64,000 nucleotides of DNA from Candidatus Melainabacteria bacterium 17Bon1m (GTDB lineage: Bacteria; Cyanobacteriota; Vampirovibrionia; Obscuribacterales; Obscuribacteraceae), in the NCBI GenBank assembly GCA_032128875.1, contig JAVLKG010000001.1:352001-416000 (forward strand), given 5' to 3'. Positions within the stretch are counted from its first letter, which is position 1. Each line of letters opens with the position of its first letter. A model generated the notes under the pieces. It did no database searches and was not told where the DNA came from. It saw nothing but the letters and a program-made list of their open reading frames with translations. This document shows, one piece after another, positions 1 through 64,000 of this stretch. The translations under genes were made by a program, and so were the position numbers.

Positions 1-1054
1 CAACCTTGATTGCTACACCCATTTGTTCTGCGGACTGCCATCTTTCCAACGGATCTTTGGCAAGTGCTTTCATTACAATCGCTGAAACAACCGTCGGTAC
101 AGACTTTGAGTCAAGCGGTTTTGGCGCTTGATTCATATGTTGCATGATGGTCATGAAATCGTTGTTGCCTGTGAAAGGTGGTGCGCCGGTGAGGCACTCA
201 TATAAGACACAGCCTAGCGAATAAATATCCGCAGACACTGTTGATTGACGAGAGCTTGCATAATCCGGAGCAAGATATGCTGCACATCCATAAAGACTGC
301 ATGTAATTGTCGCTATTTTGTCCCACTCAAGTCCGCGGAAAACACGTTCTGCCACAGCAAAGTCGCAGACTCTTGCTCGAACTATGTCACCAGACTTTTC
401 TAGAAATATATTCGATGGTTTTAGATCTCCGTGCACAACTCCCCGTTCGTGTGCATATTGAAGGGCGGCACAAATATCACCAGCTATCGCCAAAGTGTCT
501 TGCGGCGTAGGAAGTTGGTCTTTGTCTATAAGTGTGGAAAGTTGGTGCCCATTAGTGTGTTCGTACACTGTAAAAGGGCGAATGCATTTGTGGGTTTTGT
601 CATCGTAAGTGCCGTAAGCGAGCGAGCTGACAATGTTTTCGTGAGCGAGTGGTAGCGCAAGCCTTGCCCCCTCTAAATATTTTTTCTCTGATTTTTCATC
701 ACACATCAACGGGCTGAGTAAAACTTTCACAACCACCGAAGTACCAGCATTTGTGCAATAAGCTTCGTAGGCATCACACATGGAACCGCTACTAATCGTC
801 TTCTTGCAAATGAGATTCCATTTCGAGCCGTCAGGTCGAGTTGCAGAAAAAGAAGAAATCGGTTGAGGTGTTTGTTGTTCGTGCAGCGGAGGATTTTTAT
901 AGGCGAGAAGAGTCTCGTCGTATATGCACACAAACGTTTTTTCCCTGTACAAGCGCTTGCACTTCGGGCAAATCTTCACGGGAGGACCCTGCTGTTCTCT
1001 CTTGGCTTGCAAATCGGCATTGTTGTTATCTCTGCTCCAGAAGAATTCAAACAT
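1..1054 (-). CDS. Ser/Thr protein kinase with N-terminal Zn-ribbon-like motif (atypical; runs off window edge)
   Basis: Not in ORF track; manual translation from ATG 1054 (GGAGG upstream): MFEFFWSR..KICPKCKRLY..FVCIYDETLL..VVVK..VVHGDLKPSNIF..VCDFAVA..YLAPDY..ADIYSLGCVLYECLTGAPPF; open to position 1. Confidence 0.9.
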   Translation of the reverse strand, partial: MFEFFWSRDNNNADLQAKREQQGPPVKICPKCKRLYREKTFVCIYDETLLAYKNPPLHEQQTPQPISSFSATRPDGSKWNLICKKTISSGSMCDAYEAYCTNAGTSVVVKVLLSPLMCDEKSEKKYLEGARLALPLAHENIVSSLAYGTYDDKTHKCIRPFTVYEHTNGHQLSTLIDKDQLPTPQDTLAIAGDICAALQYAHERGVVHGDLKPSNIFLEKSGDIVRARVCDFAVAERVFRGLEWDKIATITCSLYGCAAYLAPDYASSRQSTVSADIYSLGCVLYECLTGAPPFTGNNDFMTIMQHMNQAPKPLDSKSVPTVVSAIVMKALAKDPLERWQSAEQMGVAIKV

Positions 1055-1188
1055 TTGTCAGCCTCCCCGAAACGGGCCCCTGGATTACCCCTTTATTCCC
1101 AGGCGAAGGCAGTTAATCTTCAAAATGGCGGACAATACATCAAAGCTTCATTGTGAGGCTCAAGAATTGATTTTAGTTTTTCTCGTCG

Positions 1189-2787
1189 TTAAACTGCGGC
1201 TGGCTCTTTTTCCGGATGTGTATTATGTCCGTGCACCGGCGTCGGCGCGGCAGATAGTGCTGGGCGACTATGGCGCGAGCGACGCTTGCTGCGGAACATC
1301 GCGCGCAATTCGCCCCAGTCCATAACAAGCGTTCCACCGGTGGATTCGTGTTGTTTTTCCCAATCAATTATCAATTCCAAGCATGCGTGATCGACGTAGT
1401 CCAGCTCGTCCATGCATACATGCAATTCAGTATTGGCCGGAACCGAGTCCAAAGCGTCGGCGAGAATCGGCAAACTCAAAAAGGTTGCCGCGCCGCGCAG
1501 ATGCAAAATTGATTTTGTTTCGCTGCGATCAATGGTTATGTTCAGGCGAGTCATCGTGTAGACAAGCTTCACCACGGACATTGCTACACCGAGAGCCACT
1601 CCGACCAGCAAATCGGTGGAAATAATTGCGATTGTCGTGACTGCGTAAACACCTACCAAGCGTGGACCGAAATCCCAGAGCTTGCGAATTGCTTTGAAGT
1701 CGATGAGTTTGAATCCAGTGAATAAGAGTAGCGCTGCAAGGGTTGCAACCGGCACCATTCGCAGGACGTTCGGAAATACTACCACCGCGATCAAAAGCCA
1801 AACGCCGTGCAGGATTGCAGAACGATTTGTTTTTGCGCCGCTCATTACATTAACGCTGCTGCGAGCAATGACGCCCGTCATCGGCAGCGCGCCAATGAGA
1901 CCGCATATCGTGTTGCCGACCCCTTGGGCGATCAATTCTTTGTCGTATTTTGTACGCGGTCCACGATGCAGTTTGTCCACGGCTGCCGCGCTGAGCAATG
2001 TTTCGGCGCTGGCGATAATTGCCAGCACGACTGAGAATCTAGCGATAGACCACGGATCCAATTTTGAAATTTCCGCGAAATTCAAAAACTGAACTCCACT
2101 GAAAATACTTTCTGGCAAAGGAATTGTCTTTAGCGGTAAATGTAAAAGACTTGTTGTTATGGTTGCTGTTACTACTGCTACGAGCGCGCCCGGAATGGAA
2201 GCGAGCTTGCCCTTCGCAAACTTCATCCACAGGACTAAAACAACAATGGTCAAAACGCCGATGTTGACTGATTCTAGTGCCGTTGTCGTCGGATCGAGAA
2301 TATTGGCGATGAGGTCTGGAATGTGCTTGATGTTGTGCAGAGCGTGCGCTTTAGGATGCAGAGCGCCGATGACATAAAGTTGGCTGAGTATGAGTGTGAT
2401 GCCGATGCCCGACATCATTCCGTTGATCACTGCCGGTGATACCGCGCGGAAAATCTGTGCGATGCGTGCTAGACCCATGCAAAGCTGCAAAAGTCCCGCG
2501 CTGACTAAAATAATTGCGAGTCCGGAAAGCCCATGATTACTGACGATTTCGTAGACGAGAACTGTCAGTCCGGCAGCGGGTCCGCTAATTTGCAGAGGGC
2601 TTCCTGTGATAAAACCGATGATGCAGCCACCAACAATACCTGTGAGGATTCCTTTTTCTACCGGCACGCCGGACGCGAGCGCAATGCCCATGCAGAGCGG
2701 CATTGCCATTAGAAAAACTACAAGCGAAGCAAGAAAATCTTTTGTGATTGATTCTCTAGTCGTCACGTGTGGGTTCCATCGAAACAT
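1189..2787 (-). CDS. sulP: SulP/SLC26 family anion (sulfate/bicarbonate) transporter with STAS-like C-terminus
   Basis: ASLVVFLMAMPLCMGIALASG, GSPLQISGPAAGL, PMTGVIARSSVN motifs; start moved to ATG 2787 because GGGAGG SD precedes it. Confidence 0.93.
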   Translation of the reverse strand: MFRWNPHVTTRESITKDFLASLVVFLMAMPLCMGIALASGVPVEKGILTGIVGGCIIGFITGSPLQISGPAAGLTVLVYEIVSNHGLSGLAIILVSAGLLQLCMGLARIAQIFRAVSPAVINGMMSGIGITLILSQLYVIGALHPKAHALHNIKHIPDLIANILDPTTTALESVNIGVLTIVVLVLWMKFAKGKLASIPGALVAVVTATITTSLLHLPLKTIPLPESIFSGVQFLNFAEISKLDPWSIARFSVVLAIIASAETLLSAAAVDKLHRGPRTKYDKELIAQGVGNTICGLIGALPMTGVIARSSVNVMSGAKTNRSAILHGVWLLIAVVVFPNVLRMVPVATLAALLLFTGFKLIDFKAIRKLWDFGPRLVGVYAVTTIAIISTDLLVGVALGVAMSVVKLVYTMTRLNITIDRSETKSILHLRGAATFLSLPILADALDSVPANTELHVCMDELDYVDHACLELIIDWEKQHESTGGTLVMDWGELRAMFRSKRRSRHSRPALSAAPTPVHGHNTHPEKEPAAV

Positions 2788-2813
2788 GGTGGACCTCCCA
2801 TAGTGGTGGCGAG

Positions 2814-3035
2814 TTAAAACGAGATGCCGAGGCACCTAGAGTCGGTTATATAGGGATAGGCCAGGAACTCGGTCGGGTTTCCTAAGGCGTATTCTGCCTG
2901 TGCAAGGTCAACCGCTTTCGCGGTTTGCTGTTCTGGTGTTGCTCGGCCATCCGCAAATGGTGGTCCGGGCGGGACACTAGCCGTACCTGTCAGCCAATTT
3001 AATTGGTTGCTTGGGCGGGCGTATTTGTTACCCAA
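2814..3035 (-). CDS. possible small hypothetical protein (73 aa)
   Basis: TTG start with GAGGT upstream, 5 nt after stop of 3041..3202 ORF, ends just before the sulP SD; no recognisable domain. Confidence 0.3.
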   Translation of the reverse strand: MGNKYARPSNQLNWLTGTASVPPGPPFADGRATPEQQTAKAVDLAQAEYALGNPTEFLAYPYITDSRCLGISF

Positions 3036-3040
3036 TTACC

Positions 3041-3202
3041 TTACCTCAAAAAGGGCTCCTTGGCAAGCGAAATTTCTGAAAGCTTGTGGCTGAAAGCTTT
3101 GCGGAGATCTTCTTCAGAAGCCGCTGCTATCAGCAATGTGAGCGAAATTACGCCGGCGCCGAGAATGCGCCTTAAATTAGTTTCGATAGTTTGAGCAAAC
3201 AT
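3041..3202 (-). CDS. possible small protein (53 aa) with hydrophobic segment
   Basis: Manual translation MFAQTIETNLRRILGAGVISLTLLIAAASEEDLRKAFSHKLSEISLAKEPFLR*; below ORF-track cutoff; no clear SD. Confidence 0.4.
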   Translation of the reverse strand: MFAQTIETNLRRILGAGVISLTLLIAAASEEDLRKAFSHKLSEISLAKEPFLR

Positions 3203-3440
3203 AAAATAGAAAGGTAATTGTCAGCACCATATACGGTGTCGCAATTGTTATGCAGTCGCTTTAGCAATTATCAAGTTGGAAGTGCAAGTTGTGCGCAAGT
3301 TTTAAACCAATTTCCAGGTTGGTTACACGCAAGTGTGATTGCAATCTTTTCAGCCCGCGGTTAAGGAGTTATGAAAGTAGAAAGAACTCATCGCTCGAGT
3401 TTTGCGTTGCTGCCGCTCGCGATTCGTGGTGTTTTTTCCA

Positions 3441-3472
3441 AACAAAAAGAGCATCTCGCTGGAGATGCTCTT
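3441..3472 (-). terminator. intrinsic terminator of tRNA operon
   Basis: Minus strand AAGAGCATCTC-CAGC-GAGATGCTC-TTTTTGTT immediately 3' of tRNA-Lys. Confidence 0.85.
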
Positions 3473-3478
3473 CGAAAG

Positions 3479-3553
3479 TGGTGGGTCATGGTGGATTCGA
3501 ACCACCAACCAATTGCTTAAGAGGCAACTGCTCTGCCGTTGAGCTAATGACCC
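3479..3553 (-). tRNA. tRNA-Lys(CUU), CCA encoded
   Basis: GGGTCAT..ATGACCC acceptor, TAGCTCA D-arm, anticodon loop CTCTTAA, GGTTCGAATCC T-arm, ACCA end. Confidence 0.97.
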
Positions 3554-3571
3554 TTGCGATGGGGAAAAATT

Positions 3572-3644
3572 CGCGCTCGGTTGGATTCGAACCAACGACA
3601 ACCCGCTTAGAAGGCGGGGGCTCTATCCACTGAGCTACGAGCGC
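3572..3644 (-). tRNA. tRNA-Arg(UCU), CCA not encoded
   Basis: GCGCTCG..CGAGCGC acceptor, anticodon loop CTTCTAA, GGTTCGAATCC T-arm. Confidence 0.96.
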
Positions 3645-4026
3645 CCGAATCCGCATCGCGTGAGAGACATTAGGTTACCAGATATACCGGTGGTCTCGGC
3701 GCCTGCGGACGTTCATTATAACGTAGTCCCTTAATCTCTCGAAACATCGCGCCGAAAACTAAGGATAGGTCTGGGTTTTCGCTTTCAAGGGGATGAAAAC
3801 GTCTACCAAAAGCACGCAGAAGTCTATTTGACGCGACTCCGGCAATGATGTTCCGGTTGTAAATGCGGGCGATGCCGGGCGCTGCGATTTTGCTCCCGGC
3901 AACCCCCAACATAGATAAGGCCTTCTATACTGTATACGGAGGCTGTGGTCGCCTACGGGTGCCTCGGTCGCCGGAGTGGGGCAGCAGACCGATTGATTCG
4001 GATCTTGACTTCAAGGAGCTTTAGCT

Positions 4027-6396
4027 CTGAATAGCAAAATTGAAGCCAGGCAATATGCCGGATCGGTTGGTGTAATCATCGACCGGACGTCGTCGAACGA
4101 CGAAGTTTTGGCGACTTGCTGGCTTATCGATGACGACAAGGTCGCTACAACCGCGCACTCCATCATTCTTTTTACAGATTACCTCGAAGCGCTCAAGATT
4201 CGTTTTCCCTGCTCAGGTGAGGAGCGGGGCGTTTCTAAAGCGATGTTTCACCCGCGTTTTAGTCGCTCTTCCACGACACAAATGGCTACCCAAGCCATGA
4301 CGGAGTATTTGCCGCAGGTTTCTTTGCAAAAGAACAATGCTGTAGTCCTCGTTACTCGCCCGACCTTACCAGACCTGAGTATCGATACCATCGCCAAGCT
4401 GATTCAGAAGAACAGCGTGCCACAGGCTGCTCTCGAGCAAGGCATGGGTGGTTCACTTGCGGAGTTGGATTTGGCGATGGTGCTGCAAACTATCACCAAT
4501 GCTCGCAAAGAGGGCATTCTCGTCATTACCGATGAGCGCAATCGCACCATCGCGCGCATCTTCTGCCAAGAAGGAAAGGTGCTACACGCCCAGTACGGTG
4601 GGCTTCTCAACGAATACGCGCTGTATCAAATTTTTGAATCAAGGATGGACGGTAACTTCCATTTCCGTTCGGCGAAGAGTCCTGATTGGCTTTCACGCAG
4701 ACCTATTCAACGTCCTGCCGATATGCTGCTTATCGAATCCCATCGTCGATACGATGAATTGCCAAAGTTGCAGCAAGAAATTGGCGGAGCGGATTCGCTC
4801 TGGCAGCGTGTCTCGCCTGAACTAAATACGAATAATCTTACAGGTGATTCACTCGAACGCGCGAAGCTTCTCTGGCCTGTGCTCGATGGAGTTACGCCTG
4901 CAAATGAGCTCTGGCGCCTGGCTGGGCTGGATGATTATTCTGTTTTTCAAACGATAGCTGAACTGCGGCATCTCATGCAGATCAACCTTCAGCCTGCCAA
5001 CCAAAGTCCGTATAACCGCAAGGCGGTGCCGATTCCCGTCGCCATTCAAGTTCAACTCAAACCTTATGACGAGATCGAAAGTCTCACTGTCGAGCCTCTC
5101 GAGGCCAAGCCGTTTGTTCGCAAGGGAAGTTTGCTAGGTAGTCTTCGTGAAGCAGATCCGAATCACTTGGTTCACAATCTGGTGCTTTCGCCCGAATCAT
5201 CGGGCTGTCCGATGTTTAAAGATGGCCATGTCATAGGCATGCATTGCGGATCGCTGCCTCCCGAGCCGGATACAAGCGACGGCACCAGGTTGCAGCAGAT
5301 GCTTTGGGTCGACGTGATTGTGCAATGCCTGGTTCAAGGCGGTGAGGCGACACTCGCGCGCAAGTTGAGCCAAAGTGCTATCGACATTCCAAAACCCGCG
5401 GCGGGCGCACCTGTGCCAAAAGCGGGTTGTACCGAAGTGGCTCGTGTAAACTGCTCTAAGTGCGGAGCGTCGCACTTGGAGTCTTCGCGGTTCTGCAAAA
5501 CCTGCGGTCAGAAACTGATATCGGATATCGAGTACAAGCCTCGGAAGGCAGCATTTGTGAACAGTACGCTGATTATGGTCCTCCTCCTGCTTGGCATAAG
5601 TGTGGGCACTGTTATGGTTTTAGCGCGTGCTCCCCAACCAAACATTTTGCCGCCTGAATATGTAATGAAGCCTGAAATCCCATGGGTGACGCTCGAAGGT
5701 AAGTACAACGACCCACGGCGCGCTAAGGAAAACGTCTTCCAGCGCTACCAGCCAGGCGTGACACTGCGTAATGGCACGAATTTCTACATGAAAGTCAATG
5801 TGGATGAGCCTTCCTACATTTACGTTTTCCATCAATCCAGCTCTGGCGGCGATATAGACACGCTTTTCCCGCCTTCGCAGGAAGACATCTCAAAAGAAGA
5901 AGCCGCGAATGCCGCAGCCAAGGCTGGAAAAACGGGTAAGAATGATAGCGGTGCAAAGGATCTTAAGCCTGCTAAGTCCGTCCCTGTGTCCGATTCGGGT
6001 CGTAAACATGCGGAAGAATATTCCCTTTCCGCGGGCGACTATTTCACCTGTCCATCAAATCTCGAGACCAGTTTTGCGAATATTCAGGTTAAGCAGCAGC
6101 AGAATGTTCTGCACGACTGCTACGCGCTGGGTGAGCCGGCGGGTGCTGAGACGTTCATAGCCGTCTCCAGCCATTCCCCGTTTGCAATTTACGGCGACCA
6201 GGAGGCTACAAACGCCTTCTTTGCCAAGGCTGCAGACTTTTTGAAGAAGCACGAACCAAATTCTGGAATAGAAATTGAAGCGGACCTCCTAAAATCCGGG
6301 CTGCTATCTGTAGAGAAGAAGAGTTCAAGTTCAGCGCTACAGGACCGCCCGCGCAGCAAGGTTTTTCTGACCAAACTAGCAGTCCTACACAAATAA
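4027..6396 (+). CDS. multidomain membrane protein: split trypsin-like domain with inserted DUF4388-like domain, Zn ribbon, TM, DUF4384-like C-terminus
   Basis: ATCWLIDDDKVATTAH and ESSGCPMFKDGHVIGMH trypsin-like motifs; GSLAELDLAMVLQ..RKEGILVI DUF4388-like; CSKC..FCKTCG; TM; PSYIYVF..IDTLFP..PAGAETF DUF4384-like. Proposed CTG start 4027 behind AAGGAG (track start 4108). Confidence 0.8.
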   Translation: MNSKIEARQYAGSVGVIIDRTSSNDEVLATCWLIDDDKVATTAHSIILFTDYLEALKIRFPCSGEERGVSKAMFHPRFSRSSTTQMATQAMTEYLPQVSLQKNNAVVLVTRPTLPDLSIDTIAKLIQKNSVPQAALEQGMGGSLAELDLAMVLQTITNARKEGILVITDERNRTIARIFCQEGKVLHAQYGGLLNEYALYQIFESRMDGNFHFRSAKSPDWLSRRPIQRPADMLLIESHRRYDELPKLQQEIGGADSLWQRVSPELNTNNLTGDSLERAKLLWPVLDGVTPANELWRLAGLDDYSVFQTIAELRHLMQINLQPANQSPYNRKAVPIPVAIQVQLKPYDEIESLTVEPLEAKPFVRKGSLLGSLREADPNHLVHNLVLSPESSGCPMFKDGHVIGMHCGSLPPEPDTSDGTRLQQMLWVDVIVQCLVQGGEATLARKLSQSAIDIPKPAAGAPVPKAGCTEVARVNCSKCGASHLESSRFCKTCGQKLISDIEYKPRKAAFVNSTLIMVLLLLGISVGTVMVLARAPQPNILPPEYVMKPEIPWVTLEGKYNDPRRAKENVFQRYQPGVTLRNGTNFYMKVNVDEPSYIYVFHQSSSGGDIDTLFPPSQEDISKEEAANAAAKAGKTGKNDSGAKDLKPAKSVPVSDSGRKHAEEYSLSAGDYFTCPSNLETSFANIQVKQQQNVLHDCYALGEPAGAETFIAVSSHSPFAIYGDQEATNAFFAKAADFLKKHEPNSGIEIEADLLKSGLLSVEKKSSSSALQDRPRSKVFLTKLAVLHK

Positions 6397-6435
6397 ATCG
6401 CTTGTGCAAGAATGAAAGCAGATGGAGGATTAGTA

Positions 6436-7386
6436 ATGAATTTCCGTAGAACCCTTCCAGTGGCACTCTGTGCCTTGATAACGGCGGCGCTGCCGGCGTT
6501 TTCGGCGGGGCCGGCTGACAACGTCGTACCGGGTCCGAAGGACCTGTTCCGGACCCAACTGAGCAACCAGAAGGAAGAATCCAATACTGGCGTCCAGTAC
6601 TGGATCGAGTTGAAGCGCGGGTCCGAGCACATGAAGGTCAGCAACAAGTATCCGTTCAAGACGGGCGATCAGGTACGCTTTCACGTCATACCTAATATAG
6701 ATGGTTATGCGTACGTCCTCCTGAAGAACGGCAGCCGCGGCGAGCGTGCTGTGCTCTTCCCCAACGAGCGGATGCATGAAGACAATCATGTTGCCCACGG
6801 TCGCGACGTAATGATTCCCGGCGACGGCACTTACTTGCAGTTCGACGAAAATCCCGGCACTGAGCAGCTTTCGCTTGTAGTCTCTCGCGCTCCGATTAAT
6901 GCCACTGCTTACCTCGATCAGCAAAGTGCGCCAGTAATGATCGCGTCTTCGGAAGGCGGCAGTAAGGATTTGATTCCAACTAAAGTCTATGTGTCATACG
7001 GCGTGCCGCATGGCAGACCAATTGGCGAGAAGGAAGAGCTGATTGCTGCTTCCGTTCCTGATAAGAAAAACCCGGAGACTGCTAATTCATCGAGCTCATC
7101 CGGTTCGAAGAAGCCCTCGAAGAAGCCCGTGGTTGCTAAGAAAGCGCCTGTTGTGAAAGAGGAAAAGGAAAAAAACACCTCTACAACTACAGTGTCACGC
7201 CACTCCAGTAGTCGTTCTTCGCGCACGGAGCGCAGTGAGCGTCTGATTGCTCAAAAGCCGCATGTCACCAAAGACGTGTTCAAAGGGCAGGTTTCGGTGG
7301 ACGCTGAAGGCGACCCGTCAGTGACGACGGTTGTTTTCCAAGGCACTGGTGCCTTGCAAGTTGACGTCGCTCTCGACCACAACTAG
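6436..7386 (+). CDS. secreted DUF4384-like domain protein
   Basis: GGAGG SD before ATG 6436; signal peptide; FKTGDQVRFHV..DGYAYVL..LFP..FDENPGTEQL; Lys/Ser-rich linker. Confidence 0.85.
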   Translation: MNFRRTLPVALCALITAALPAFSAGPADNVVPGPKDLFRTQLSNQKEESNTGVQYWIELKRGSEHMKVSNKYPFKTGDQVRFHVIPNIDGYAYVLLKNGSRGERAVLFPNERMHEDNHVAHGRDVMIPGDGTYLQFDENPGTEQLSLVVSRAPINATAYLDQQSAPVMIASSEGGSKDLIPTKVYVSYGVPHGRPIGEKEELIAASVPDKKNPETANSSSSSGSKKPSKKPVVAKKAPVVKEEKEKNTSTTTVSRHSSSRSSRTERSERLIAQKPHVTKDVFKGQVSVDAEGDPSVTTVVFQGTGALQVDVALDHN

Positions 7387-7491
7387 GTATCCGCTAGGGC
7401 GTAGGTGCGAGTACGCGTGCGGAATGCTCTGCAGAACTCATCTACGAAATTCAAAATCCGGGGGCGCCCCGGCATTGCAAAAACTAGAACT

Positions 7492-7520
7492 GGGGTTGAA
7501 CGTTAATGTTCAGCCCCTTT
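7492..7520 (+). terminator. intrinsic terminator-like hairpin
   Basis: GGGGTTGAAC-GTTAAT-GTTCAGCCCC-TTT downstream of the DUF4384 gene. Confidence 0.65.
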
Positions 7521-7866
7521 CGTTGTTGCCAAACTGGTTTGTCGTGCCCCCATGTTTCCGAAAGGGCCGGGCAAGCCACTTTGTTTCGGAAACGTTGATT
7601 AATTCAGCCTTTTGGCAGAAATTTTTCGGCTATCTTTCTGCGCAATCACTCGTGTTTTCAAGCGATCGGACCCGCCTTGCATGTGCGTTTCAAGGCTCTG
7701 AAAGCCCGCCCACCGCACTGTTTTCTCCTTCTTGAAACAGACTAGACAGGTTTCATTAAACTCAATAAACTTTTTCCTTAACCGGTCCTTAAACCGGTCG
7801 AAACGATGATGTACGTCAACTTGGCTGGTAGTAAGTTTCAAGACAGTTGGAGTTTTTTCGACAATC

Positions 7867-7995
7867 ATGATCTGGGTATTTTCACTCGGTTTAACGCTCG
7901 CACTGGTCATTTGCGTGGTCTGCGTTATGTGCCCTGAGCTTCTTGCGCCTTTCCTGGTTGATCACTGGAAGAAGTACTTCACGTACTGGCGTTAA
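7867..7995 (+). CDS. small single-TM protein (42 aa)
   Basis: Manual translation MIWVFSLGLTLALVICVVCVMCPELLAPFLVDHWKKYFTYWR*; hydrophobic helix plus basic/aromatic tail; SD weak. Confidence 0.55.
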   Translation: MIWVFSLGLTLALVICVVCVMCPELLAPFLVDHWKKYFTYWR

Positions 7996-8194
7996 CTAAT
8001 AATTTGATCACAGGCGGCTTTTAGTCGCCTATCGAACACCTTGCAAAACGAGCATGAACAGCCGGATTTCGTGAATCCGCCTTTCTCCTCTTGACTGCAT
8101 TACAGAATAATAAGCCCAACATTGGTGCTTTTCACTTCTTCTTAACCGCCTCGATGCATATAATCGTAGGCAATGTCAAGAAGGAGGCCGAGTA

Positions 8195-8368
8195 ATGCCA
8201 GCCGCAGCATGTGGACTGTTCCTAATAGACTTCATCGCTAGACCGTTCGCCAAGATCTACGAGAAGATTCCTTTTCTGATGTTTGCTGTCCTGCTACTGC
8301 TGTACGGGACCATCACTTATTTTGTCCTCAAGAGCTCTTTTTTCAATAAAGAGTACAAGCAGTACTAA
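8195..8368 (+). CDS. small single-TM protein (57 aa)
   Basis: TATAAT 8159-8164, AAGGAGG SD 8181-8187, MPAAACGLFLIDFIARPFAKIYEKIPFLMFAVLLLLYGTITYFVLKSSFFNKEYKQY*, followed by terminator. Confidence 0.8.
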   Translation: MPAAACGLFLIDFIARPFAKIYEKIPFLMFAVLLLLYGTITYFVLKSSFFNKEYKQY

Positions 8369-8391
8369 GCCGCTTTAATGTACCTAAGCGT

Positions 8392-8418
8392 GGGGGCGCA
8401 TTGCATGCGCCCTTTTTT
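8392..8418 (+). terminator. intrinsic terminator (REP-like stem)
   Basis: GGGGGCGCA-TTGCA-TGCGCCC-TTTTTT. Confidence 0.8.
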
Positions 8419-8501
8419 ATTGCCGCGCAACAAGACTATTTGCTCGTGGACAGCGCATTGCACGGGTAGAGGCGATGCACGGCGTCGACCCTGGACTAAA
8501 A

Positions 8502-8963
8502 CTACTCGCGTTCGACGCCTATAGGTTTTACGGCAAGTTTGTCGCTGTGCAGGTCCACAAGCCCCAGATACTGTTCAATGAAGTTCTTCACCTGTCCTGC
8601 CGGGACTTCGCCTTCCATCGTGTAGGTGCCGTGGTTGAGGAGCTTTCCTTCGAAGTCGTACGTTGCATAGCTGATCTTCGGATTCTTCACTGGCACGTGG
8701 TTGTAGTTCATCACGCGAATCCAGGCGACCGGACAATTGATTACCCAGAGCCCGCTAACATGCCAGTCTACGAGTTCCATATAAACGTTCTTCGACAATT
8801 CAACGTCTGTTCCCATCTCTCCGCCGCAGCTAGTCAGCAAAGTCGCGCCGCACACCATGCACGCGATTGCCAGAAAAGAAGACAGCGCAAAGGAAAGCCT
8901 CTTCGAGAGCTTACTTTCTGCTTGTATGGATCCGGAGTACATGACGCTTAATGGGGCGGGCAA
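8502..8963 (-). CDS. hypothetical lipoprotein (beta-rich)
   Basis: Hydrophobic stretch ending in lipobox-like LLTSC; start uncertain. Confidence 0.75.
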   Translation of the reverse strand: MPAPLSVMYSGSIQAESKLSKRLSFALSSFLAIACMVCGATLLTSCGGEMGTDVELSKNVYMELVDWHVSGLWVINCPVAWIRVMNYNHVPVKNPKISYATYDFEGKLLNHGTYTMEGEVPAGQVKNFIEQYLGLVDLHSDKLAVKPIGVERE

Positions 8964-9230
8964 TTACCGAGACTTCGATTTAGTACACCACGCCTAACCA
9001 ACCCATGTTTGCGCCGATGCCCAGGAATACCATAATGGCAAAGATTACAAATAGACCTATGAATGCGGGTTCGCCGTCGGCTAACATAGACACACCTGGA
9101 AAAAGAACACGTCTTGCAACTGTATTGTATGCAAAAAAACACAGGTGGCAAGCGCAGTTAGCGTATTTCCCGCATTCTTGTTGAAATCTTTATTTCAGCA
9201 GCGACAAAAATGGCAAAAAGGCGATAAATC

Positions 9231-10457
9231 GTGGACAAAAACGAGATTCTGTTAACGAAACCGGAGATTGGCGAATTGAACAAAACCCTTGTTGCCAGCG
9301 AGTTTCCATACGGTGCTCCTGGGAATACGGAATTTCCGCTGTATTTAAACACCGGAAGCTGTGGTCGCAAGCCTGTATCGGTGATTGCCGCGCTTGAGGA
9401 AGGTTGGCGCAAGCTCAATCAAAATCCGACACTGACTACGTTTTTTGAAACAGAGCAGCGCGAAGACGCACGCACTATGGCGGCGGAGATGTTTGGCGTA
9501 GAGCGCGATTTACTCATGCTGACCGAAAGCACGACGGAAGGTCTGCAACTGATGATGCAGACTTACCTCCTTAAGGAAGGTGATGAATTGGTCACCACCG
9601 ATCACGAGCATGGTTGTTTGAACACGATAGCTCGTCATCTGGAAGAAACTCGTGGCATCGTTGTGCGCAGGCATAAGGTCGAGCCAGAATTGGGTAGCCA
9701 TCATCATTGCCAGAGTATTGAGAAGTTGGTGACACCAAGAACAAAGCTCGTGGCGGTAAGCGAGATTGACTGCTTTACAGGTTGGAGACCCAATCTCGAT
9801 ACACTAATCGCTGAGTGCCATCTTTCAGGTATGCCACTATTGATTGATGGTGCGCATGCTCCGGGTCAAGGTCCGGTAGATGTATCCCGTTACCACAGCT
9901 GGGTTTCGTCAGCACATAAATGGTTGGGTTCTCCAAATGGAATCGGTTTTGCTTACTTCGACCGCAAGATTTTGGAAGATTTGAAACCAGTTTGGGTTGG
10001 ACACAAGTATTTTGAAACGCGCGCAGCTAGCTCATCTCCTGTATGGGCATTGGAATGCCGAGGAACAGAAGACTCCGTGAAATTTATGGGATTGCAAGCT
10101 GCGCTAAAACTTCAAAAACAGCTAGGGGAGCGGAATATTGCCGCACGTCAAATGGAACTTATGCGTTTTGCTCGCGACCTGATCGCTGAAAAACTCAATC
10201 CGAAATTCTTGTTGCCATCGCCTGACAAAATGCCTGCCAACGAGCTCAGTGCCTTGCTTGCATTCGACTTCGAGCCGTCGAGATTGCTTGTCGATGATCT
10301 CGTGCAGGCACTTTGGCAGAAAGACAAAATTTGGATTCAACCGGATTATTTGTTGCAGACACCTGGACACGGCGTGCGTATTTCATGCCATTACTCACTT
10401 GGAGAAGCTGATATTGAACGCTTCGTGAAGGCGTTATCTGCTTTTGTTAAACCGTAG
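9231..10457 (+). CDS. class V PLP-dependent enzyme (isopenicillin-N epimerase/cysteine desulfurase-like)
   Basis: YLNTGSCG, STTEGL, TDHEH, IDGAHAPG, SSAHKWLGSPNGIG (PLP Lys). Confidence 0.92.
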   Translation: MDKNEILLTKPEIGELNKTLVASEFPYGAPGNTEFPLYLNTGSCGRKPVSVIAALEEGWRKLNQNPTLTTFFETEQREDARTMAAEMFGVERDLLMLTESTTEGLQLMMQTYLLKEGDELVTTDHEHGCLNTIARHLEETRGIVVRRHKVEPELGSHHHCQSIEKLVTPRTKLVAVSEIDCFTGWRPNLDTLIAECHLSGMPLLIDGAHAPGQGPVDVSRYHSWVSSAHKWLGSPNGIGFAYFDRKILEDLKPVWVGHKYFETRAASSSPVWALECRGTEDSVKFMGLQAALKLQKQLGERNIAARQMELMRFARDLIAEKLNPKFLLPSPDKMPANELSALLAFDFEPSRLLVDDLVQALWQKDKIWIQPDYLLQTPGHGVRISCHYSLGEADIERFVKALSAFVKP

Positions 10458-10462
10458 GGGCG

Positions 10463-11467
10463 ATGGCAGATTTCGTCCCACATCCGTTTCTTTTATCGCC
10501 GCATTTGATGACAATCGTGCCGACATTTATTCCGCGCGCGCGACACCCAAAACATTTGCCTGGCGGTGAAAAATGCATAATCGAGGTGGCGAGCGGTTCT
10601 TCCGTGCTCACTTATGTTCATCTTCAACCTGATCACAAGAGTCGACCGACACTTCTAATTGTGCATGGGCTAGAAGGCTCCAGCGAATCGTCGCAAGTTC
10701 AAGGACTCGGCATAAAGGCGATGAGTCAGAACATGAATGTCGTGCGGATGAACCTGCGCAATTGTGGTGGCACGCTGCACCTCAGCAACACGCTCTATAA
10801 CGGTGGCATGAGTGCTGATGTAATCGCGGTTACGCGACATTTGCAAAAAGCGTATGACCTGAAAGAGATCTTTGTCGCTGGTTTTTCCCTTGGTGGCAAC
10901 ATTATTCTCAAAGCTGCGGGCGAACTTGGCGAAGACGCCTTCGGACTATTCGCTGGCATCTGTGCAATTTCTCCGTCAATCGATTTGCACGCCAGCGTCG
11001 AATCGTTGAACAGAGGTATCAACAAGATATACGAACTGCACTTCTTGCGCGGATTGACGAGCAAGATCCGCCAGAAAAGCGTTTTGTTTCCCGACCGATT
11101 TGACGTGGAAAAACTCAGGTTGGTAAAAACTATCAAAGATTTTGACGATATTTTCACTGCGCCAGACGGTGGTTATGGCGACGCTGACAACTACTATTCG
11201 AAGGCTAGTTCAATCAACTTCATCGAGCAGATCTGCGTGCCCACGCTGATTATCGCTTCCAAGGATGATCCGATCGTCCCCTTCGATTCGTTTCTTTCTG
11301 ACAAATTAAAGACACCATATGTAACGCTGCTGGCACCGGAATGGGGCGGACACAGTGGCTTCCTCGGTGCGCGAAGCGAGGCTACAGGGCGCGATCGCAG
11401 CGACAGGTTCTGGGCTGAGCACAGGGTTGTAGCGTTTTGTCTCTGTAAAAATACTGAAGGTGCCTAA
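10463..11467 (+). CDS. YheT-like alpha/beta hydrolase
   Basis: HGLEGSS, MNLRNCGG, GFSLGGN nucleophile elbow, SKDDPIVP, GGHSGF. Confidence 0.92.
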   Translation: MADFVPHPFLLSPHLMTIVPTFIPRARHPKHLPGGEKCIIEVASGSSVLTYVHLQPDHKSRPTLLIVHGLEGSSESSQVQGLGIKAMSQNMNVVRMNLRNCGGTLHLSNTLYNGGMSADVIAVTRHLQKAYDLKEIFVAGFSLGGNIILKAAGELGEDAFGLFAGICAISPSIDLHASVESLNRGINKIYELHFLRGLTSKIRQKSVLFPDRFDVEKLRLVKTIKDFDDIFTAPDGGYGDADNYYSKASSINFIEQICVPTLIIASKDDPIVPFDSFLSDKLKTPYVTLLAPEWGGHSGFLGARSEATGRDRSDRFWAEHRVVAFCLCKNTEGA

Positions 11468-11670
11468 TAGGCAAAATCTGGTAACATCCCACCTGTAGCC
11501 CGTGTATCCGTTCGATGCAAAGTGAAATTCGAAGGTCTGACTGACGAAGCTCAAAACCAAACGCATGTAACGGCTTAGAGACTTACTAGTTTTATTCCAC
11601 ACAAAGTGTGGAAGAATTCAAGAGATATACCGGGGCAAAAATGACAGGGAATCTGATTGGAGGATTAACC

Positions 11671-12069
11671 GTGAAGAATTTGAAAGCCTTTGCGCTCTCA
11701 GCAGTCATGGCAGCTGGTTTGGTTACACCGGCACTCGCTTCTGACGAAGGCGTAGAAAAAGTAGTTGATGGCTCGCTCATCGTGACCCGTATGGGTGGTT
11801 TGGGCGCAGGCATGGTAATCGGCACCCCGGTTGCTGTGACCCGTCAAGTCGTCAAGTCCTACAAGGATATGACCGAAAAGGCTGCTGACAAAGTCGGCGG
11901 ACATGAATTCGGACCGTCCTGCGCTCTCGTTAGCTTTGTCACCGTTCCTGCCGCATTGGTATACGGCGGAGCAACCGGTGTGTTCTACGGCAGCAAGAAC
12001 GCATTCGTTCATGGCTTCAACGAGCCCTTCCACCCGGATTCCTTCAGCGTTGGCAAGTTGGAAGACTAG
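11671..12069 (+). CDS. secreted/membrane hypothetical protein
   Basis: GGAGG SD before GTG 11671; ALA signal peptide; Gly-rich hydrophobic helices. Confidence 0.8.
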   Translation: MKNLKAFALSAVMAAGLVTPALASDEGVEKVVDGSLIVTRMGGLGAGMVIGTPVAVTRQVVKSYKDMTEKAADKVGGHEFGPSCALVSFVTVPAALVYGGATGVFYGSKNAFVHGFNEPFHPDSFSVGKLED

Positions 12070-12104
12070 TCACTGAAGCGGCTTCGCTAAGAAGAATCAT
12101 TGTT

Positions 12105-12140
12105 AGGACCGGGGGCGACTCCGGTCCTTTCGTTTGTTTT
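12105..12140 (+). terminator. intrinsic terminator
   Basis: AGGACCGGGG-GCGA-CTCCGGTCCT-TTCGTTTGTTTT. Confidence 0.75.
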
Positions 12141-12159
12141 GAATTGCTGGAAGCATCGG

Positions 12160-12258
12160 TAGCTTGCCTTGGGAGAGTCTGGAGCTAGCCTGGCAGCGTC
12201 GGGAGCTTGCCTTGCGAGCGTCGGGAGCTAGCCTTGGGAGCGCCGGCGGCTCGCCGGC
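12160..12258. repeat. degenerate ~21-22 bp tandem repeats ending in a dispersed palindromic element
   Basis: GGAGCTAGCCTGGCAGCGTCG-type units; terminal TGGGAGCGCCGGCGGCTCGCCGGC (12235-12258) recurs inverted at 30808-30831. Confidence 0.75.
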
Positions 12259-12503
12259 ATCGAACGCATCGATCGCGGCCCTTTGACGCAACGACGTCGC
12301 CGTAGAAACGCATTATACTGATAGCTACATCTGGAAAACTCGCCAAGCGGCGCAGACGCTGGCAATGGGCAGCTCTATGAGATGTATTGCAACTGCTAAT
12401 TAAGCAGTCCGTAAACGTAAAAAAGCGTCGTGTAAAACTGCACTTGTGTAAACTTCAACAAATTCGAAAAGTGCATTTGTGTAAAAAGTGAGAGCAAAGA
12501 GAA

Positions 12504-12866
12504 ATGAGTGAAGGCGACAAAAACAAAGATTTGAATATCTGGTTGGCTCGCGTCAAACAAGCAAAGACGCGTAAAGAAACTTTCCGCATTCTCGACGAGT
12601 TCAGAAAGCAAGAATGGACTGATGTCCAATGTCAGACTATGTCGCATTTGTATATTCGCTTGATTGATTTGATGCCGCCCGAAGAGGATGATACGCCTGT
12701 TGAAGTCACATCCGTAGCGGTTGCTGATGACACCGCATCTGGTGCCGCTGCACCGGCTGCCGCGGCAACTGCTGGCGCTACTGCCGCTGGTCCCGAAGGC
12801 GAAGCAAGTGGCGAGCCGAAGAAAGCCATAGTCAATGAAGGACCCGTCTGGTACGAGAAGATGTAG
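12504..12866 (+). CDS. hypothetical protein
   Basis: Helical N-domain, Ala-rich linker, short aromatic C-terminal motif (GPVWYEKM). Confidence 0.8.
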   Translation: MSEGDKNKDLNIWLARVKQAKTRKETFRILDEFRKQEWTDVQCQTMSHLYIRLIDLMPPEEDDTPVEVTSVAVADDTASGAAAPAAAATAGATAAGPEGEASGEPKKAIVNEGPVWYEKM

Positions 12867-12892
12867 GACGTTGGCAGCTTGCGTTCGCAAGT

Positions 12893-13072
12893 GTGTGGCT
12901 ATGCCACGTGTCGCCCGGTTGAAAAGGAAACGATATTTAGGCACTGTAGGGGCATGCGATGGAACGCCCGGTGAAGGGAAAAGACATTAGAAACTGTAGG
13001 GGCGATGCGATGGATCGCCCGGTGAAAAGGGAAACGACATTAGAAACTGTAGGGGCGGCATTCATGCCGCCC
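12893..13072 (+). repeat. tandem cluster of GTAG-type REP palindromes (~51 bp period)
   Basis: Three CGCCCGGT..GAAA..TTAG..ACTGTAGGGGC units; last hairpin GTAGGGGCGGCATTCATGCCGCCC identical to 35267-35290. Confidence 0.85.
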
Positions 13073-13091
13073 GCCGACAAAGTAAGAGGCA

Positions 13092-13715
13092 ATGGCTAAG
13101 AAGAAGAGTTTAGCAAAGAGTGAATCGGCACCAACTGAAACTAAAGTTGGTGATGCTTCTAGCGCGAGCGCTCCTATTTCCCCTGGTCAACCCGTTGCCT
13201 CCTCCTGTATGGAAGCGGCGACGACACCATGTACAAGTATCGCTGATGTTGTAGACAATGCAGAAATCAACGAAATGTGCTCGGAGCTTGTTGCAACACC
13301 TTGCACTGATGAAGAACCGGCAATGGAACTGACCACTAGTTCTTCTGGGGAAGTTCAACAAACAGAAGGCGGAGTCACCGATCTGGTGGCGCAGCAATTG
13401 CGTCAAATGCTCGAAGAAGGTGGCGGCGGTACGCCGACTTGTGCGACTGCTGGGTCATTTACCGGCACGCACACAATGAACTTGAACGTCAAAGCCGGCG
13501 CAGTCGATATGAACTTGTCCACCGTAACCGAGGCGAATCAGGAACTCATCGAACTGAAAACACAGATTGAATTGCAGAAGCGACTTTTAGCAGACGCGCA
13601 AGATCGTCTCGATGTTGCAAATCAGCGTATCGGATTTTTGGAGTCAGAACTCGCGCGCAGAGATAGAGAAAAACAGGAAAACAGCGGCTGGCTCAAGTCA
13701 CTTTTCGGTATTTAG
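13092..13715 (+). CDS. hypothetical protein with C-terminal coiled coil and amphipathic tail
   Basis: GAGG SD; disordered N-half, heptad-rich C-half, ends GWLKSLFGI. Confidence 0.8.
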   Translation: MAKKKSLAKSESAPTETKVGDASSASAPISPGQPVASSCMEAATTPCTSIADVVDNAEINEMCSELVATPCTDEEPAMELTTSSSGEVQQTEGGVTDLVAQQLRQMLEEGGGGTPTCATAGSFTGTHTMNLNVKAGAVDMNLSTVTEANQELIELKTQIELQKRLLADAQDRLDVANQRIGFLESELARRDREKQENSGWLKSLFGI

Positions 13716-13755
13716 GTTTTGTCTATTAGATAGCAATTGACTGGGGGTAAATCGA

Positions 13756-14064
13756 TTGGATTACGTAAACGATCAAGAACGCATCAAAGAACTGGAAGAA
13801 ATCTACGGAGAAAATGCTCCAGCCGTGCTGGCGTTTACTAAGTTGGAAGATCTTTTCCATCAAATGGTTACTCTAAAAGATCACAGCACGACTGCAGATC
13901 CCAGAGTTGTTGGTGAGCAGGTCTGGATGGCATATGAATTTCTCTCGCACTACTTGGCGAAAATTGACGCAGAGTACGCGGACGAATACAAAGTCAATGA
14001 GTCATTCTTGAGCTCTCTCGAAATCGGCAAAGCAAAAGAAGCAGTAGGTAGCAGACGCAAATAG
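13756..14064 (+). CDS. hypothetical protein
   Basis: TTG start with GGGGG upstream; helical composition. Confidence 0.75.
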   Translation: MDYVNDQERIKELEEIYGENAPAVLAFTKLEDLFHQMVTLKDHSTTADPRVVGEQVWMAYEFLSHYLAKIDAEYADEYKVNESFLSSLEIGKAKEAVGSRRK

Positions 14065-14074
14065 TTCGATAAAT

Positions 14075-15331
14075 CTATTTCGCCATCACCGCGGCGAGAC
14101 CTTCACTAAAACTGTTTCCCCAGGGCGAATTTGTCTTCACCGCTTCGTTGCCTTGCATATCTAGATAGACGGTTCCGTTATCTGAAAAAGCTCGGGCCAG
14201 CCCATCGCAATATGCCGCGATATGATTATATTTGGGTTTCAAAATCCAGTTGCCTTTATTGTCGATAATTCCGTTCGACGCGTGGTAATTGCCCATCACG
14301 TCTAGTTCTGTCTTGCTCACAATCGCGCGTCCGCTGTGGAAGTTTCCTGCAAGATTGTTTCCGCTGATTTCAAATGCAGGCTGAATTACGGTTGCTCCGG
14401 TCTTGTCTATGTAACCGTATTTGGTGCCTTGCGAACCAAGGGAGCCCTCACCCCATTTCATCGCAACTGCACCAAGTCCTTCACTGAAGACGCGCGCATC
14501 GACGAACTCTTTCTTTGTTAGTCGCTCGCCTTTTGAGTTTAGGTAATACAACTTGCGAGTTGCATCGTACTTGCCGTTTGTTGCGAGAAACACTTTGTCG
14601 GAATAATCCAAGCATCGCTCATCGGTTTTGAGGATCGGATTGCCTGTTTTATCAATGAAGGTAGAACCAGGTAATTTGCGCATATCCTCGGCTGTTTCAA
14701 CTTTTGCTACGCCATCTTGGAACGCAGCAGCAGAAGCAAACTTAGGTTCTATGACAAACTTTCCACTATGATCTATGTAGCCTTCTTTACCATCTTTTCT
14801 GGCGACTGCTAAACCGTCGCTGAATCCGAATTTCTCGATCAGTGCCGCTGAAAAATCCCAGTCTGGATTATCGCTTCGTGCGTTGTTCGAATGTTCGTAG
14901 GCGTCAAACTGCAATGGCACAGCAAGCTTGCCTGTTTTGTCTACGTAACCGCATTTTGCTCCAAGCCTCACGCATCCAACACCTTCTGAGAAGGTACCTG
15001 CGTTGTCGTATTTTGCTTCGATGACAAACTTACCTGTCTTGTCTATGTAGCCCCATTTGTTGCCTACCCTGACTGCGCAGAGCCCTTCACTGAAGTTCTT
15101 AAACATCCTATGAGAGTACGGAAAACATCCACCATATTGATCACGCAGAACATCATCGAATTGTGGTTCGATAACCATCTTCCCGGTCTTGTCGATGAAG
15201 CCCCACTTCTTGTGAGGCATAGCTTCGAACATCTCCTTGCAGCTCACCAGCTGGAACGCTATAAGTGCCAGCATGCCAATTTTGAGCAGGTGTTTGTACG
15301 ATTTTGATTGTTTGAGAAACACGTTTGGCAA
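14075..15331 (-). CDS. WG-repeat lipoprotein
   Basis: Lipobox LVSC; repeated KWG[YF]IDKTGK..FSEGL units. Confidence 0.93.
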   Translation of the reverse strand: MPNVFLKQSKSYKHLLKIGMLALIAFQLVSCKEMFEAMPHKKWGFIDKTGKMVIEPQFDDVLRDQYGGCFPYSHRMFKNFSEGLCAVRVGNKWGYIDKTGKFVIEAKYDNAGTFSEGVGCVRLGAKCGYVDKTGKLAVPLQFDAYEHSNNARSDNPDWDFSAALIEKFGFSDGLAVARKDGKEGYIDHSGKFVIEPKFASAAAFQDGVAKVETAEDMRKLPGSTFIDKTGNPILKTDERCLDYSDKVFLATNGKYDATRKLYYLNSKGERLTKKEFVDARVFSEGLGAVAMKWGEGSLGSQGTKYGYIDKTGATVIQPAFEISGNNLAGNFHSGRAIVSKTELDVMGNYHASNGIIDNKGNWILKPKYNHIAAYCDGLARAFSDNGTVYLDMQGNEAVKTNSPWGNSFSEGLAAVMAK

Positions 15332-15529
15332 AGTCCGTTAATAAGCTATTTTGATTCTGCCCGCTAACTTGTCATTTCCTTCTGGTAAATCGCTGCACGC
15401 CTACAGAATTTTAGCCGGGAAACTGCCGCAGGTGCTGCGTTTTGATACTTTATCTTCGAAAAGCCGGCATATTAGGCACATTCTTTGGGTTTTAACGTCA
15501 TTCGATCTTTACGATACGAGGGTTCGACT

Positions 15530-15715
15530 ATGGATGTTGACGAACTAAAGATGCGTGTTTCAAAAGAAGTTGCCGACATAATGCTTGAGATATCGAGACT
15601 CTACAATTCACAAGGCAAAATTGAACTCGCAACTCTTGCGCAGAAGCTTGCTGCCAAGCACTTGCAACGGTACGCTGCTTATACGAATCGATTACGGGCA
15701 CGCGCAGTCGGTTAA
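15530..15715 (+). CDS. small hypothetical helical protein (61 aa)
   Basis: GAGGG SD before ATG 15530; MDVDELKMRVSKEVADIMLE.. Confidence 0.65.
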   Translation: MDVDELKMRVSKEVADIMLEISRLYNSQGKIELATLAQKLAAKHLQRYAAYTNRLRARAVG

Positions 15716-15746
15716 TCTGGGGCACGGCGAGTTGCTTTGCCAGTTT

Positions 15747-16103
15747 CTATTTTGTTCGTTTCTTTGGCACCTTCTTCTGACCAGCAGCATAGCGACTTGC
15801 TCTCTCCCGAACAATGGGCTTGCTACTCAATTCAAGCTCACTTTCAATCACGGACAACCGCGCTTGAATTTCTTCGATATCTCTTATGCTAATTGAGTTT
15901 TTCCTCGAAGGTCGGCTAATTTCGATTCCTAGGCGTTCGATTACCCAGTCGCGTACCATTACTGTCACTCGAACATTCCTCTTTTCTGCCAGCGCATAGA
16001 GCTTTTCCTGTTCATCTGAGGGGAGGCGGAAGGTCATGACCTCACTCTTTATGAGTTCTTGCTTGGCTGCGTCTCGACCGGCTTGTAATTCTTTACTCTT
16101 CAT
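15747..16103 (-). CDS. putative antitoxin, ribbon-helix-helix/CopG-like
   Basis: VMTFRLPSDEQEKLYALAEKRNV..MVRDWVIERL RHH pattern; overlaps the upstream toxin-like gene. Confidence 0.75.
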   Translation of the reverse strand: MKSKELQAGRDAAKQELIKSEVMTFRLPSDEQEKLYALAEKRNVRVTVMVRDWVIERLGIEISRPSRKNSISIRDIEEIQARLSVIESELELSSKPIVRERASRYAAGQKKVPKKRTK

Positions 16104-16368
16104 ATCCGACTAGCCTCATAGTGGCATCGCGCGCTTTCATTGCGTGGTAGATGTGGTGATGTTCGTCCGAGAAAATCTCAATTCCAATCTCAATTGGAAA
16201 CTTCCGATTTGGTGACCGGCCTACTATAAGAAACCTCTTGTTTCCCCTTTCACTTAGTCCATTTGGAGCGTCTTCGTTAAAAGGATCTGCATAAACTTCT
16301 AAGCAGTCCCTGTCAGAAATTCTGTGCTTCTTCAGGTTTTCTCTGTCAAACGTGAATTTCACAGCCAT
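16093..16368 (-). CDS. putative BrnT/RelE-fold toxin
   Basis: NLKKHRIS..EVYADP..RFLIVG..IYHAMKA pattern, 91 aa, toxin-first order. Confidence 0.7.
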   Translation of the reverse strand: MAVKFTFDRENLKKHRISDRDCLEVYADPFNEDAPNGLSERGNKRFLIVGRSPNRKFPIEIGIEIFSDEHHHIYHAMKARDATMRLVGYEE

Positions 16369-16373
16369 TCACC

Positions 16374-16401
16374 ATTATACAGTGTATTACGAATGTATTA
16401 C
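16374..16401 (-). promoter_or_regulatory. TA promoter -10 plus direct-repeat operator
   Basis: Minus strand GTAATACA-ttc-GTAATACA-ctg-TATAAT-GGTGA-ATG. Confidence 0.65.
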
Positions 16402-16468
16402 ATGTTGTCAGTGCAAGTTGCGTTTGGGAGGCAAGCTGAATTTGTAAAAGCGCAAATAGACTTAAACT

Positions 16469-19400
16469 TTACTTGCGCATTCTCTTCTTCATGAATTCTC
16501 CGGCTGCAATGTCTTCAACGGATAGACCTTGTTTTCTGAGCGCTTCAATAAAGGGATCAACTGAGTTTTTAGCAGTTTGTTTGTCACTGCTTTCTGTCCG
16601 ATTGTCAGGGGGCTCCTTCTTTGCTCCGTTTTCCTTGGGAGCGAGTGCCTTACTCTCTCGCTTAACTGACTTCTTCACTTCTATCACTTCTTGTTTCTCG
16701 TCCTGTGGGGGGTCACCCTCATCCACAGGCAGATGTAGTATTTGGGGATCTGTCAAACCATTGGATAAATATGAGGCAACGCTCTCCTCGACGGTCGAGT
16801 CGTCGCTTAGCGGACGAAATAGAAATTCTAGTTCTTGCTCAGTGATGTTTATAGACGCAGCTTTCTTCTCATCGAATATGCCTTCGGCAAGTACTTTCTT
16901 CTTTTCTTGTAGTTGCAGCATACGCTCTTCAATTGTGCCTGCCGCAATTGCCTTGTAGACAAAGACGGGCTTGGTTTGACCAATTCGATGAGCTCGATCT
17001 GTCGCCTGATTTTCGACTGCAGGGTTCCACCACGGGTCATAGTGAATAACTGTATCCGCGGCGGTGAGATTTAGACCTGTACCACCCGCCTTAAGGCTCA
17101 GAAGGAAAACTGGAACTTCGCCTGCTTGAAACTTTCTCACAGGCTCAGCGCGATCTTTTGTATCTCCTCTGATCTGAACAAAATCAATTTTTAGAGCTTG
17201 GAGTTCCGCTGCGATAATATCGAGCATGCTCGTGAATTGTGAAAAGATGAGGATCTTGCGCCCCTCATCGACGAGTTCAGTGACCATGTCTAAAACCCTG
17301 CGCAATTTGCTGCTGTCTTTAGCTTTATGATTGAATTTTGTGCCAATCAAGCGTGGGTCACAACAAACCTGTCGTAAGCGCAGCAATGCTTCCAATATCG
17401 CAATCTGGCTGCGTTTGAAGCCCTTCAATAGAATTTCTTCTTTTACTTTTTCATGCATTGTTAGTCTAACGGTCTCATATAAGTCGCGTTGAGCACCGTC
17501 AAGCTGCACGCTTTCTATCATTACTGTTTTTGCTGGAAGTTCTTTTGCTACTTCAGTTTTTGTTCTGCGCAGTAGGAAGGGGCGAACTCTCTGTGACAAT
17601 ATGGCTTGTCGGGTCCGATCTCCATGCTTTTCAATCGGTTGTCTAAAAAAGGAACCAAAGTTTTTTTGATCTCCGAGATAACCAGGAATCAAGAAGTGAA
17701 ACTGTGACCACAAATCACCCAGGTGATTTTCAACCGGCGTTCCCGTTAAGCAAATTCTATAGTTTGCTTGCAACTGAAACGCGCTCTGTGCTGCTAATGT
17801 ACCTGGGTTCCTTATGAACTGAGCTTCGTCGAGAACAACAACATGCCAATTGCGTTTTGCTAATTGATGTTTGTCACGGTGAAGCAATGCATAAGTTGTG
17901 ACAACAATATCGTGCTCGTATACTTCACCGAAATTATTCTGCCGGTCGGCTCCATATAACGCCAGAACACGGAGTGTGGGCGTGAACTTTTTGGCTTCAT
18001 TAACCCAGTTTGGCAGAACGCTCGTGGGACAAACGATAAGAGCCGGGTAGTCCAATCGTCCCTCCGTCTTCTCGATTAAGATGTGGCAAAGAGTTTGAAC
18101 TGTTTTTCCTAATCCCATGTCATCGGCAAGAATTCCGCCGGACTCAAACTCACGAATAAAATTGAGCCAGCCTAAACCTTCTTTTTGATAATCACGCAGA
18201 GTGGCCTGGAATTCTGGTGGGGCTTCAAGTGCGGAAATTCCCTTAAACGATTTGACCCTTTTCGCCAACTCATTAAGTCGCGTTTGGTTTTCAAACGTTA
18301 TTCCAATGTTAGCGAGATCTGCAGCTTGCCAGGGATTGATACTTATTTCGTCGGCTTGGGCGCTGCGATCGAATATGTCCAGAATTACACTGAGTAAGTC
18401 TTTTACTCGCTCGAAAGGTAAAGCTACGTGGCGACCATCTTCAAGAGGTGCGTAAAACTTTCCATCAACATTTAGGCTGTCCAAGTCGTCAGGGGTGAAG
18501 ACAAAGGGAGCTCTTCTCAAGGCGTCAAGAAGAATCGGCAACAGCGGTATTCGCTCTCCCTCTACTTCGATACCTATTTCGAGAGAAAACCACCAGCTGC
18601 CATTGTCTTCAACTTCGCTGGACCACTCATCTTCGGCTTCTACGCTCTCGACTGTAAAAGATGGATCAATTTCTACGGTCCAGCCGGACTCTTGAAGCTT
18701 TGGCAGCTGTGACTTTAGAAACCTAAACCAGGTGGTTGCAGTTATTACCTTTTCGTTGGCAGCAACTGAGGGAATGAACAAAAGTTTGTCGCTAGGACGA
18801 ATATAATTGGGCAGAGCCTCCAATCCACTTTGCTGCAACTGGCGAATTGCAGAACGCTCCATCTCCAGATTTCGGTTGATTATCGTAATAACGTTTCCCT
18901 CAATAGAGGAAATTTGTTTGTTGTTGGACTCTAAATCAATTCCCGGGACACCATAATCAAACACTGCCGCTACATATGGTGCTTTATGACCAAATGCAAA
19001 TCCTCTGCGTAATAGAGTGTCGTCTGCGTAGGTAACAGTCTTGGACTGAAGAATTAGTTTCTTGACTGGATCTCTGTCTACTGTTCTTCTCTCAAAATTA
19101 TCGATTGGCAGAGCTGCTTCATCGTCGGGCAAAAATCTTTTGAGGGCTGTGCGAACTGCTGCGGTCTCTGTTGGCTCTAATTCAGGAGCATCAAGCAAAA
19201 CCTCTATAACACTCGCTGCAATAGGAAGTTTTAGCGGACCAGATTCCCAATTGGCAGTGTCTACGTACCAAGGATGTGGATCAAGAAAAGCTAGAATATT
19301 CGATTTATCAACGGTAATGGCAGGCTTTTGTCTGCCACTAGGCAACAACGTCCAAGAGACGCTCGCCGCTAATGGATGACCAAGTTTGAGCGGGGGCTCA

Positions 19401-20140
19401 TTTACATCTCTGAAATAGCATCTCCCTGTGTTGAGCATGCTGATGAAAAGTTTTGTCATTATTCCAGCATCTTGATCCGCTGTTCCATACGAATAATTAT
19501 TGAAAAATGTGTTGAGCATAGTTGCAATCAGCTTATCGTCGACATTGCCATACTCCTCGATCTGGTATAAGACGTCATCATGCGAAATTTCGATTAGTGT
19601 TGGCCCTCTTTTATTTGCCTTCGCATAATAAATTGTGGGAGTGAGGTCGTATTCAAGATTGTCCGGTGAATTCAATATGTAGACGAGATTGCTCTTATCG
19701 TCGATATCTGGCGAATCTTTTGTTTTTTTAGCGCCCCGAGCGGCAATATTGAGCTCATGTAGCCAAGCAACAGTTTTTGCAGTCAAAAAATGTCCTTCAG
19801 GAGTTACAAACTTACCGGTATCTTCGCCATCAAAACCAAATATCTGACCAGCAGTTAGAAGCATCGCCGCAGAATGCTTGCAGTCATAATTGACTGGACA
19901 AGTACACTGACTTGTATATATGACCCATCCAGATTTCCGTTTTGAGAACCGAACACGCACTAAGTAAGGCTTTTTCTTCGAGCCTCGGACATAAGCACTG
20001 ATGCTTGGCATCGCGATGTCGAAGGTATCTACAAGAACTCTGTTTTCCAGGGCATAGACTTCGCCCCGACCGAAAGTTGCGGAGTCGAAATATTCCGCCA
20101 GCTGAGCGCGGCTGATAGGAAGTTGCCTCTTGGCTGGCAT
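16469..20140 (-). CDS. SWIM zinc finger plus SNF2-family helicase/ATPase
   Basis: CTCPVNYDCKH; LADDMGLGKT, LDEAQ, LTGTPVEN, QATDRAHRIGQ. Confidence 0.96.
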   Translation of the reverse strand: MPAKRQLPISRAQLAEYFDSATFGRGEVYALENRVLVDTFDIAMPSISAYVRGSKKKPYLVRVRFSKRKSGWVIYTSQCTCPVNYDCKHSAAMLLTAGQIFGFDGEDTGKFVTPEGHFLTAKTVAWLHELNIAARGAKKTKDSPDIDDKSNLVYILNSPDNLEYDLTPTIYYAKANKRGPTLIEISHDDVLYQIEEYGNVDDKLIATMLNTFFNNYSYGTADQDAGIMTKLFISMLNTGRCYFRDVNEPPLKLGHPLAASVSWTLLPSGRQKPAITVDKSNILAFLDPHPWYVDTANWESGPLKLPIAASVIEVLLDAPELEPTETAAVRTALKRFLPDDEAALPIDNFERRTVDRDPVKKLILQSKTVTYADDTLLRRGFAFGHKAPYVAAVFDYGVPGIDLESNNKQISSIEGNVITIINRNLEMERSAIRQLQQSGLEALPNYIRPSDKLLFIPSVAANEKVITATTWFRFLKSQLPKLQESGWTVEIDPSFTVESVEAEDEWSSEVEDNGSWWFSLEIGIEVEGERIPLLPILLDALRRAPFVFTPDDLDSLNVDGKFYAPLEDGRHVALPFERVKDLLSVILDIFDRSAQADEISINPWQAADLANIGITFENQTRLNELAKRVKSFKGISALEAPPEFQATLRDYQKEGLGWLNFIREFESGGILADDMGLGKTVQTLCHILIEKTEGRLDYPALIVCPTSVLPNWVNEAKKFTPTLRVLALYGADRQNNFGEVYEHDIVVTTYALLHRDKHQLAKRNWHVVVLDEAQFIRNPGTLAAQSAFQLQANYRICLTGTPVENHLGDLWSQFHFLIPGYLGDQKNFGSFFRQPIEKHGDRTRQAILSQRVRPFLLRRTKTEVAKELPAKTVMIESVQLDGAQRDLYETVRLTMHEKVKEEILLKGFKRSQIAILEALLRLRQVCCDPRLIGTKFNHKAKDSSKLRRVLDMVTELVDEGRKILIFSQFTSMLDIIAAELQALKIDFVQIRGDTKDRAEPVRKFQAGEVPVFLLSLKAGGTGLNLTAADTVIHYDPWWNPAVENQATDRAHRIGQTKPVFVYKAIAAGTIEERMLQLQEKKKVLAEGIFDEKKAASINITEQELEFLFRPLSDDSTVEESVASYLSNGLTDPQILHLPVDEGDPPQDEKQEVIEVKKSVKRESKALAPKENGAKKEPPDNRTESSDKQTAKNSVDPFIEALRKQGLSVEDIAAGEFMKKRMRK

Positions 20141-20341
20141 CTTGTATTCCCCCGAATGCAGCTATTGTATTTCCCGCGGCAAAAACTAGTGTGAGTTGCC
20201 GCTTTTTTATAGACGACTCCGCCTCAAAAAAAGTTCAAACCGCCCCCAAAGTTGGTTCAGGGTTAACCCTATTACCGTCCTAAACGGCATCCCCAATGAT
20301 GGGGATGGTTGATCTTTCTCAGTGCGCGAGGGAGTTGGATT

Positions 20342-21286
20342 ATGAATCCTATGCGTTCACTGTTTCTCTCGATTTCGAGAATTCCGCCCGCAATGATGTT
20401 GTTGATTATTGTGGGCTTGGCGTCACTGGTCACATTTCAAGTCAGCAGCTATGTAAATGGTACGAAAAATAAGTACGATGACGAGCTCAATCGTCTGAAA
20501 GAGGCTCAGGCAGCCAAAGGAAAGGTTGTCTACGCAATTAGAGATATTCCAGAAGGTATGGCAATCTCAATGGAAGCTCTCGAAGAAAGAGAGTTGGAAG
20601 TCGGAAAGATTCCTGTGGACAGCGTGTCGAATGCAAGTCTTGTGGCTGGTCGCATCAGCAAGTTTGGCATTGCCTCGGGACAGTTGCTCTCGCAACATGA
20701 CCTGGCACCACAAGGAATGTCGCTCGGATTTGAAGCGCGTCTTATGCAAGGCATGCGCGCCGTCACGTTCGCAGTTGATACCAATAGTGGCGTAGCTGGA
20801 TTCTTGAATCCGGAAAGTCATGTTGATGTGCTTGCTATGGTTGGTGCTGGCGCTGAAACAAAGGCTTCACCGATTCTCTCCGATATCGAAGTAATTGCGG
20901 TTGGTCAAACATATCAGCGTCAACCCGGTCAGCAAGCGGCGACACCGGCAAGTTCGGTTACTGTAGCTGTCACTCCGGAAGATGCGCAGAAGCTCGTCAA
21001 AGCGGTCGCAGCAAGCAAGTTGTATCTGTCCTTGCGTAATGAGAAAGACCACCAACCTATCGCAACGGTTGATGTAACCTCGCTTTTCGCCAAGCCGGTC
21101 AAAGCCGATCCGAATATTGCCATGCTGCCGGGTCCGAGCAGTTTGACGATTCCTGAACCACCAGCTCTGACGGGCTTAGGCAACTCAGGCGAATCATCCG
21201 CTGCAATTGCGCCTCCCAAGCCGCCTCACGAGATTGAAGTTTGGGCTGGCGGTCGCAAGGACGTGGTCTCAGTTCCTGTCAAATAG
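20342..21286 (+). CDS. cpaB: Flp pilus assembly protein CpaB/RcpC (SAF domain)
   Basis: N-terminal TM; VVYAIRDIPEG; GMRAVTFAVD..GVAGFLNPESHVDV; VTVAVTPEDAQKL..LYLSLR; start 20342 behind GGGAG. Confidence 0.9.
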   Translation: MNPMRSLFLSISRIPPAMMLLIIVGLASLVTFQVSSYVNGTKNKYDDELNRLKEAQAAKGKVVYAIRDIPEGMAISMEALEERELEVGKIPVDSVSNASLVAGRISKFGIASGQLLSQHDLAPQGMSLGFEARLMQGMRAVTFAVDTNSGVAGFLNPESHVDVLAMVGAGAETKASPILSDIEVIAVGQTYQRQPGQQAATPASSVTVAVTPEDAQKLVKAVAASKLYLSLRNEKDHQPIATVDVTSLFAKPVKADPNIAMLPGPSSLTIPEPPALTGLGNSGESSAAIAPPKPPHEIEVWAGGRKDVVSVPVK

Positions 21287-21336
21287 TGGGATTTGGCAGA
21301 AACACCTGAGAGTCGCGCTTCGATTGCTTTAAGGAA

Positions 21337-21367
21337 AGCAGGAGTCGGACCCGGTCCGGCTCCTGTT
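21337..21367. terminator. hairpin between convergent genes
   Basis: AGCAGGAGTCGGAC-CCG-GTCCGGCTCCTGTT. Confidence 0.65.
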
Positions 21368-21730
21368 CTATAGTTTTTTGAAATTTCCGAACCTGGCGAC
21401 AAGCGCCGCCACAGCTTCTTTGACTTCCTTGCCTTTAACCAGAGCCGGAATTTCGTTGTCTTTGTCCAACTGTTTGAGCGCCTCCTCGGCTTTCTCTCTA
21501 ACCTGCTGCACCGGATGACCCTTGGCGACGACGTAGAGGGGCGGGATGCTAATTTCGCGTTTTTCCTTGGCTAGCTGCTCGATAGAAATCATCGCAGCCG
21601 TAGGGTCGTTGCTTTTAAGCCCGCCAATGGTCATTTTGAACGTCACTGAGTCCAGTTTCGCTATAAAGCCCTTGGTTGCGCCTTTCACCGCTTCTTCGAC
21701 CATTTGCAATTGACTTAAGAAATCCGACAC
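21368..21730 (-). CDS. hypothetical protein, HEAT-like helices
   Basis: 120 aa ORF; HPVQQVREKAEEAL resembles a HEAT repeat. Confidence 0.75.
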   Translation of the reverse strand: MSDFLSQLQMVEEAVKGATKGFIAKLDSVTFKMTIGGLKSNDPTAAMISIEQLAKEKREISIPPLYVVAKGHPVQQVREKAEEALKQLDKDNEIPALVKGKEVKEAVAALVARFGNFKKL

Positions 21731-22010
21731 GCCGCCCCCTTGTCTAGCCTGGTCTCCGCGAATTTAATATGCATTCTATGCGCTTTATTCCCCGTCGGGT
21801 GGCAGTTGTTTAGATGCCAAACCCTTGGATGTTCCAGGCGTGGATTCGGAATTGGCGCCCGCTCTCATCGGAGCCCAATCAGATACAAACTTTTAGGTAA
21901 AAAATGCTGCCAGACCGTACCGAGGGGAGAAATCTCGGCCCTAAATGGGGTATTAATTGGAATAGATATTACATAACTTTTGTCTCTTCATCTGACCGGG
22001 TGAAATATCG

Positions 22011-23270
22011 ATGAACGAAGGAAGAAACGCAAAACGCGCCTCTGTTTACAGCCGAGCTTTTCTTAGAACTGCGGCGGTGGTGCTGCTGGCTTTCAACACA
22101 GTGCCCGTTGTACATGCAGCCGGACCCGTAAATGAAACAGCTTTGCGCAGCGCATGGGCGCTGTACACGCAGCAAAAGTATCGAGAGTCCTCGGACGCGT
22201 TTGAAGCCTTAATTGCTTCATCCACTCCCAATGCCCGGTTGTATTATTATGCAGCTCTCGCGCATCGCGCTAGTAATCGAACCGCGCGTGCTAAGCAACT
22301 TTGCCAATACATCACATCTACGTTCCCTAGTGCTCCAGAAGCAGCTTTCGCACAGAAGCTCTTTCCAGGCAGCGCGCCAACTTCAACAGCTTCAGCATCT
22401 GGCGCTGATCCCGTACCTGATTCTCTCAAAGGCAAATCGACCGAAGAAATGTTGAAGTCCGAAGAAGGTAGGAGATATGTCGCTGAGCAGCTCGCCAAAA
22501 AAGAGTCTGGCGCAGGTTCGAGGCTCCAAGAAGTTTCGCCTATGTTAGCGAAATGGAAAGAGAGTGGAAAACCTGGAGCACGCGTCTTCACTGCGGCTGA
22601 TATTGCTAAGGAAGGAGCAAACGGTATCGACCAAATGTACTATCCGAATTGCTGGTTTGAAAGCACGATGTCGACTCTCGCACAGTTGCCGCGTGGACAA
22701 AGATTGATGGCGGATATGGTCAGTTATGGTCACAAGGAAGGAACTTATGTAGTGCGCTTTCCAGGTGACGGGCGCATCTACAACATTGACGAAAAACTAT
22801 TGGAAGACAAGAAAATTCACAACAAAGCTCTTTGGGCAACATTGATTGAGTGTGGTCAGGTTTTGAAATTCCCATCGGACAATGGCAATCTGCTGTCTGA
22901 AGGCTTGTCTACATTGACAGGTCAAAAGTCACAATCCCTCGATCCTGAAGACGCATCAGAACAAGAGCTGTCTTCTTTTATAGATGGTGCAGTCAAGTCT
23001 CAGAATCCAATCATTTGTGCAACGCACAATGGAATTCCTGCTGGCATGCCTTATATCGTAGAGACAAATCACGCATACACCATTATTGGTTTTGAACCAT
23101 CGAGCGGCATGATCGTCATTAGAAATCCGCACGGCGCCAACTCACGTCGTTTTGCTCTGAAAAACGATCCGCGTCACGAGAAATTTGAAATGATGGACGA
23201 TGGTGTTTTCAGAATACATATGTCCCTTTTCAAAAAGTATTTTGATGAGGTCGCCAGAGCGAACATCTGA
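22011..23270 (+). CDS. exported TPR plus calpain-like (C2) cysteine protease, triad intact
   Basis: Signal peptide; TPR-like N-terminus; IDQMYYPNCWF (Gln, Cys), NHAYTIIG (His), IRNPHG (Asn). Confidence 0.85.
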   Translation: MNEGRNAKRASVYSRAFLRTAAVVLLAFNTVPVVHAAGPVNETALRSAWALYTQQKYRESSDAFEALIASSTPNARLYYYAALAHRASNRTARAKQLCQYITSTFPSAPEAAFAQKLFPGSAPTSTASASGADPVPDSLKGKSTEEMLKSEEGRRYVAEQLAKKESGAGSRLQEVSPMLAKWKESGKPGARVFTAADIAKEGANGIDQMYYPNCWFESTMSTLAQLPRGQRLMADMVSYGHKEGTYVVRFPGDGRIYNIDEKLLEDKKIHNKALWATLIECGQVLKFPSDNGNLLSEGLSTLTGQKSQSLDPEDASEQELSSFIDGAVKSQNPIICATHNGIPAGMPYIVETNHAYTIIGFEPSSGMIVIRNPHGANSRRFALKNDPRHEKFEMMDDGVFRIHMSLFKKYFDEVARANI

Positions 23271-23274
23271 TTTT

Positions 23275-24483
23275 ATGAAACATGTCAAGCCTAGCGTACT
23301 AGCCATTTCGCTGTTGGTGGTGCATTCTTGCAGCTACGCACTAGCTTCCGGGCCCGCAGATGAAGCGGCAATTCGTAATGCGTATTTGCTATACACACAG
23401 AATAAATTCGTTCCGGCAGCAGATGCGTTCGAGACACTAATCAGAACGTCGACGCCGAGTTCGCGCCTCTACTACTACGCTGCTGCTGCAAATAAAGCTG
23501 CCGGCAGAATTCCGCGTGCTCAGCAACTCTGCCAATACATCACTACAAATTTTTCCAGTAGTCCGGAGGCTGTGCACGCGCAGCAACTGTTTCAGAGTGC
23601 CTCCGCAACAGCTGCTGGTACAGGTCCAGTTCCAGTTAAGGGACTGCCAGAGCATTTAAAAGGAAAAAGTATCGATGAACTGATGGAGACAGAAGAGGGC
23701 CGCATGGCACTGAAGACGGCGATGGCAAGCGTGCCAGCCAGCGGAGCTAGATCTACCGGTATTTCTAAAACACCTCAGTCTATATCCAAAGCTCCCCGAC
23801 CGCGTGATGCTGCATTTACTGCTGAGATTATTGCAGCTGAGGGCGCCGATGGAATTATTCCTTTTATTAAGAAACCTGATGCTGGTTTGGAGTGCTCGAT
23901 GGCCGCGATGGCACTTTTGCCGCGGGGAAGGGAGATTCTCGCTGACATGATTCGCTGTCCCAGTTCGCAAGACATTTACATTGTTCGCTTTCCCAACAGC
24001 GCAACCGATTATCAGATTACGCCGGAGAAAATCGAGTCTTATCATATGAAGGACAAGGCACTCTGGGCGACCCTTATTCATGCGGCTGCACGCGAGAATC
24101 CCGCTTATAATCTCGAGCAGGGTCTTTCGATGATGACTGGACATCCCGCGGAGAAAATATTTGCAAGCAGTACCAGTGAGGCCGTTTTGGCTCTTTTCAT
24201 TGGCGATGCGGTACGAAATCAGCATCCTGTCGTCTGTCTATCCACAGATAAAGTTCCTAAGCCCGAACTAGTCGAAGAATTCGCTGGATACACCATTACG
24301 GGATTTGACTCAGCAAGTGGAATGGTGACGTTGAGAAACCCACATGCAGGAAACTCCAGGCGTTTTCGTTTGGAAGAAGATCCGCATCGCAAGAAATTTG
24401 AACAAATGAACGACGGATACTTTAAAATGCATATTTCCTTATTTCCTAAATACTTCAAGGAAGTAGCTCGCTCTCCACTCTAA
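23275..24483 (+). CDS. exported TPR plus calpain-like pseudoprotease (paralog; Cys and His lost)
   Basis: Colinear with upstream gene; PNCWFE->PDAGLE, TNHAYT->EFAGYT, RNPH kept; start at MKHVKP. Confidence 0.85.
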   Translation: MKHVKPSVLAISLLVVHSCSYALASGPADEAAIRNAYLLYTQNKFVPAADAFETLIRTSTPSSRLYYYAAAANKAAGRIPRAQQLCQYITTNFSSSPEAVHAQQLFQSASATAAGTGPVPVKGLPEHLKGKSIDELMETEEGRMALKTAMASVPASGARSTGISKTPQSISKAPRPRDAAFTAEIIAAEGADGIIPFIKKPDAGLECSMAAMALLPRGREILADMIRCPSSQDIYIVRFPNSATDYQITPEKIESYHMKDKALWATLIHAAARENPAYNLEQGLSMMTGHPAEKIFASSTSEAVLALFIGDAVRNQHPVVCLSTDKVPKPELVEEFAGYTITGFDSASGMVTLRNPHAGNSRRFRLEEDPHRKKFEQMNDGYFKMHISLFPKYFKEVARSPL

Positions 24484-26643
24484 ATGCCTAACGACCCAGA
24501 CAACGCTGCTTCCGATCCTGCCAACTTTTCGTCTGCCTCAGGAGCAGAGCTTTCGCCTGGCACCATAATCAATGACACTTACAAAGTTGTTTCGCTCATA
24601 GGCAGAGGCGGAATGGGCGCGGTCTATCGCGTTCATCAGGAGATGCTCGGAAAAGATTTCGCCATCAAAGTATTGGACTTGCAACAGACGACTGATGTTG
24701 CGGTGCGACGGTTTCAACAGGAGGCGCGTACTGCCTCTCAATTGCAGCATCCCAATCTTGTCGAGGTGCATGACTTTGGCATGTTTGGTGATGACCAACC
24801 TTTTCTTGTGATGGATCTCGTTGAAGGTGTTTCACTCTCGGAGATTTTGAAAAAGAAAGGTTCACTTCCTGTTGAATTTGTTGTAGGGATGAGCATACAA
24901 ATTTGTTTTGGTTTGATGTATGCGCACGAAAAGGGCGTGGTGCACCGCGATATAAAACCGGGCAATATCATGCTCTTACATCCTGATGAACAGTCCCGAG
25001 AAGGAACAGTAAAGATTGTCGATTTTGGTATTGCAAAGTTAGTTCAATCAGAAAGCGGAGAGATCCAAACACTCACGAAGACTGGTGAGATATTTGGAAG
25101 CCCTTTGTACATGAGTCCGGAGCAATGCAAGGGCGATCCGGTGGACAGGCGTTCGGACATTTATTCTCTAGGGTGCGTAATGTTCGAATGTCTCACAGGA
25201 TCGCCGCCATTCTTTGGCGACACTGCGATGTCTACCATGATGAAGCGCTTGTCAGAGCCACCTGTTAGCCTGAAGGAAGGCTCTTTGGGACGTGATTTCC
25301 CTCCTGGGTTGGAAAATACAGTTCGCAAGATGCTGGCGATTGAACCCAACGATCGGTACCAGGATCTTAGTGCGGTTATTAAAGACTTGATGGCTGTACA
25401 ACGTTCAGACTCTAGCGCAACTGCAGTTGAAACGGTAGCGGAAGCCGACAAGCGTGACCGCCGCGGTGAGTTTGTTGTGATGCTTGTCGTGTTGGCACTT
25501 TTGTCTGTCGTTGGCACATTAGCCGTTGATGCGTATGTGATTTTCCCGCAGATGGCGAAAGAGGAAATTGCTCAACAAAAGTTGGCTGAAGATCGAGCCA
25601 AATATGGAAAAAAGATCTCTGCAGAGGAGGCAAGCGCTAAACAGGCGGCTGAGAAAAAGGCGCTCATTGATGACTCGGAGAAGGCGAAGCTTAGTCTTCA
25701 GAAAGTATTGAATCAGCAGGATGCACAATATCCTTATTTGATTACTGAGAAAACTCCGAACGGCGCGAAGCAGTTTATTGTCTTTCCTTTTGACATTGGT
25801 GTCATATCTATTGACTTTGAGTATCCTGGGCGAAGGGCGTTTCAAAAAATTGAACTGCCACCGAATTCGTCTATCGTGCTGAGATTGAACAAAGAACCCA
25901 GCACCGATCCTAGCCTTCTGAAAAATTTGACTCATCAGCATTTCGCTTCCATAGAATACGGAAGCACCGCGGGAGTGAATAGCAAGACTATAGAGATTCT
26001 TGAATTCATTCCATACTTGTCGGCATTGAAGCTCGAGGGCTCTGAAGTCGACTCTCTGCAGCCGATATACAAAAACACGGTATTGAATGGTCTTGAGGTC
26101 ATGAATACATTGGTACCTGTTTCTGAGCTCTTAAAGTTGCAACGTTTGAAGCACCTCCAGTATCTTACTTTTGGACCTACTGAAAATACCACCGCGCTTC
26201 TCAAGGAACTTGCGCGTCACAACACAATCGGCAGAATTCACTTTAAGCCGAGCGCGGCAAAGAAAAATGCAAAAGGCGAATACATCAAACAATTTGATGT
26301 CGCGACCTTATCGAAGTTGACAAATTTGCAAGGACTCGGGATCGAAAGTGCACTCACTTTTACAGATGAAGACCTTGAACAGCTGACGACGCTAAAAAAA
26401 CTGCGGGCGATTGTTCTTAGAAACACTGGCGTAACACCAAAATCTATTAACACATTTAAAAAGTTTCCACATCTCGAGCTAGTGAGAGTCTCGCGCGATA
26501 ATTGGCCAGATGCAGATCTGGCAAAACTGCGAAAAGTCGTGAAAAAACTTGAGGTCTCTGGAAGCCGGCAAGATATGCGTGACGTCTTAAAAAGAGACTT
26601 TCCCGATCTCGGGCGACAACTGCAGACGGATCCCAGGTTTTGA
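24484..26643 (+). CDS. Ser/Thr kinase, TM, LRR-like extracytoplasmic domain
   Basis: GRGGMG, AIK, HRDIKPGN, DFG, SPE; TM; LxxLxxLxxL repeats. Confidence 0.93.
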   Translation: MPNDPDNAASDPANFSSASGAELSPGTIINDTYKVVSLIGRGGMGAVYRVHQEMLGKDFAIKVLDLQQTTDVAVRRFQQEARTASQLQHPNLVEVHDFGMFGDDQPFLVMDLVEGVSLSEILKKKGSLPVEFVVGMSIQICFGLMYAHEKGVVHRDIKPGNIMLLHPDEQSREGTVKIVDFGIAKLVQSESGEIQTLTKTGEIFGSPLYMSPEQCKGDPVDRRSDIYSLGCVMFECLTGSPPFFGDTAMSTMMKRLSEPPVSLKEGSLGRDFPPGLENTVRKMLAIEPNDRYQDLSAVIKDLMAVQRSDSSATAVETVAEADKRDRRGEFVVMLVVLALLSVVGTLAVDAYVIFPQMAKEEIAQQKLAEDRAKYGKKISAEEASAKQAAEKKALIDDSEKAKLSLQKVLNQQDAQYPYLITEKTPNGAKQFIVFPFDIGVISIDFEYPGRRAFQKIELPPNSSIVLRLNKEPSTDPSLLKNLTHQHFASIEYGSTAGVNSKTIEILEFIPYLSALKLEGSEVDSLQPIYKNTVLNGLEVMNTLVPVSELLKLQRLKHLQYLTFGPTENTTALLKELARHNTIGRIHFKPSAAKKNAKGEYIKQFDVATLSKLTNLQGLGIESALTFTDEDLEQLTTLKKLRAIVLRNTGVTPKSINTFKKFPHLELVRVSRDNWPDADLAKLRKVVKKLEVSGSRQDMRDVLKRDFPDLGRQLQTDPRF

Positions 26644-28760
26644 GCGTGCAAGAAGATCAAGACAGCACAGTCTCTCTCAACTCTTTCTCCGCGAAAGGGC
26701 AGGAGTTTGTGCCTGGAATCGTGGTTGACGATAAGTATCAAGTCGTCTCATTGCTCGGCAAGGGCGGAATGGGCTCGGTGTATCGCGTTCACCAAATTTT
26801 CTTGGGTAAAGACTTTGCGCTAAAAGTTCTCGATTTGCACCAGCGAACGGAATTGTCCGAAAGAAGATTCAAGCAGGAGGCACGCACCGCATCACAGCTT
26901 CAACACCCAAATCTCGTAGGAGTGCATGGTTTTGGTGTTCTACCTGGAGAGCAACCATATTTGGTGATGGACCTTATTGAAGGTACTACGCTTTCAGACG
27001 TGCTCAAAGAAAAGCGCACACTACCGTACGAGTATGTGGTGCGCTTGGCTGTTCAACTCTGTTTCGGATTAATTTATGCACACGGCAAAAGTGTTGTTCA
27101 TCGCGATATTAAGCCCGGCAATATCATGCTGCTGCACCCTGAGCGTGAGCCTGCTGAAGGCTTGGTCAAAATTGTAGACTTCGGAATTGCAAAATTGACT
27201 CAAGCTGAAGATGGTGAAATTCAGTCTTTGACAAAAACCGGTGAAGTCTTTGGAAGTCCGCTTTATATGAGCCCTGAGCAGTGTAAAGGATCTGCCGTAG
27301 ACAAGCGATCGGATATTTATTCCTTGGGCTGCGTTATCTACGAATGTCTGACTGGTGTGCCACCATTCTTTGGCGAGACCGCAATGGCGACAATGATGAA
27401 GCGCTTATCCGAGCGTCCTGCTAGTTTGAAGGAAGCTACGTTGGGAGAGCAGTTTCCGGAGCTGCTTGAGAGAATTGTTCAAAAGATGTTAGCTACCGAG
27501 CCTGAAGATCGCTATCAGGATTTGAGCGCTGTTGTAAACGATTTAATGGCTTTGCAGCAACCAGAAGTTGGTATTGCTGTTTCTGCTGCACCATTAAAAC
27601 CTCAAGTCAAAAAAGAACTCAAACTATCGCGGAAGTTGTCGCTTGCTTTTGCGACTGTTCTCTTTGCTATAAGCGCAACTGCTGTCATTGATCGCGCTTA
27701 CGTTTATCCTCTTTATTTTGCCCCTTCAACGAAATCTATAAAGGACGGGTTCGTGCTGAACCCGTTGGGTAACGATAAAGGTCTTAGCAACGGTGAATCG
27801 GAAAAATTGCGCAGCTCAAGGACGGGCCGCAGCAATTTTGGCACTGATCCGCACGAGAACAGCCCACAATTGAGGATTGAAAAAGATGCATCAGGGGAAA
27901 ACAAACAGATTTTGTTTTTCCCTGATATCTATGGAAGTATCTCGGTTGGAGGCGAACGCGTTAAGGCGAACGGTGAAATGGTCGTGCCACCAAATGCGAA
28001 GATTTCATTCCGGATAAACGATGCCGCTGCAGCCAACGATCAAACGTTCAATAATTTGACTGGATTGAAGTTTCGAAGAATTGACTTCAATGGCAGCAAG
28101 CTAATTGACGACCGCTATATAAAAATTCTGCGAAGTATTCCTCATCTCGAACAAGTAGGACTTGAAGATACTGAGATTACAACTCTTGAGCCTTTGTACA
28201 ATTCCGACAAACTCAATCATTTGGAAGTAGGCAACACAAGAATTTCGGCAGATGAAATTTTGAAGATGAAGGGACTGAAGCGACTAAGCCTGATTTCATT
28301 CGGACCCATCCCAGATGCTTATCGCGTTTTTGACGCCCTCGTCCCATCCACTACGCTCAACAATGTCATTTACAAGGGAATAAGGCTACGTGATGAGACA
28401 AGAGGTCACGATCTCACCTCACGAGATATTACATCTCTAGCCAAGTTGACGAGTTTGCGCCACCTGACGATAAGCCGTTGTCCCAAGTTTAATGACGCAA
28501 GTTTGGCAAGACTTTTAAAGCTCAAAGATTTAAACAGCCTGATAGCCATTGATAGCGGACTGACACCCGCATGCATACCCACTCTTGCAAAGTTCAAGAA
28601 CTTGCAAGAAGTTTCGTTGACCACCAAAAACTGGCCGAAATCTGCTCTTGACACGTTGCGACAAAAATATAAATTTTCCCAACGCAAAACTCACGATGAG
28701 GAGCGGGAGGAGCGCAATGGAGGGATTGATGCGGTTCGTTCGTTCATCGACAAACAGTGA
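26640..28760 (+). CDS. Ser/Thr kinase, TM, LRR-like extracytoplasmic domain (paralog)
   Basis: Same kinase motifs; TTG start overlaps upstream stop (TTGA). Confidence 0.93.
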   Translation: MSVQEDQDSTVSLNSFSAKGQEFVPGIVVDDKYQVVSLLGKGGMGSVYRVHQIFLGKDFALKVLDLHQRTELSERRFKQEARTASQLQHPNLVGVHGFGVLPGEQPYLVMDLIEGTTLSDVLKEKRTLPYEYVVRLAVQLCFGLIYAHGKSVVHRDIKPGNIMLLHPEREPAEGLVKIVDFGIAKLTQAEDGEIQSLTKTGEVFGSPLYMSPEQCKGSAVDKRSDIYSLGCVIYECLTGVPPFFGETAMATMMKRLSERPASLKEATLGEQFPELLERIVQKMLATEPEDRYQDLSAVVNDLMALQQPEVGIAVSAAPLKPQVKKELKLSRKLSLAFATVLFAISATAVIDRAYVYPLYFAPSTKSIKDGFVLNPLGNDKGLSNGESEKLRSSRTGRSNFGTDPHENSPQLRIEKDASGENKQILFFPDIYGSISVGGERVKANGEMVVPPNAKISFRINDAAAANDQTFNNLTGLKFRRIDFNGSKLIDDRYIKILRSIPHLEQVGLEDTEITTLEPLYNSDKLNHLEVGNTRISADEILKMKGLKRLSLISFGPIPDAYRVFDALVPSTTLNNVIYKGIRLRDETRGHDLTSRDITSLAKLTSLRHLTISRCPKFNDASLARLLKLKDLNSLIAIDSGLTPACIPTLAKFKNLQEVSLTTKNWPKSALDTLRQKYKFSQRKTHDEEREERNGGIDAVRSFIDKQ

Positions 28761-28882
28761 ATGCTTGCCAAGCGAAAATGGCTGATGAACCGACTCGAGC
28801 AGGCTAATCCGTCTAATTCAGCCTAAATGGCCACTTTTGTGTTCTAATTTGGGACGGGACACTCCATCGGCGCCACTCCCAG

Positions 28883-30739
28883 TTGACGCAACGGAACCCC
28901 GGTGAAATAGGCAGTATTGAAACGCGCATGAGACTGGAAGATCGAACATACAAATGGTGTCATCGTTGCAGTGGCAGCATTGATGAAGCGGCAATCTATT
29001 GTCGCTTTTGTAGAAACGATCTTCTGATGGGTGAGCAGAGGAAGGATCCATTCTTTGGTCCCGAGTCTAAGTTTGATGCGGCACGCCGTTGGGTGCCGAA
29101 TCTAAATTCGCTGATTGAGATGCTGCCCGATTCCAATTTCAAAAAGCATTTACTGGACGGTTTGCACATGCGTGGTCGCATGCCGACCATGGCGATGTAC
29201 GAGCGCGACGAGGAGTCCGAGCGTCAGTTCAACGAATCAAACGTTGGACTAGAACGTCCGCCAATGGAGCAGGAAAAGTCGATTATTCGGGAAGTTTTTT
29301 TGAATCTGAAAGACGCTGGTATTGATATTGACCCGATGTTGGATACCCCAAAGCTGCGGGTCCTCAAACTTACTCCAGAAACAATAAATGTGATGTACGA
29401 CGCACGAATAGCTCGTCAATCAGGTGGAAAGCAATGCAAATTCTGCCGTGAGAAGAGCGAGCAGAATGCTGTGTCGTGTGAGTTTTGCAAGTCGAATTTT
29501 TCAGACCCTCCCAAACGAGAGGCAAGGAGATTTAGAAAGAATGCAATTGGATTCTTTCCTCTCGATAAGGGATTGCTGAAGGAAGTCTTGCTCCATATCG
29601 CAATTAATCGCGCGCTTACTGGCGGCACATGGCGCAGTGAACTTGCGGATGTGCTTTCGAAACATGATATCTGCAATGCAGATGTTGAGAACGGAGTGAA
29701 GCAGCGCCAATTCCTCATGGAAGAGGATATGTCAATCGAACTGCCTATGTCCGAGTGGCAGCGAAGTTTGATGTTTGAAGGTTTGGATGATGGCATGGAT
29801 GGATACCATGCAATTCACAATATCATCGAATTGGGTCAAACTTGTTTGCACGAAGAATTTCACGAAGAAGCAGAAATGGTTTTGAACTTTGCCATGGCTG
29901 TTGCTGATACTCATCCCTTGGGCAATGTTAATGGCTTGGACGCAATGCGTGAACCCCTGAAGACATCGGGGTGGATGGCGTTGTCGCAACTCTATGAGAC
30001 TACCGGTCGTTATGCTGAAGCAGAAGAAGCGCACGCGAAAATGTTCCAAATCGGACCTTCAATGGCAATTCCTGGTCTCGATGAGATTATGAAGGCGACG
30101 ATGGAATTGCTAAGTCCTCAGAGATCCATTAGACAAGCCGATCTATGTTTTAAGCAAAGCAAGTTCGATGAGGCTATCGACTTGTATAAGAAAGCGTTGA
30201 CTGCACTGGACAAGCAAGAAAACAAGCCGTTCATCGGTTTTTCTAAAATGTCTGGACTGGTGCAGGGCGAACCTCCGTCTTCAATTACGACCCCTGCTCC
30301 TGAAGACTATGATGTTGCTCCTACGATGGATGGACCTGACCAAGCAAAGCTTAATGAAGTCAGCGATCTCGTTTTGGTGTCAACGGCCCATCGTGTTGGT
30401 GTCATGAAAAAACTCGCCGAGGTGTATATGGCGAAGAAGGATTACGCAACTGCTGCGTATGTTTTAGATGAATCAATGGAGCTTGCCGACCAGCTAAATG
30501 AGCCGTATCAAGCTCTTGTCGCTGATGTTTGCGAATGTTATGGACGCTTCAATATGATGCAGAAGCAGTACCCAGAAGCCGAGCAACAGTTCCGGCGCGC
30601 TGTCGAGTTTTACTCCTCTGTGAAAGATCCCATGGATCCGGAAGAATTTGAAATTGTCGTCAACAAAGCTTCCAATTGCCTTGCGGATTCATTGGAAGCT
30701 CAAGGCAAAATCGAAGAGTCGAAAAAATATAGAAAGTAG
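28883..30739 (+). CDS. double Zn-ribbon plus TPR protein
   Basis: CHRC..CRFC and CKFC..CEFC; TPR-like GRYAEAEE, KFDEAIDLYKKAL, QYPEAEQQFRRA; start uncertain. Confidence 0.85.
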   Translation: MTQRNPGEIGSIETRMRLEDRTYKWCHRCSGSIDEAAIYCRFCRNDLLMGEQRKDPFFGPESKFDAARRWVPNLNSLIEMLPDSNFKKHLLDGLHMRGRMPTMAMYERDEESERQFNESNVGLERPPMEQEKSIIREVFLNLKDAGIDIDPMLDTPKLRVLKLTPETINVMYDARIARQSGGKQCKFCREKSEQNAVSCEFCKSNFSDPPKREARRFRKNAIGFFPLDKGLLKEVLLHIAINRALTGGTWRSELADVLSKHDICNADVENGVKQRQFLMEEDMSIELPMSEWQRSLMFEGLDDGMDGYHAIHNIIELGQTCLHEEFHEEAEMVLNFAMAVADTHPLGNVNGLDAMREPLKTSGWMALSQLYETTGRYAEAEEAHAKMFQIGPSMAIPGLDEIMKATMELLSPQRSIRQADLCFKQSKFDEAIDLYKKALTALDKQENKPFIGFSKMSGLVQGEPPSSITTPAPEDYDVAPTMDGPDQAKLNEVSDLVLVSTAHRVGVMKKLAEVYMAKKDYATAAYVLDESMELADQLNEPYQALVADVCECYGRFNMMQKQYPEAEQQFRRAVEFYSSVKDPMDPEEFEIVVNKASNCLADSLEAQGKIEESKKYRK

Positions 30740-30807
30740 GCCTGGCACTGTATTGCCCCCTGATGCTCAAAGTCACCTGAAGGGCGAATTCGCGTTTCTG
30801 TCGTGAA

Positions 30808-30831
30808 GCCGGCGAGCCGCCGGCGCTCCCA
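30808..30831 (-). repeat. dispersed palindromic element (second family)
   Basis: Exact reverse complement of 12235-12258; lies between convergent genes. Confidence 0.8.
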
Positions 30832-30835
30832 GGTT

Positions 30836-32995
30836 CTACGAATTTGCTGGAAGTCTAAACCAGAAGGTGCTGCCGTTGCCTTCTTCGGATGTGACACCGA
30901 TGGTGCCACCATGTGCTTCGACGATGGCTTTGCAGATTGCAAGTCCAAGACCGGTGCCTTTCTTGACCGTGGCGTCCGTTTCTGAAACCTGCTTGAAGCG
31001 CTCAAAGACAGTCTTTTGCAGTTCTGTCGGAATACCCGGACCTTCGTCTTTGATTTCGATTTCTACAAATCCGTTTTCTTTCTTAGCCTTCAGATCAATA
31101 GTGCTTTTATCCGGAGAAAACTTTATTGCATTATGCAAAAGGTTGATCACTACCTGCACCAGGCGCTCGGCGTCGCCACGTAGTTGCATGTCCTCAGATG
31201 GAGTATTGATGGTGACTTTTTTTACTTCTTTGTGAGAGTTTACTGCTTCTAGCGATTGTTCAACTATCGATTGCAGCGTGGTTTCTCCGATTGCGATTTT
31301 GAGATGACCCGCTTCCCATCTTTCTATGTCGAGCAGGTCGCGGATCATATTGACCAATCTGTCGACGCTCTTATTCAATAAGGCGAGCTTTTGTGTCCCT
31401 GCGTCACTGAGATTGCCGTAAACACCGCGACCAAGTAAGTCGAGGTAGCTTTGGACAGACGTCAGCGGTGTTCGTAAATCGTGGCTAACCATCTGCACGA
31501 ATTGAGCTTTCATCAGTTCTACTTCGTGTCTGTCAGTGATATCCAGAACCAACCCGATCAAGCGTTTTCCATCCAATGTTTCAATCTCTCTAAAAGAGAT
31601 TTCCACAGGAACTTCCGTTCCATCAAGTTTTTCCACAAGACATTCGTGTGCGCGGCCAAGCGCATTTTCTGTTATGTATGCAAGATTGACTTTTCGCGCG
31701 CGTGAATCGGTAAGAATCGTGTCAATCGTTTTTCCTTCGATGTCAGCCATTTTGTATTCGAAGACTTCCTCGAATGTTCGATTTGAAAGTACAATTTTTC
31801 CGTCGAGGTCGATCATCATCAAGCCTACTGGCAGACTTTCGAGAATCTGGCGCAGTCGTGCTTCTGCTTCTTTTACCACTTGCTCTGCCGCTTTTCGTTC
31901 TGTGATATCGTGCGCGACGCAGAAGAATGAATCATCTGGATCAGACCACTGCACAGACCAGAGAATGTTGATGTCCGAGCCGTCAGCACGAGTTATGCGG
32001 CTTTCGAATTCGCTGGACTTGTTGCCTTCTCTTATGTCTTTAAGTGCGTTTACTGTTGCTTCTGCATCGGATTTTAAAACAATTTCCAGGCAGTTTTTAC
32101 CAACCAATTCCGCCGGTTCGAATCCGAACATTGGCTTCGCCGCAGGACTCAGCTTTGTGAAGTTACCGTCCCTATCCAGGGAGAATATGACGTCGGCTGC
32201 GTTTTCCACGAACGCCCGTTCTTTTCTGGCTGCAGCATTTAAAGCATTCGCCATTTCTTTGAATACTCTATCCAAGTGCGACAATTCGTCATTGCCGGAA
32301 AGCGGCGGATTAAGTGGTTGCCCGCGTCCAAGTCGCACAGAATTGTCCATCAAGATGGCAAGACGACTTGTAACTTCTTTGTTGAAATTTACTACTAGAA
32401 GAACTGAGACGACAATTGTCACTCCGACTAACGAATAGAGAAGCATCTTTATCTTCTCACGCAGCTCGGATTGAGTCTGTGGACTGGTCTTCTCAATTTC
32501 GCGCTCTACGGACAAGATGGCTTCGAGTTCGGTAATCAGATCGCGCAAGATCATTTTAAGTGCGGGGAGTTCTGACGCGAGAGCGAGGTCGCCGCCCTGC
32601 CTGAACATTCGCTTCACCTGTTTAAGTTTTTCCGCGCTGCAACCTGCCTTGCGCTGCAATTCTCTTAAGTGATTCATTTCCTGCGGATTGTCCGCGAGCA
32701 ATCTCTCGAGTGGCGGCACCTCTCGCTCGAATCCTTCGCGCAGAGAATAGGTCGCCTCCATCTTTCGCCCGGTGCCGATTAGCCCTTCGGCGGTCACCCC
32801 TGCTATATAACCAATAATGAGTCTATGAATCTGATTTACGTGGTGAATGATCTCGCGCGCGCGGACTTCCTTTTCCCGCTCTTTCTCGGTCTCGTCCAGC
32901 AGTTTTCCCAACATTGAGACGAATGTGAGCTGCACGCAGAGCGGCACCGCCACAAGAAAGAACACCTTTTGAGAAAGTTTTAGACCCGGCTGCAT
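30836..32995 (-). CDS. membrane sensor histidine kinase (periplasmic helical domain, HAMP, 2xPAS, HisKA, HATPase)
   Basis: Two TMs; SHDLRTPL, NLLHNAIKFS, DEGPG, GTGLGL. Confidence 0.96.
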   Translation of the reverse strand: MQPGLKLSQKVFFLVAVPLCVQLTFVSMLGKLLDETEKEREKEVRAREIIHHVNQIHRLIIGYIAGVTAEGLIGTGRKMEATYSLREGFEREVPPLERLLADNPQEMNHLRELQRKAGCSAEKLKQVKRMFRQGGDLALASELPALKMILRDLITELEAILSVEREIEKTSPQTQSELREKIKMLLYSLVGVTIVVSVLLVVNFNKEVTSRLAILMDNSVRLGRGQPLNPPLSGNDELSHLDRVFKEMANALNAAARKERAFVENAADVIFSLDRDGNFTKLSPAAKPMFGFEPAELVGKNCLEIVLKSDAEATVNALKDIREGNKSSEFESRITRADGSDINILWSVQWSDPDDSFFCVAHDITERKAAEQVVKEAEARLRQILESLPVGLMMIDLDGKIVLSNRTFEEVFEYKMADIEGKTIDTILTDSRARKVNLAYITENALGRAHECLVEKLDGTEVPVEISFREIETLDGKRLIGLVLDITDRHEVELMKAQFVQMVSHDLRTPLTSVQSYLDLLGRGVYGNLSDAGTQKLALLNKSVDRLVNMIRDLLDIERWEAGHLKIAIGETTLQSIVEQSLEAVNSHKEVKKVTINTPSEDMQLRGDAERLVQVVINLLHNAIKFSPDKSTIDLKAKKENGFVEIEIKDEGPGIPTELQKTVFERFKQVSETDATVKKGTGLGLAICKAIVEAHGGTIGVTSEEGNGSTFWFRLPANS

Positions 32996-33092
32996 GGTCG
33001 GCCCCGCCAGCTACGCCTCATTACTATATATAGCTTACCCAATTTCGCCGCCTGTCCGGGCTCGAAAAGGTTGCCAGGTGGATTTGGGGGAT

Positions 33093-33125
33093 TGTCACGT
33101 GAGTGTCATTTTTGGACCCTAATCT
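33093..33125 (+). promoter_or_regulatory. putative OmpR/PhoB-family box plus -10
   Basis: TGTCA-cgtgag-TGTCA (11-bp period), 11 nt, TAATCT: pho-box-type promoter geometry. Confidence 0.55.
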
Positions 33126-33267
33126 TCTCGGCAACCCTCAGATAACCAGCTGGACCACTTTCGGCACCCAGCATTCCCAGTCCAACACTTACTACCGATC
33201 TCCATAGCCTTAGCCCGATGCACGAACCCTGCATCAGCTGAGAGCGTTTCACCCCAGGAGGAACACC

Positions 33268-35079
33268 ATGACACGTCAGGTGGAAAACTTTAACGCGTGC
33301 CCAGAACGCCAGCCGCAAACTACCGACCACTTGTGTAACGAGGTTTACACCCCAGAGAACAGAAATCAACTCTGCGGACCGAAGAAGCCGGAGACCAATT
33401 GCAATTCAGATGACGACTTCAATAGTTTTCTTTCTGACAATCTAAGCCAGAACATTTACGATGGTGGTTGTGGCAATCAAGGCGACAACAAATATCTGAA
33501 GAACATCGATAAGGGACAGAAGTCACTTGGTAAAGCAACAACGGACCTCGAACAAGCACTTTCTGCGCTAGATAACGGAGATACCAGTGGCGCTCAAAAG
33601 CAAATTGAAGATGCACTTAAGCGCAGTGGAAAAGCTGTAGACAGATTCGAGAGTGCAAATGAGAAGCACAAGGGTGGTGGCGCAAATGGTGCTTACGGTG
33701 AAGATGGACTGAAAGATGGATCGCGCGAAATCAATGGATCTCGCGATGAGATGAAGAATGCGCTCGACTTACTAAAATGTGGAAAAACTGGAGCAGCATA
33801 CGAATCGATTCGCAATGCTTTGAACGGGCTCAAGTCCGGTGGTGAGGAAGTTCAAGCGGGTGAAGATGCTTTGACTGGCAGAAAGCCGGTGAACACAGCA
33901 CGTGGTCGCGAAGCTGCATCGGACCGAGAATTCAAGGAAGGTGCTAAAGAGTTCGATCGCACCGGCGACGCATTGGAAGACGCACTTAACTCACTCGATC
34001 ATGGTGACAAAGGCAGCGCAATGCGTGATTTGGAGCGCAGCCAGCGCAGCTTGGGAGAAGGACAAAACAACTACAGAGACGGTTTGAGACTCAATCAACT
34101 GGGTGACGAATCTGGTGTGAAGAAAGGTCTGGAAACGTCCAAGAGTGTAGACCAATCAATTGACGCGGCAATGCAACTGTTGGAGGCTGGTTGCGCAAGA
34201 GAAGCGAAGCAGATGATTCAAGAAGCGATGAGTCGCCTTGAGAAAAGTACTGATCAACTCGCTCAAGGAGTCGAAAAGCAAGACAACGTTTATGACTTCC
34301 GTCCTGGCGATCGTAGCCAAGCTGGACGAGATATTACCTTACCAGGTGACTACGGCAACAATAATCGTGATTGGCAGGATAGATTGAGACCGATTGACCG
34401 TGACAGAATTACTCTGTTCCCTGGTGAATTTGGTATCACTGACTTCCTCAACGGAAGCAGCGACAATCGTGGTACCAACTGGCAAGATTACAACCAAGAT
34501 CGTCGTGACCCGATGGATTTCAATCCTCTCGATCCCGCTGGACTCTTTGGTGATAACTTCAACCCGCTAGACCCGGCTGGTCTGTTTGGAAACAACAGAG
34601 ATGGTGGCTTTAATCCGTTAGATCCTGCGGGCTTGTTTGGAAACAACGGAGATGGTGGCTTTAATCCGCTAGATCCTGCTGGTCTGTTCGGCAACAATGA
34701 CGGAGGGTTCAATCCGCTCGATCCTATCGGCTTGTTCGACCAAGGTGGCAAGAACGGTGGTTTCAACCCTCTCGATCCGATTGGATTGTTCGATAAGGGC
34801 GGCAAGAATGGTGGCTTCAATCCGCTTGATCCAGCCGGTTTGCTTGGTGGCAAAGATGGTGGCTTCGATCCACTCGATCCAGCCGGTTTGCTTGGTGGCA
34901 AAGATGGTGGCTTCAATCCGCTTGATCCAGCCGGTTTGCTTGGTGGTAAAGACGGTGGCTTCAATCCGCTCGATCCTGCCGGACTTCTGTCGAGCAACGA
35001 TAAAGGCAACGACAGCCCACTCGACATACTGAACCCTGTAAAAATCACCAAGAAAATCTTTGGAGGACTCTTCGGTTAA
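33268..35079 (+). CDS. hypothetical protein with four helical-hairpin repeats and ten FNPLDP(A/I)GL repeats
   Basis: AGGAGG SD; own terminator; repeats seen in translation. Confidence 0.9.
   Translation: MTRQVENFNACPERQPQTTDHLCNEVYTPENRNQLCGPKKPETNCNSDDDFNSFLSDNLSQNIYDGGCGNQGDNKYLKNIDKGQKSLGKATTDLEQALSALDNGDTSGAQKQIEDALKRSGKAVDRFESANEKHKGGGANGAYGEDGLKDGSREINGSRDEMKNALDLLKCGKTGAAYESIRNALNGLKSGGEEVQAGEDALTGRKPVNTARGREAASDREFKEGAKEFDRTGDALEDALNSLDHGDKGSAMRDLERSQRSLGEGQNNYRDGLRLNQLGDESGVKKGLETSKSVDQSIDAAMQLLEAGCAREAKQMIQEAMSRLEKSTDQLAQGVEKQDNVYDFRPGDRSQAGRDITLPGDYGNNNRDWQDRLRPIDRDRITLFPGEFGITDFLNGSSDNRGTNWQDYNQDRRDPMDFNPLDPAGLFGDNFNPLDPAGLFGNNRDGGFNPLDPAGLFGNNGDGGFNPLDPAGLFGNNDGGFNPLDPIGLFDQGGKNGGFNPLDPIGLFDKGGKNGGFNPLDPAGLLGGKDGGFDPLDPAGLLGGKDGGFNPLDPAGLLGGKDGGFNPLDPAGLLSSNDKGNDSPLDILNPVKITKKIFGGLFG
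34519..34989 (+). repeat. coding tandem repeat, 10 units of 13-18 aa
   Basis: F[ND]PLDP[AI]GL[FL] x10 with synonymous codon variation. Confidence 0.95.
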
Positions 35080-35172
35080 TCGTTGGAGACGCTACAAACG
35101 GGTTACTAAAAACAGAAGGACTCAATAAATTCGACTACTACAAAGACTTACTACAAGGATCGGTTTATTGCG

Positions 35173-35207
35173 AGAAGGAGAGGGCGCTACGGCGTCCTCT
35201 CTTCTTT
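35173..35207 (+). terminator. intrinsic terminator
   Basis: GAAGGAGAGGGCGC-TACG-GCGTCCTCTCTTC-TTT. Confidence 0.8.
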
Positions 35208-35232
35208 AGCGAAACCAACTTAAGTAATCGGC

Positions 35233-35290
35233 GGGCGGCATGAATGCCGCCCCTACAGTCGCCCCCGTAGGGGCGGCATTCATGCCGCCC
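35233..35290. repeat. inverted pair of GTAG-type REPs (REPIN/BIME-like)
   Basis: GGGCGGCATGAATGCCGCCCCTAC-10 nt-GTAGGGGCGGCATTCATGCCGCCC. Confidence 0.85.
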
Positions 35291-35291
35291 G

Positions 35292-35359
35292 TTCCTATAG
35301 ACAAGGAGTTCCTATCGTCGAGGAATTTCTACCGACGAGGAATTTCTACCGACAAGGAA
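35292..35359. repeat. 4 x 17 bp tandem repeat
   Basis: TTCCTATAGACAAGGAG / TTCCTATCGTCGAGGAA / TTTCTACCGACGAGGAA / TTTCTACCGACAAGGAA. Confidence 0.85.
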
Positions 35360-35413
35360 TTGCATTCCCTGATGAGTTGATTTTGCAAGGGAATGTGTTT
35401 CGCAAAAGTTAGC

Positions 35414-36091
35414 TTAGTCAGTGACGAGTTTGTAGCCGACGCCGTAAATGTTTTCTAGCATCGATGGTTGCCCTTCGATATCAATCTTTTGGCGCAAACG
35501 TTTTACACATGTGCGCACTGTTTCTGGACCAACGTTTGATTCCGATTTCCAAACGCGATCCAAAAGGTTTTGCGCACTAAAAACTTGATTTGGGTGGCGC
35601 ATCAAATGTTCGAGCAAAGCGAACTCTTTCGGGTGCAAGGTAATTTCTTTTCCGTCGCGCGTCAATTTATGCGCCGAAGGGTCGAGCACCAATCCACCCG
35701 CCTCCAAAACATTGCTCGGCGCCGTTGAGCCCGAGCGTCTCAATAACGCGCGCACTCTTGCCGAAAGTTCTTTCAAGTGGAAAGGTTTCGTCAAATAGTC
35801 GTCTGCGCCGCTGTCGAGCCCTTTTTCTTTCTCGTCGATGGTGTCTTTGCCGGTGAGCATCAAAATTGGCGTGGTGCCACCTTTGAAGCGAAACTCCTTG
35901 CAAAGCTCAACGCCCGTGACTCCGGGAAGTCCCCAATCGAGAACGATTACGTCGTAGTGATAGTTGTTCAGCAATTCACGCGCGTCTTCGCCGTTGTAGG
36001 CGCATTCGAGCGTGTGGTATTCGCCTGACAAGCTGTCCGAAACCAAGTCAGCAAGCAGTTTGTCGTCATCAACTACGAGGATTTTTGCCAT
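35414..36091 (-). CDS. OmpR/PhoB-family response regulator
   Basis: KILVVDDD, VLDWGLPG, GADDYLTKPF, winged helix ending GVGYKL. Confidence 0.96.
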   Translation of the reverse strand: MAKILVVDDDKLLADLVSDSLSGEYHTLECAYNGEDARELLNNYHYDVIVLDWGLPGVTGVELCKEFRFKGGTTPILMLTGKDTIDEKEKGLDSGADDYLTKPFHLKELSARVRALLRRSGSTAPSNVLEAGGLVLDPSAHKLTRDGKEITLHPKEFALLEHLMRHPNQVFSAQNLLDRVWKSESNVGPETVRTCVKRLRQKIDIEGQPSMLENIYGVGYKLVTD

Positions 36092-36221
36092 CTGACTAGA
36101 AACGGGGACCCGCTACAAAAAGGGAATGACTGTATGTCATGAATTTAGCCCATTCTGCGCTTATGTTCAATCTCTGGCTTGGTTTACAAGAGGGGTTTGC
36201 TTGAAGTTCTCGACGGGCGCC

Positions 36222-36325
36222 TAACTCAGCGCCAACTTGACCTAGCCCAGCACCAACCAGCTATCCGAGCATCAACCGGTTCATAGCCGAGCATCAACCA
36301 GTTCTTAGCCGAGCATCAACCGGCG
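36222..36325 (-). repeat. degenerate ~20-22 bp tandem copies of the protease gene 3' end
   Basis: GGTTGATGCTCGG x3 plus two decayed copies; first copy contains the stop codon. Confidence 0.75.
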
Positions 36326-37999
36326 CGCGCTGTACCAGCCGTCGCCCGAGCCGCCCCACCAGTTGTTGACCAGGAATCTGTCCGTCTTGGGATCGTAATC
36401 GTCGATTGCCATGGCGTGTCCGGGGATGATATATCCGACCGAGCCATTTTTGAGTTGTCTGATCAAGCTTTCTTTTCTGTAGCGTCCACCTGTCCAGGTG
36501 TCGTGAATTGCCATTTTTTGTCCGGTCGCCATCATGCGAACGTATTCCATTTGGTCGTTCGTGGTGCCGGGGAAGTTGCCGCCGTTGCTCTTGTAACCAA
36601 GCGTTGCCATCGCGGCGAATTGGAAGAGTTGGTTGGAGTATGTGCGGTGATATGTGGGCTGATATTTGATTTGGTTTGCGCCTAGTTCGACTACTCGTTT
36701 TTGTCCGTTCTTTGTATTGCCTCGCGAAGTGACGCAACCAGTCGTCAGCGCTTCTCTCAACCAGCGGGTCAAATCTTGCGGGCGGCGCTGTGCGAGTGTG
36801 TCTTCAACGGAGTTGAGTGCGCAGGTCCCAACCGGACCTTGGTTAATGTACTTGGTCGGGTTTGCTAATTCCATGAGTTCTGTTTCGACTGCTAATCGGC
36901 GTTCGCCATGTGTAACGCGTTTTGCATTGCCCTTGGGCTCATCGGTGAAAACGCGGCAGAGATTTCTATAGGATTCAGCGATATCGTCTGGTGATGCGGC
37001 TTTCCATCCCTTGTCACGAAAACGTTGTTGACGCGCCTCGAACTTGTCCATCCACGAATCGATTGTACTTTCGCTGCCTTTGAAAACACCATGTCGGGCT
37101 GCGATTTTGATGAAGTCTTCGCGAGCGGTTGCGAGGTCGGCGCTGCCGTACTCGCTCGGTCCGACCATGAAGTTGGTGACGATTTCTTGATAGGCGAGAT
37201 TTCCGTCGTCCATGATTTGGACGTTCTTGCGCCAGGTTGTTTTGTTGGTGCCTTCAGTGTGAGTGACAAACTTTTCTGTGTCGCCAATTCTGTCTGAAAT
37301 TTGTACGACTTGTCCGCCCATGGCGGTTTGATACCGTTCTACAATTTGTGTTGCTTTTGTTGGTTTGCTTTCGTCGGTGTATTTGTACTCGATGATAGAA
37401 CCGTCTGCCTTAATCACGCTTTCTAAGCGCGAAGTCGCCTTGCCGTTTACATCGACAACTTCGTGAGTAGTGTTGGTGAAATCAGAGTGCATTGTGGAAA
37501 CGCGTTTGCCATCATCGGAAGCAATCATTACGTTGCCGATGTTCTCACCTTTCTGCACAACCTGAATTCGTGAAGCCAATGCTTTCAAGTCATCATCTTG
37601 AGTGCTTCCGCTCAAGTCGATGACTGACTCTTGTCCATTCATTTTGGTCGTGATTTTCTCTACCAGTGGAGCACCATTGGCGTCGAGTTTTACTTTGTTG
37701 TTTTCGTCTCTTTGATATTCGATAGACTGAGAATTTTCTCCTTTTCGCACTTCCGTTACGAAGCCACCTTCCAGCTTTACGAAAGAGCCATCACGCTTTT
37801 TCATCTCTACTGGCGGTTCTGTTATTTCGCTTCCAGGTCCGCGCACTTCGGTTCTGTCCATTACAACGGGTGTTTCCGTTTTGCTGGACAAATCCACATT
37901 CCAATTTGGCCGTTGATTCTCGGGTGGAACGTACTTTTCGGATTGCTGGTCGCCGACGCCGGCTTCATACGGCTTGGCTGTTGTTGTTCGGTTGCTCAT
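36305..37999 (-). CDS. papain/calpain-like cysteine protease domain protein, no signal peptide
   Basis: INQGPVGTCAL (Gln, Cys), GHAMAIDDYD (His), VNNWWG (Asn); beta-rich N-terminal region. Confidence 0.8.
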   Translation of the reverse strand: MSNRTTTAKPYEAGVGDQQSEKYVPPENQRPNWNVDLSSKTETPVVMDRTEVRGPGSEITEPPVEMKKRDGSFVKLEGGFVTEVRKGENSQSIEYQRDENNKVKLDANGAPLVEKITTKMNGQESVIDLSGSTQDDDLKALASRIQVVQKGENIGNVMIASDDGKRVSTMHSDFTNTTHEVVDVNGKATSRLESVIKADGSIIEYKYTDESKPTKATQIVERYQTAMGGQVVQISDRIGDTEKFVTHTEGTNKTTWRKNVQIMDDGNLAYQEIVTNFMVGPSEYGSADLATAREDFIKIAARHGVFKGSESTIDSWMDKFEARQQRFRDKGWKAASPDDIAESYRNLCRVFTDEPKGNAKRVTHGERRLAVETELMELANPTKYINQGPVGTCALNSVEDTLAQRRPQDLTRWLREALTTGCVTSRGNTKNGQKRVVELGANQIKYQPTYHRTYSNQLFQFAAMATLGYKSNGGNFPGTTNDQMEYVRMMATGQKMAIHDTWTGGRYRKESLIRQLKNGSVGYIIPGHAMAIDDYDPKTDRFLVNNWWGGSGDGWYSARRLMLG

Positions 38000-38184
38000 A
38001 ATTCTTGCGGCTTAGATGGGTGCGCCGCTAGCGGAGGGAGTGATGCCGTTGAATGTTTTTTCTGCTATGCCGATCTCTGCGTCCGAAGCTTTTTCAGCTT
38101 TCTTATGGAGAATTCCAAAATAACTTCGGAGCAGATTCGGTTGGTTTGGCGAACTTTATAGAGACTGACTTTTGATTTGGACCA

Positions 38185-38240
38185 GGCGACGCATGGCGTC
38201 TCCCCTAAGGTTTTCTTGGGCGTGTGCAACACGCCCCCAC
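38185..38240 (-). repeat. two degenerate REP-like hairpins
   Basis: GGCGACGCATGGCGTCTCCCCTA and GGGCGTGTGCAACACGCCCCCAC. Confidence 0.6.
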
Positions 38241-38244
38241 GCTT

Positions 38245-47695: not shown

Positions 47696-48801
47696 AAAGA
47701 ATTCTGGCTCAGTGTATGAAAGAACTCGCGCAATTCCGGCGCGATCGCCTCACTCTAGCGTTGGCATTTTTCTTGCCGCTGGTGGCGCTTTTGTTGTACG
47801 GATATGCTACGAGGCTGGAAGCGAAAGACATTCCGGTTGCAGTGAAAAATTTCGATAACAGTGCGCTCAGCCGCGACTATCTCGATGCGTTGTTCAATAA
47901 TGGGCAATTAAAGCTTGTTCGCTGGGCGCCTGGTGATGCGATGCGGCAACTTGACCTTGGCGATGCAAAGGCTGCTATCGTTATTCCCCCTGAATTTTCT
48001 CGCAAGATCCGACAGAACATCGCTGCTGATATTCAAGTGCTCGTGGATGGCACCGACGTGAATAACGCCCGCGTTGTGAAGAATAGTATTCTTGCCACCA
48101 CGCAATATTTTGTCCGCTCGCACAAACTAAATCCACCGAATGACAAATCGCTGCTCAAGACTGATGTTCGCTTATGGTTTAATCCGGGCAGAAAAGAGGC
48201 TCTCTATGTCGCACCGGGGGCAGTGGCGATCAACCTTTGGATTTTCCCCTGCCTGCTGGCAGCACTGGCGATGGCACGCGAGCGAGAGTATGGCACGATG
48301 ATGCAGCTCTATACTTCTTCGATTACGTCTTTCCAGCTTGTTGCAGGCAAAGCTCTTGCTTATTGGTTGGTCGGTATGATTCAAGCGGCGATGATGCTGG
48401 CGTTGGCTATTACACTTTTCGGAATTCGCCTGGTTGGAAATGTACCGGTCTACCTGGTGTCACTTTCTGTGTTCATTTTTAGCTCTGTTTTGTTCGGACT
48501 TCTGATGGGGGCTCGCGCGCAGACCCAGAGTGCGGCAGTTCAGATGGTGGCAACTGCAGGTTTTACCACTGCGTTGCTGTTGTCCGGGTTCATTTATCCG
48601 GTGAGAAATATTACCTGGCCACTTTCACTCATATCGTATGTGGTGCCGGCTCGCTACTTCGTGGAGGCCTCTAGAAATGCTTTTGTCCGCGGCAGTGATG
48701 CGCTTAGCCAAATTCAGATTCCTATTTACCTGACGCTCTGCGCGGTGGCCTTTTACTTGATCGCCAGCAGAGTATTGCGCAAGATGCAGATGGACGCATA
48801 A
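47692..48801 (+). CDS. ybhS: ABC-2 permease (YbhS-like)
   Basis: KELAQFRRDR, VDGTD, WFNP, AREREYGT, LLSGFIYP. Confidence 0.88.
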   Translation: MKRILAQCMKELAQFRRDRLTLALAFFLPLVALLLYGYATRLEAKDIPVAVKNFDNSALSRDYLDALFNNGQLKLVRWAPGDAMRQLDLGDAKAAIVIPPEFSRKIRQNIAADIQVLVDGTDVNNARVVKNSILATTQYFVRSHKLNPPNDKSLLKTDVRLWFNPGRKEALYVAPGAVAINLWIFPCLLAALAMAREREYGTMMQLYTSSITSFQLVAGKALAYWLVGMIQAAMMLALAITLFGIRLVGNVPVYLVSLSVFIFSSVLFGLLMGARAQTQSAAVQMVATAGFTTALLLSGFIYPVRNITWPLSLISYVVPARYFVEASRNAFVRGSDALSQIQIPIYLTLCAVAFYLIASRVLRKMQMDA

Positions 48802-48803
48802 TC

Positions 48804-49934
48804 ATGCCTATTGGACCACTAGTTAAAACTACACGGCTGGGTGCTCTTGCGCGCAAAGAAATGCGTCAAATCATGCGCGACAAGCAGCTTATCTTCATAC
48901 TTTTCATGATGCCGCTTATTCAACTATGTATATATGGATATGCGCTTAGTCCGGACGTCAACCATTTGAGAATGGGCGTTGTCGATCATTCTTCGTCGCT
49001 GATCAGTAGAGGATTTATCTCAGCATTAGTTGAAAATGGTGTGTTCGATGTTCTTGACTCAGGCGGAGACGAGAAGACTTTAGGAGCTAAGGTGCGCGGC
49101 GGTAAGTTGGATGTTGGTGTGGTCATTCCTCCTGAATTGGAGCGCAATTACAAGTCTAATAAAGTCACTAATATTCAGGTTTTGCTCGATGGGGTGGATG
49201 CGAATACTGCCGGCATTGCCATGGCATACATAGGGCAGATTGTGATGACTTACGATCGTTTGATTCGAACCGGCTCGCAATTTCCCAACCAGCGAGCTGC
49301 GCCGCAAGTGAGTTTTGTCTACAATCAGGGACTCGTGAGCAACTGGTTTTTCGTACCAGGTGTTATTGCGTTAGTCTTAAATCTGGTTAGCACTCTGGTA
49401 TCAAGTGCAGCAGTCGTCCGTGAAAAGGACTCAGGAACACTCGAACAGTTGCTGATGACACCGGTCAGCTCATTTCAAATCCTGACGGCAAAGATTATCC
49501 CGCTTGCCGTTTTACTACTCATCAATGTTTCTGTCAGCCTGACCCTGAGCACATTCCTCTTTCATGTTCCATTCCGTGGCAATTTGTTTGTTTTCTTCGC
49601 AGTATCACTGCTCTACATAATTGTCGGAATCTCAATTGGGATTTTTCTTGCTGCCGTTAGTGAGAATCAGCGCCAGACGCTTCTAACCTCATTTTTCGTC
49701 AACCTTCCGGTTATTCAGCTTTCCGGTGCGATCTCACCTTTGGAGAGCATGCCACCCTTTTTCCAATGGCTTTCGTTGCTTGATCCGCTGAGATACTACT
49801 GCAGTTGTGTACGCGCAATACTGCTCAAAGGTGCAGGCTTCGAGTCCATATGGCGTGATGTTTTAGCGCTGGCGATCTTTGCTGTTGCACTGCTATGGAT
49901 GAGTTCCACGCGTTTTAGAGAACAGCTCAAATAG
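48804..49934 (+). CDS. ybhR: ABC-2 permease (YbhR-like)
   Basis: DGVDANTA, VVREKDSGTLEQLLMTP, PLESMP. Confidence 0.88.
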   Translation: MPIGPLVKTTRLGALARKEMRQIMRDKQLIFILFMMPLIQLCIYGYALSPDVNHLRMGVVDHSSSLISRGFISALVENGVFDVLDSGGDEKTLGAKVRGGKLDVGVVIPPELERNYKSNKVTNIQVLLDGVDANTAGIAMAYIGQIVMTYDRLIRTGSQFPNQRAAPQVSFVYNQGLVSNWFFVPGVIALVLNLVSTLVSSAAVVREKDSGTLEQLLMTPVSSFQILTAKIIPLAVLLLINVSVSLTLSTFLFHVPFRGNLFVFFAVSLLYIIVGISIGIFLAAVSENQRQTLLTSFFVNLPVIQLSGAISPLESMPPFFQWLSLLDPLRYYCSCVRAILLKGAGFESIWRDVLALAIFAVALLWMSSTRFREQLK

Positions 49935-49943
49935 CGCAACGCT

Positions 49944-50261
49944 CTACAGTTCGTTGAGAGTTTTCTGCAGATCGATCAAGTGATTGTTGAATATCTCTTT
50001 TGCTACGTCCAACAAACGAAAGACAGTTGGATCGCTGCATGAATAGTAAATGTTGTTGCCTTGCTTTCGCGATACGACCAAATTCTTCGAGCGAAGCACG
50101 GCCAGCTGCTGCGAGATATTCGGCAGTTCTACATCCAAACGGTCGCGAATCTCAGAGACTGTTAATTCCTCTGTTCTGAGTTCATCAAGGATTCTTATGC
50201 GCAGCGGATTTGCAAGCGCTTTGAAAAACTCTGCTTTGAAGTTGACGAGTTTGTCTGGCAT
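49944..50261 (-). CDS. ArsR/SmtB family regulator
   Basis: FKAEFFKALANPLRIRILDELR..NISQQLAVLR; start moved to MPDKLV. Confidence 0.92.
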   Translation of the reverse strand: MPDKLVNFKAEFFKALANPLRIRILDELRTEELTVSEIRDRLDVELPNISQQLAVLRSKNLVVSRKQGNNIYYSCSDPTVFRLLDVAKEIFNNHLIDLQKTLNEL

Positions 50262-50556
50262 GGGTCGTTTTCTGGATCTGGAGCTTGTCGTTATCAATAG
50301 TATTCTAGTCCCATGCTTGAAGTAAACGGGCAAATCATCCTGGCGTCCTTTGGCTGCCAAGGTCTGCGCTTTTGCGCTCTGGCTCTAAATTGTCGGGTCA
50401 CCTGTAAGAATCACATAAGGAGCGGTGGGGTTAGGGTTTGTACCGCTCCAAATGTGTTCTTTGGAACTCCCATCAAGCTATTATCAAGATTTACATCTTT
50501 TGAAACCAAGTTGAAAGCAAAGCTTATATGCGTCACCGTCCCGGGTTCCTTTTGCT

Positions 50557-51198
50557 CTAGGGAAGATTTTTAATTAGCTCCGTTGGTACCTTTGAGTCTT
50601 GTGGTAAATTCTTCGCTTCTTCGGCATACCACTTAGGAATGTACAGTCTGCTGTCGTGTAAGCAGACGAATAAAGGAGCAACGGTCAACTTGCGAAAGAC
50701 ATTAGTGAGGCGGATGTACTCTGCCTGCAAAGCATCTAGCTCATCATTGATAGCATGACGGCTAGCTTGTTTTGAAACATATTCTTCGGCAATTTCTGGA
50801 TCCCATCCCTGGTCGATAAAAGCTTGCACTACGGATGGTGCTTTCTCGTAAACCTTGGACATCCCACAATCGTTATGTCCGATCATTATCAAATATTTGA
50901 CGCCTTGTGACAGCGTATATCCGACGCTGAATTCTGAGCCGATTACTCTGCCACTGGCGCGCCGAATAACATATGCGTACATTCGTGGAACAGGAAGCGC
51001 ATAGCGAAACTCGATGCATGTAGCGATCAACAGTTCTACTTTTCCTGTAGATACAATTGGCCATCCAAAATTTTGCGCCATGATGAATGATTCAATTGGA
51101 GTATCTCTCCATGCCTCGGGAATCTCCTCGCGCGACTTAACTTCAATCAAAGACTCTTTGTATTTGTCGTCTGATCGTACTGGAGGAGGAATATTCAT
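50557..51198 (-). CDS. beta-carbonic anhydrase-like protein (CxExR variant)
   Basis: IATCIEFR and IGHNDCG give Cys/His/Cys Zn ligands; start at MNIPPP. Confidence 0.8.
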   Translation of the reverse strand: MNIPPPVRSDDKYKESLIEVKSREEIPEAWRDTPIESFIMAQNFGWPIVSTGKVELLIATCIEFRYALPVPRMYAYVIRRASGRVIGSEFSVGYTLSQGVKYLIMIGHNDCGMSKVYEKAPSVVQAFIDQGWDPEIAEEYVSKQASRHAINDELDALQAEYIRLTNVFRKLTVAPLFVCLHDSRLYIPKWYAEEAKNLPQDSKVPTELIKNLP

Positions 51199-51232
51199 TT
51201 GCGTTTCCAAAGTGGTGTGGTGTGGGTGAGCG

Positions 51233-51853
51233 TTAGTGGCATTCGTCGTCCGGAAATACCCAGAAGCTCTCGGTCTGCGGATCGTATGTTGCGTTTTCCA
51301 TGGTGTCATCATGGTTGATCCATGCATGAAATTTGAGATTGCCTTCCTGCGCTGCTTTCGATATTTTAGGCAGTTTCAGAAGTTCTGAAAGTTCTCTGAG
51401 AACAAAATCTTCAACTGCACGTTGAAAGACGTGTTTGTCGAATTTGTCTCCAAATCTTTCTTTTATGGCATTCCTTGTGCCAGACACTCTGCGAATCACT
51501 TCGTTATATATGTTTGTCGAAGGCCCGTCCGCCGATGGGTCGCTGCGCAAACCAACTTCAATGATTTCGCAGCCGTAGTGCCCATATACGATGACGTCGC
51601 TTATCTGTTTGCTGGCGACAAGGTCTTCGAGCCCTCCGCAGTCGTCAACGCAACCACCGAGGTTTTGCCAGGTGAAGATTGGTAATTTTGGATCTGCTGG
51701 AAATACTGAATTGATGTTGCACATCTCGGAGCAGCAGATTACCGCCACGCCGGTGGAAGTGCCGCCGGTAAGCCTTTTATTGATTTGCGACCGAGAAGTC
51801 GGTTCGATTAGGCGGATCGAAGTTTCGTCAAGAATGCCGGCTAACGTTTTCAT
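51233..51853 (-). CDS. divergent beta-carbonic anhydrase-like protein
   Basis: VICCSEMC, FTWQNLGG, IVYGHYGC, LKFHAW; Asp-Arg dyad absent; start at MKTLAG behind AGGTG. Confidence 0.75.
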   Translation of the reverse strand: MKTLAGILDETSIRLIEPTSRSQINKRLTGGTSTGVAVICCSEMCNINSVFPADPKLPIFTWQNLGGCVDDCGGLEDLVASKQISDVIVYGHYGCEIIEVGLRSDPSADGPSTNIYNEVIRRVSGTRNAIKERFGDKFDKHVFQRAVEDFVLRELSELLKLPKISKAAQEGNLKFHAWINHDDTMENATYDPQTESFWVFPDDECH

Positions 51854-51913
51854 ATCGACTGAACACCTATGGCGCACGGATACGGTTGTTTGGAATTGTA
51901 ACACTATTAGAGC

Positions 51914-51933
51914 AATTGCGCAATTACGCAAGT
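51914..51933. promoter_or_regulatory. palindromic operator candidate in divergent CA/Ehr promoter
   Basis: TTGCG-caatta-CGCAA, overlapping AATTGCGCAATT. Confidence 0.5.
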
Positions 51934-51981
51934 AGTTTAATACATAATGTTACTAGGCAGGACTTTCGCGGCAGTCTTTGA

Positions 51982-53952
51982 ATGAATTCGCAGGTTGTGT
52001 TTCTGGAGTCATTGTTTCTACTGGTGTCAGCAGCAGTTGCTGCATTTGCTCTTAGTCACAAGAGCCAAGTTTCCGACAAAGCCATGTCATATCTCCTTTG
52101 TGCAATCGCTTCATTCGCGATTGCCGTTTCGTTTTTAGGCGGCGGTCAGATAGTCAGCTATGAAACGAGCGCGCCATTAATGCTCGGCGTGTTTCCCCTG
52201 ACGTTTTTGCTGGACGGGCTGAGCCGATTTTTTGTGGCAATCCTGAGCGCCATCCTCTTTGCCATCGGGCTATTCTCGCCGGGCTATCTTTCGCACTTAA
52301 AAGGAAAGATCTCAGGCGGGCAATATTGGATCGCATTCTTTCTGCTCGCACTTTCGATGTTCGGAGTTGTGTTGAGTGCTGATGCCATCACTTTCATCGT
52401 GATGTGGGAAATTATGTCGCTTTCCTCCGCTGCGCTTGTTGCTAGTGATCACACGCATCAATCAGTGCAGAAAGCTGCTCTAATTTATTTAGGCGCCACT
52501 CGAACAGCTAGTGGCTTGCTGTGCGGCGGCTTTCTATGGATGCACTCTTTGACTGGAAGTTGGAATTTCGCTTCCTGGAATTTCGCGCAGCCTCATGCAA
52601 TTTTTCCTGCCCTGCTTATATTGCTCGGATTTTGTATCAAAGCCGGCGTCTGGCCGTTTCACATCTGGTTGCCTTATACGTACCCTGCTGCACCAGCCAC
52701 CGTGTCTGCCGCGATGAGCGGTTTTTTGGTCAAGCTTCCTATATATGGATTGATTCGAATTCTGATTCAAGGTGGCTTGTCTTCGCCTGAGATTATCAAT
52801 CTTATGTTTGTCTTGGGCGCGATTTCTTCTTTCTGGGGAGTGTTGTTCGCTCTTGTTCAAAACGATTTGAAACGCCTTCTAGCCTATTCGAGTATTGAAA
52901 ACATCGGTCTTATTCTTCTTTCTTTGGCTATTTCTCTAAAAGCCCGCGCTGCCAACTTGCCCTTAATCGCTGACGTGGCGATGGTGGCAGCAATCTTTCA
53001 TTGCCTCAATCATGGCGCAATCAAGTCACTATTATTCCTGTCTGCTGGTGCTGTGGATGCGATGGCGCATTCACGCGATCTCCATCGGTTGGGCGGTTTG
53101 GCGAAGCGGATGCCTTGGACCATGGCGTGTTTTTTCATCGGCGCCTTTTCAATCTGTTCTATTCCGCCTATGAATGGCTTCGCAAGCAAATGGTTGCTCT
53201 ATCAAAGCTTGTTCAAAAGCACCCTACTTTTTGGCTCTTACCTTGATCGCGGTTTGTTTCTCACGGCGATTTGCCTTTTGTCAGCAGTCGGCGCGCTGGC
53301 TATTGCAGTTTTTGTCAAGGCGATGGGTGTCGTCTTCCTTGGCATGAGCAGAAGCCATGCCGCAGAACATGCTGTAGAAGCTAGTCCCGGCATGCTTTGC
53401 GCTCAGGTTCTGCTGGCTGCATGTTGTGCAGGTCTGGGCGTCTTTGCGCCTAACCTGGTCAGTCAAATTACAAAGATCGCATCCTCTTCGACGCGACCAA
53501 TTACCACTGCTCCGATTGATTTCGCGCTGCCAATTCCATTGCTTGCTGGGACATTGTTTGCAACGGGATTGGTTATCTACGTTGTTTTTTTGCAGAGTTC
53601 TAAAGTCCGAACTTTCAAAACGTGGGATTGTGGTTTTGGACCACTAACTCCAAAAACCCAGGCATCGTCTGATTCTTTCGCACAACCGTTGGCTCGCATT
53701 TTTCGCCCGTTTTTGAAATACGAAACGAACGCCACGATATCCGGGCGCGATCGTCGCCATTTCCCAGAACAAATAAATGTCGAAGTAAAAATCGTTTCGA
53801 TACTAGAATCACGCGTTTATTTGCCTTGTCTAGCGGTGATCAGTTATCTCGCAAGAGGACTGGCAAAATTGCAAGCAGGAAGCATTCATCTTTATCTTGT
53901 GTATGTCTGCTCGACACTCATAATCCTTTTGGCACTAGGGACTATTCTATGA
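51982..53952 (+). CDS. hyfB: Ehr/hydrogenase-4 antiporter-like membrane subunit (HyfB-like)
   Basis: WEIMSLSS, KAGVWPFHIWLP, LKRLLAYSSIEN, PPMNGFASKW, WDCGF. Confidence 0.9.
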   Translation: MNSQVVFLESLFLLVSAAVAAFALSHKSQVSDKAMSYLLCAIASFAIAVSFLGGGQIVSYETSAPLMLGVFPLTFLLDGLSRFFVAILSAILFAIGLFSPGYLSHLKGKISGGQYWIAFFLLALSMFGVVLSADAITFIVMWEIMSLSSAALVASDHTHQSVQKAALIYLGATRTASGLLCGGFLWMHSLTGSWNFASWNFAQPHAIFPALLILLGFCIKAGVWPFHIWLPYTYPAAPATVSAAMSGFLVKLPIYGLIRILIQGGLSSPEIINLMFVLGAISSFWGVLFALVQNDLKRLLAYSSIENIGLILLSLAISLKARAANLPLIADVAMVAAIFHCLNHGAIKSLLFLSAGAVDAMAHSRDLHRLGGLAKRMPWTMACFFIGAFSICSIPPMNGFASKWLLYQSLFKSTLLFGSYLDRGLFLTAICLLSAVGALAIAVFVKAMGVVFLGMSRSHAAEHAVEASPGMLCAQVLLAACCAGLGVFAPNLVSQITKIASSSTRPITTAPIDFALPIPLLAGTLFATGLVIYVVFLQSSKVRTFKTWDCGFGPLTPKTQASSDSFAQPLARIFRPFLKYETNATISGRDRRHFPEQINVEVKIVSILESRVYLPCLAVISYLARGLAKLQAGSIHLYLVYVCSTLIILLALGTIL

Positions 53953-54950
53953 ATGACATAAGCACTCATGTTCTTAGAAGCTGCTCTCATTGGATTCTCT
54001 TTGTCTCAAGCATAGTAATACTCCCACCTGTGTGCTTAACACTCATCAGAAAAACCAAGGCTCGCCTGCAAAGTCGAGTTGGTCCGCCGCTTCTTCAGCC
54101 TTTTTACGATTTGATCAAACTTTACCGCAAAAGTGAAACCGTCAGTTCTACGATGTCTGGAGTGTTCAGACTTGCTTCTGTCGCCGGGCTTGCCACCATC
54201 ATTTTGCTTGCCTGGCTGACTCCGTGGCTGTCGTACAAGCCTTGGAGCCCCAGCGCCGATTTATTCCTCATTATTTATCTCTTTGCTCTGGCGCGTGTGT
54301 TCTCTCTTTTAGGCGCGCTGGATTCAGGCTCTGCGTTTGGCGCTTTCGGCGCAAGCAGAGAAGTAACTCTCGGGCTCCTTGTCGAGCCGGCGTTGATGCT
54401 TGGTCTTGTTGCTCTGGGTTTGTTTTGCGGAAGCAGTGACCTGCGAATGATTTTTTCGTACCCTCATGCGATTGGCGTTGGAGCCGCAGCGGTTACTGGT
54501 GCCGCATCTGGTGCCGGAGCCGCCGGCATTTGGCTGCTGGTTGGAATTGCGATTTTGCTGGCGAGCTTAATAGAGCTCTCTCGGATGCCTGTGGACGATC
54601 CAACTACGCACCTCGAGTTGACGATGGTTCATGAGGCCATGGTGCTCGAAGCATCTGGGCGCAATCTGGCGTTAATTGAGTTTGCCCATGCCCTTAGAAT
54701 GAGCATCTTCTTCGGTTTGTCGGCTCAGTGCTTCGTCCATGCACTGGCTTCTGTTTGTCACATCAATACATTGACTCAAGGAATTCTGAGCGTTGTTGGC
54801 ATATGTGGCATCGCAATTTTTGTTGGGGTGCTGGAAAGTCTCGCGGTCAAATTGCAGTGGCGGAAAGTTCCTGAATTCGTCGCTTATGTCGTCTCGATGA
54901 GCCTCCTTGCAGCTTTTGTCGCAGCCGGAAGTGGAGGCATCAAATTATGA
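53949..54950 (+). CDS. hyfC: NuoH-like membrane subunit (HyfC/HycD-like)
   Basis: RVGPPLLQPFYDLIKL, RMPVDDPTTHLELTMVHEAMVLE; ATGA overlap with hyfB. Confidence 0.9.
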   Translation: MNDISTHVLRSCSHWILFVSSIVILPPVCLTLIRKTKARLQSRVGPPLLQPFYDLIKLYRKSETVSSTMSGVFRLASVAGLATIILLAWLTPWLSYKPWSPSADLFLIIYLFALARVFSLLGALDSGSAFGAFGASREVTLGLLVEPALMLGLVALGLFCGSSDLRMIFSYPHAIGVGAAAVTGAASGAGAAGIWLLVGIAILLASLIELSRMPVDDPTTHLELTMVHEAMVLEASGRNLALIEFAHALRMSIFFGLSAQCFVHALASVCHINTLTQGILSVVGICGIAIFVGVLESLAVKLQWRKVPEFVAYVVSMSLLAAFVAAGSGGIKL

Positions 54951-55594
54951 TTTCTGCGATCAACCTTTGTGTTCTTTGCGCAGCGGTGCTTGCCTGCCTG
55001 ATGGTCGGGTCTTTGCACTTGAGGCTCAATCTATTTCTGTACGGGGTAGAAACGCTCTTTATCGCAGCTGCAACAGTTCTCACTGCCAATGCCCATGGGG
55101 ACGCGAGCCTGATCTGCATTGCGATGATGATTGGAACTTTGAAAGCTTTAGGAGTTCCTTTTTTCCTGCTCAAAACCAGCGAGAAGCTGAATGTTCATCG
55201 CGATGTCGGTGCGATGATTACGCCACCGTTGGCAATGCATTTGTCTATTGTTCTTTTCGCTTTGAGTTTTGTTTTGACTCAAAATATTCCCACACCGCAG
55301 TTGGTGGTCAACGGCTGGTATGGAGCTGCTGCAGGTATTTCGCTTCTTTTCACCGGTCTTGTCATTATGCTGACCAGGAGATTGGCTATCGGGCAGATTC
55401 TCGGTTTTCTCGTAATTGAAAACGGTATCTATGTGTTTGCGCTCACCCAGACGCTCGGTATGCCAATGCTCGTCGAAATGGGAATTTTGCTGGACATGCT
55501 CGTTGGCGTTATGGTGTGTGGGGTTTTGGTGTTCAAAATTCAAAAGAGTTTTGAACACATCGATGTCGCACTTCTTACTGATTTGAAGGAGTGA
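54947..55594 (+). CDS. hyfE: HyfE-like membrane subunit
   Basis: QILGFLVIENGI, MPMLVEMGILLD. Confidence 0.9.
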   Translation: MISAINLCVLCAAVLACLMVGSLHLRLNLFLYGVETLFIAAATVLTANAHGDASLICIAMMIGTLKALGVPFFLLKTSEKLNVHRDVGAMITPPLAMHLSIVLFALSFVLTQNIPTPQLVVNGWYGAAAGISLLFTGLVIMLTRRLAIGQILGFLVIENGIYVFALTQTLGMPMLVEMGILLDMLVGVMVCGVLVFKIQKSFEHIDVALLTDLKE

Positions 55595-55595
55595 G

Positions 55596-57032
55596 ATGGA
55601 GCTTTTCTTCACCCTTTGTGCTTTACCTGTATTTGGTGCCATCTGGGCAGCGAAGTGCCGGCACCTTGAAAAAGTGCGTAGCTCCGTCACCTTGCTCATC
55701 TGGCTTCAGGTTATTGCTACCGCAATTTTGATTGGACCGCTTCTGCGCGGTGATGCTTCGCTGCTTAGATTCACAGCCGACTTTGCTCTGGATAGAAGTG
55801 CTGCTTGCTTTTTGTTGTTGACCAATTTTGTCGCAGCTTGCTCGCTTACTCATGCTCCTACTTTCTTTCGCAATGAGAGTGTGATTGCAGGCAAAATTAT
55901 TCCGCCGTTGCACGAACGCTTTTTCTATGTGTCTTCTCTGCTTTTCGTTCTTGCTATGAATTTTGTCTTTATGGCGGACAATCTCGGACTCCTCTGGGTG
56001 AGCATTGAGGCTACAACCATTTTCTCTGCTGGGCTTGTCTATTTTTCGCGAGACAAACATGCATTGGAGGCGACTTGGAAATACTTGATGGTATGCAGCG
56101 TCGGCATCGCATTTGCATTGTTGGGAACGATTTTGATCTTCGCATCGAGCCAGCATGGTGCCATTGATGGCGGGTCGTTAAACGTAAGAATGTTGATTGG
56201 CTGTGCGGGGCGCCTCGAGCCAAAACTATTAGAGCTCGGCTATATCTTTTGCTTGCTGGGCTACGGCACCAAAGCCGGCATTTTCCCTCTCCACACGTGG
56301 CTGCCCGACGCGCATTCTGAAGCGCCTGCTCCTGCATCTGCCATGCTGTCCGGGGCACTTCTCAACTGTGCGCTCTTCGCGATTTGGCGTGTTACAGAAC
56401 TAGTAAAACTTACAGAGCATCACGCTATTTGCGAATCAATTCCTATTTTCTGGGGCGCGCTCACGGCATTGGCCGCGGGGTTATTTCTTGTGCACCAGTA
56501 TGGTATCAAGAGGCTTTGGGCGTATTCGAGCATTGAAAATGTCGGAATAATGCTGGTTGCGATTGGGCTTGGATCGCCCATGCTATTTTTTCTCCAAGCG
56601 CTTAATCACAGTATTGCAAAGGTCGCCTTATTTCTTCTGTCGGGAAATATAATTCAATATTTTGGCACCAAAGATCTCAGCAAGATACGCGGACTATTAA
56701 AAGTCAGTCCGACATGCGGCATTCTCTTGGCGGTCTGCGCTGCAGCTGTTACGGGCATGCCTCCCTTTGGTGCTTTCATTGCAGAGTGGTTGATTCTTGC
56801 AAAATCTGCTGATGCGATGCAAGGAATCTCTGTCGCTATTCTGCTCATCGCTCTTGCGATTAGCTTTGTCGCTGTCAGTATTCACGTCTCTCGAATTCTC
56901 TGGGGCTCTGCAAAGCCGGAATTGACTCAATCGAGATCAATCTCTCGATACCTCATTCCTTCGATTCTTGGAATTTGTACCATTGTGCTCGGTTTGACGG
57001 CAGTTCCTTTGATTTTGGTAAAACCTCTATGA
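55596..57032 (+). CDS. hyfF: HyfF-like antiporter-like subunit
   Basis: WVSIEATT, ALEATWKY, GYGTKAGIFPLHTWLPDAHSEAP. Confidence 0.92.
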   Translation: MELFFTLCALPVFGAIWAAKCRHLEKVRSSVTLLIWLQVIATAILIGPLLRGDASLLRFTADFALDRSAACFLLLTNFVAACSLTHAPTFFRNESVIAGKIIPPLHERFFYVSSLLFVLAMNFVFMADNLGLLWVSIEATTIFSAGLVYFSRDKHALEATWKYLMVCSVGIAFALLGTILIFASSQHGAIDGGSLNVRMLIGCAGRLEPKLLELGYIFCLLGYGTKAGIFPLHTWLPDAHSEAPAPASAMLSGALLNCALFAIWRVTELVKLTEHHAICESIPIFWGALTALAAGLFLVHQYGIKRLWAYSSIENVGIMLVAIGLGSPMLFFLQALNHSIAKVALFLLSGNIIQYFGTKDLSKIRGLLKVSPTCGILLAVCAAAVTGMPPFGAFIAEWLILAKSADAMQGISVAILLIALAISFVAVSIHVSRILWGSAKPELTQSRSISRYLIPSILGICTIVLGLTAVPLILVKPL

Positions 57033-58507
57033 AACTCGAGCGCGACAATGTCAAACTTGACGAGCGGATCGATACGCTCCGCCCGCTCTTGCACCAGAGT
57101 GGCAATCGCCTTGGATTGATATCGTCAATCGACGGTAAACAACTGATTTCACTTTTGCTCAATACCTCAGAGAACAGAGCCGTTTGCTGGGAAAGTCCTT
57201 TGCAAACGAATCGCTATCATTCATTAGCTCCCGTAATTTCGCAGGCTCATTGGTTCGAGCGAACTTTGTGGGATATGTTTGGACTCGAGCCGGAAAATCA
57301 TCCGCGCTTGAAGCACAACCTGCTGCACGAAGCTTATTCAACCGATCTCATTCCCTTGTTGGCTGAAGAATCGGTGTCGTCAAATGGCAAGCCGCGAGAA
57401 TACTTGCCGATGGCGGTGAAGGGCGATGGAATTTACGAGATTCCGGTCGGACCAATCCATGCTGGGATTATCGAGCCCGGGCACTTTCGCTTTAGTTGTT
57501 TGGGCGAAGTGATTTTCAATCTGGAAATCAGGCTTGGATATGTGCACCGCGGCGTCGAGAAGAGAATGTGCGAGCTGCCGTGGCGCAAGATGCGATTTCT
57601 GGCAGAAGCTGCCGCGAGCGACAGCGCCGCCGCTTATGCTCTTGCGCATTCGATAGCGGTGGAAAGTTGTTTTGATGTTGCAGTCTCTTACAAAGCTGAT
57701 TTTCTGCGAACGATATCACTCGAGATTGAAAGAATTGCCATGCATATCAATGATCTTGGCGGGCTGGCAGGAGACATTGGATTTCTCGCCATATCTTCAA
57801 CGATGGGCAGACTCAGAGGCACTGCTCTTTCCATGGCAGAGCAGTTGACCGGAAGCCGACTCCAAAGAGGCTTTATCTGCCCTGGAGGTGTGGTCTTTGA
57901 TCCGAGCGATAAATTGAAGAGTATCAAAGCTACGGCGAATTGGTTGAGAAAGGAGCTAAAACCAGTCATCTCATTTTTTATGTCTAATGAAGTTGTTCGC
58001 GATCGTATGGAAAATGTCGGAAAGGTATCGCCTCGTCTTGCCGCTGATTTCGGACTCGTTGGCCCTGCAGGCAGAGCCAGCGATCAGAAGTATGATGCGC
58101 GCCATCATTTTGTGCACGGAGTATATCCGAGGGTTCGTGTGCCGATTGCGATGGAAATTGGTGGTGATGTTCTCAGTCGTGCAAAGGTGCGTATTGCCGA
58201 ACTCGAATCGAGCCTCTTTCTCGTAGAACAACTGATTGATGGTCTTCCTGAAGGCGACGTTTGCACTAAATTGCCTGATGCACTGCCGAACAACGCATCT
58301 GGAATCGGAATAGTCGAATCTCACAGAGGTGAGCTGATTCATTTGATCTTCACCGATTCACAAGGGCAGTGCTGCCGCTATGCCATTAAAGATGCAAGTG
58401 TCAATAATTGGACTGGCTTGGCAATCGCAGTGCGAAACAATCTTGTCTCTGACTTTCCGCTGTGCAACAAAAGCTTCGGCTTGTCGTACAGCGGTCATGA
58501 CCTGTGA
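57029..58507 (+). CDS. hydrogenase-4 large-subunit homolog (NuoC+NuoD-like) lacking NiFe ligands (Ehr large subunit)
   Basis: VGPIHAGIIEPGHFRF, LGYVHRGVEK; L1 position reads AEAAASDS and C-terminus KSFGLSYSGHDL, with no CxxC motifs. Confidence 0.92.
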   Translation: MKLERDNVKLDERIDTLRPLLHQSGNRLGLISSIDGKQLISLLLNTSENRAVCWESPLQTNRYHSLAPVISQAHWFERTLWDMFGLEPENHPRLKHNLLHEAYSTDLIPLLAEESVSSNGKPREYLPMAVKGDGIYEIPVGPIHAGIIEPGHFRFSCLGEVIFNLEIRLGYVHRGVEKRMCELPWRKMRFLAEAAASDSAAAYALAHSIAVESCFDVAVSYKADFLRTISLEIERIAMHINDLGGLAGDIGFLAISSTMGRLRGTALSMAEQLTGSRLQRGFICPGGVVFDPSDKLKSIKATANWLRKELKPVISFFMSNEVVRDRMENVGKVSPRLAADFGLVGPAGRASDQKYDARHHFVHGVYPRVRVPIAMEIGGDVLSRAKVRIAELESSLFLVEQLIDGLPEGDVCTKLPDALPNNASGIGIVESHRGELIHLIFTDSQGQCCRYAIKDASVNNWTGLAIAVRNNLVSDFPLCNKSFGLSYSGHDL

Positions 58508-58516
58508 GGTGTCTGC

Positions 58517-59287
58517 ATGCTGAGACTTTTGGGTTTTCTTTTAAATCAAAGCGTAGTCACATCAAAGGACTACTGCTCGCCATCTGTAGATTCTCTTGGA
58601 TTGCCTTCTTTAGGTAATCAAACTTGCATCGGCACGAGTTGCACACAATGCAGCGCTGTCTGTCCAACCGACGCGATTGCAGTGGCTGACTGCTCTAACG
58701 GCGGCAACGTCTCCCTTGACCTCGGCGCTTGCATCGGCTGCGGTGAATGCATAAGAGCGTGTCCGGAAGGGACTTTGGTGGCAAACAAAAATCCGTCGGT
58801 GGCGCGATTTAAGCGGGAAGACTTGATTATCTCAAATGTTGAAAAACGGCAAACGCAAGAAGCATCAATTGAGCCGAGTATATTCGCCAGGTCTATAGCG
58901 TGCCGTGTTGTGTCTACCGGATGCAGCGCCTGCGATCTTGAAGTTGCCGCCTGCGGAAACTCGATCTTCGATATGGAGCGATACGGCATAAATGTTGTCG
59001 CTTCTCCTCGCTTTGCCGATGTTCTTCTTGTCACTGGTCCAGTCCCTAAGGCTATGCACGAAGCTCTCAAATCCTGCTATGAGCAGATGGCGGAACCAAG
59101 ACGTGTAATTGCTGTAGGCACATGTGCAATTTCCGGAGGATTGCATAAAGGTGGCTATGCAGAAGCAAATGGAGTGGAAAGTTTATTGCCCGTCGATCTG
59201 TTTATTCCTGGATGTCCGCCGCATCCCTGGAGCATCATCGACGGTATTAGAAAAGTGATGAGCGGTTCTGTCGAGCGGGGTGCTTAA
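58517..59287 (+). CDS. 2x[4Fe-4S] ferredoxin fused to NuoB-like small subunit (HyfH+HyfI-like)
   Basis: CTQCSAVCP, CIGCGECIRACP; GCSACDLE, ASPRFAD, GTCA, PGCPP. Confidence 0.92.
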   Translation: MLRLLGFLLNQSVVTSKDYCSPSVDSLGLPSLGNQTCIGTSCTQCSAVCPTDAIAVADCSNGGNVSLDLGACIGCGECIRACPEGTLVANKNPSVARFKREDLIISNVEKRQTQEASIEPSIFARSIACRVVSTGCSACDLEVAACGNSIFDMERYGINVVASPRFADVLLVTGPVPKAMHEALKSCYEQMAEPRRVIAVGTCAISGGLHKGGYAEANGVESLLPVDLFIPGCPPHPWSIIDGIRKVMSGSVERGA

Positions 59288-59818
59288 ATGAGTGCAAGAG
59301 AATACCTTGTCGAAGAAAGCCTGCGTGACGGGCGAGTTGTAACGGTGCAACGAGTCAAGCCTGATGAACCTGATACGCGTGAGCAAGACTCTTATTCTCT
59401 AAGTCGAAGTGCTTTGTTTCATAAGTTCTTGATGCCCGATCGCGAACTGGACGAACGGGAACTGATCGCCTTTACCGATAGTAATTTATTCCAGCAGACA
59501 GCGCTCTTCTTGTGCGTTGAGTCGGATGGAAAGCCCGTACCTGTTGGATGCGGGCAATACGTGAGAAACAATCGGCCTGATACTTCAAGTAGTGCGGAAT
59601 TGACAATTGGAGTTAGTGCTGATTATCCACGGACCGAACTTAAAGCGATCTTGCTTCGGCACCTGATCAAACTTGCTAAATCTGAAGGCGTGACAGCTTT
59701 CACCACCGCTTATCCAGCGAATTCGATTGTACTATTTGATGCCCTTCGCGAGATTGACCAAAGCGTCATCTCGGTCTATGCAGCAGGAGCCTTTAGTTTG
59801 CTCCTGCCGATTTCATAG
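59288..59818 (+). CDS. degenerate GNAT-fold protein
   Basis: LRDGRVVTVQRV..LS..F, VGCGQYVR, AELTIGV; acetyl-CoA-binding GxG motif missing. Confidence 0.7.
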   Translation: MSAREYLVEESLRDGRVVTVQRVKPDEPDTREQDSYSLSRSALFHKFLMPDRELDERELIAFTDSNLFQQTALFLCVESDGKPVPVGCGQYVRNNRPDTSSSAELTIGVSADYPRTELKAILLRHLIKLAKSEGVTAFTTAYPANSIVLFDALREIDQSVISVYAAGAFSLLLPIS

Positions 59819-59823
59819 AGCTG

Positions 59824-60285
59824 CTACCCACTCACGTGCTCGCTAACCTGGTGGCATTGCGCTGCTTTTTCGCAGAGTGGAACTGAAGATGTTGGCTGTG
59901 CCAGGATGTCTTCGATGTTTGTTTCCGCAAAGCTCTTTTCGATAATCGCAGTTGCATCGTCAATTTTCTTGTGCAACGCACACAGGTTCGAGCCATGAGT
60001 TTCCAATCCTAGAGGGCAGGACCTTATTCGTTCAATCGGATCTACAGCCTGCAAAATTTCCAATGCAGTGATTTCTTTTGGTTGTTTGGCAAGGGCAAAT
60101 CCGCCACCACAACCTCTTTGGGATTGTACGAGGTTTGCCCTTACCAGCGCCTGCATTACCTTTGACAGGTACGCAGGCGGAACCTTTGTAGCTGCCGCAA
60201 TTTGTTTTGTTGTAAACGCAGTGGTTCTATTCATTGCTAAAAATACAATCGCACGAAGTGCGTATTCTGCGGTATGGGAAATCAC
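59824..60285 (-). CDS. Rrf2 family regulator
   Basis: TAEYALRA, YLSKV, SQRGCGGGF, SCPLG..LCALH. Confidence 0.93.
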   Translation of the reverse strand: MISHTAEYALRAIVFLAMNRTTAFTTKQIAAATKVPPAYLSKVMQALVRANLVQSQRGCGGGFALAKQPKEITALEILQAVDPIERIRSCPLGLETHGSNLCALHKKIDDATAIIEKSFAETNIEDILAQPTSSVPLCEKAAQCHQVSEHVSG

Positions 60286-60298
60286 GGCTCTTTATCCT

Positions 60299-61285
60299 TT
60301 ATAAGACTGCTTGTGTCTGCTTTGCATTGCTACCAGCTGAATTGAATAGCTCAAGTGCTCTCGGGAAAAGAATGTTGTTTTCCTTGTGCACGTGTTGATG
60401 CATTTCCGATTCGAGCTGAGCAAGCGAGCACAAAAGCAGTTTGTATGTGCTGCATGCATCTGCCGGAGCAGTGAACGAATTGGTTAGATGACGCATTCGA
60501 CTCAGCTCAGCGCCTGCGTCGTCATGCTCTTTCGTCATCATGGCGATTGGATGTTCAAGTCCGTTACCGCAGCCGGCATATTTCGCCTGCTTCGACTCGA
60601 TAGCGCAAATGCTGGGAAACAAAATCAATTCTTCCTTCTGCATATGCATCTCTTGCTCTTCTTTGAAGCGAGCAAACAGTTCCTGGATCTCGATCATCTC
60701 AGGATGCCTTCGTCCATGAACTCTGGCTACTTTCTCTGTAAGCGCTTGAATACGGCTCAATTCCAATCGCATTGGATTGTGATAACCAGAGACAAGATGC
60801 TCAGTTAAATCCTTCAGGCTCGAGCGCTTCCAATCTTGCTCGCCATTTATATTTGTTTGTGTTTGCGATGCGACCTTCAAATCGCTCAAAACCTCGTCGA
60901 CGTTTACGCCTCGTCTTTTGCAGGCTTCCGCCAAGGTTGCTTTGCCTCCGCAACAAAAATCAATTCCGTATTGCTCTAGAGTGCACGCACAAGCAGGAAA
61001 CTCCGCGACGATTTCGCCGACCATAGATTCGCTGGTAATGCGAAAATTCGCTGCGTTTACTTCTGCCTTTGTCTTTGCGTGCGGGACGCAAGTTTGCTCG
61101 TAGACAGCGAGACTTACGCAAGAGCATGGCTGAAACATATCTTTTTGAGAACCGCATTCCGGGCAATTCCACTCGTCTGGCAAGTCTTCGAATTTGACTG
61201 AGGGAGCAAGATTTTGCCTTGGTTCGCCTATTGTTTCGTCATAAATGTAATTGCATACTGTGCAAATTGTTTTAGCTTTAGACAT
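60299..61285 (-). CDS. ric: rubredoxin fused to RIC (YtfE/ScdA-type iron-centre repair di-iron protein)
   Basis: CTVCNYIYD..WNCPECG; GIDFCCGG; HMQKEELILFP, EHD, HVHKENNILFP; GGAGG SD before MSKAK. Confidence 0.92.
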   Translation of the reverse strand: MSKAKTICTVCNYIYDETIGEPRQNLAPSVKFEDLPDEWNCPECGSQKDMFQPCSCVSLAVYEQTCVPHAKTKAEVNAANFRITSESMVGEIVAEFPACACTLEQYGIDFCCGGKATLAEACKRRGVNVDEVLSDLKVASQTQTNINGEQDWKRSSLKDLTEHLVSGYHNPMRLELSRIQALTEKVARVHGRRHPEMIEIQELFARFKEEQEMHMQKEELILFPSICAIESKQAKYAGCGNGLEHPIAMMTKEHDDAGAELSRMRHLTNSFTAPADACSTYKLLLCSLAQLESEMHQHVHKENNILFPRALELFNSAGSNAKQTQAVL

Positions 61286-61311
61286 GATGACCTCCACCGC
61301 TTCTTCACTTT

Positions 61312-61327
61312 TGGACCTCTGTGTCCA
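61312..61327. promoter_or_regulatory. putative Rrf2 operator
   Basis: TGGAC-ctctgt-GTCCA palindrome ~30 nt upstream of ric. Confidence 0.5.
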
Positions 61328-61473
61328 GATTAGCTCTTTGCGGCAAGTCTTCTATCGTTCTCAGGTATGATTTCGCAGCAATGCCCATTGAGCGAATTAA
61401 GCATGGAAGAAAATGGGCACATCCTCGCTTTTGCTCAAGCGGCGTGAAAGTAGTTTTTTACCAGAGAGCAAAA

Positions 61474-62292
61474 CTATTTCGCTTCTTTGGGCAAGGTCAG
61501 CAAGTATGAGCGAATATCATCGGCTTCTTTGTCTGAAAGACCGGTTGCTTGTTTTTTCATGACTGGGGAAGAAACCACCCCTTTCAATATTTTTTGTATG
61601 TCATTTTCACTTAATCGCGAACCTAAGCCGGCAAGGTCTGGTCCAAAGCGATCTTTCGTCCCATCAAGCGAGTGGCAGGCCGCGCAACCCAAACCGAAAA
61701 ATAACTCTTTGCCTCTTTGCGATGCTGCACTTGGTGCGCTCGCTTTCCAATCTTTTGAAAGTACATGCTGAACCTTCTCGACTTTGTGGTGAGATACGGA
61801 AAAACCACCTTTAGGTTCGGCAAGCGTCAGAAGATAGTCGGCTATCTGTTCTGCCTGAGCGTTGGTCAGCCCGGGGTGGGGCATGATGTTGCTTCTTTCT
61901 TTTAGGATTGTTGGAAAGGATTTGTAAACTCTATCGGGATCACTGAGATGAGCTACCAGCCACGTCCTGCCTCTGTAGGCTCCGATTCCGTCCAAAGGTG
62001 GTCCTAATTCACCTCCAATTCCTGCCACCGCATGGCACTGCATGCAATCAAGCTGCTTGTATATAAGCAAACCGTTACGACTGCTGCTATTTGCTTTTTT
62101 GGGTTTGTATCCTGTTGCCGGAAAGTTGTAGCGCTTGATAGTGCCGGCGCACTGATCATCTTCACTTTGAGCGTCACTTATCGGTTTTATCGCGTTAGGA
62201 AAACCGGGCAGTGCATGAGCGTGGTCATTGCATAGAGTTGCGATTGCGATTGCAACCAAAGAGGTCAAAATTCGCACAAATGGCTGCTTCAT
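61474..62292 (-). CDS. exported di-heme c-type cytochrome
   Basis: Signal peptide (AHA); CMQCH and CAACH, each followed by GPxL and a distal Met; start at MKQPF. Confidence 0.88.
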   Translation of the reverse strand: MKQPFVRILTSLVAIAIATLCNDHAHALPGFPNAIKPISDAQSEDDQCAGTIKRYNFPATGYKPKKANSSSRNGLLIYKQLDCMQCHAVAGIGGELGPPLDGIGAYRGRTWLVAHLSDPDRVYKSFPTILKERSNIMPHPGLTNAQAEQIADYLLTLAEPKGGFSVSHHKVEKVQHVLSKDWKASAPSAASQRGKELFFGLGCAACHSLDGTKDRFGPDLAGLGSRLSENDIQKILKGVVSSPVMKKQATGLSDKEADDIRSYLLTLPKEAK

Positions 62293-62312
62293 TACTTCCC
62301 TCGCTTGCTCGA

Positions 62313-64000
62313 TCAGTTTGTAGACTGAGTTTCCGTCCCAACAGCTTTGCGCAAATGCAGCGCTCCACGCAGGACAAGAAGAACCAGGGGCAGAATTCCG
62401 CCCACCACAAATGTCATATCTCCGATTACACGCAACCAAGTAAACATCTGGAACTGGCTGGAATGAATGAAGTCATAGCTGCGGGCAAACCAGAAGCCGT
62501 TTGTGTAACTTGCAAGCATTTGAATGACGCCTGCCGGAAAGATGTTCAGCAAGAGCATCAGCATCAAGCCAATATTCAAGCTCCAAAAGGAAATCGCGCA
62601 GAGTTTGTTGCTCCATGCGTCTTCCGTCATTAGATAGCGCGTGCAGAAAAGTACGGCGGCGACTGCGAGCATGCCGTAAACACCCATGAGTGCTGCGTGC
62701 CCGTGATTGGATGTCAGATATGTTGCGTGCTCATAATAACTGACAATCGGTGTATTAATGAGGAAGCCGAAGACACCGGCACCCAGGAAATTCCAGAATC
62801 CAACGGCAATGAGAAACATCATCGCCCAATAGTGCGAGAAGTTTTTGATAGATCCCTCGACCTTTGCAAGATGCACAAATTTCCATGCTTCCATGGTCAG
62901 CAATGTGAGCGGAACCACCTCAAGGGCAGAGAACATCGAGCCGAGCGCCATGTTGATCGCCGGTTGGGCGGTCCAGTAGTAGTGGTGCCCGATCCCGATG
63001 ATTCCACTGCCTAGATAGAGAATGATGTCGACATAAATTACTGACAGCGCAGATCGTTCGGACACCATACCAAGGCTGCAGAAGAAGTACGCAACGATGA
63101 TTGTCGTGTACAACTCGAAAATACCTTCTACCCAGAGGTGTACGACCCACCAGCGCCAGAAATCTGCAACCGCGAAATTGGTACCCGGGTGATACATGAG
63201 CCCAAAGGAGAAGAAAAGCGGGATTGCCATAACGCCGTACAAAAGCATATACGGCAGACTGCCCTTGTCTTTTCCTTTGAGCAGAGGGCTGATGCTGCGG
63301 AAAACAATCACAGCCCAAAGCACCATGCCGATTGTGAGCAGTATTTGCCAGAATCTTCCTAGTTCTAAATACTCCCATCCCTGGTGCCCAAACCAAAACC
63401 ATAAATTGCCGAGCATGTTTTTGATGCCCATCCACTCACCACCGATACTGCCGACGGCAACAATCAGAATGGCGATAAAAAGTACTTTTACGAGCCAGTG
63501 TTGACCTGCTGGTTCATTTTTTGATAGCAGTGGTGCCATAAACATACCTGCCGCCAGCCAAGCGGTTGCAATCCAAAAAATGGAGAGTTGCAAGTGCCAG
63601 CTGCGCGTGATGCTGTAAGGCAAAAGGTCTCGAATATCAAATCCATATAGTCCGCCCGCTTCGACGATATAGTGAGCGGTGACAACTCCAAATGCCGTTT
63701 GAAAGAGAAAGAGCAGAACAACGACGATGAAGTATGGATAAATTGAAGTTTGAGAGCGAAACGGCTTAAACGATTTCACGTTATCTATAAGCGTGGTACC
63801 GTCTGGAGCCCAGCCTAGATTGGGAAACGCACTCATAAGAAATTGAGTCAAACCTATGCCGCCGACCAGCATGATCAAACTCATTGCACTCCAGAGAAAA
63901 ATTTGCCAATTTGGTGCGTTGCCAACAAGTTCTTCCGGCGGCCAATTATTCGTGAAGGTGAAGTCTTTTCCCGGACGATTGGTAGAGCATGCCCAAGCTG
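62313..64000 (-). CDS. norB: quinol-dependent nitric oxide reductase qNor (5' end beyond window)
   Basis: Frame open to edge (AWACSTNRPG..FTNNWP); RSWHLQ, GWEYLELGRFWQ, WRWWVVHLWVEGIFE, GHHYYW, HGHAALMGVYG. Confidence 0.96.
   Translation of the reverse strand, partial: AWACSTNRPGKDFTFTNNWPPEELVGNAPNWQIFLWSAMSLIMLVGGIGLTQFLMSAFPNLGWAPDGTTLIDNVKSFKPFRSQTSIYPYFIVVVLLFLFQTAFGVVTAHYIVEAGGLYGFDIRDLLPYSITRSWHLQLSIFWIATAWLAAGMFMAPLLSKNEPAGQHWLVKVLFIAILIVAVGSIGGEWMGIKNMLGNLWFWFGHQGWEYLELGRFWQILLTIGMVLWAVIVFRSISPLLKGKDKGSLPYMLLYGVMAIPLFFSFGLMYHPGTNFAVADFWRWWVVHLWVEGIFELYTTIIVAYFFCSLGMVSERSALSVIYVDIILYLGSGIIGIGHHYYWTAQPAINMALGSMFSALEVVPLTLLTMEAWKFVHLAKVEGSIKNFSHYWAMMFLIAVGFWNFLGAGVFGFLINTPIVSYYEHATYLTSNHGHAALMGVYGMLAVAAVLFCTRYLMTEDAWSNKLCAISFWSLNIGLMLMLLLNIFPAGVIQMLASYTNGFWFARSYDFIHSSQFQMFTWLRVIGDMTFVVGGILPLVLLVLRGALHLRKAVGTETQSTN

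Follow-up and report, generated by a model that had tools for sequence, protein, structure and literature searches.

Systems of the DabAB/MpsAB type, which are found in heterotrophs, combine a beta-carbonic-anhydrase-like protein with a NuoL/MrpA-like proton-conducting subunit, and energised CO2 hydration has been proposed for them. The Cup proteins of cyanobacterial NDH-1MS complexes differ from beta-carbonic anhydrases (CAs). Ehr complexes are known from Geobacter sulfurreducens (GSU0739-45) and also from Melainabacteria, Margulisbacteria, ammonia-oxidising archaea and comammox Nitrospira. According to the available text of one report, they are encoded in four Melainabacteria genomes, one of which is BJ4A (PMC6349859), and as far as the accessible parts of the published accounts go, their function is either given as unknown or tied to formate (PMC6349859, PMC7894505). 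Our literature searches found no report of a pairing of Ehr with CA or with SulP anion transporters. In Mycobacterium tuberculosis, the regulator Rv0081 is reported, in the available part of a preprint, to repress its own gene and to bind an inverted repeat that precedes a homologous operon (bioRxiv 10.1101/465575).

Organization of the locus

The window, a stretch of 64,000 nucleotides, carries an Ehr operon at 51982-59287 on the plus strand and a divergent CA1-CA2-ArsR gene group at 51853-49944 on the minus strand (Table 1). A first-pass annotation had described a tightly overlapped hyfB-C-E-F, large, small operon facing two beta-CA-fold genes followed by an ArsR. This gene placement was borne out on both strands by open reading frames, Pfam matches and translations, CA2 being recognised by profile search and fold. 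The HyfC start was placed at M42 of its ORF, giving a 4-nt overlap with hyfB; the HyfE gene overlaps hyfC by 4 nt, and the inferred start of the large subunit yields a 4-nt overlap with the HyfF gene. The gap between CA1 and hyfB, estimated earlier at about 130 bp and regarded as a divergent promoter region, measures 128 bp with these gene starts, in agreement with that estimate. A sigma-70 consensus scan across it found no site, so the promoters are deduced from gene layout.

Two earlier statements need refinement. A small-subunit gene is present, but its product is a HycF/NuoI-like 2x[4Fe-4S] domain fused to a NuoB-like domain. The window is free of hyp genes; HypD (C1:433510-434547) and a NiFe large-subunit gene (C1:443892-445040) are nevertheless encoded on its contig, some 17-28 kb past the window end. 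The GNAT acetyltransferase gene is not a conserved part of the Ehr/CA system: of the 103 Ehr loci in the survey, only three (G000, G246, G250) have a GNAT gene 3' of the small-subunit gene, and one locus of the CA2-centred survey (L015) has it as well.

Table 1. Features of the Ehr/CA locus, in window coordinates
Feature	Position	Strand	Size and basis
ArsR/SmtB-family regulator, Rv0081-like	49944..50261	-	105 aa from M34 of ORF; Pfam HTH_20/HTH_5
CA2, Cab-type beta-carbonic-anhydrase-fold protein	50557..51198	-	213 aa; profile and fold
CA1, plant/CcaA-type beta-carbonic-anhydrase-fold protein	51233..51853	-	206 aa from M27; Pfam Pro_CA
CA1/hyfB divergent intergenic region	51854..51981		128 bp; sequence read
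Candidate operator for ArsR, the perfect 12-bp palindrome AATTGCGCAATT	51914..51925		
HyfB/NuoL-like antiporter-type membrane subunit	51982..53952	+	656 aa; Pfam Proton_antipo_M 182 bits
HyfC/NuoH-like membrane subunit	53949..54950	+	Pfam NADHdh 104 bits; start inferred
HyfE-like small membrane subunit	54947..55594	+	215 aa; name from operon position and first-pass annotation
HyfF/NuoN-M-like antiporter-type subunit	55596..57032	+	478 aa; Pfam Proton_antipo_M 157 bits
Large subunit (NuoC+NuoD/HycE-like), no NiFe ligands	57029..58507	+	Pfam Complex1_49kDa and Complex1_30kDa; start inferred
Small subunit, 2x[4Fe-4S] ferredoxin domain and NuoB-like domain	58517..59287	+	Pfam Fer4 families and Oxidored_q6
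GNAT acetyltransferase, abuts small-subunit gene	59288..59818	+	Pfam Acetyltransf_1

Cofactor sites of the Ehr complex

Among solved structures, the large subunit matches E. coli HycE best (7z0s_E, E 1.7e-56); the four NiFe cysteines of HycE align to A214, S217, S504 and G507 in the ORF of 510 residues. Cysteine is absent from all four positions in 102 of 102 Obscuribacterales orthologues, which have A/S, T/S/M, S/A and G there, respectively. In the same 102 sequences, D216 and the C-terminal stretch DFPxCNKSxxLSYSGxDL are nearly invariant. The eight ferredoxin-type cysteines of the small subunit are retained in 85-95 of 95 sequences and its four NuoB-type cysteines in 94 of the 95; the window's complex has all twelve Fe-S cysteines and lacks all four NiFe cysteines. 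HyfB matches the NCBIfam model 'hydrogenase 4 subunit B' with 503 bits, under the cut-off of 667, HyfF has motifs conserved over 98 orthologues, and both antiporter-like subunits contain conserved charged residues. Conservation of HyfC starts beyond residue ~66 of the long ORF. The HyfE-like protein had no Pfam match, and its gene is kept at the same operon position in 95 Ehr loci. The complex is thus an Ehr, as the first-pass annotation had proposed: NiFe ligands are absent from its large subunit, and its Fe-S chain and antiporter-like subunits are conserved. Since Fe-S ligands and pocket residues are conserved, the complex is, judged by these residues, under selection as a redox machine.

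The carbonic-anhydrase-fold proteins

CA2 carries the motif C61-x-E63-x-R65 ... H108-x-x-C111, invariant in 19 of 19 sequences. It had no Pfam match at E<=0.01; a profile search against the PDB retrieved 1g5c (E 8e-6) in an alignment that pairs CIEFR with CMDSR, and the same structure, Cab, was the top Foldseek match of the CA2 model (pLDDT 89.9). CS2 hydrolase (3ten/3teo) was also among the fold and profile matches, far weaker than Cab. Glutamate is found in all 65 stand-alone Obscuribacterales CA2 copies examined. Among 113 representatives of the wider CA2 family covering both motifs, 105 have CxDxR...HxxC and only one has the glutamate form. Genomes of the same family also encode SulP-STAS fusion proteins that end in a C-terminal CA2-like domain.

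CA1 matches Pfam Pro_CA with 36.7 bits (cut-off 25.7), and CcaA (5swc, TM 0.67) was the top Foldseek match of its model (pLDDT 84.1). Its motif reads C41-x-E43 ... H92-x-x-C95 and has lost the arginine of the Asp-Arg dyad; in an alignment of 11 sequences C41, H92 and C95 are invariant and E43 is present in at least 90%. Both proteins therefore have the Cys-His-Cys zinc triad and glutamate in place of the catalytic aspartate. With this exchange, and with the dyad Arg also missing from CA1, the two enzymes may have lost their activity, or it may be changed or under regulation.

Conservation of the neighbourhood

An Ehr-centred survey covered 103 loci from 98 genomes and 35 genera of Obscuribacterales, 78 loci being assessable, and a gene within four ORFs of Ehr was counted as a neighbour. 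A beta-CA-type gene was found at 33 of the 78 loci, and in 13 of the 35 genera when all 103 loci are counted. At 21 others a SulP anion transporter is present instead of CA; the two never occur together at one of the 78 loci. One or the other is thus found at 54/78, and neither at 24/78 (about one third), 12 of which also lack ArsR. Because the genomes share ancestry, fewer independent events lie behind these loci than the counts suggest. The hypothesis of the first-pass annotation, which a lack of conserved CA genes beside Ehr elsewhere would have refuted, withstood this survey. By lineage, CA2-type genes occur at 21 loci, CA1-type at 11 (11/78, the less constant partner) and ordinary CxDxR-type genes at 15; a CA2-type or an ordinary beta-CA can occur alone with Ehr. 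The SulP proteins fall under the NCBIfam cut-offs for BicA, DauA and sulP alike. An ArsR homologue accompanies Ehr at 39/78 loci. Operon genes aside, the neighbour families in the 103 loci are, by genera, ArsR (19), beta-CA (13 and 7), response regulator (11), SulP (10), an unnamed 485-aa protein (9) and histidine kinase (8), and no further family was found in more than four genera.

A CA2-centred survey was split at 60% identity to the window's CA2. At or above this value, Ehr genes are present in 22 of 27 loci, three of the other five being cut by contig ends; among more distant copies they are present in only 2 of 53. In another family of the class, a module of SulP, ArsR and CA2-type genes without Ehr was seen at 7 of 8 loci.

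The ArsR regulator and its candidate operator

The regulator matches NCBIfam HTH_metalloreg (88 bits), and among solved chains it is nearest to Rv0081 of M. tuberculosis (6jmi, E 1.3e-16). On reading the sequence, an ELCVC-type metal box is absent. Thiol-sensing ArsR relatives use a Cys pair, which this protein does not have because it contains a single Cys; its match to the sulfite-sensing BigR model of NCBIfam is weak (55.8 bits, cut-off 155). Copies of the palindrome with at most one mismatch, scanned from -350 to +150 of hyfB, are present at 20 of 42 ArsR-type loci and at 1 of 25 SulP/response-regulator-type loci. The host genome contains only two exact copies, the other one inside a 1385-aa ORF.

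Other carbon genes of the host

The host was suspected from the start to be a non-photosynthetic relative of Cyanobacteria, and this proved correct: it belongs to the Obscuribacterales (Melainabacteria), and its 93%-complete genome has no match to Photo_RC or RuBisCO_large. It encodes a genuine DabA elsewhere (C3:685011-687254), so that Ehr and CA are not its sole candidate carbon pump, and with four ordinary beta-CAs besides, the need for a further carbon system is not obvious.

Discussion

The conserved CA/SulP neighbourhood gives good support to a functional link of Ehr with CO2/bicarbonate, and these partners point to a role of the complex in handling CO2/bicarbonate. Neighbourhood indicates linkage, neither mechanism nor direction. 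We lean towards the view that Ehr, CA1/CA2 and ArsR form a single regulatory and functional unit for energised CO2/bicarbonate handling. An ArsR dimer on the palindrome in the shared promoter region would repress both operons until a signal arrives. Ehr, a complex-I/formate-hydrogenlyase-like machine in which the NiFe site is gone and three Fe-S clusters and two antiporter-like subunits are kept, would draw electrons from a soluble low-potential donor via the fused ferredoxin domain, reduce an acceptor bound in the remodelled pocket, and expel H+ or Na+. Cytoplasmic CA2, with CA1 where present, would interconvert CO2 and bicarbonate, and proton removal or the ion gradient would favour net CO2 hydration, that is, bicarbonate trapping, following the logic of DabAB and cyanobacterial NDH-1MS. 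The CA might be docked on Ehr as its 'missing catalytic module'. At SulP-type loci, SulP would take the place of CA and the ion gradient would drive uptake of an anion (bicarbonate).

There is a modest chance that Ehr is instead the membrane part of a system oxidising formate or another substrate, FHL-like but without H2, and that CA and SulP only handle the CO2 product or buffer protons. HycE, to which the large subunit is closest among solved structures, belongs to formate hydrogenlyase. In the available text of the sources, FDH-Ehr complexes have been proposed in lineages sibling to Cyanobacteria, with fdhA found in Melainabacteria BJ4A (PMC6349859), Geobacter Ehr subunits were most abundant with formate (PMC7894505), and the preprint authors speculate that Rv0081 senses formate (bioRxiv 10.1101/465575). 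However, the first of these papers itself describes FDH-Ehr complexes as 'even more questionable' in the case of BJ4A (PMC6349859), and family counts over the 103 loci leave no large recurring unnamed neighbour family as a possible formate dehydrogenase. The SulP-CA fusions and the Ehr-less SulP-ArsR-CA2 modules likewise argue for a carbon theme independent of formate.

We give a small chance to pH or ion homeostasis, which the first-pass annotation had already listed: Mrp-like subunits would exchange Na+/H+ while CA provides protons and bicarbonate for buffering, for example at alkaline pH, and no carbon is acquired. The conserved charged residues of two antiporter-like subunits, the H+ and bicarbonate delivered by a CA and a universal stress protein gene after ArsR at one locus (L098) are consistent with this. 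A pure antiporter would need neither three conserved Fe-S clusters nor a conserved pocket, though, and replacement of CA by SulP is easier to reconcile with an anion or carbon theme than with a supply of protons.

That the gene order is simply inherited, with no functional coupling of Ehr and CA, is unlikely. All loci come from one order with many close relatives, and in several of them synteny extends to an unrelated ABC-2 efflux cluster. Yet the linkage survives inversion and transposition, being seen in divergent, convergent and same-strand layouts (the CA gene lies on the same strand 36-363 bp 3' of the small subunit at 11 loci in 4 genera); three CA lineages take part, and the CA2 rows involved fall into three distinct clades of the CA2 tree. 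With 6 beta-CA genes (CA2 included) in 7.55 Mb, chance would, roughly estimated, place one in ~0.6% of 8-ORF neighbourhoods, against 33/78 observed. A sulfur theme, with the CA-fold proteins as COS/CS2 hydrolases, SulP as sulfate permease, ArsR as sulfite/persulfide sensor and Ehr as a sulfane reductase like archaeal MBS, is very improbable: the CS2 hydrolase and BigR matches, MBS subunit L (6u8y_L) as third-best solved match of the large subunit and an active-site change that could mean a different substrate speak for it, but the first are far weaker than the Cab matches, ArsR has no Cys pair, and at 15 loci this position is occupied by ordinary beta-CAs whose CxDxR/HxxC motif is complete.

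Several known systems resemble the locus. As in known Ehr complexes, group-4-hydrogenase-like large and small subunits that have lost the NiFe cysteines are combined with NuoH-like and antiporter-like membrane subunits, and at another Melainabacteria locus (L009) CA2 is 99% identical to the window's; the literature found does not mention CA or SulP beside Ehr, whereas here the partners are CA, ArsR or SulP. E. coli FHL/hydrogenase-4 shares the HycE-type NuoC-NuoD fusion and HyfB-, HyfC- and HyfF-like subunits, but the window's operon lacks NiFe ligands and FdhF, HycB and HyfA genes, its HycF-like and HycG-like proteins are fused, and the host's hyp genes lie elsewhere, beside a separate NiFe hydrogenase. 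The M. tuberculosis rv0081-rv0088 locus, predicted to encode a formate-hydrogenlyase-like complex, likewise has its regulator, the closest solved relative of ours and equally devoid of an ELCVC-type metal box, with a hyc/hyf-like operon; in the window, the ArsR gene ends the CA operon instead of opening the Ehr operon. Relative to Cab (1g5c) and CcaA/plant-type CA (5swc), the nearest relatives of CA2 and CA1, the zinc ligands are kept but the catalytic Asp is Glu and, in CA1, the dyad Arg is missing; SulP-beta-CA fusion transporters have a counterpart in the SulP-STAS-fused CA2 relatives. DabAB/MpsAB also pairs a beta-CA-like protein with a NuoL/MrpA-like membrane subunit, although CA1 and CA2 have no DabA (PF10070) match and the whole redox arm of Ehr is absent from DAB. 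Finally, no Cup-type Pfam match was found at the window's locus, but cyanobacterial NDH-1MS/MS' (CupA/CupB on NdhD3/F3) is likewise a complex-I-type machine whose proposed role is to power the hydration of CO2 at a zinc centre, and belongs to the sister lineage of the window's host.

The Ehr locus and its host

The finding comprises ten genes, recognized from ORF calls, Pfam matches and translations and listed in the table below. The six plus-strand Ehr genes are packed with 4-nt overlaps or gaps of 1 to 9 nt between neighbours, and 128 bp separate hyfB from the divergently encoded CA1. The GNAT gene that abuts the small-subunit gene is found 3' of the small subunit in only three of the 103 surveyed Ehr loci.

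Genes and candidate operator of the Ehr/carbonic anhydrase locus (window positions)
Feature	Position	Strand	Basis or remark
ArsR-family regulator	49944-50261	-	ORF call, Pfam, translation
CA2	50557-51198	-	ORF call, translation
CA1	51233-51853	-	ORF call, Pfam, translation
Perfect 12-bp palindrome, CA1-hyfB intergenic region	51914-51925		
HyfB/NuoL-like subunit	51982-53952	+	ORF call, Pfam, translation
NuoH-like subunit, start inferred	53949-54950	+	ORF call, Pfam, translation
HyfE-like subunit	54947-55594	+	ORF call, translation
Second antiporter-like subunit	55596-57032	+	ORF call, Pfam, translation
Large subunit, NuoC-NuoD-like, start inferred	57029-58507	+	ORF call, Pfam, translation
Small subunit, 2x[4Fe-4S] domain fused to NuoB-like domain	58517-59287	+	ORF call, Pfam
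GNAT acetyltransferase	59288-59818		Abuts small-subunit gene

The host genome (7.55 Mb, 35 contigs) is 93% complete and gave no match to the photosystem reaction-centre and RuBisCO large-subunit families. The nearest relatives of CA2 stem from records with titles such as Candidatus Obscuribacterales or Melainabacteria. On these two grounds the host is a non-photosynthetic relative of Cyanobacteria, as the first-pass annotation had hoped.

Several other genes of the window were recorded. Just downstream of the Ehr operon (60299-63884, minus strand) a rubredoxin-ScdA_N-hemerythrin fusion of the iron-centre repair type adjoins a COX1-family oxidase/NO-reductase-like gene. On the ArsR side, positions 43610-49934 hold an efflux-type cluster of TetR, HlyD, a double ABC ATPase and two ABC-2 permeases, which is syntenic in several relatives and also adjoins unlinked CA2 paralogues (loci L045-L047). 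An adjacent pair of Ser/Thr protein kinase genes, about 710 aa each, is located at 24484-28760 (plus strand).

The hydrogenase-like complex lacks the NiFe ligands

Judged from its sequence, the complex is an Ehr. Its large subunit is homologous to group-4 [NiFe]-hydrogenase large subunits and NuoD and matches Pfam Complex1_49kDa. The best match of this subunit is HycE of E. coli formate hydrogenlyase (7z0s_E, E 1.7e-56), followed by archaeal MbhL of MBH (4.7e-39), MbsL of MBS (3.4e-29) and Nqo4 of complex I (5e-27). Both CxxC NiFe motifs are absent: the four NiFe cysteines of HycE align to A214, S217, S504 and G507, and none of 102 large-subunit orthologues has a cysteine at any of the four positions. 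The same 102 sequences share an invariant Asp between the first two NiFe positions and a nearly invariant C-terminal stretch, DFPxCNKSxxLSYSGxDL. The cysteine-less pocket is remodelled rather than decayed.

The small subunit retains its Fe-S chain: the eight ferredoxin-domain cysteines are present in 85-95 of 95 sequences, and those of the NuoB-type cluster (C136, C139, C203, C233) in 94 of 95. NuoH-like and antiporter-like membrane subunits are present according to Pfam, and the antiporter-like subunits keep long invariant motifs.

Genes for HypD (G000:C1:433510-434547) and a NiFe-hydrogenase large subunit (441-aa frame, G000:C1:443892-445040) were observed on the same host contig, about 17-28 kb past the window end. 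Hence a genuine NiFe hydrogenase with its maturation system is encoded near Ehr, although neither has an evident role for the cysteine-less Ehr subunit.

CA1 and CA2 carry Glu at the catalytic Asp position

Sequence comparison and structure models identify CA1 and CA2 as beta-carbonic-anhydrase-fold proteins with predicted Cys-His-Cys zinc ligands. CA1 lies weakly above the threshold for Pfam Pro_CA (PF00484; 36.7 bits, cut-off 25.7), and the top Foldseek match of its model (pLDDT 84.1) is the carboxysomal beta-CA CcaA (5swc, TM 0.67). Its zinc ligands C41, H92 and C95 are invariant in 11 of 11 sequences. Glu43 occupies the catalytic Asp position, where one of the 11 sequences has Asp, and the Arg position of the dyad is variable.

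CA2 matched no Pfam family at E<=0.01, hence not PF00484, and no NCBIfam family. A profile built from 19 homologues nevertheless retrieves the beta-CA Cab (1g5c, E 8e-6). The CA2 model (pLDDT 89.9) gave 83 Foldseek matches at E<=0.001, beta-CAs throughout and headed by 1g5c chains (target-normalised TM 0.63-0.74). The zinc ligands C61, H108 and C111 align to the Cab motifs and are invariant in 19 of 19 sequences. CxExR stands instead of CxDxR, so that Glu63 takes the place of the catalytic Asp and Arg65 is retained. All 65 stand-alone CA2 copies from Obscuribacterales have this Glu form; the Asp form is found in 12 copies from other phyla and in two SulP-fused domains. CA2 belongs to a small family (of 1.84 billion cluster representatives, 242 match at E<=0.001), and 105 of 113 representatives of the wider family carry CxDxR...HxxC. 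The joint presence of Glu for Asp in the Cab-type CA2 and the CcaA-type CA1 (window 50557-51853) looks like convergence of two beta-CA lineages.

Beta-CA or SulP genes recur next to Ehr operons

Conservation of the neighbourhood was surveyed from the Ehr side in 401 sampled genomes of the class, using the large-subunit matches of families f1 and f2 at E<=1e-119 among the 150 matches listed; weaker matches, for example in genomes G172, G236, G272 and G296, fall outside this survey. Up to 20 kb were fetched per match, which together with the window gave 103 loci from 98 genomes and 35 genera among the matches listed. ORFs were called crudely as the longest frames of at least 80 aa with overlaps removed, and were labelled by BLAST and three purpose-built HMMs. 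The CA label required at least 90 bits, and two hits of 20 and 24 bits were dropped. A locus counted as assessable if it contained the complete operon flanked on both sides by two or more ORFs (78 loci).

Genes within four ORFs of the Ehr operon in assessable loci
Neighbour	Loci
Any beta-CA-type gene	33/78
CA2-type gene	21/78
CA1-type gene	11/78
Ordinary beta-CA gene	15/78
SulP transporter (PF00916)	21/78
CA and SulP in one locus	0/78
CA or SulP	54/78
ArsR homologue	39/78
CA, SulP and ArsR all absent	12/78

Counted by genera, the recurrent neighbour families are ArsR (19), two beta-CA families (13 and 7), a response regulator (11), SulP (10), an unnamed secreted 485-aa protein (9) and a histidine kinase (8); every remaining family among the 103 loci is confined to four genera or fewer. 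A rough estimate from six beta-CA genes in 7.55 Mb puts the chance of finding one among eight neighbours well under 1%. At 11 loci from four genera, a CA gene follows the small-subunit gene on the same strand after 36-363 bp. In a FastTree phylogeny of the large subunits, nearly all SulP/two-component loci fall into one clade of 40 rows and the ArsR/CA loci into two others of 19 and 41 rows. The two arrangements are therefore paralogous locus types, and some genomes contain both.

An 836-aa neighbour family (cluster 12) was considered as a SulP-CA fusion and rejected by BLAST. Two conserved genes, encoding about 130 and 485 aa, lie 3' of the small subunit in SulP-type loci (L092:12611-14475 and equivalents in 9 genera). 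Neither product matched a Pfam or NCBIfam family, and the hydrophobic N-terminus of the 485-aa protein resembles a signal peptide.

For the view from CA2, one genome per species was scanned, which yielded 80 loci with CA2 relatives. When CA2 was at least 60% identical to that of the window, Ehr genes were also present in 22 of 27 loci, and three of the five Ehr-less loci in this group end at contig ends. More distant copies were accompanied by Ehr genes at two of 53 loci. A quick IQ-TREE phylogeny placed the linked copies mainly in one clade (24 of its 26 rows), with two more in other clades. Gene arrangements vary: among others, hyfB diverges from CA1-CA2-ArsR, or it diverges from ArsR while CA2 follows the small subunit on its strand, or ArsR-CA2 converges on the small subunit.

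Candidates for an Ehr-linked CA2 outside Melainabacteria were discarded. Four genomes of other phyla gave distant NuoD-like large-subunit matches only, which leaves their CA2-like genes without an Ehr neighbour. Locus L035, titled Bryobacterales, has contig coordinates identical to those of G184, a genome of the window's own family, and is therefore from an Obscuribacteraceae genome. L035, L025, L068 and L050 (titled Bryobacterales, Proteobacteria and Oculatellaceae) all hold an Obscuribacterales-type CA2, together with Ehr in L025 and L068, and these titles seem to be mislabelled.

A candidate operator accompanies the ArsR-type loci

The regulator is a winged helix-turn-helix protein (HTH_20, 43.5 bits; HTH_5, 36.6 bits) that scores 88.4 bits against NCBIfam NF033788 (cut-off 55). 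It has a single Cys, and by reading it contains no ELCVC-like (alpha3) box as that box is defined in the accessible part of bioRxiv 10.1101/465575. Its closest solved relative is M. tuberculosis Rv0081, described in the same portion of that source as devoid of a metal site and as repressing its own rv0081-rv0088 operon, predicted to encode a formate-hydrogenlyase-like complex, via an upstream inverted repeat. With at most one mismatch, copies of the intergenic palindrome are located close to the start of hyfB at 20 of 42 ArsR-type loci, one of 25 SulP/response-regulator-type loci and four of 20 other loci, and are often paired 8 bp apart. By analogy with Rv0081, ArsR probably represses both divergent operons through this candidate operator. 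The one other exact copy in the host was rejected as a regulon member as it lies within a 1385-aa ORF.

A sigma-70/terminator consensus scan yielded fewer promoter-like sites than it did in shuffled sequence, and the intergenic region had none. Four runs labelled RNA-Seq (X1-X4) cover window positions 48500-61500 as error-free single contigs of 20-30 kb, unbroken over both operons and the intergenic region. Such runs behave like DNA, and they may be genomic DNA, possibly from the source sample.

Further genes with a possible role in inorganic carbon handling

A CA2-like domain (31-39% identity) also forms the C-terminal part of SulP-STAS proteins, about 840 aa long, that are encoded by genomes of the same family. 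Two of these (L089:1349-3826 and L090:1581-4115, genomes G144 and G193) have the ordinary CxDxR motif, and such frames, roughly 830-900 aa long, number about 50 in the class-wide search. An Ehr-less module of SulP, ArsR and a CA2-type gene occupies seven of eight loci from another family of the class; at L195-L201 the SulP gene is divergent from the pair of ArsR and CA2-type (about 183 aa) genes.

The host encodes four ordinary beta-CAs and has eight SulP-family matches (seven strong, one weak), among them a SulP-STAS gene at window 1189-2835 (minus strand), about 49 kb upstream of the Ehr locus. A strong DabA match (G000:C3:685011-687254, PF10070, 808 bits) indicates that it possesses a DAB-type inorganic-carbon pump besides the Ehr and CA genes.

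Discussion

Ehr has been reported from Geobacter, ammonia-oxidising archaea, comammox Nitrospira, Margulisbacteria, Saganbacteria and Melainabacteria, and in the accessible parts of the sources it has had no assigned substrate since its naming (PMC6349859, PMC10432482, PMC7894505); its role is stated there to be unknown (PMC10432482, PMC7894505). The word 'carbonic' is absent from the main text of PMC6349859. Our literature search, which left supplements aside, including the PMC6349859 notes on Melainabacteria gene clusters, found no paper joining Ehr to carbonic anhydrase or bicarbonate transport.

We lean towards a functional link in which a redox pump aids net bicarbonate formation or uptake. 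Ehr would act as a redox-driven ion pump and CA would interconvert CO2 and bicarbonate in the cytoplasm; with the two used jointly, proton extrusion or an ion gradient would favour net bicarbonate formation or uptake, with SulP in the place of CA in the sister locus type. The repeated and rearrangement-proof association of Ehr with CA or SulP offers the first concrete, bench-testable hypothesis of redox-energised CO2/bicarbonate handling. Its parts are defined: two small soluble enzymes, a regulator with a candidate 12-bp operator, and the contrast between CA-type and SulP-type loci. The regulator also ties the finding to a hypoxia-induced locus of M. tuberculosis, rv0081-rv0088, and the finding bears on how CO2-uptake complexes arose in the cyanobacterial lineage.

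Physical docking of CA on Ehr in the manner of DabAB or NDH-1MS is rather doubtful. The predicted complex of HyfB and CA2, run without controls, scored 0.00 (mark 0.32) and is evidence neither way. Similarly speculative is the idea that Ehr, having abandoned hydrogen chemistry, powers an energised inorganic-carbon system of a third kind, next to DabAB and NDH-1MS, in which a docked Glu-type beta-CA would trap CO2 as bicarbonate or SulP would import bicarbonate. If this were true, the exchange of Asp for Glu in two unrelated beta-CA lineages would be adaptive, with the zinc site gated by the pump's state. Because Ehr with CA occurs in a non-photosynthetic sister lineage, the coupling of a complex-I-like pump to CO2 hydration might then predate the cyanobacterial carbon-concentrating mechanism or have arisen alongside it.

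Among the other explanations, it is unlikely, though the least so, that CA and SulP handle the product of a formate-type oxidation. Ehr in Melainabacteria is described in the available text of PMC6349859, where FDH-Ehr is proposed; among the neighbour families of our 103 loci no FdhF- or HycB/HyfA-type family recurs near Ehr. Slightly less probable is that the genes serve pH or ion homeostasis, the former having been part of the first-pass proposal. Should the link turn out to reflect no more than product handling or pH control, the finding would still narrow down the physiological context of Ehr. We regard gene order inherited without coupling as improbable: relatives are not independent, and locus counts therefore overstate the number of separate events, but the diversity of layouts and CA lineages weighs more than these counts. 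A sulfur theme is very improbable.

DabAB combines DabA (PF10070) with a DabB subunit, whereas neither CA1 nor CA2 matches PF10070. Formate hydrogenlyase and Hyf possess a NiFe active site and the electron-input subunits FdhF and HycB/HyfA; in contrast, the Ehr large subunit lacks the NiFe ligands and the Ehr operon contains no genes for such input subunits.
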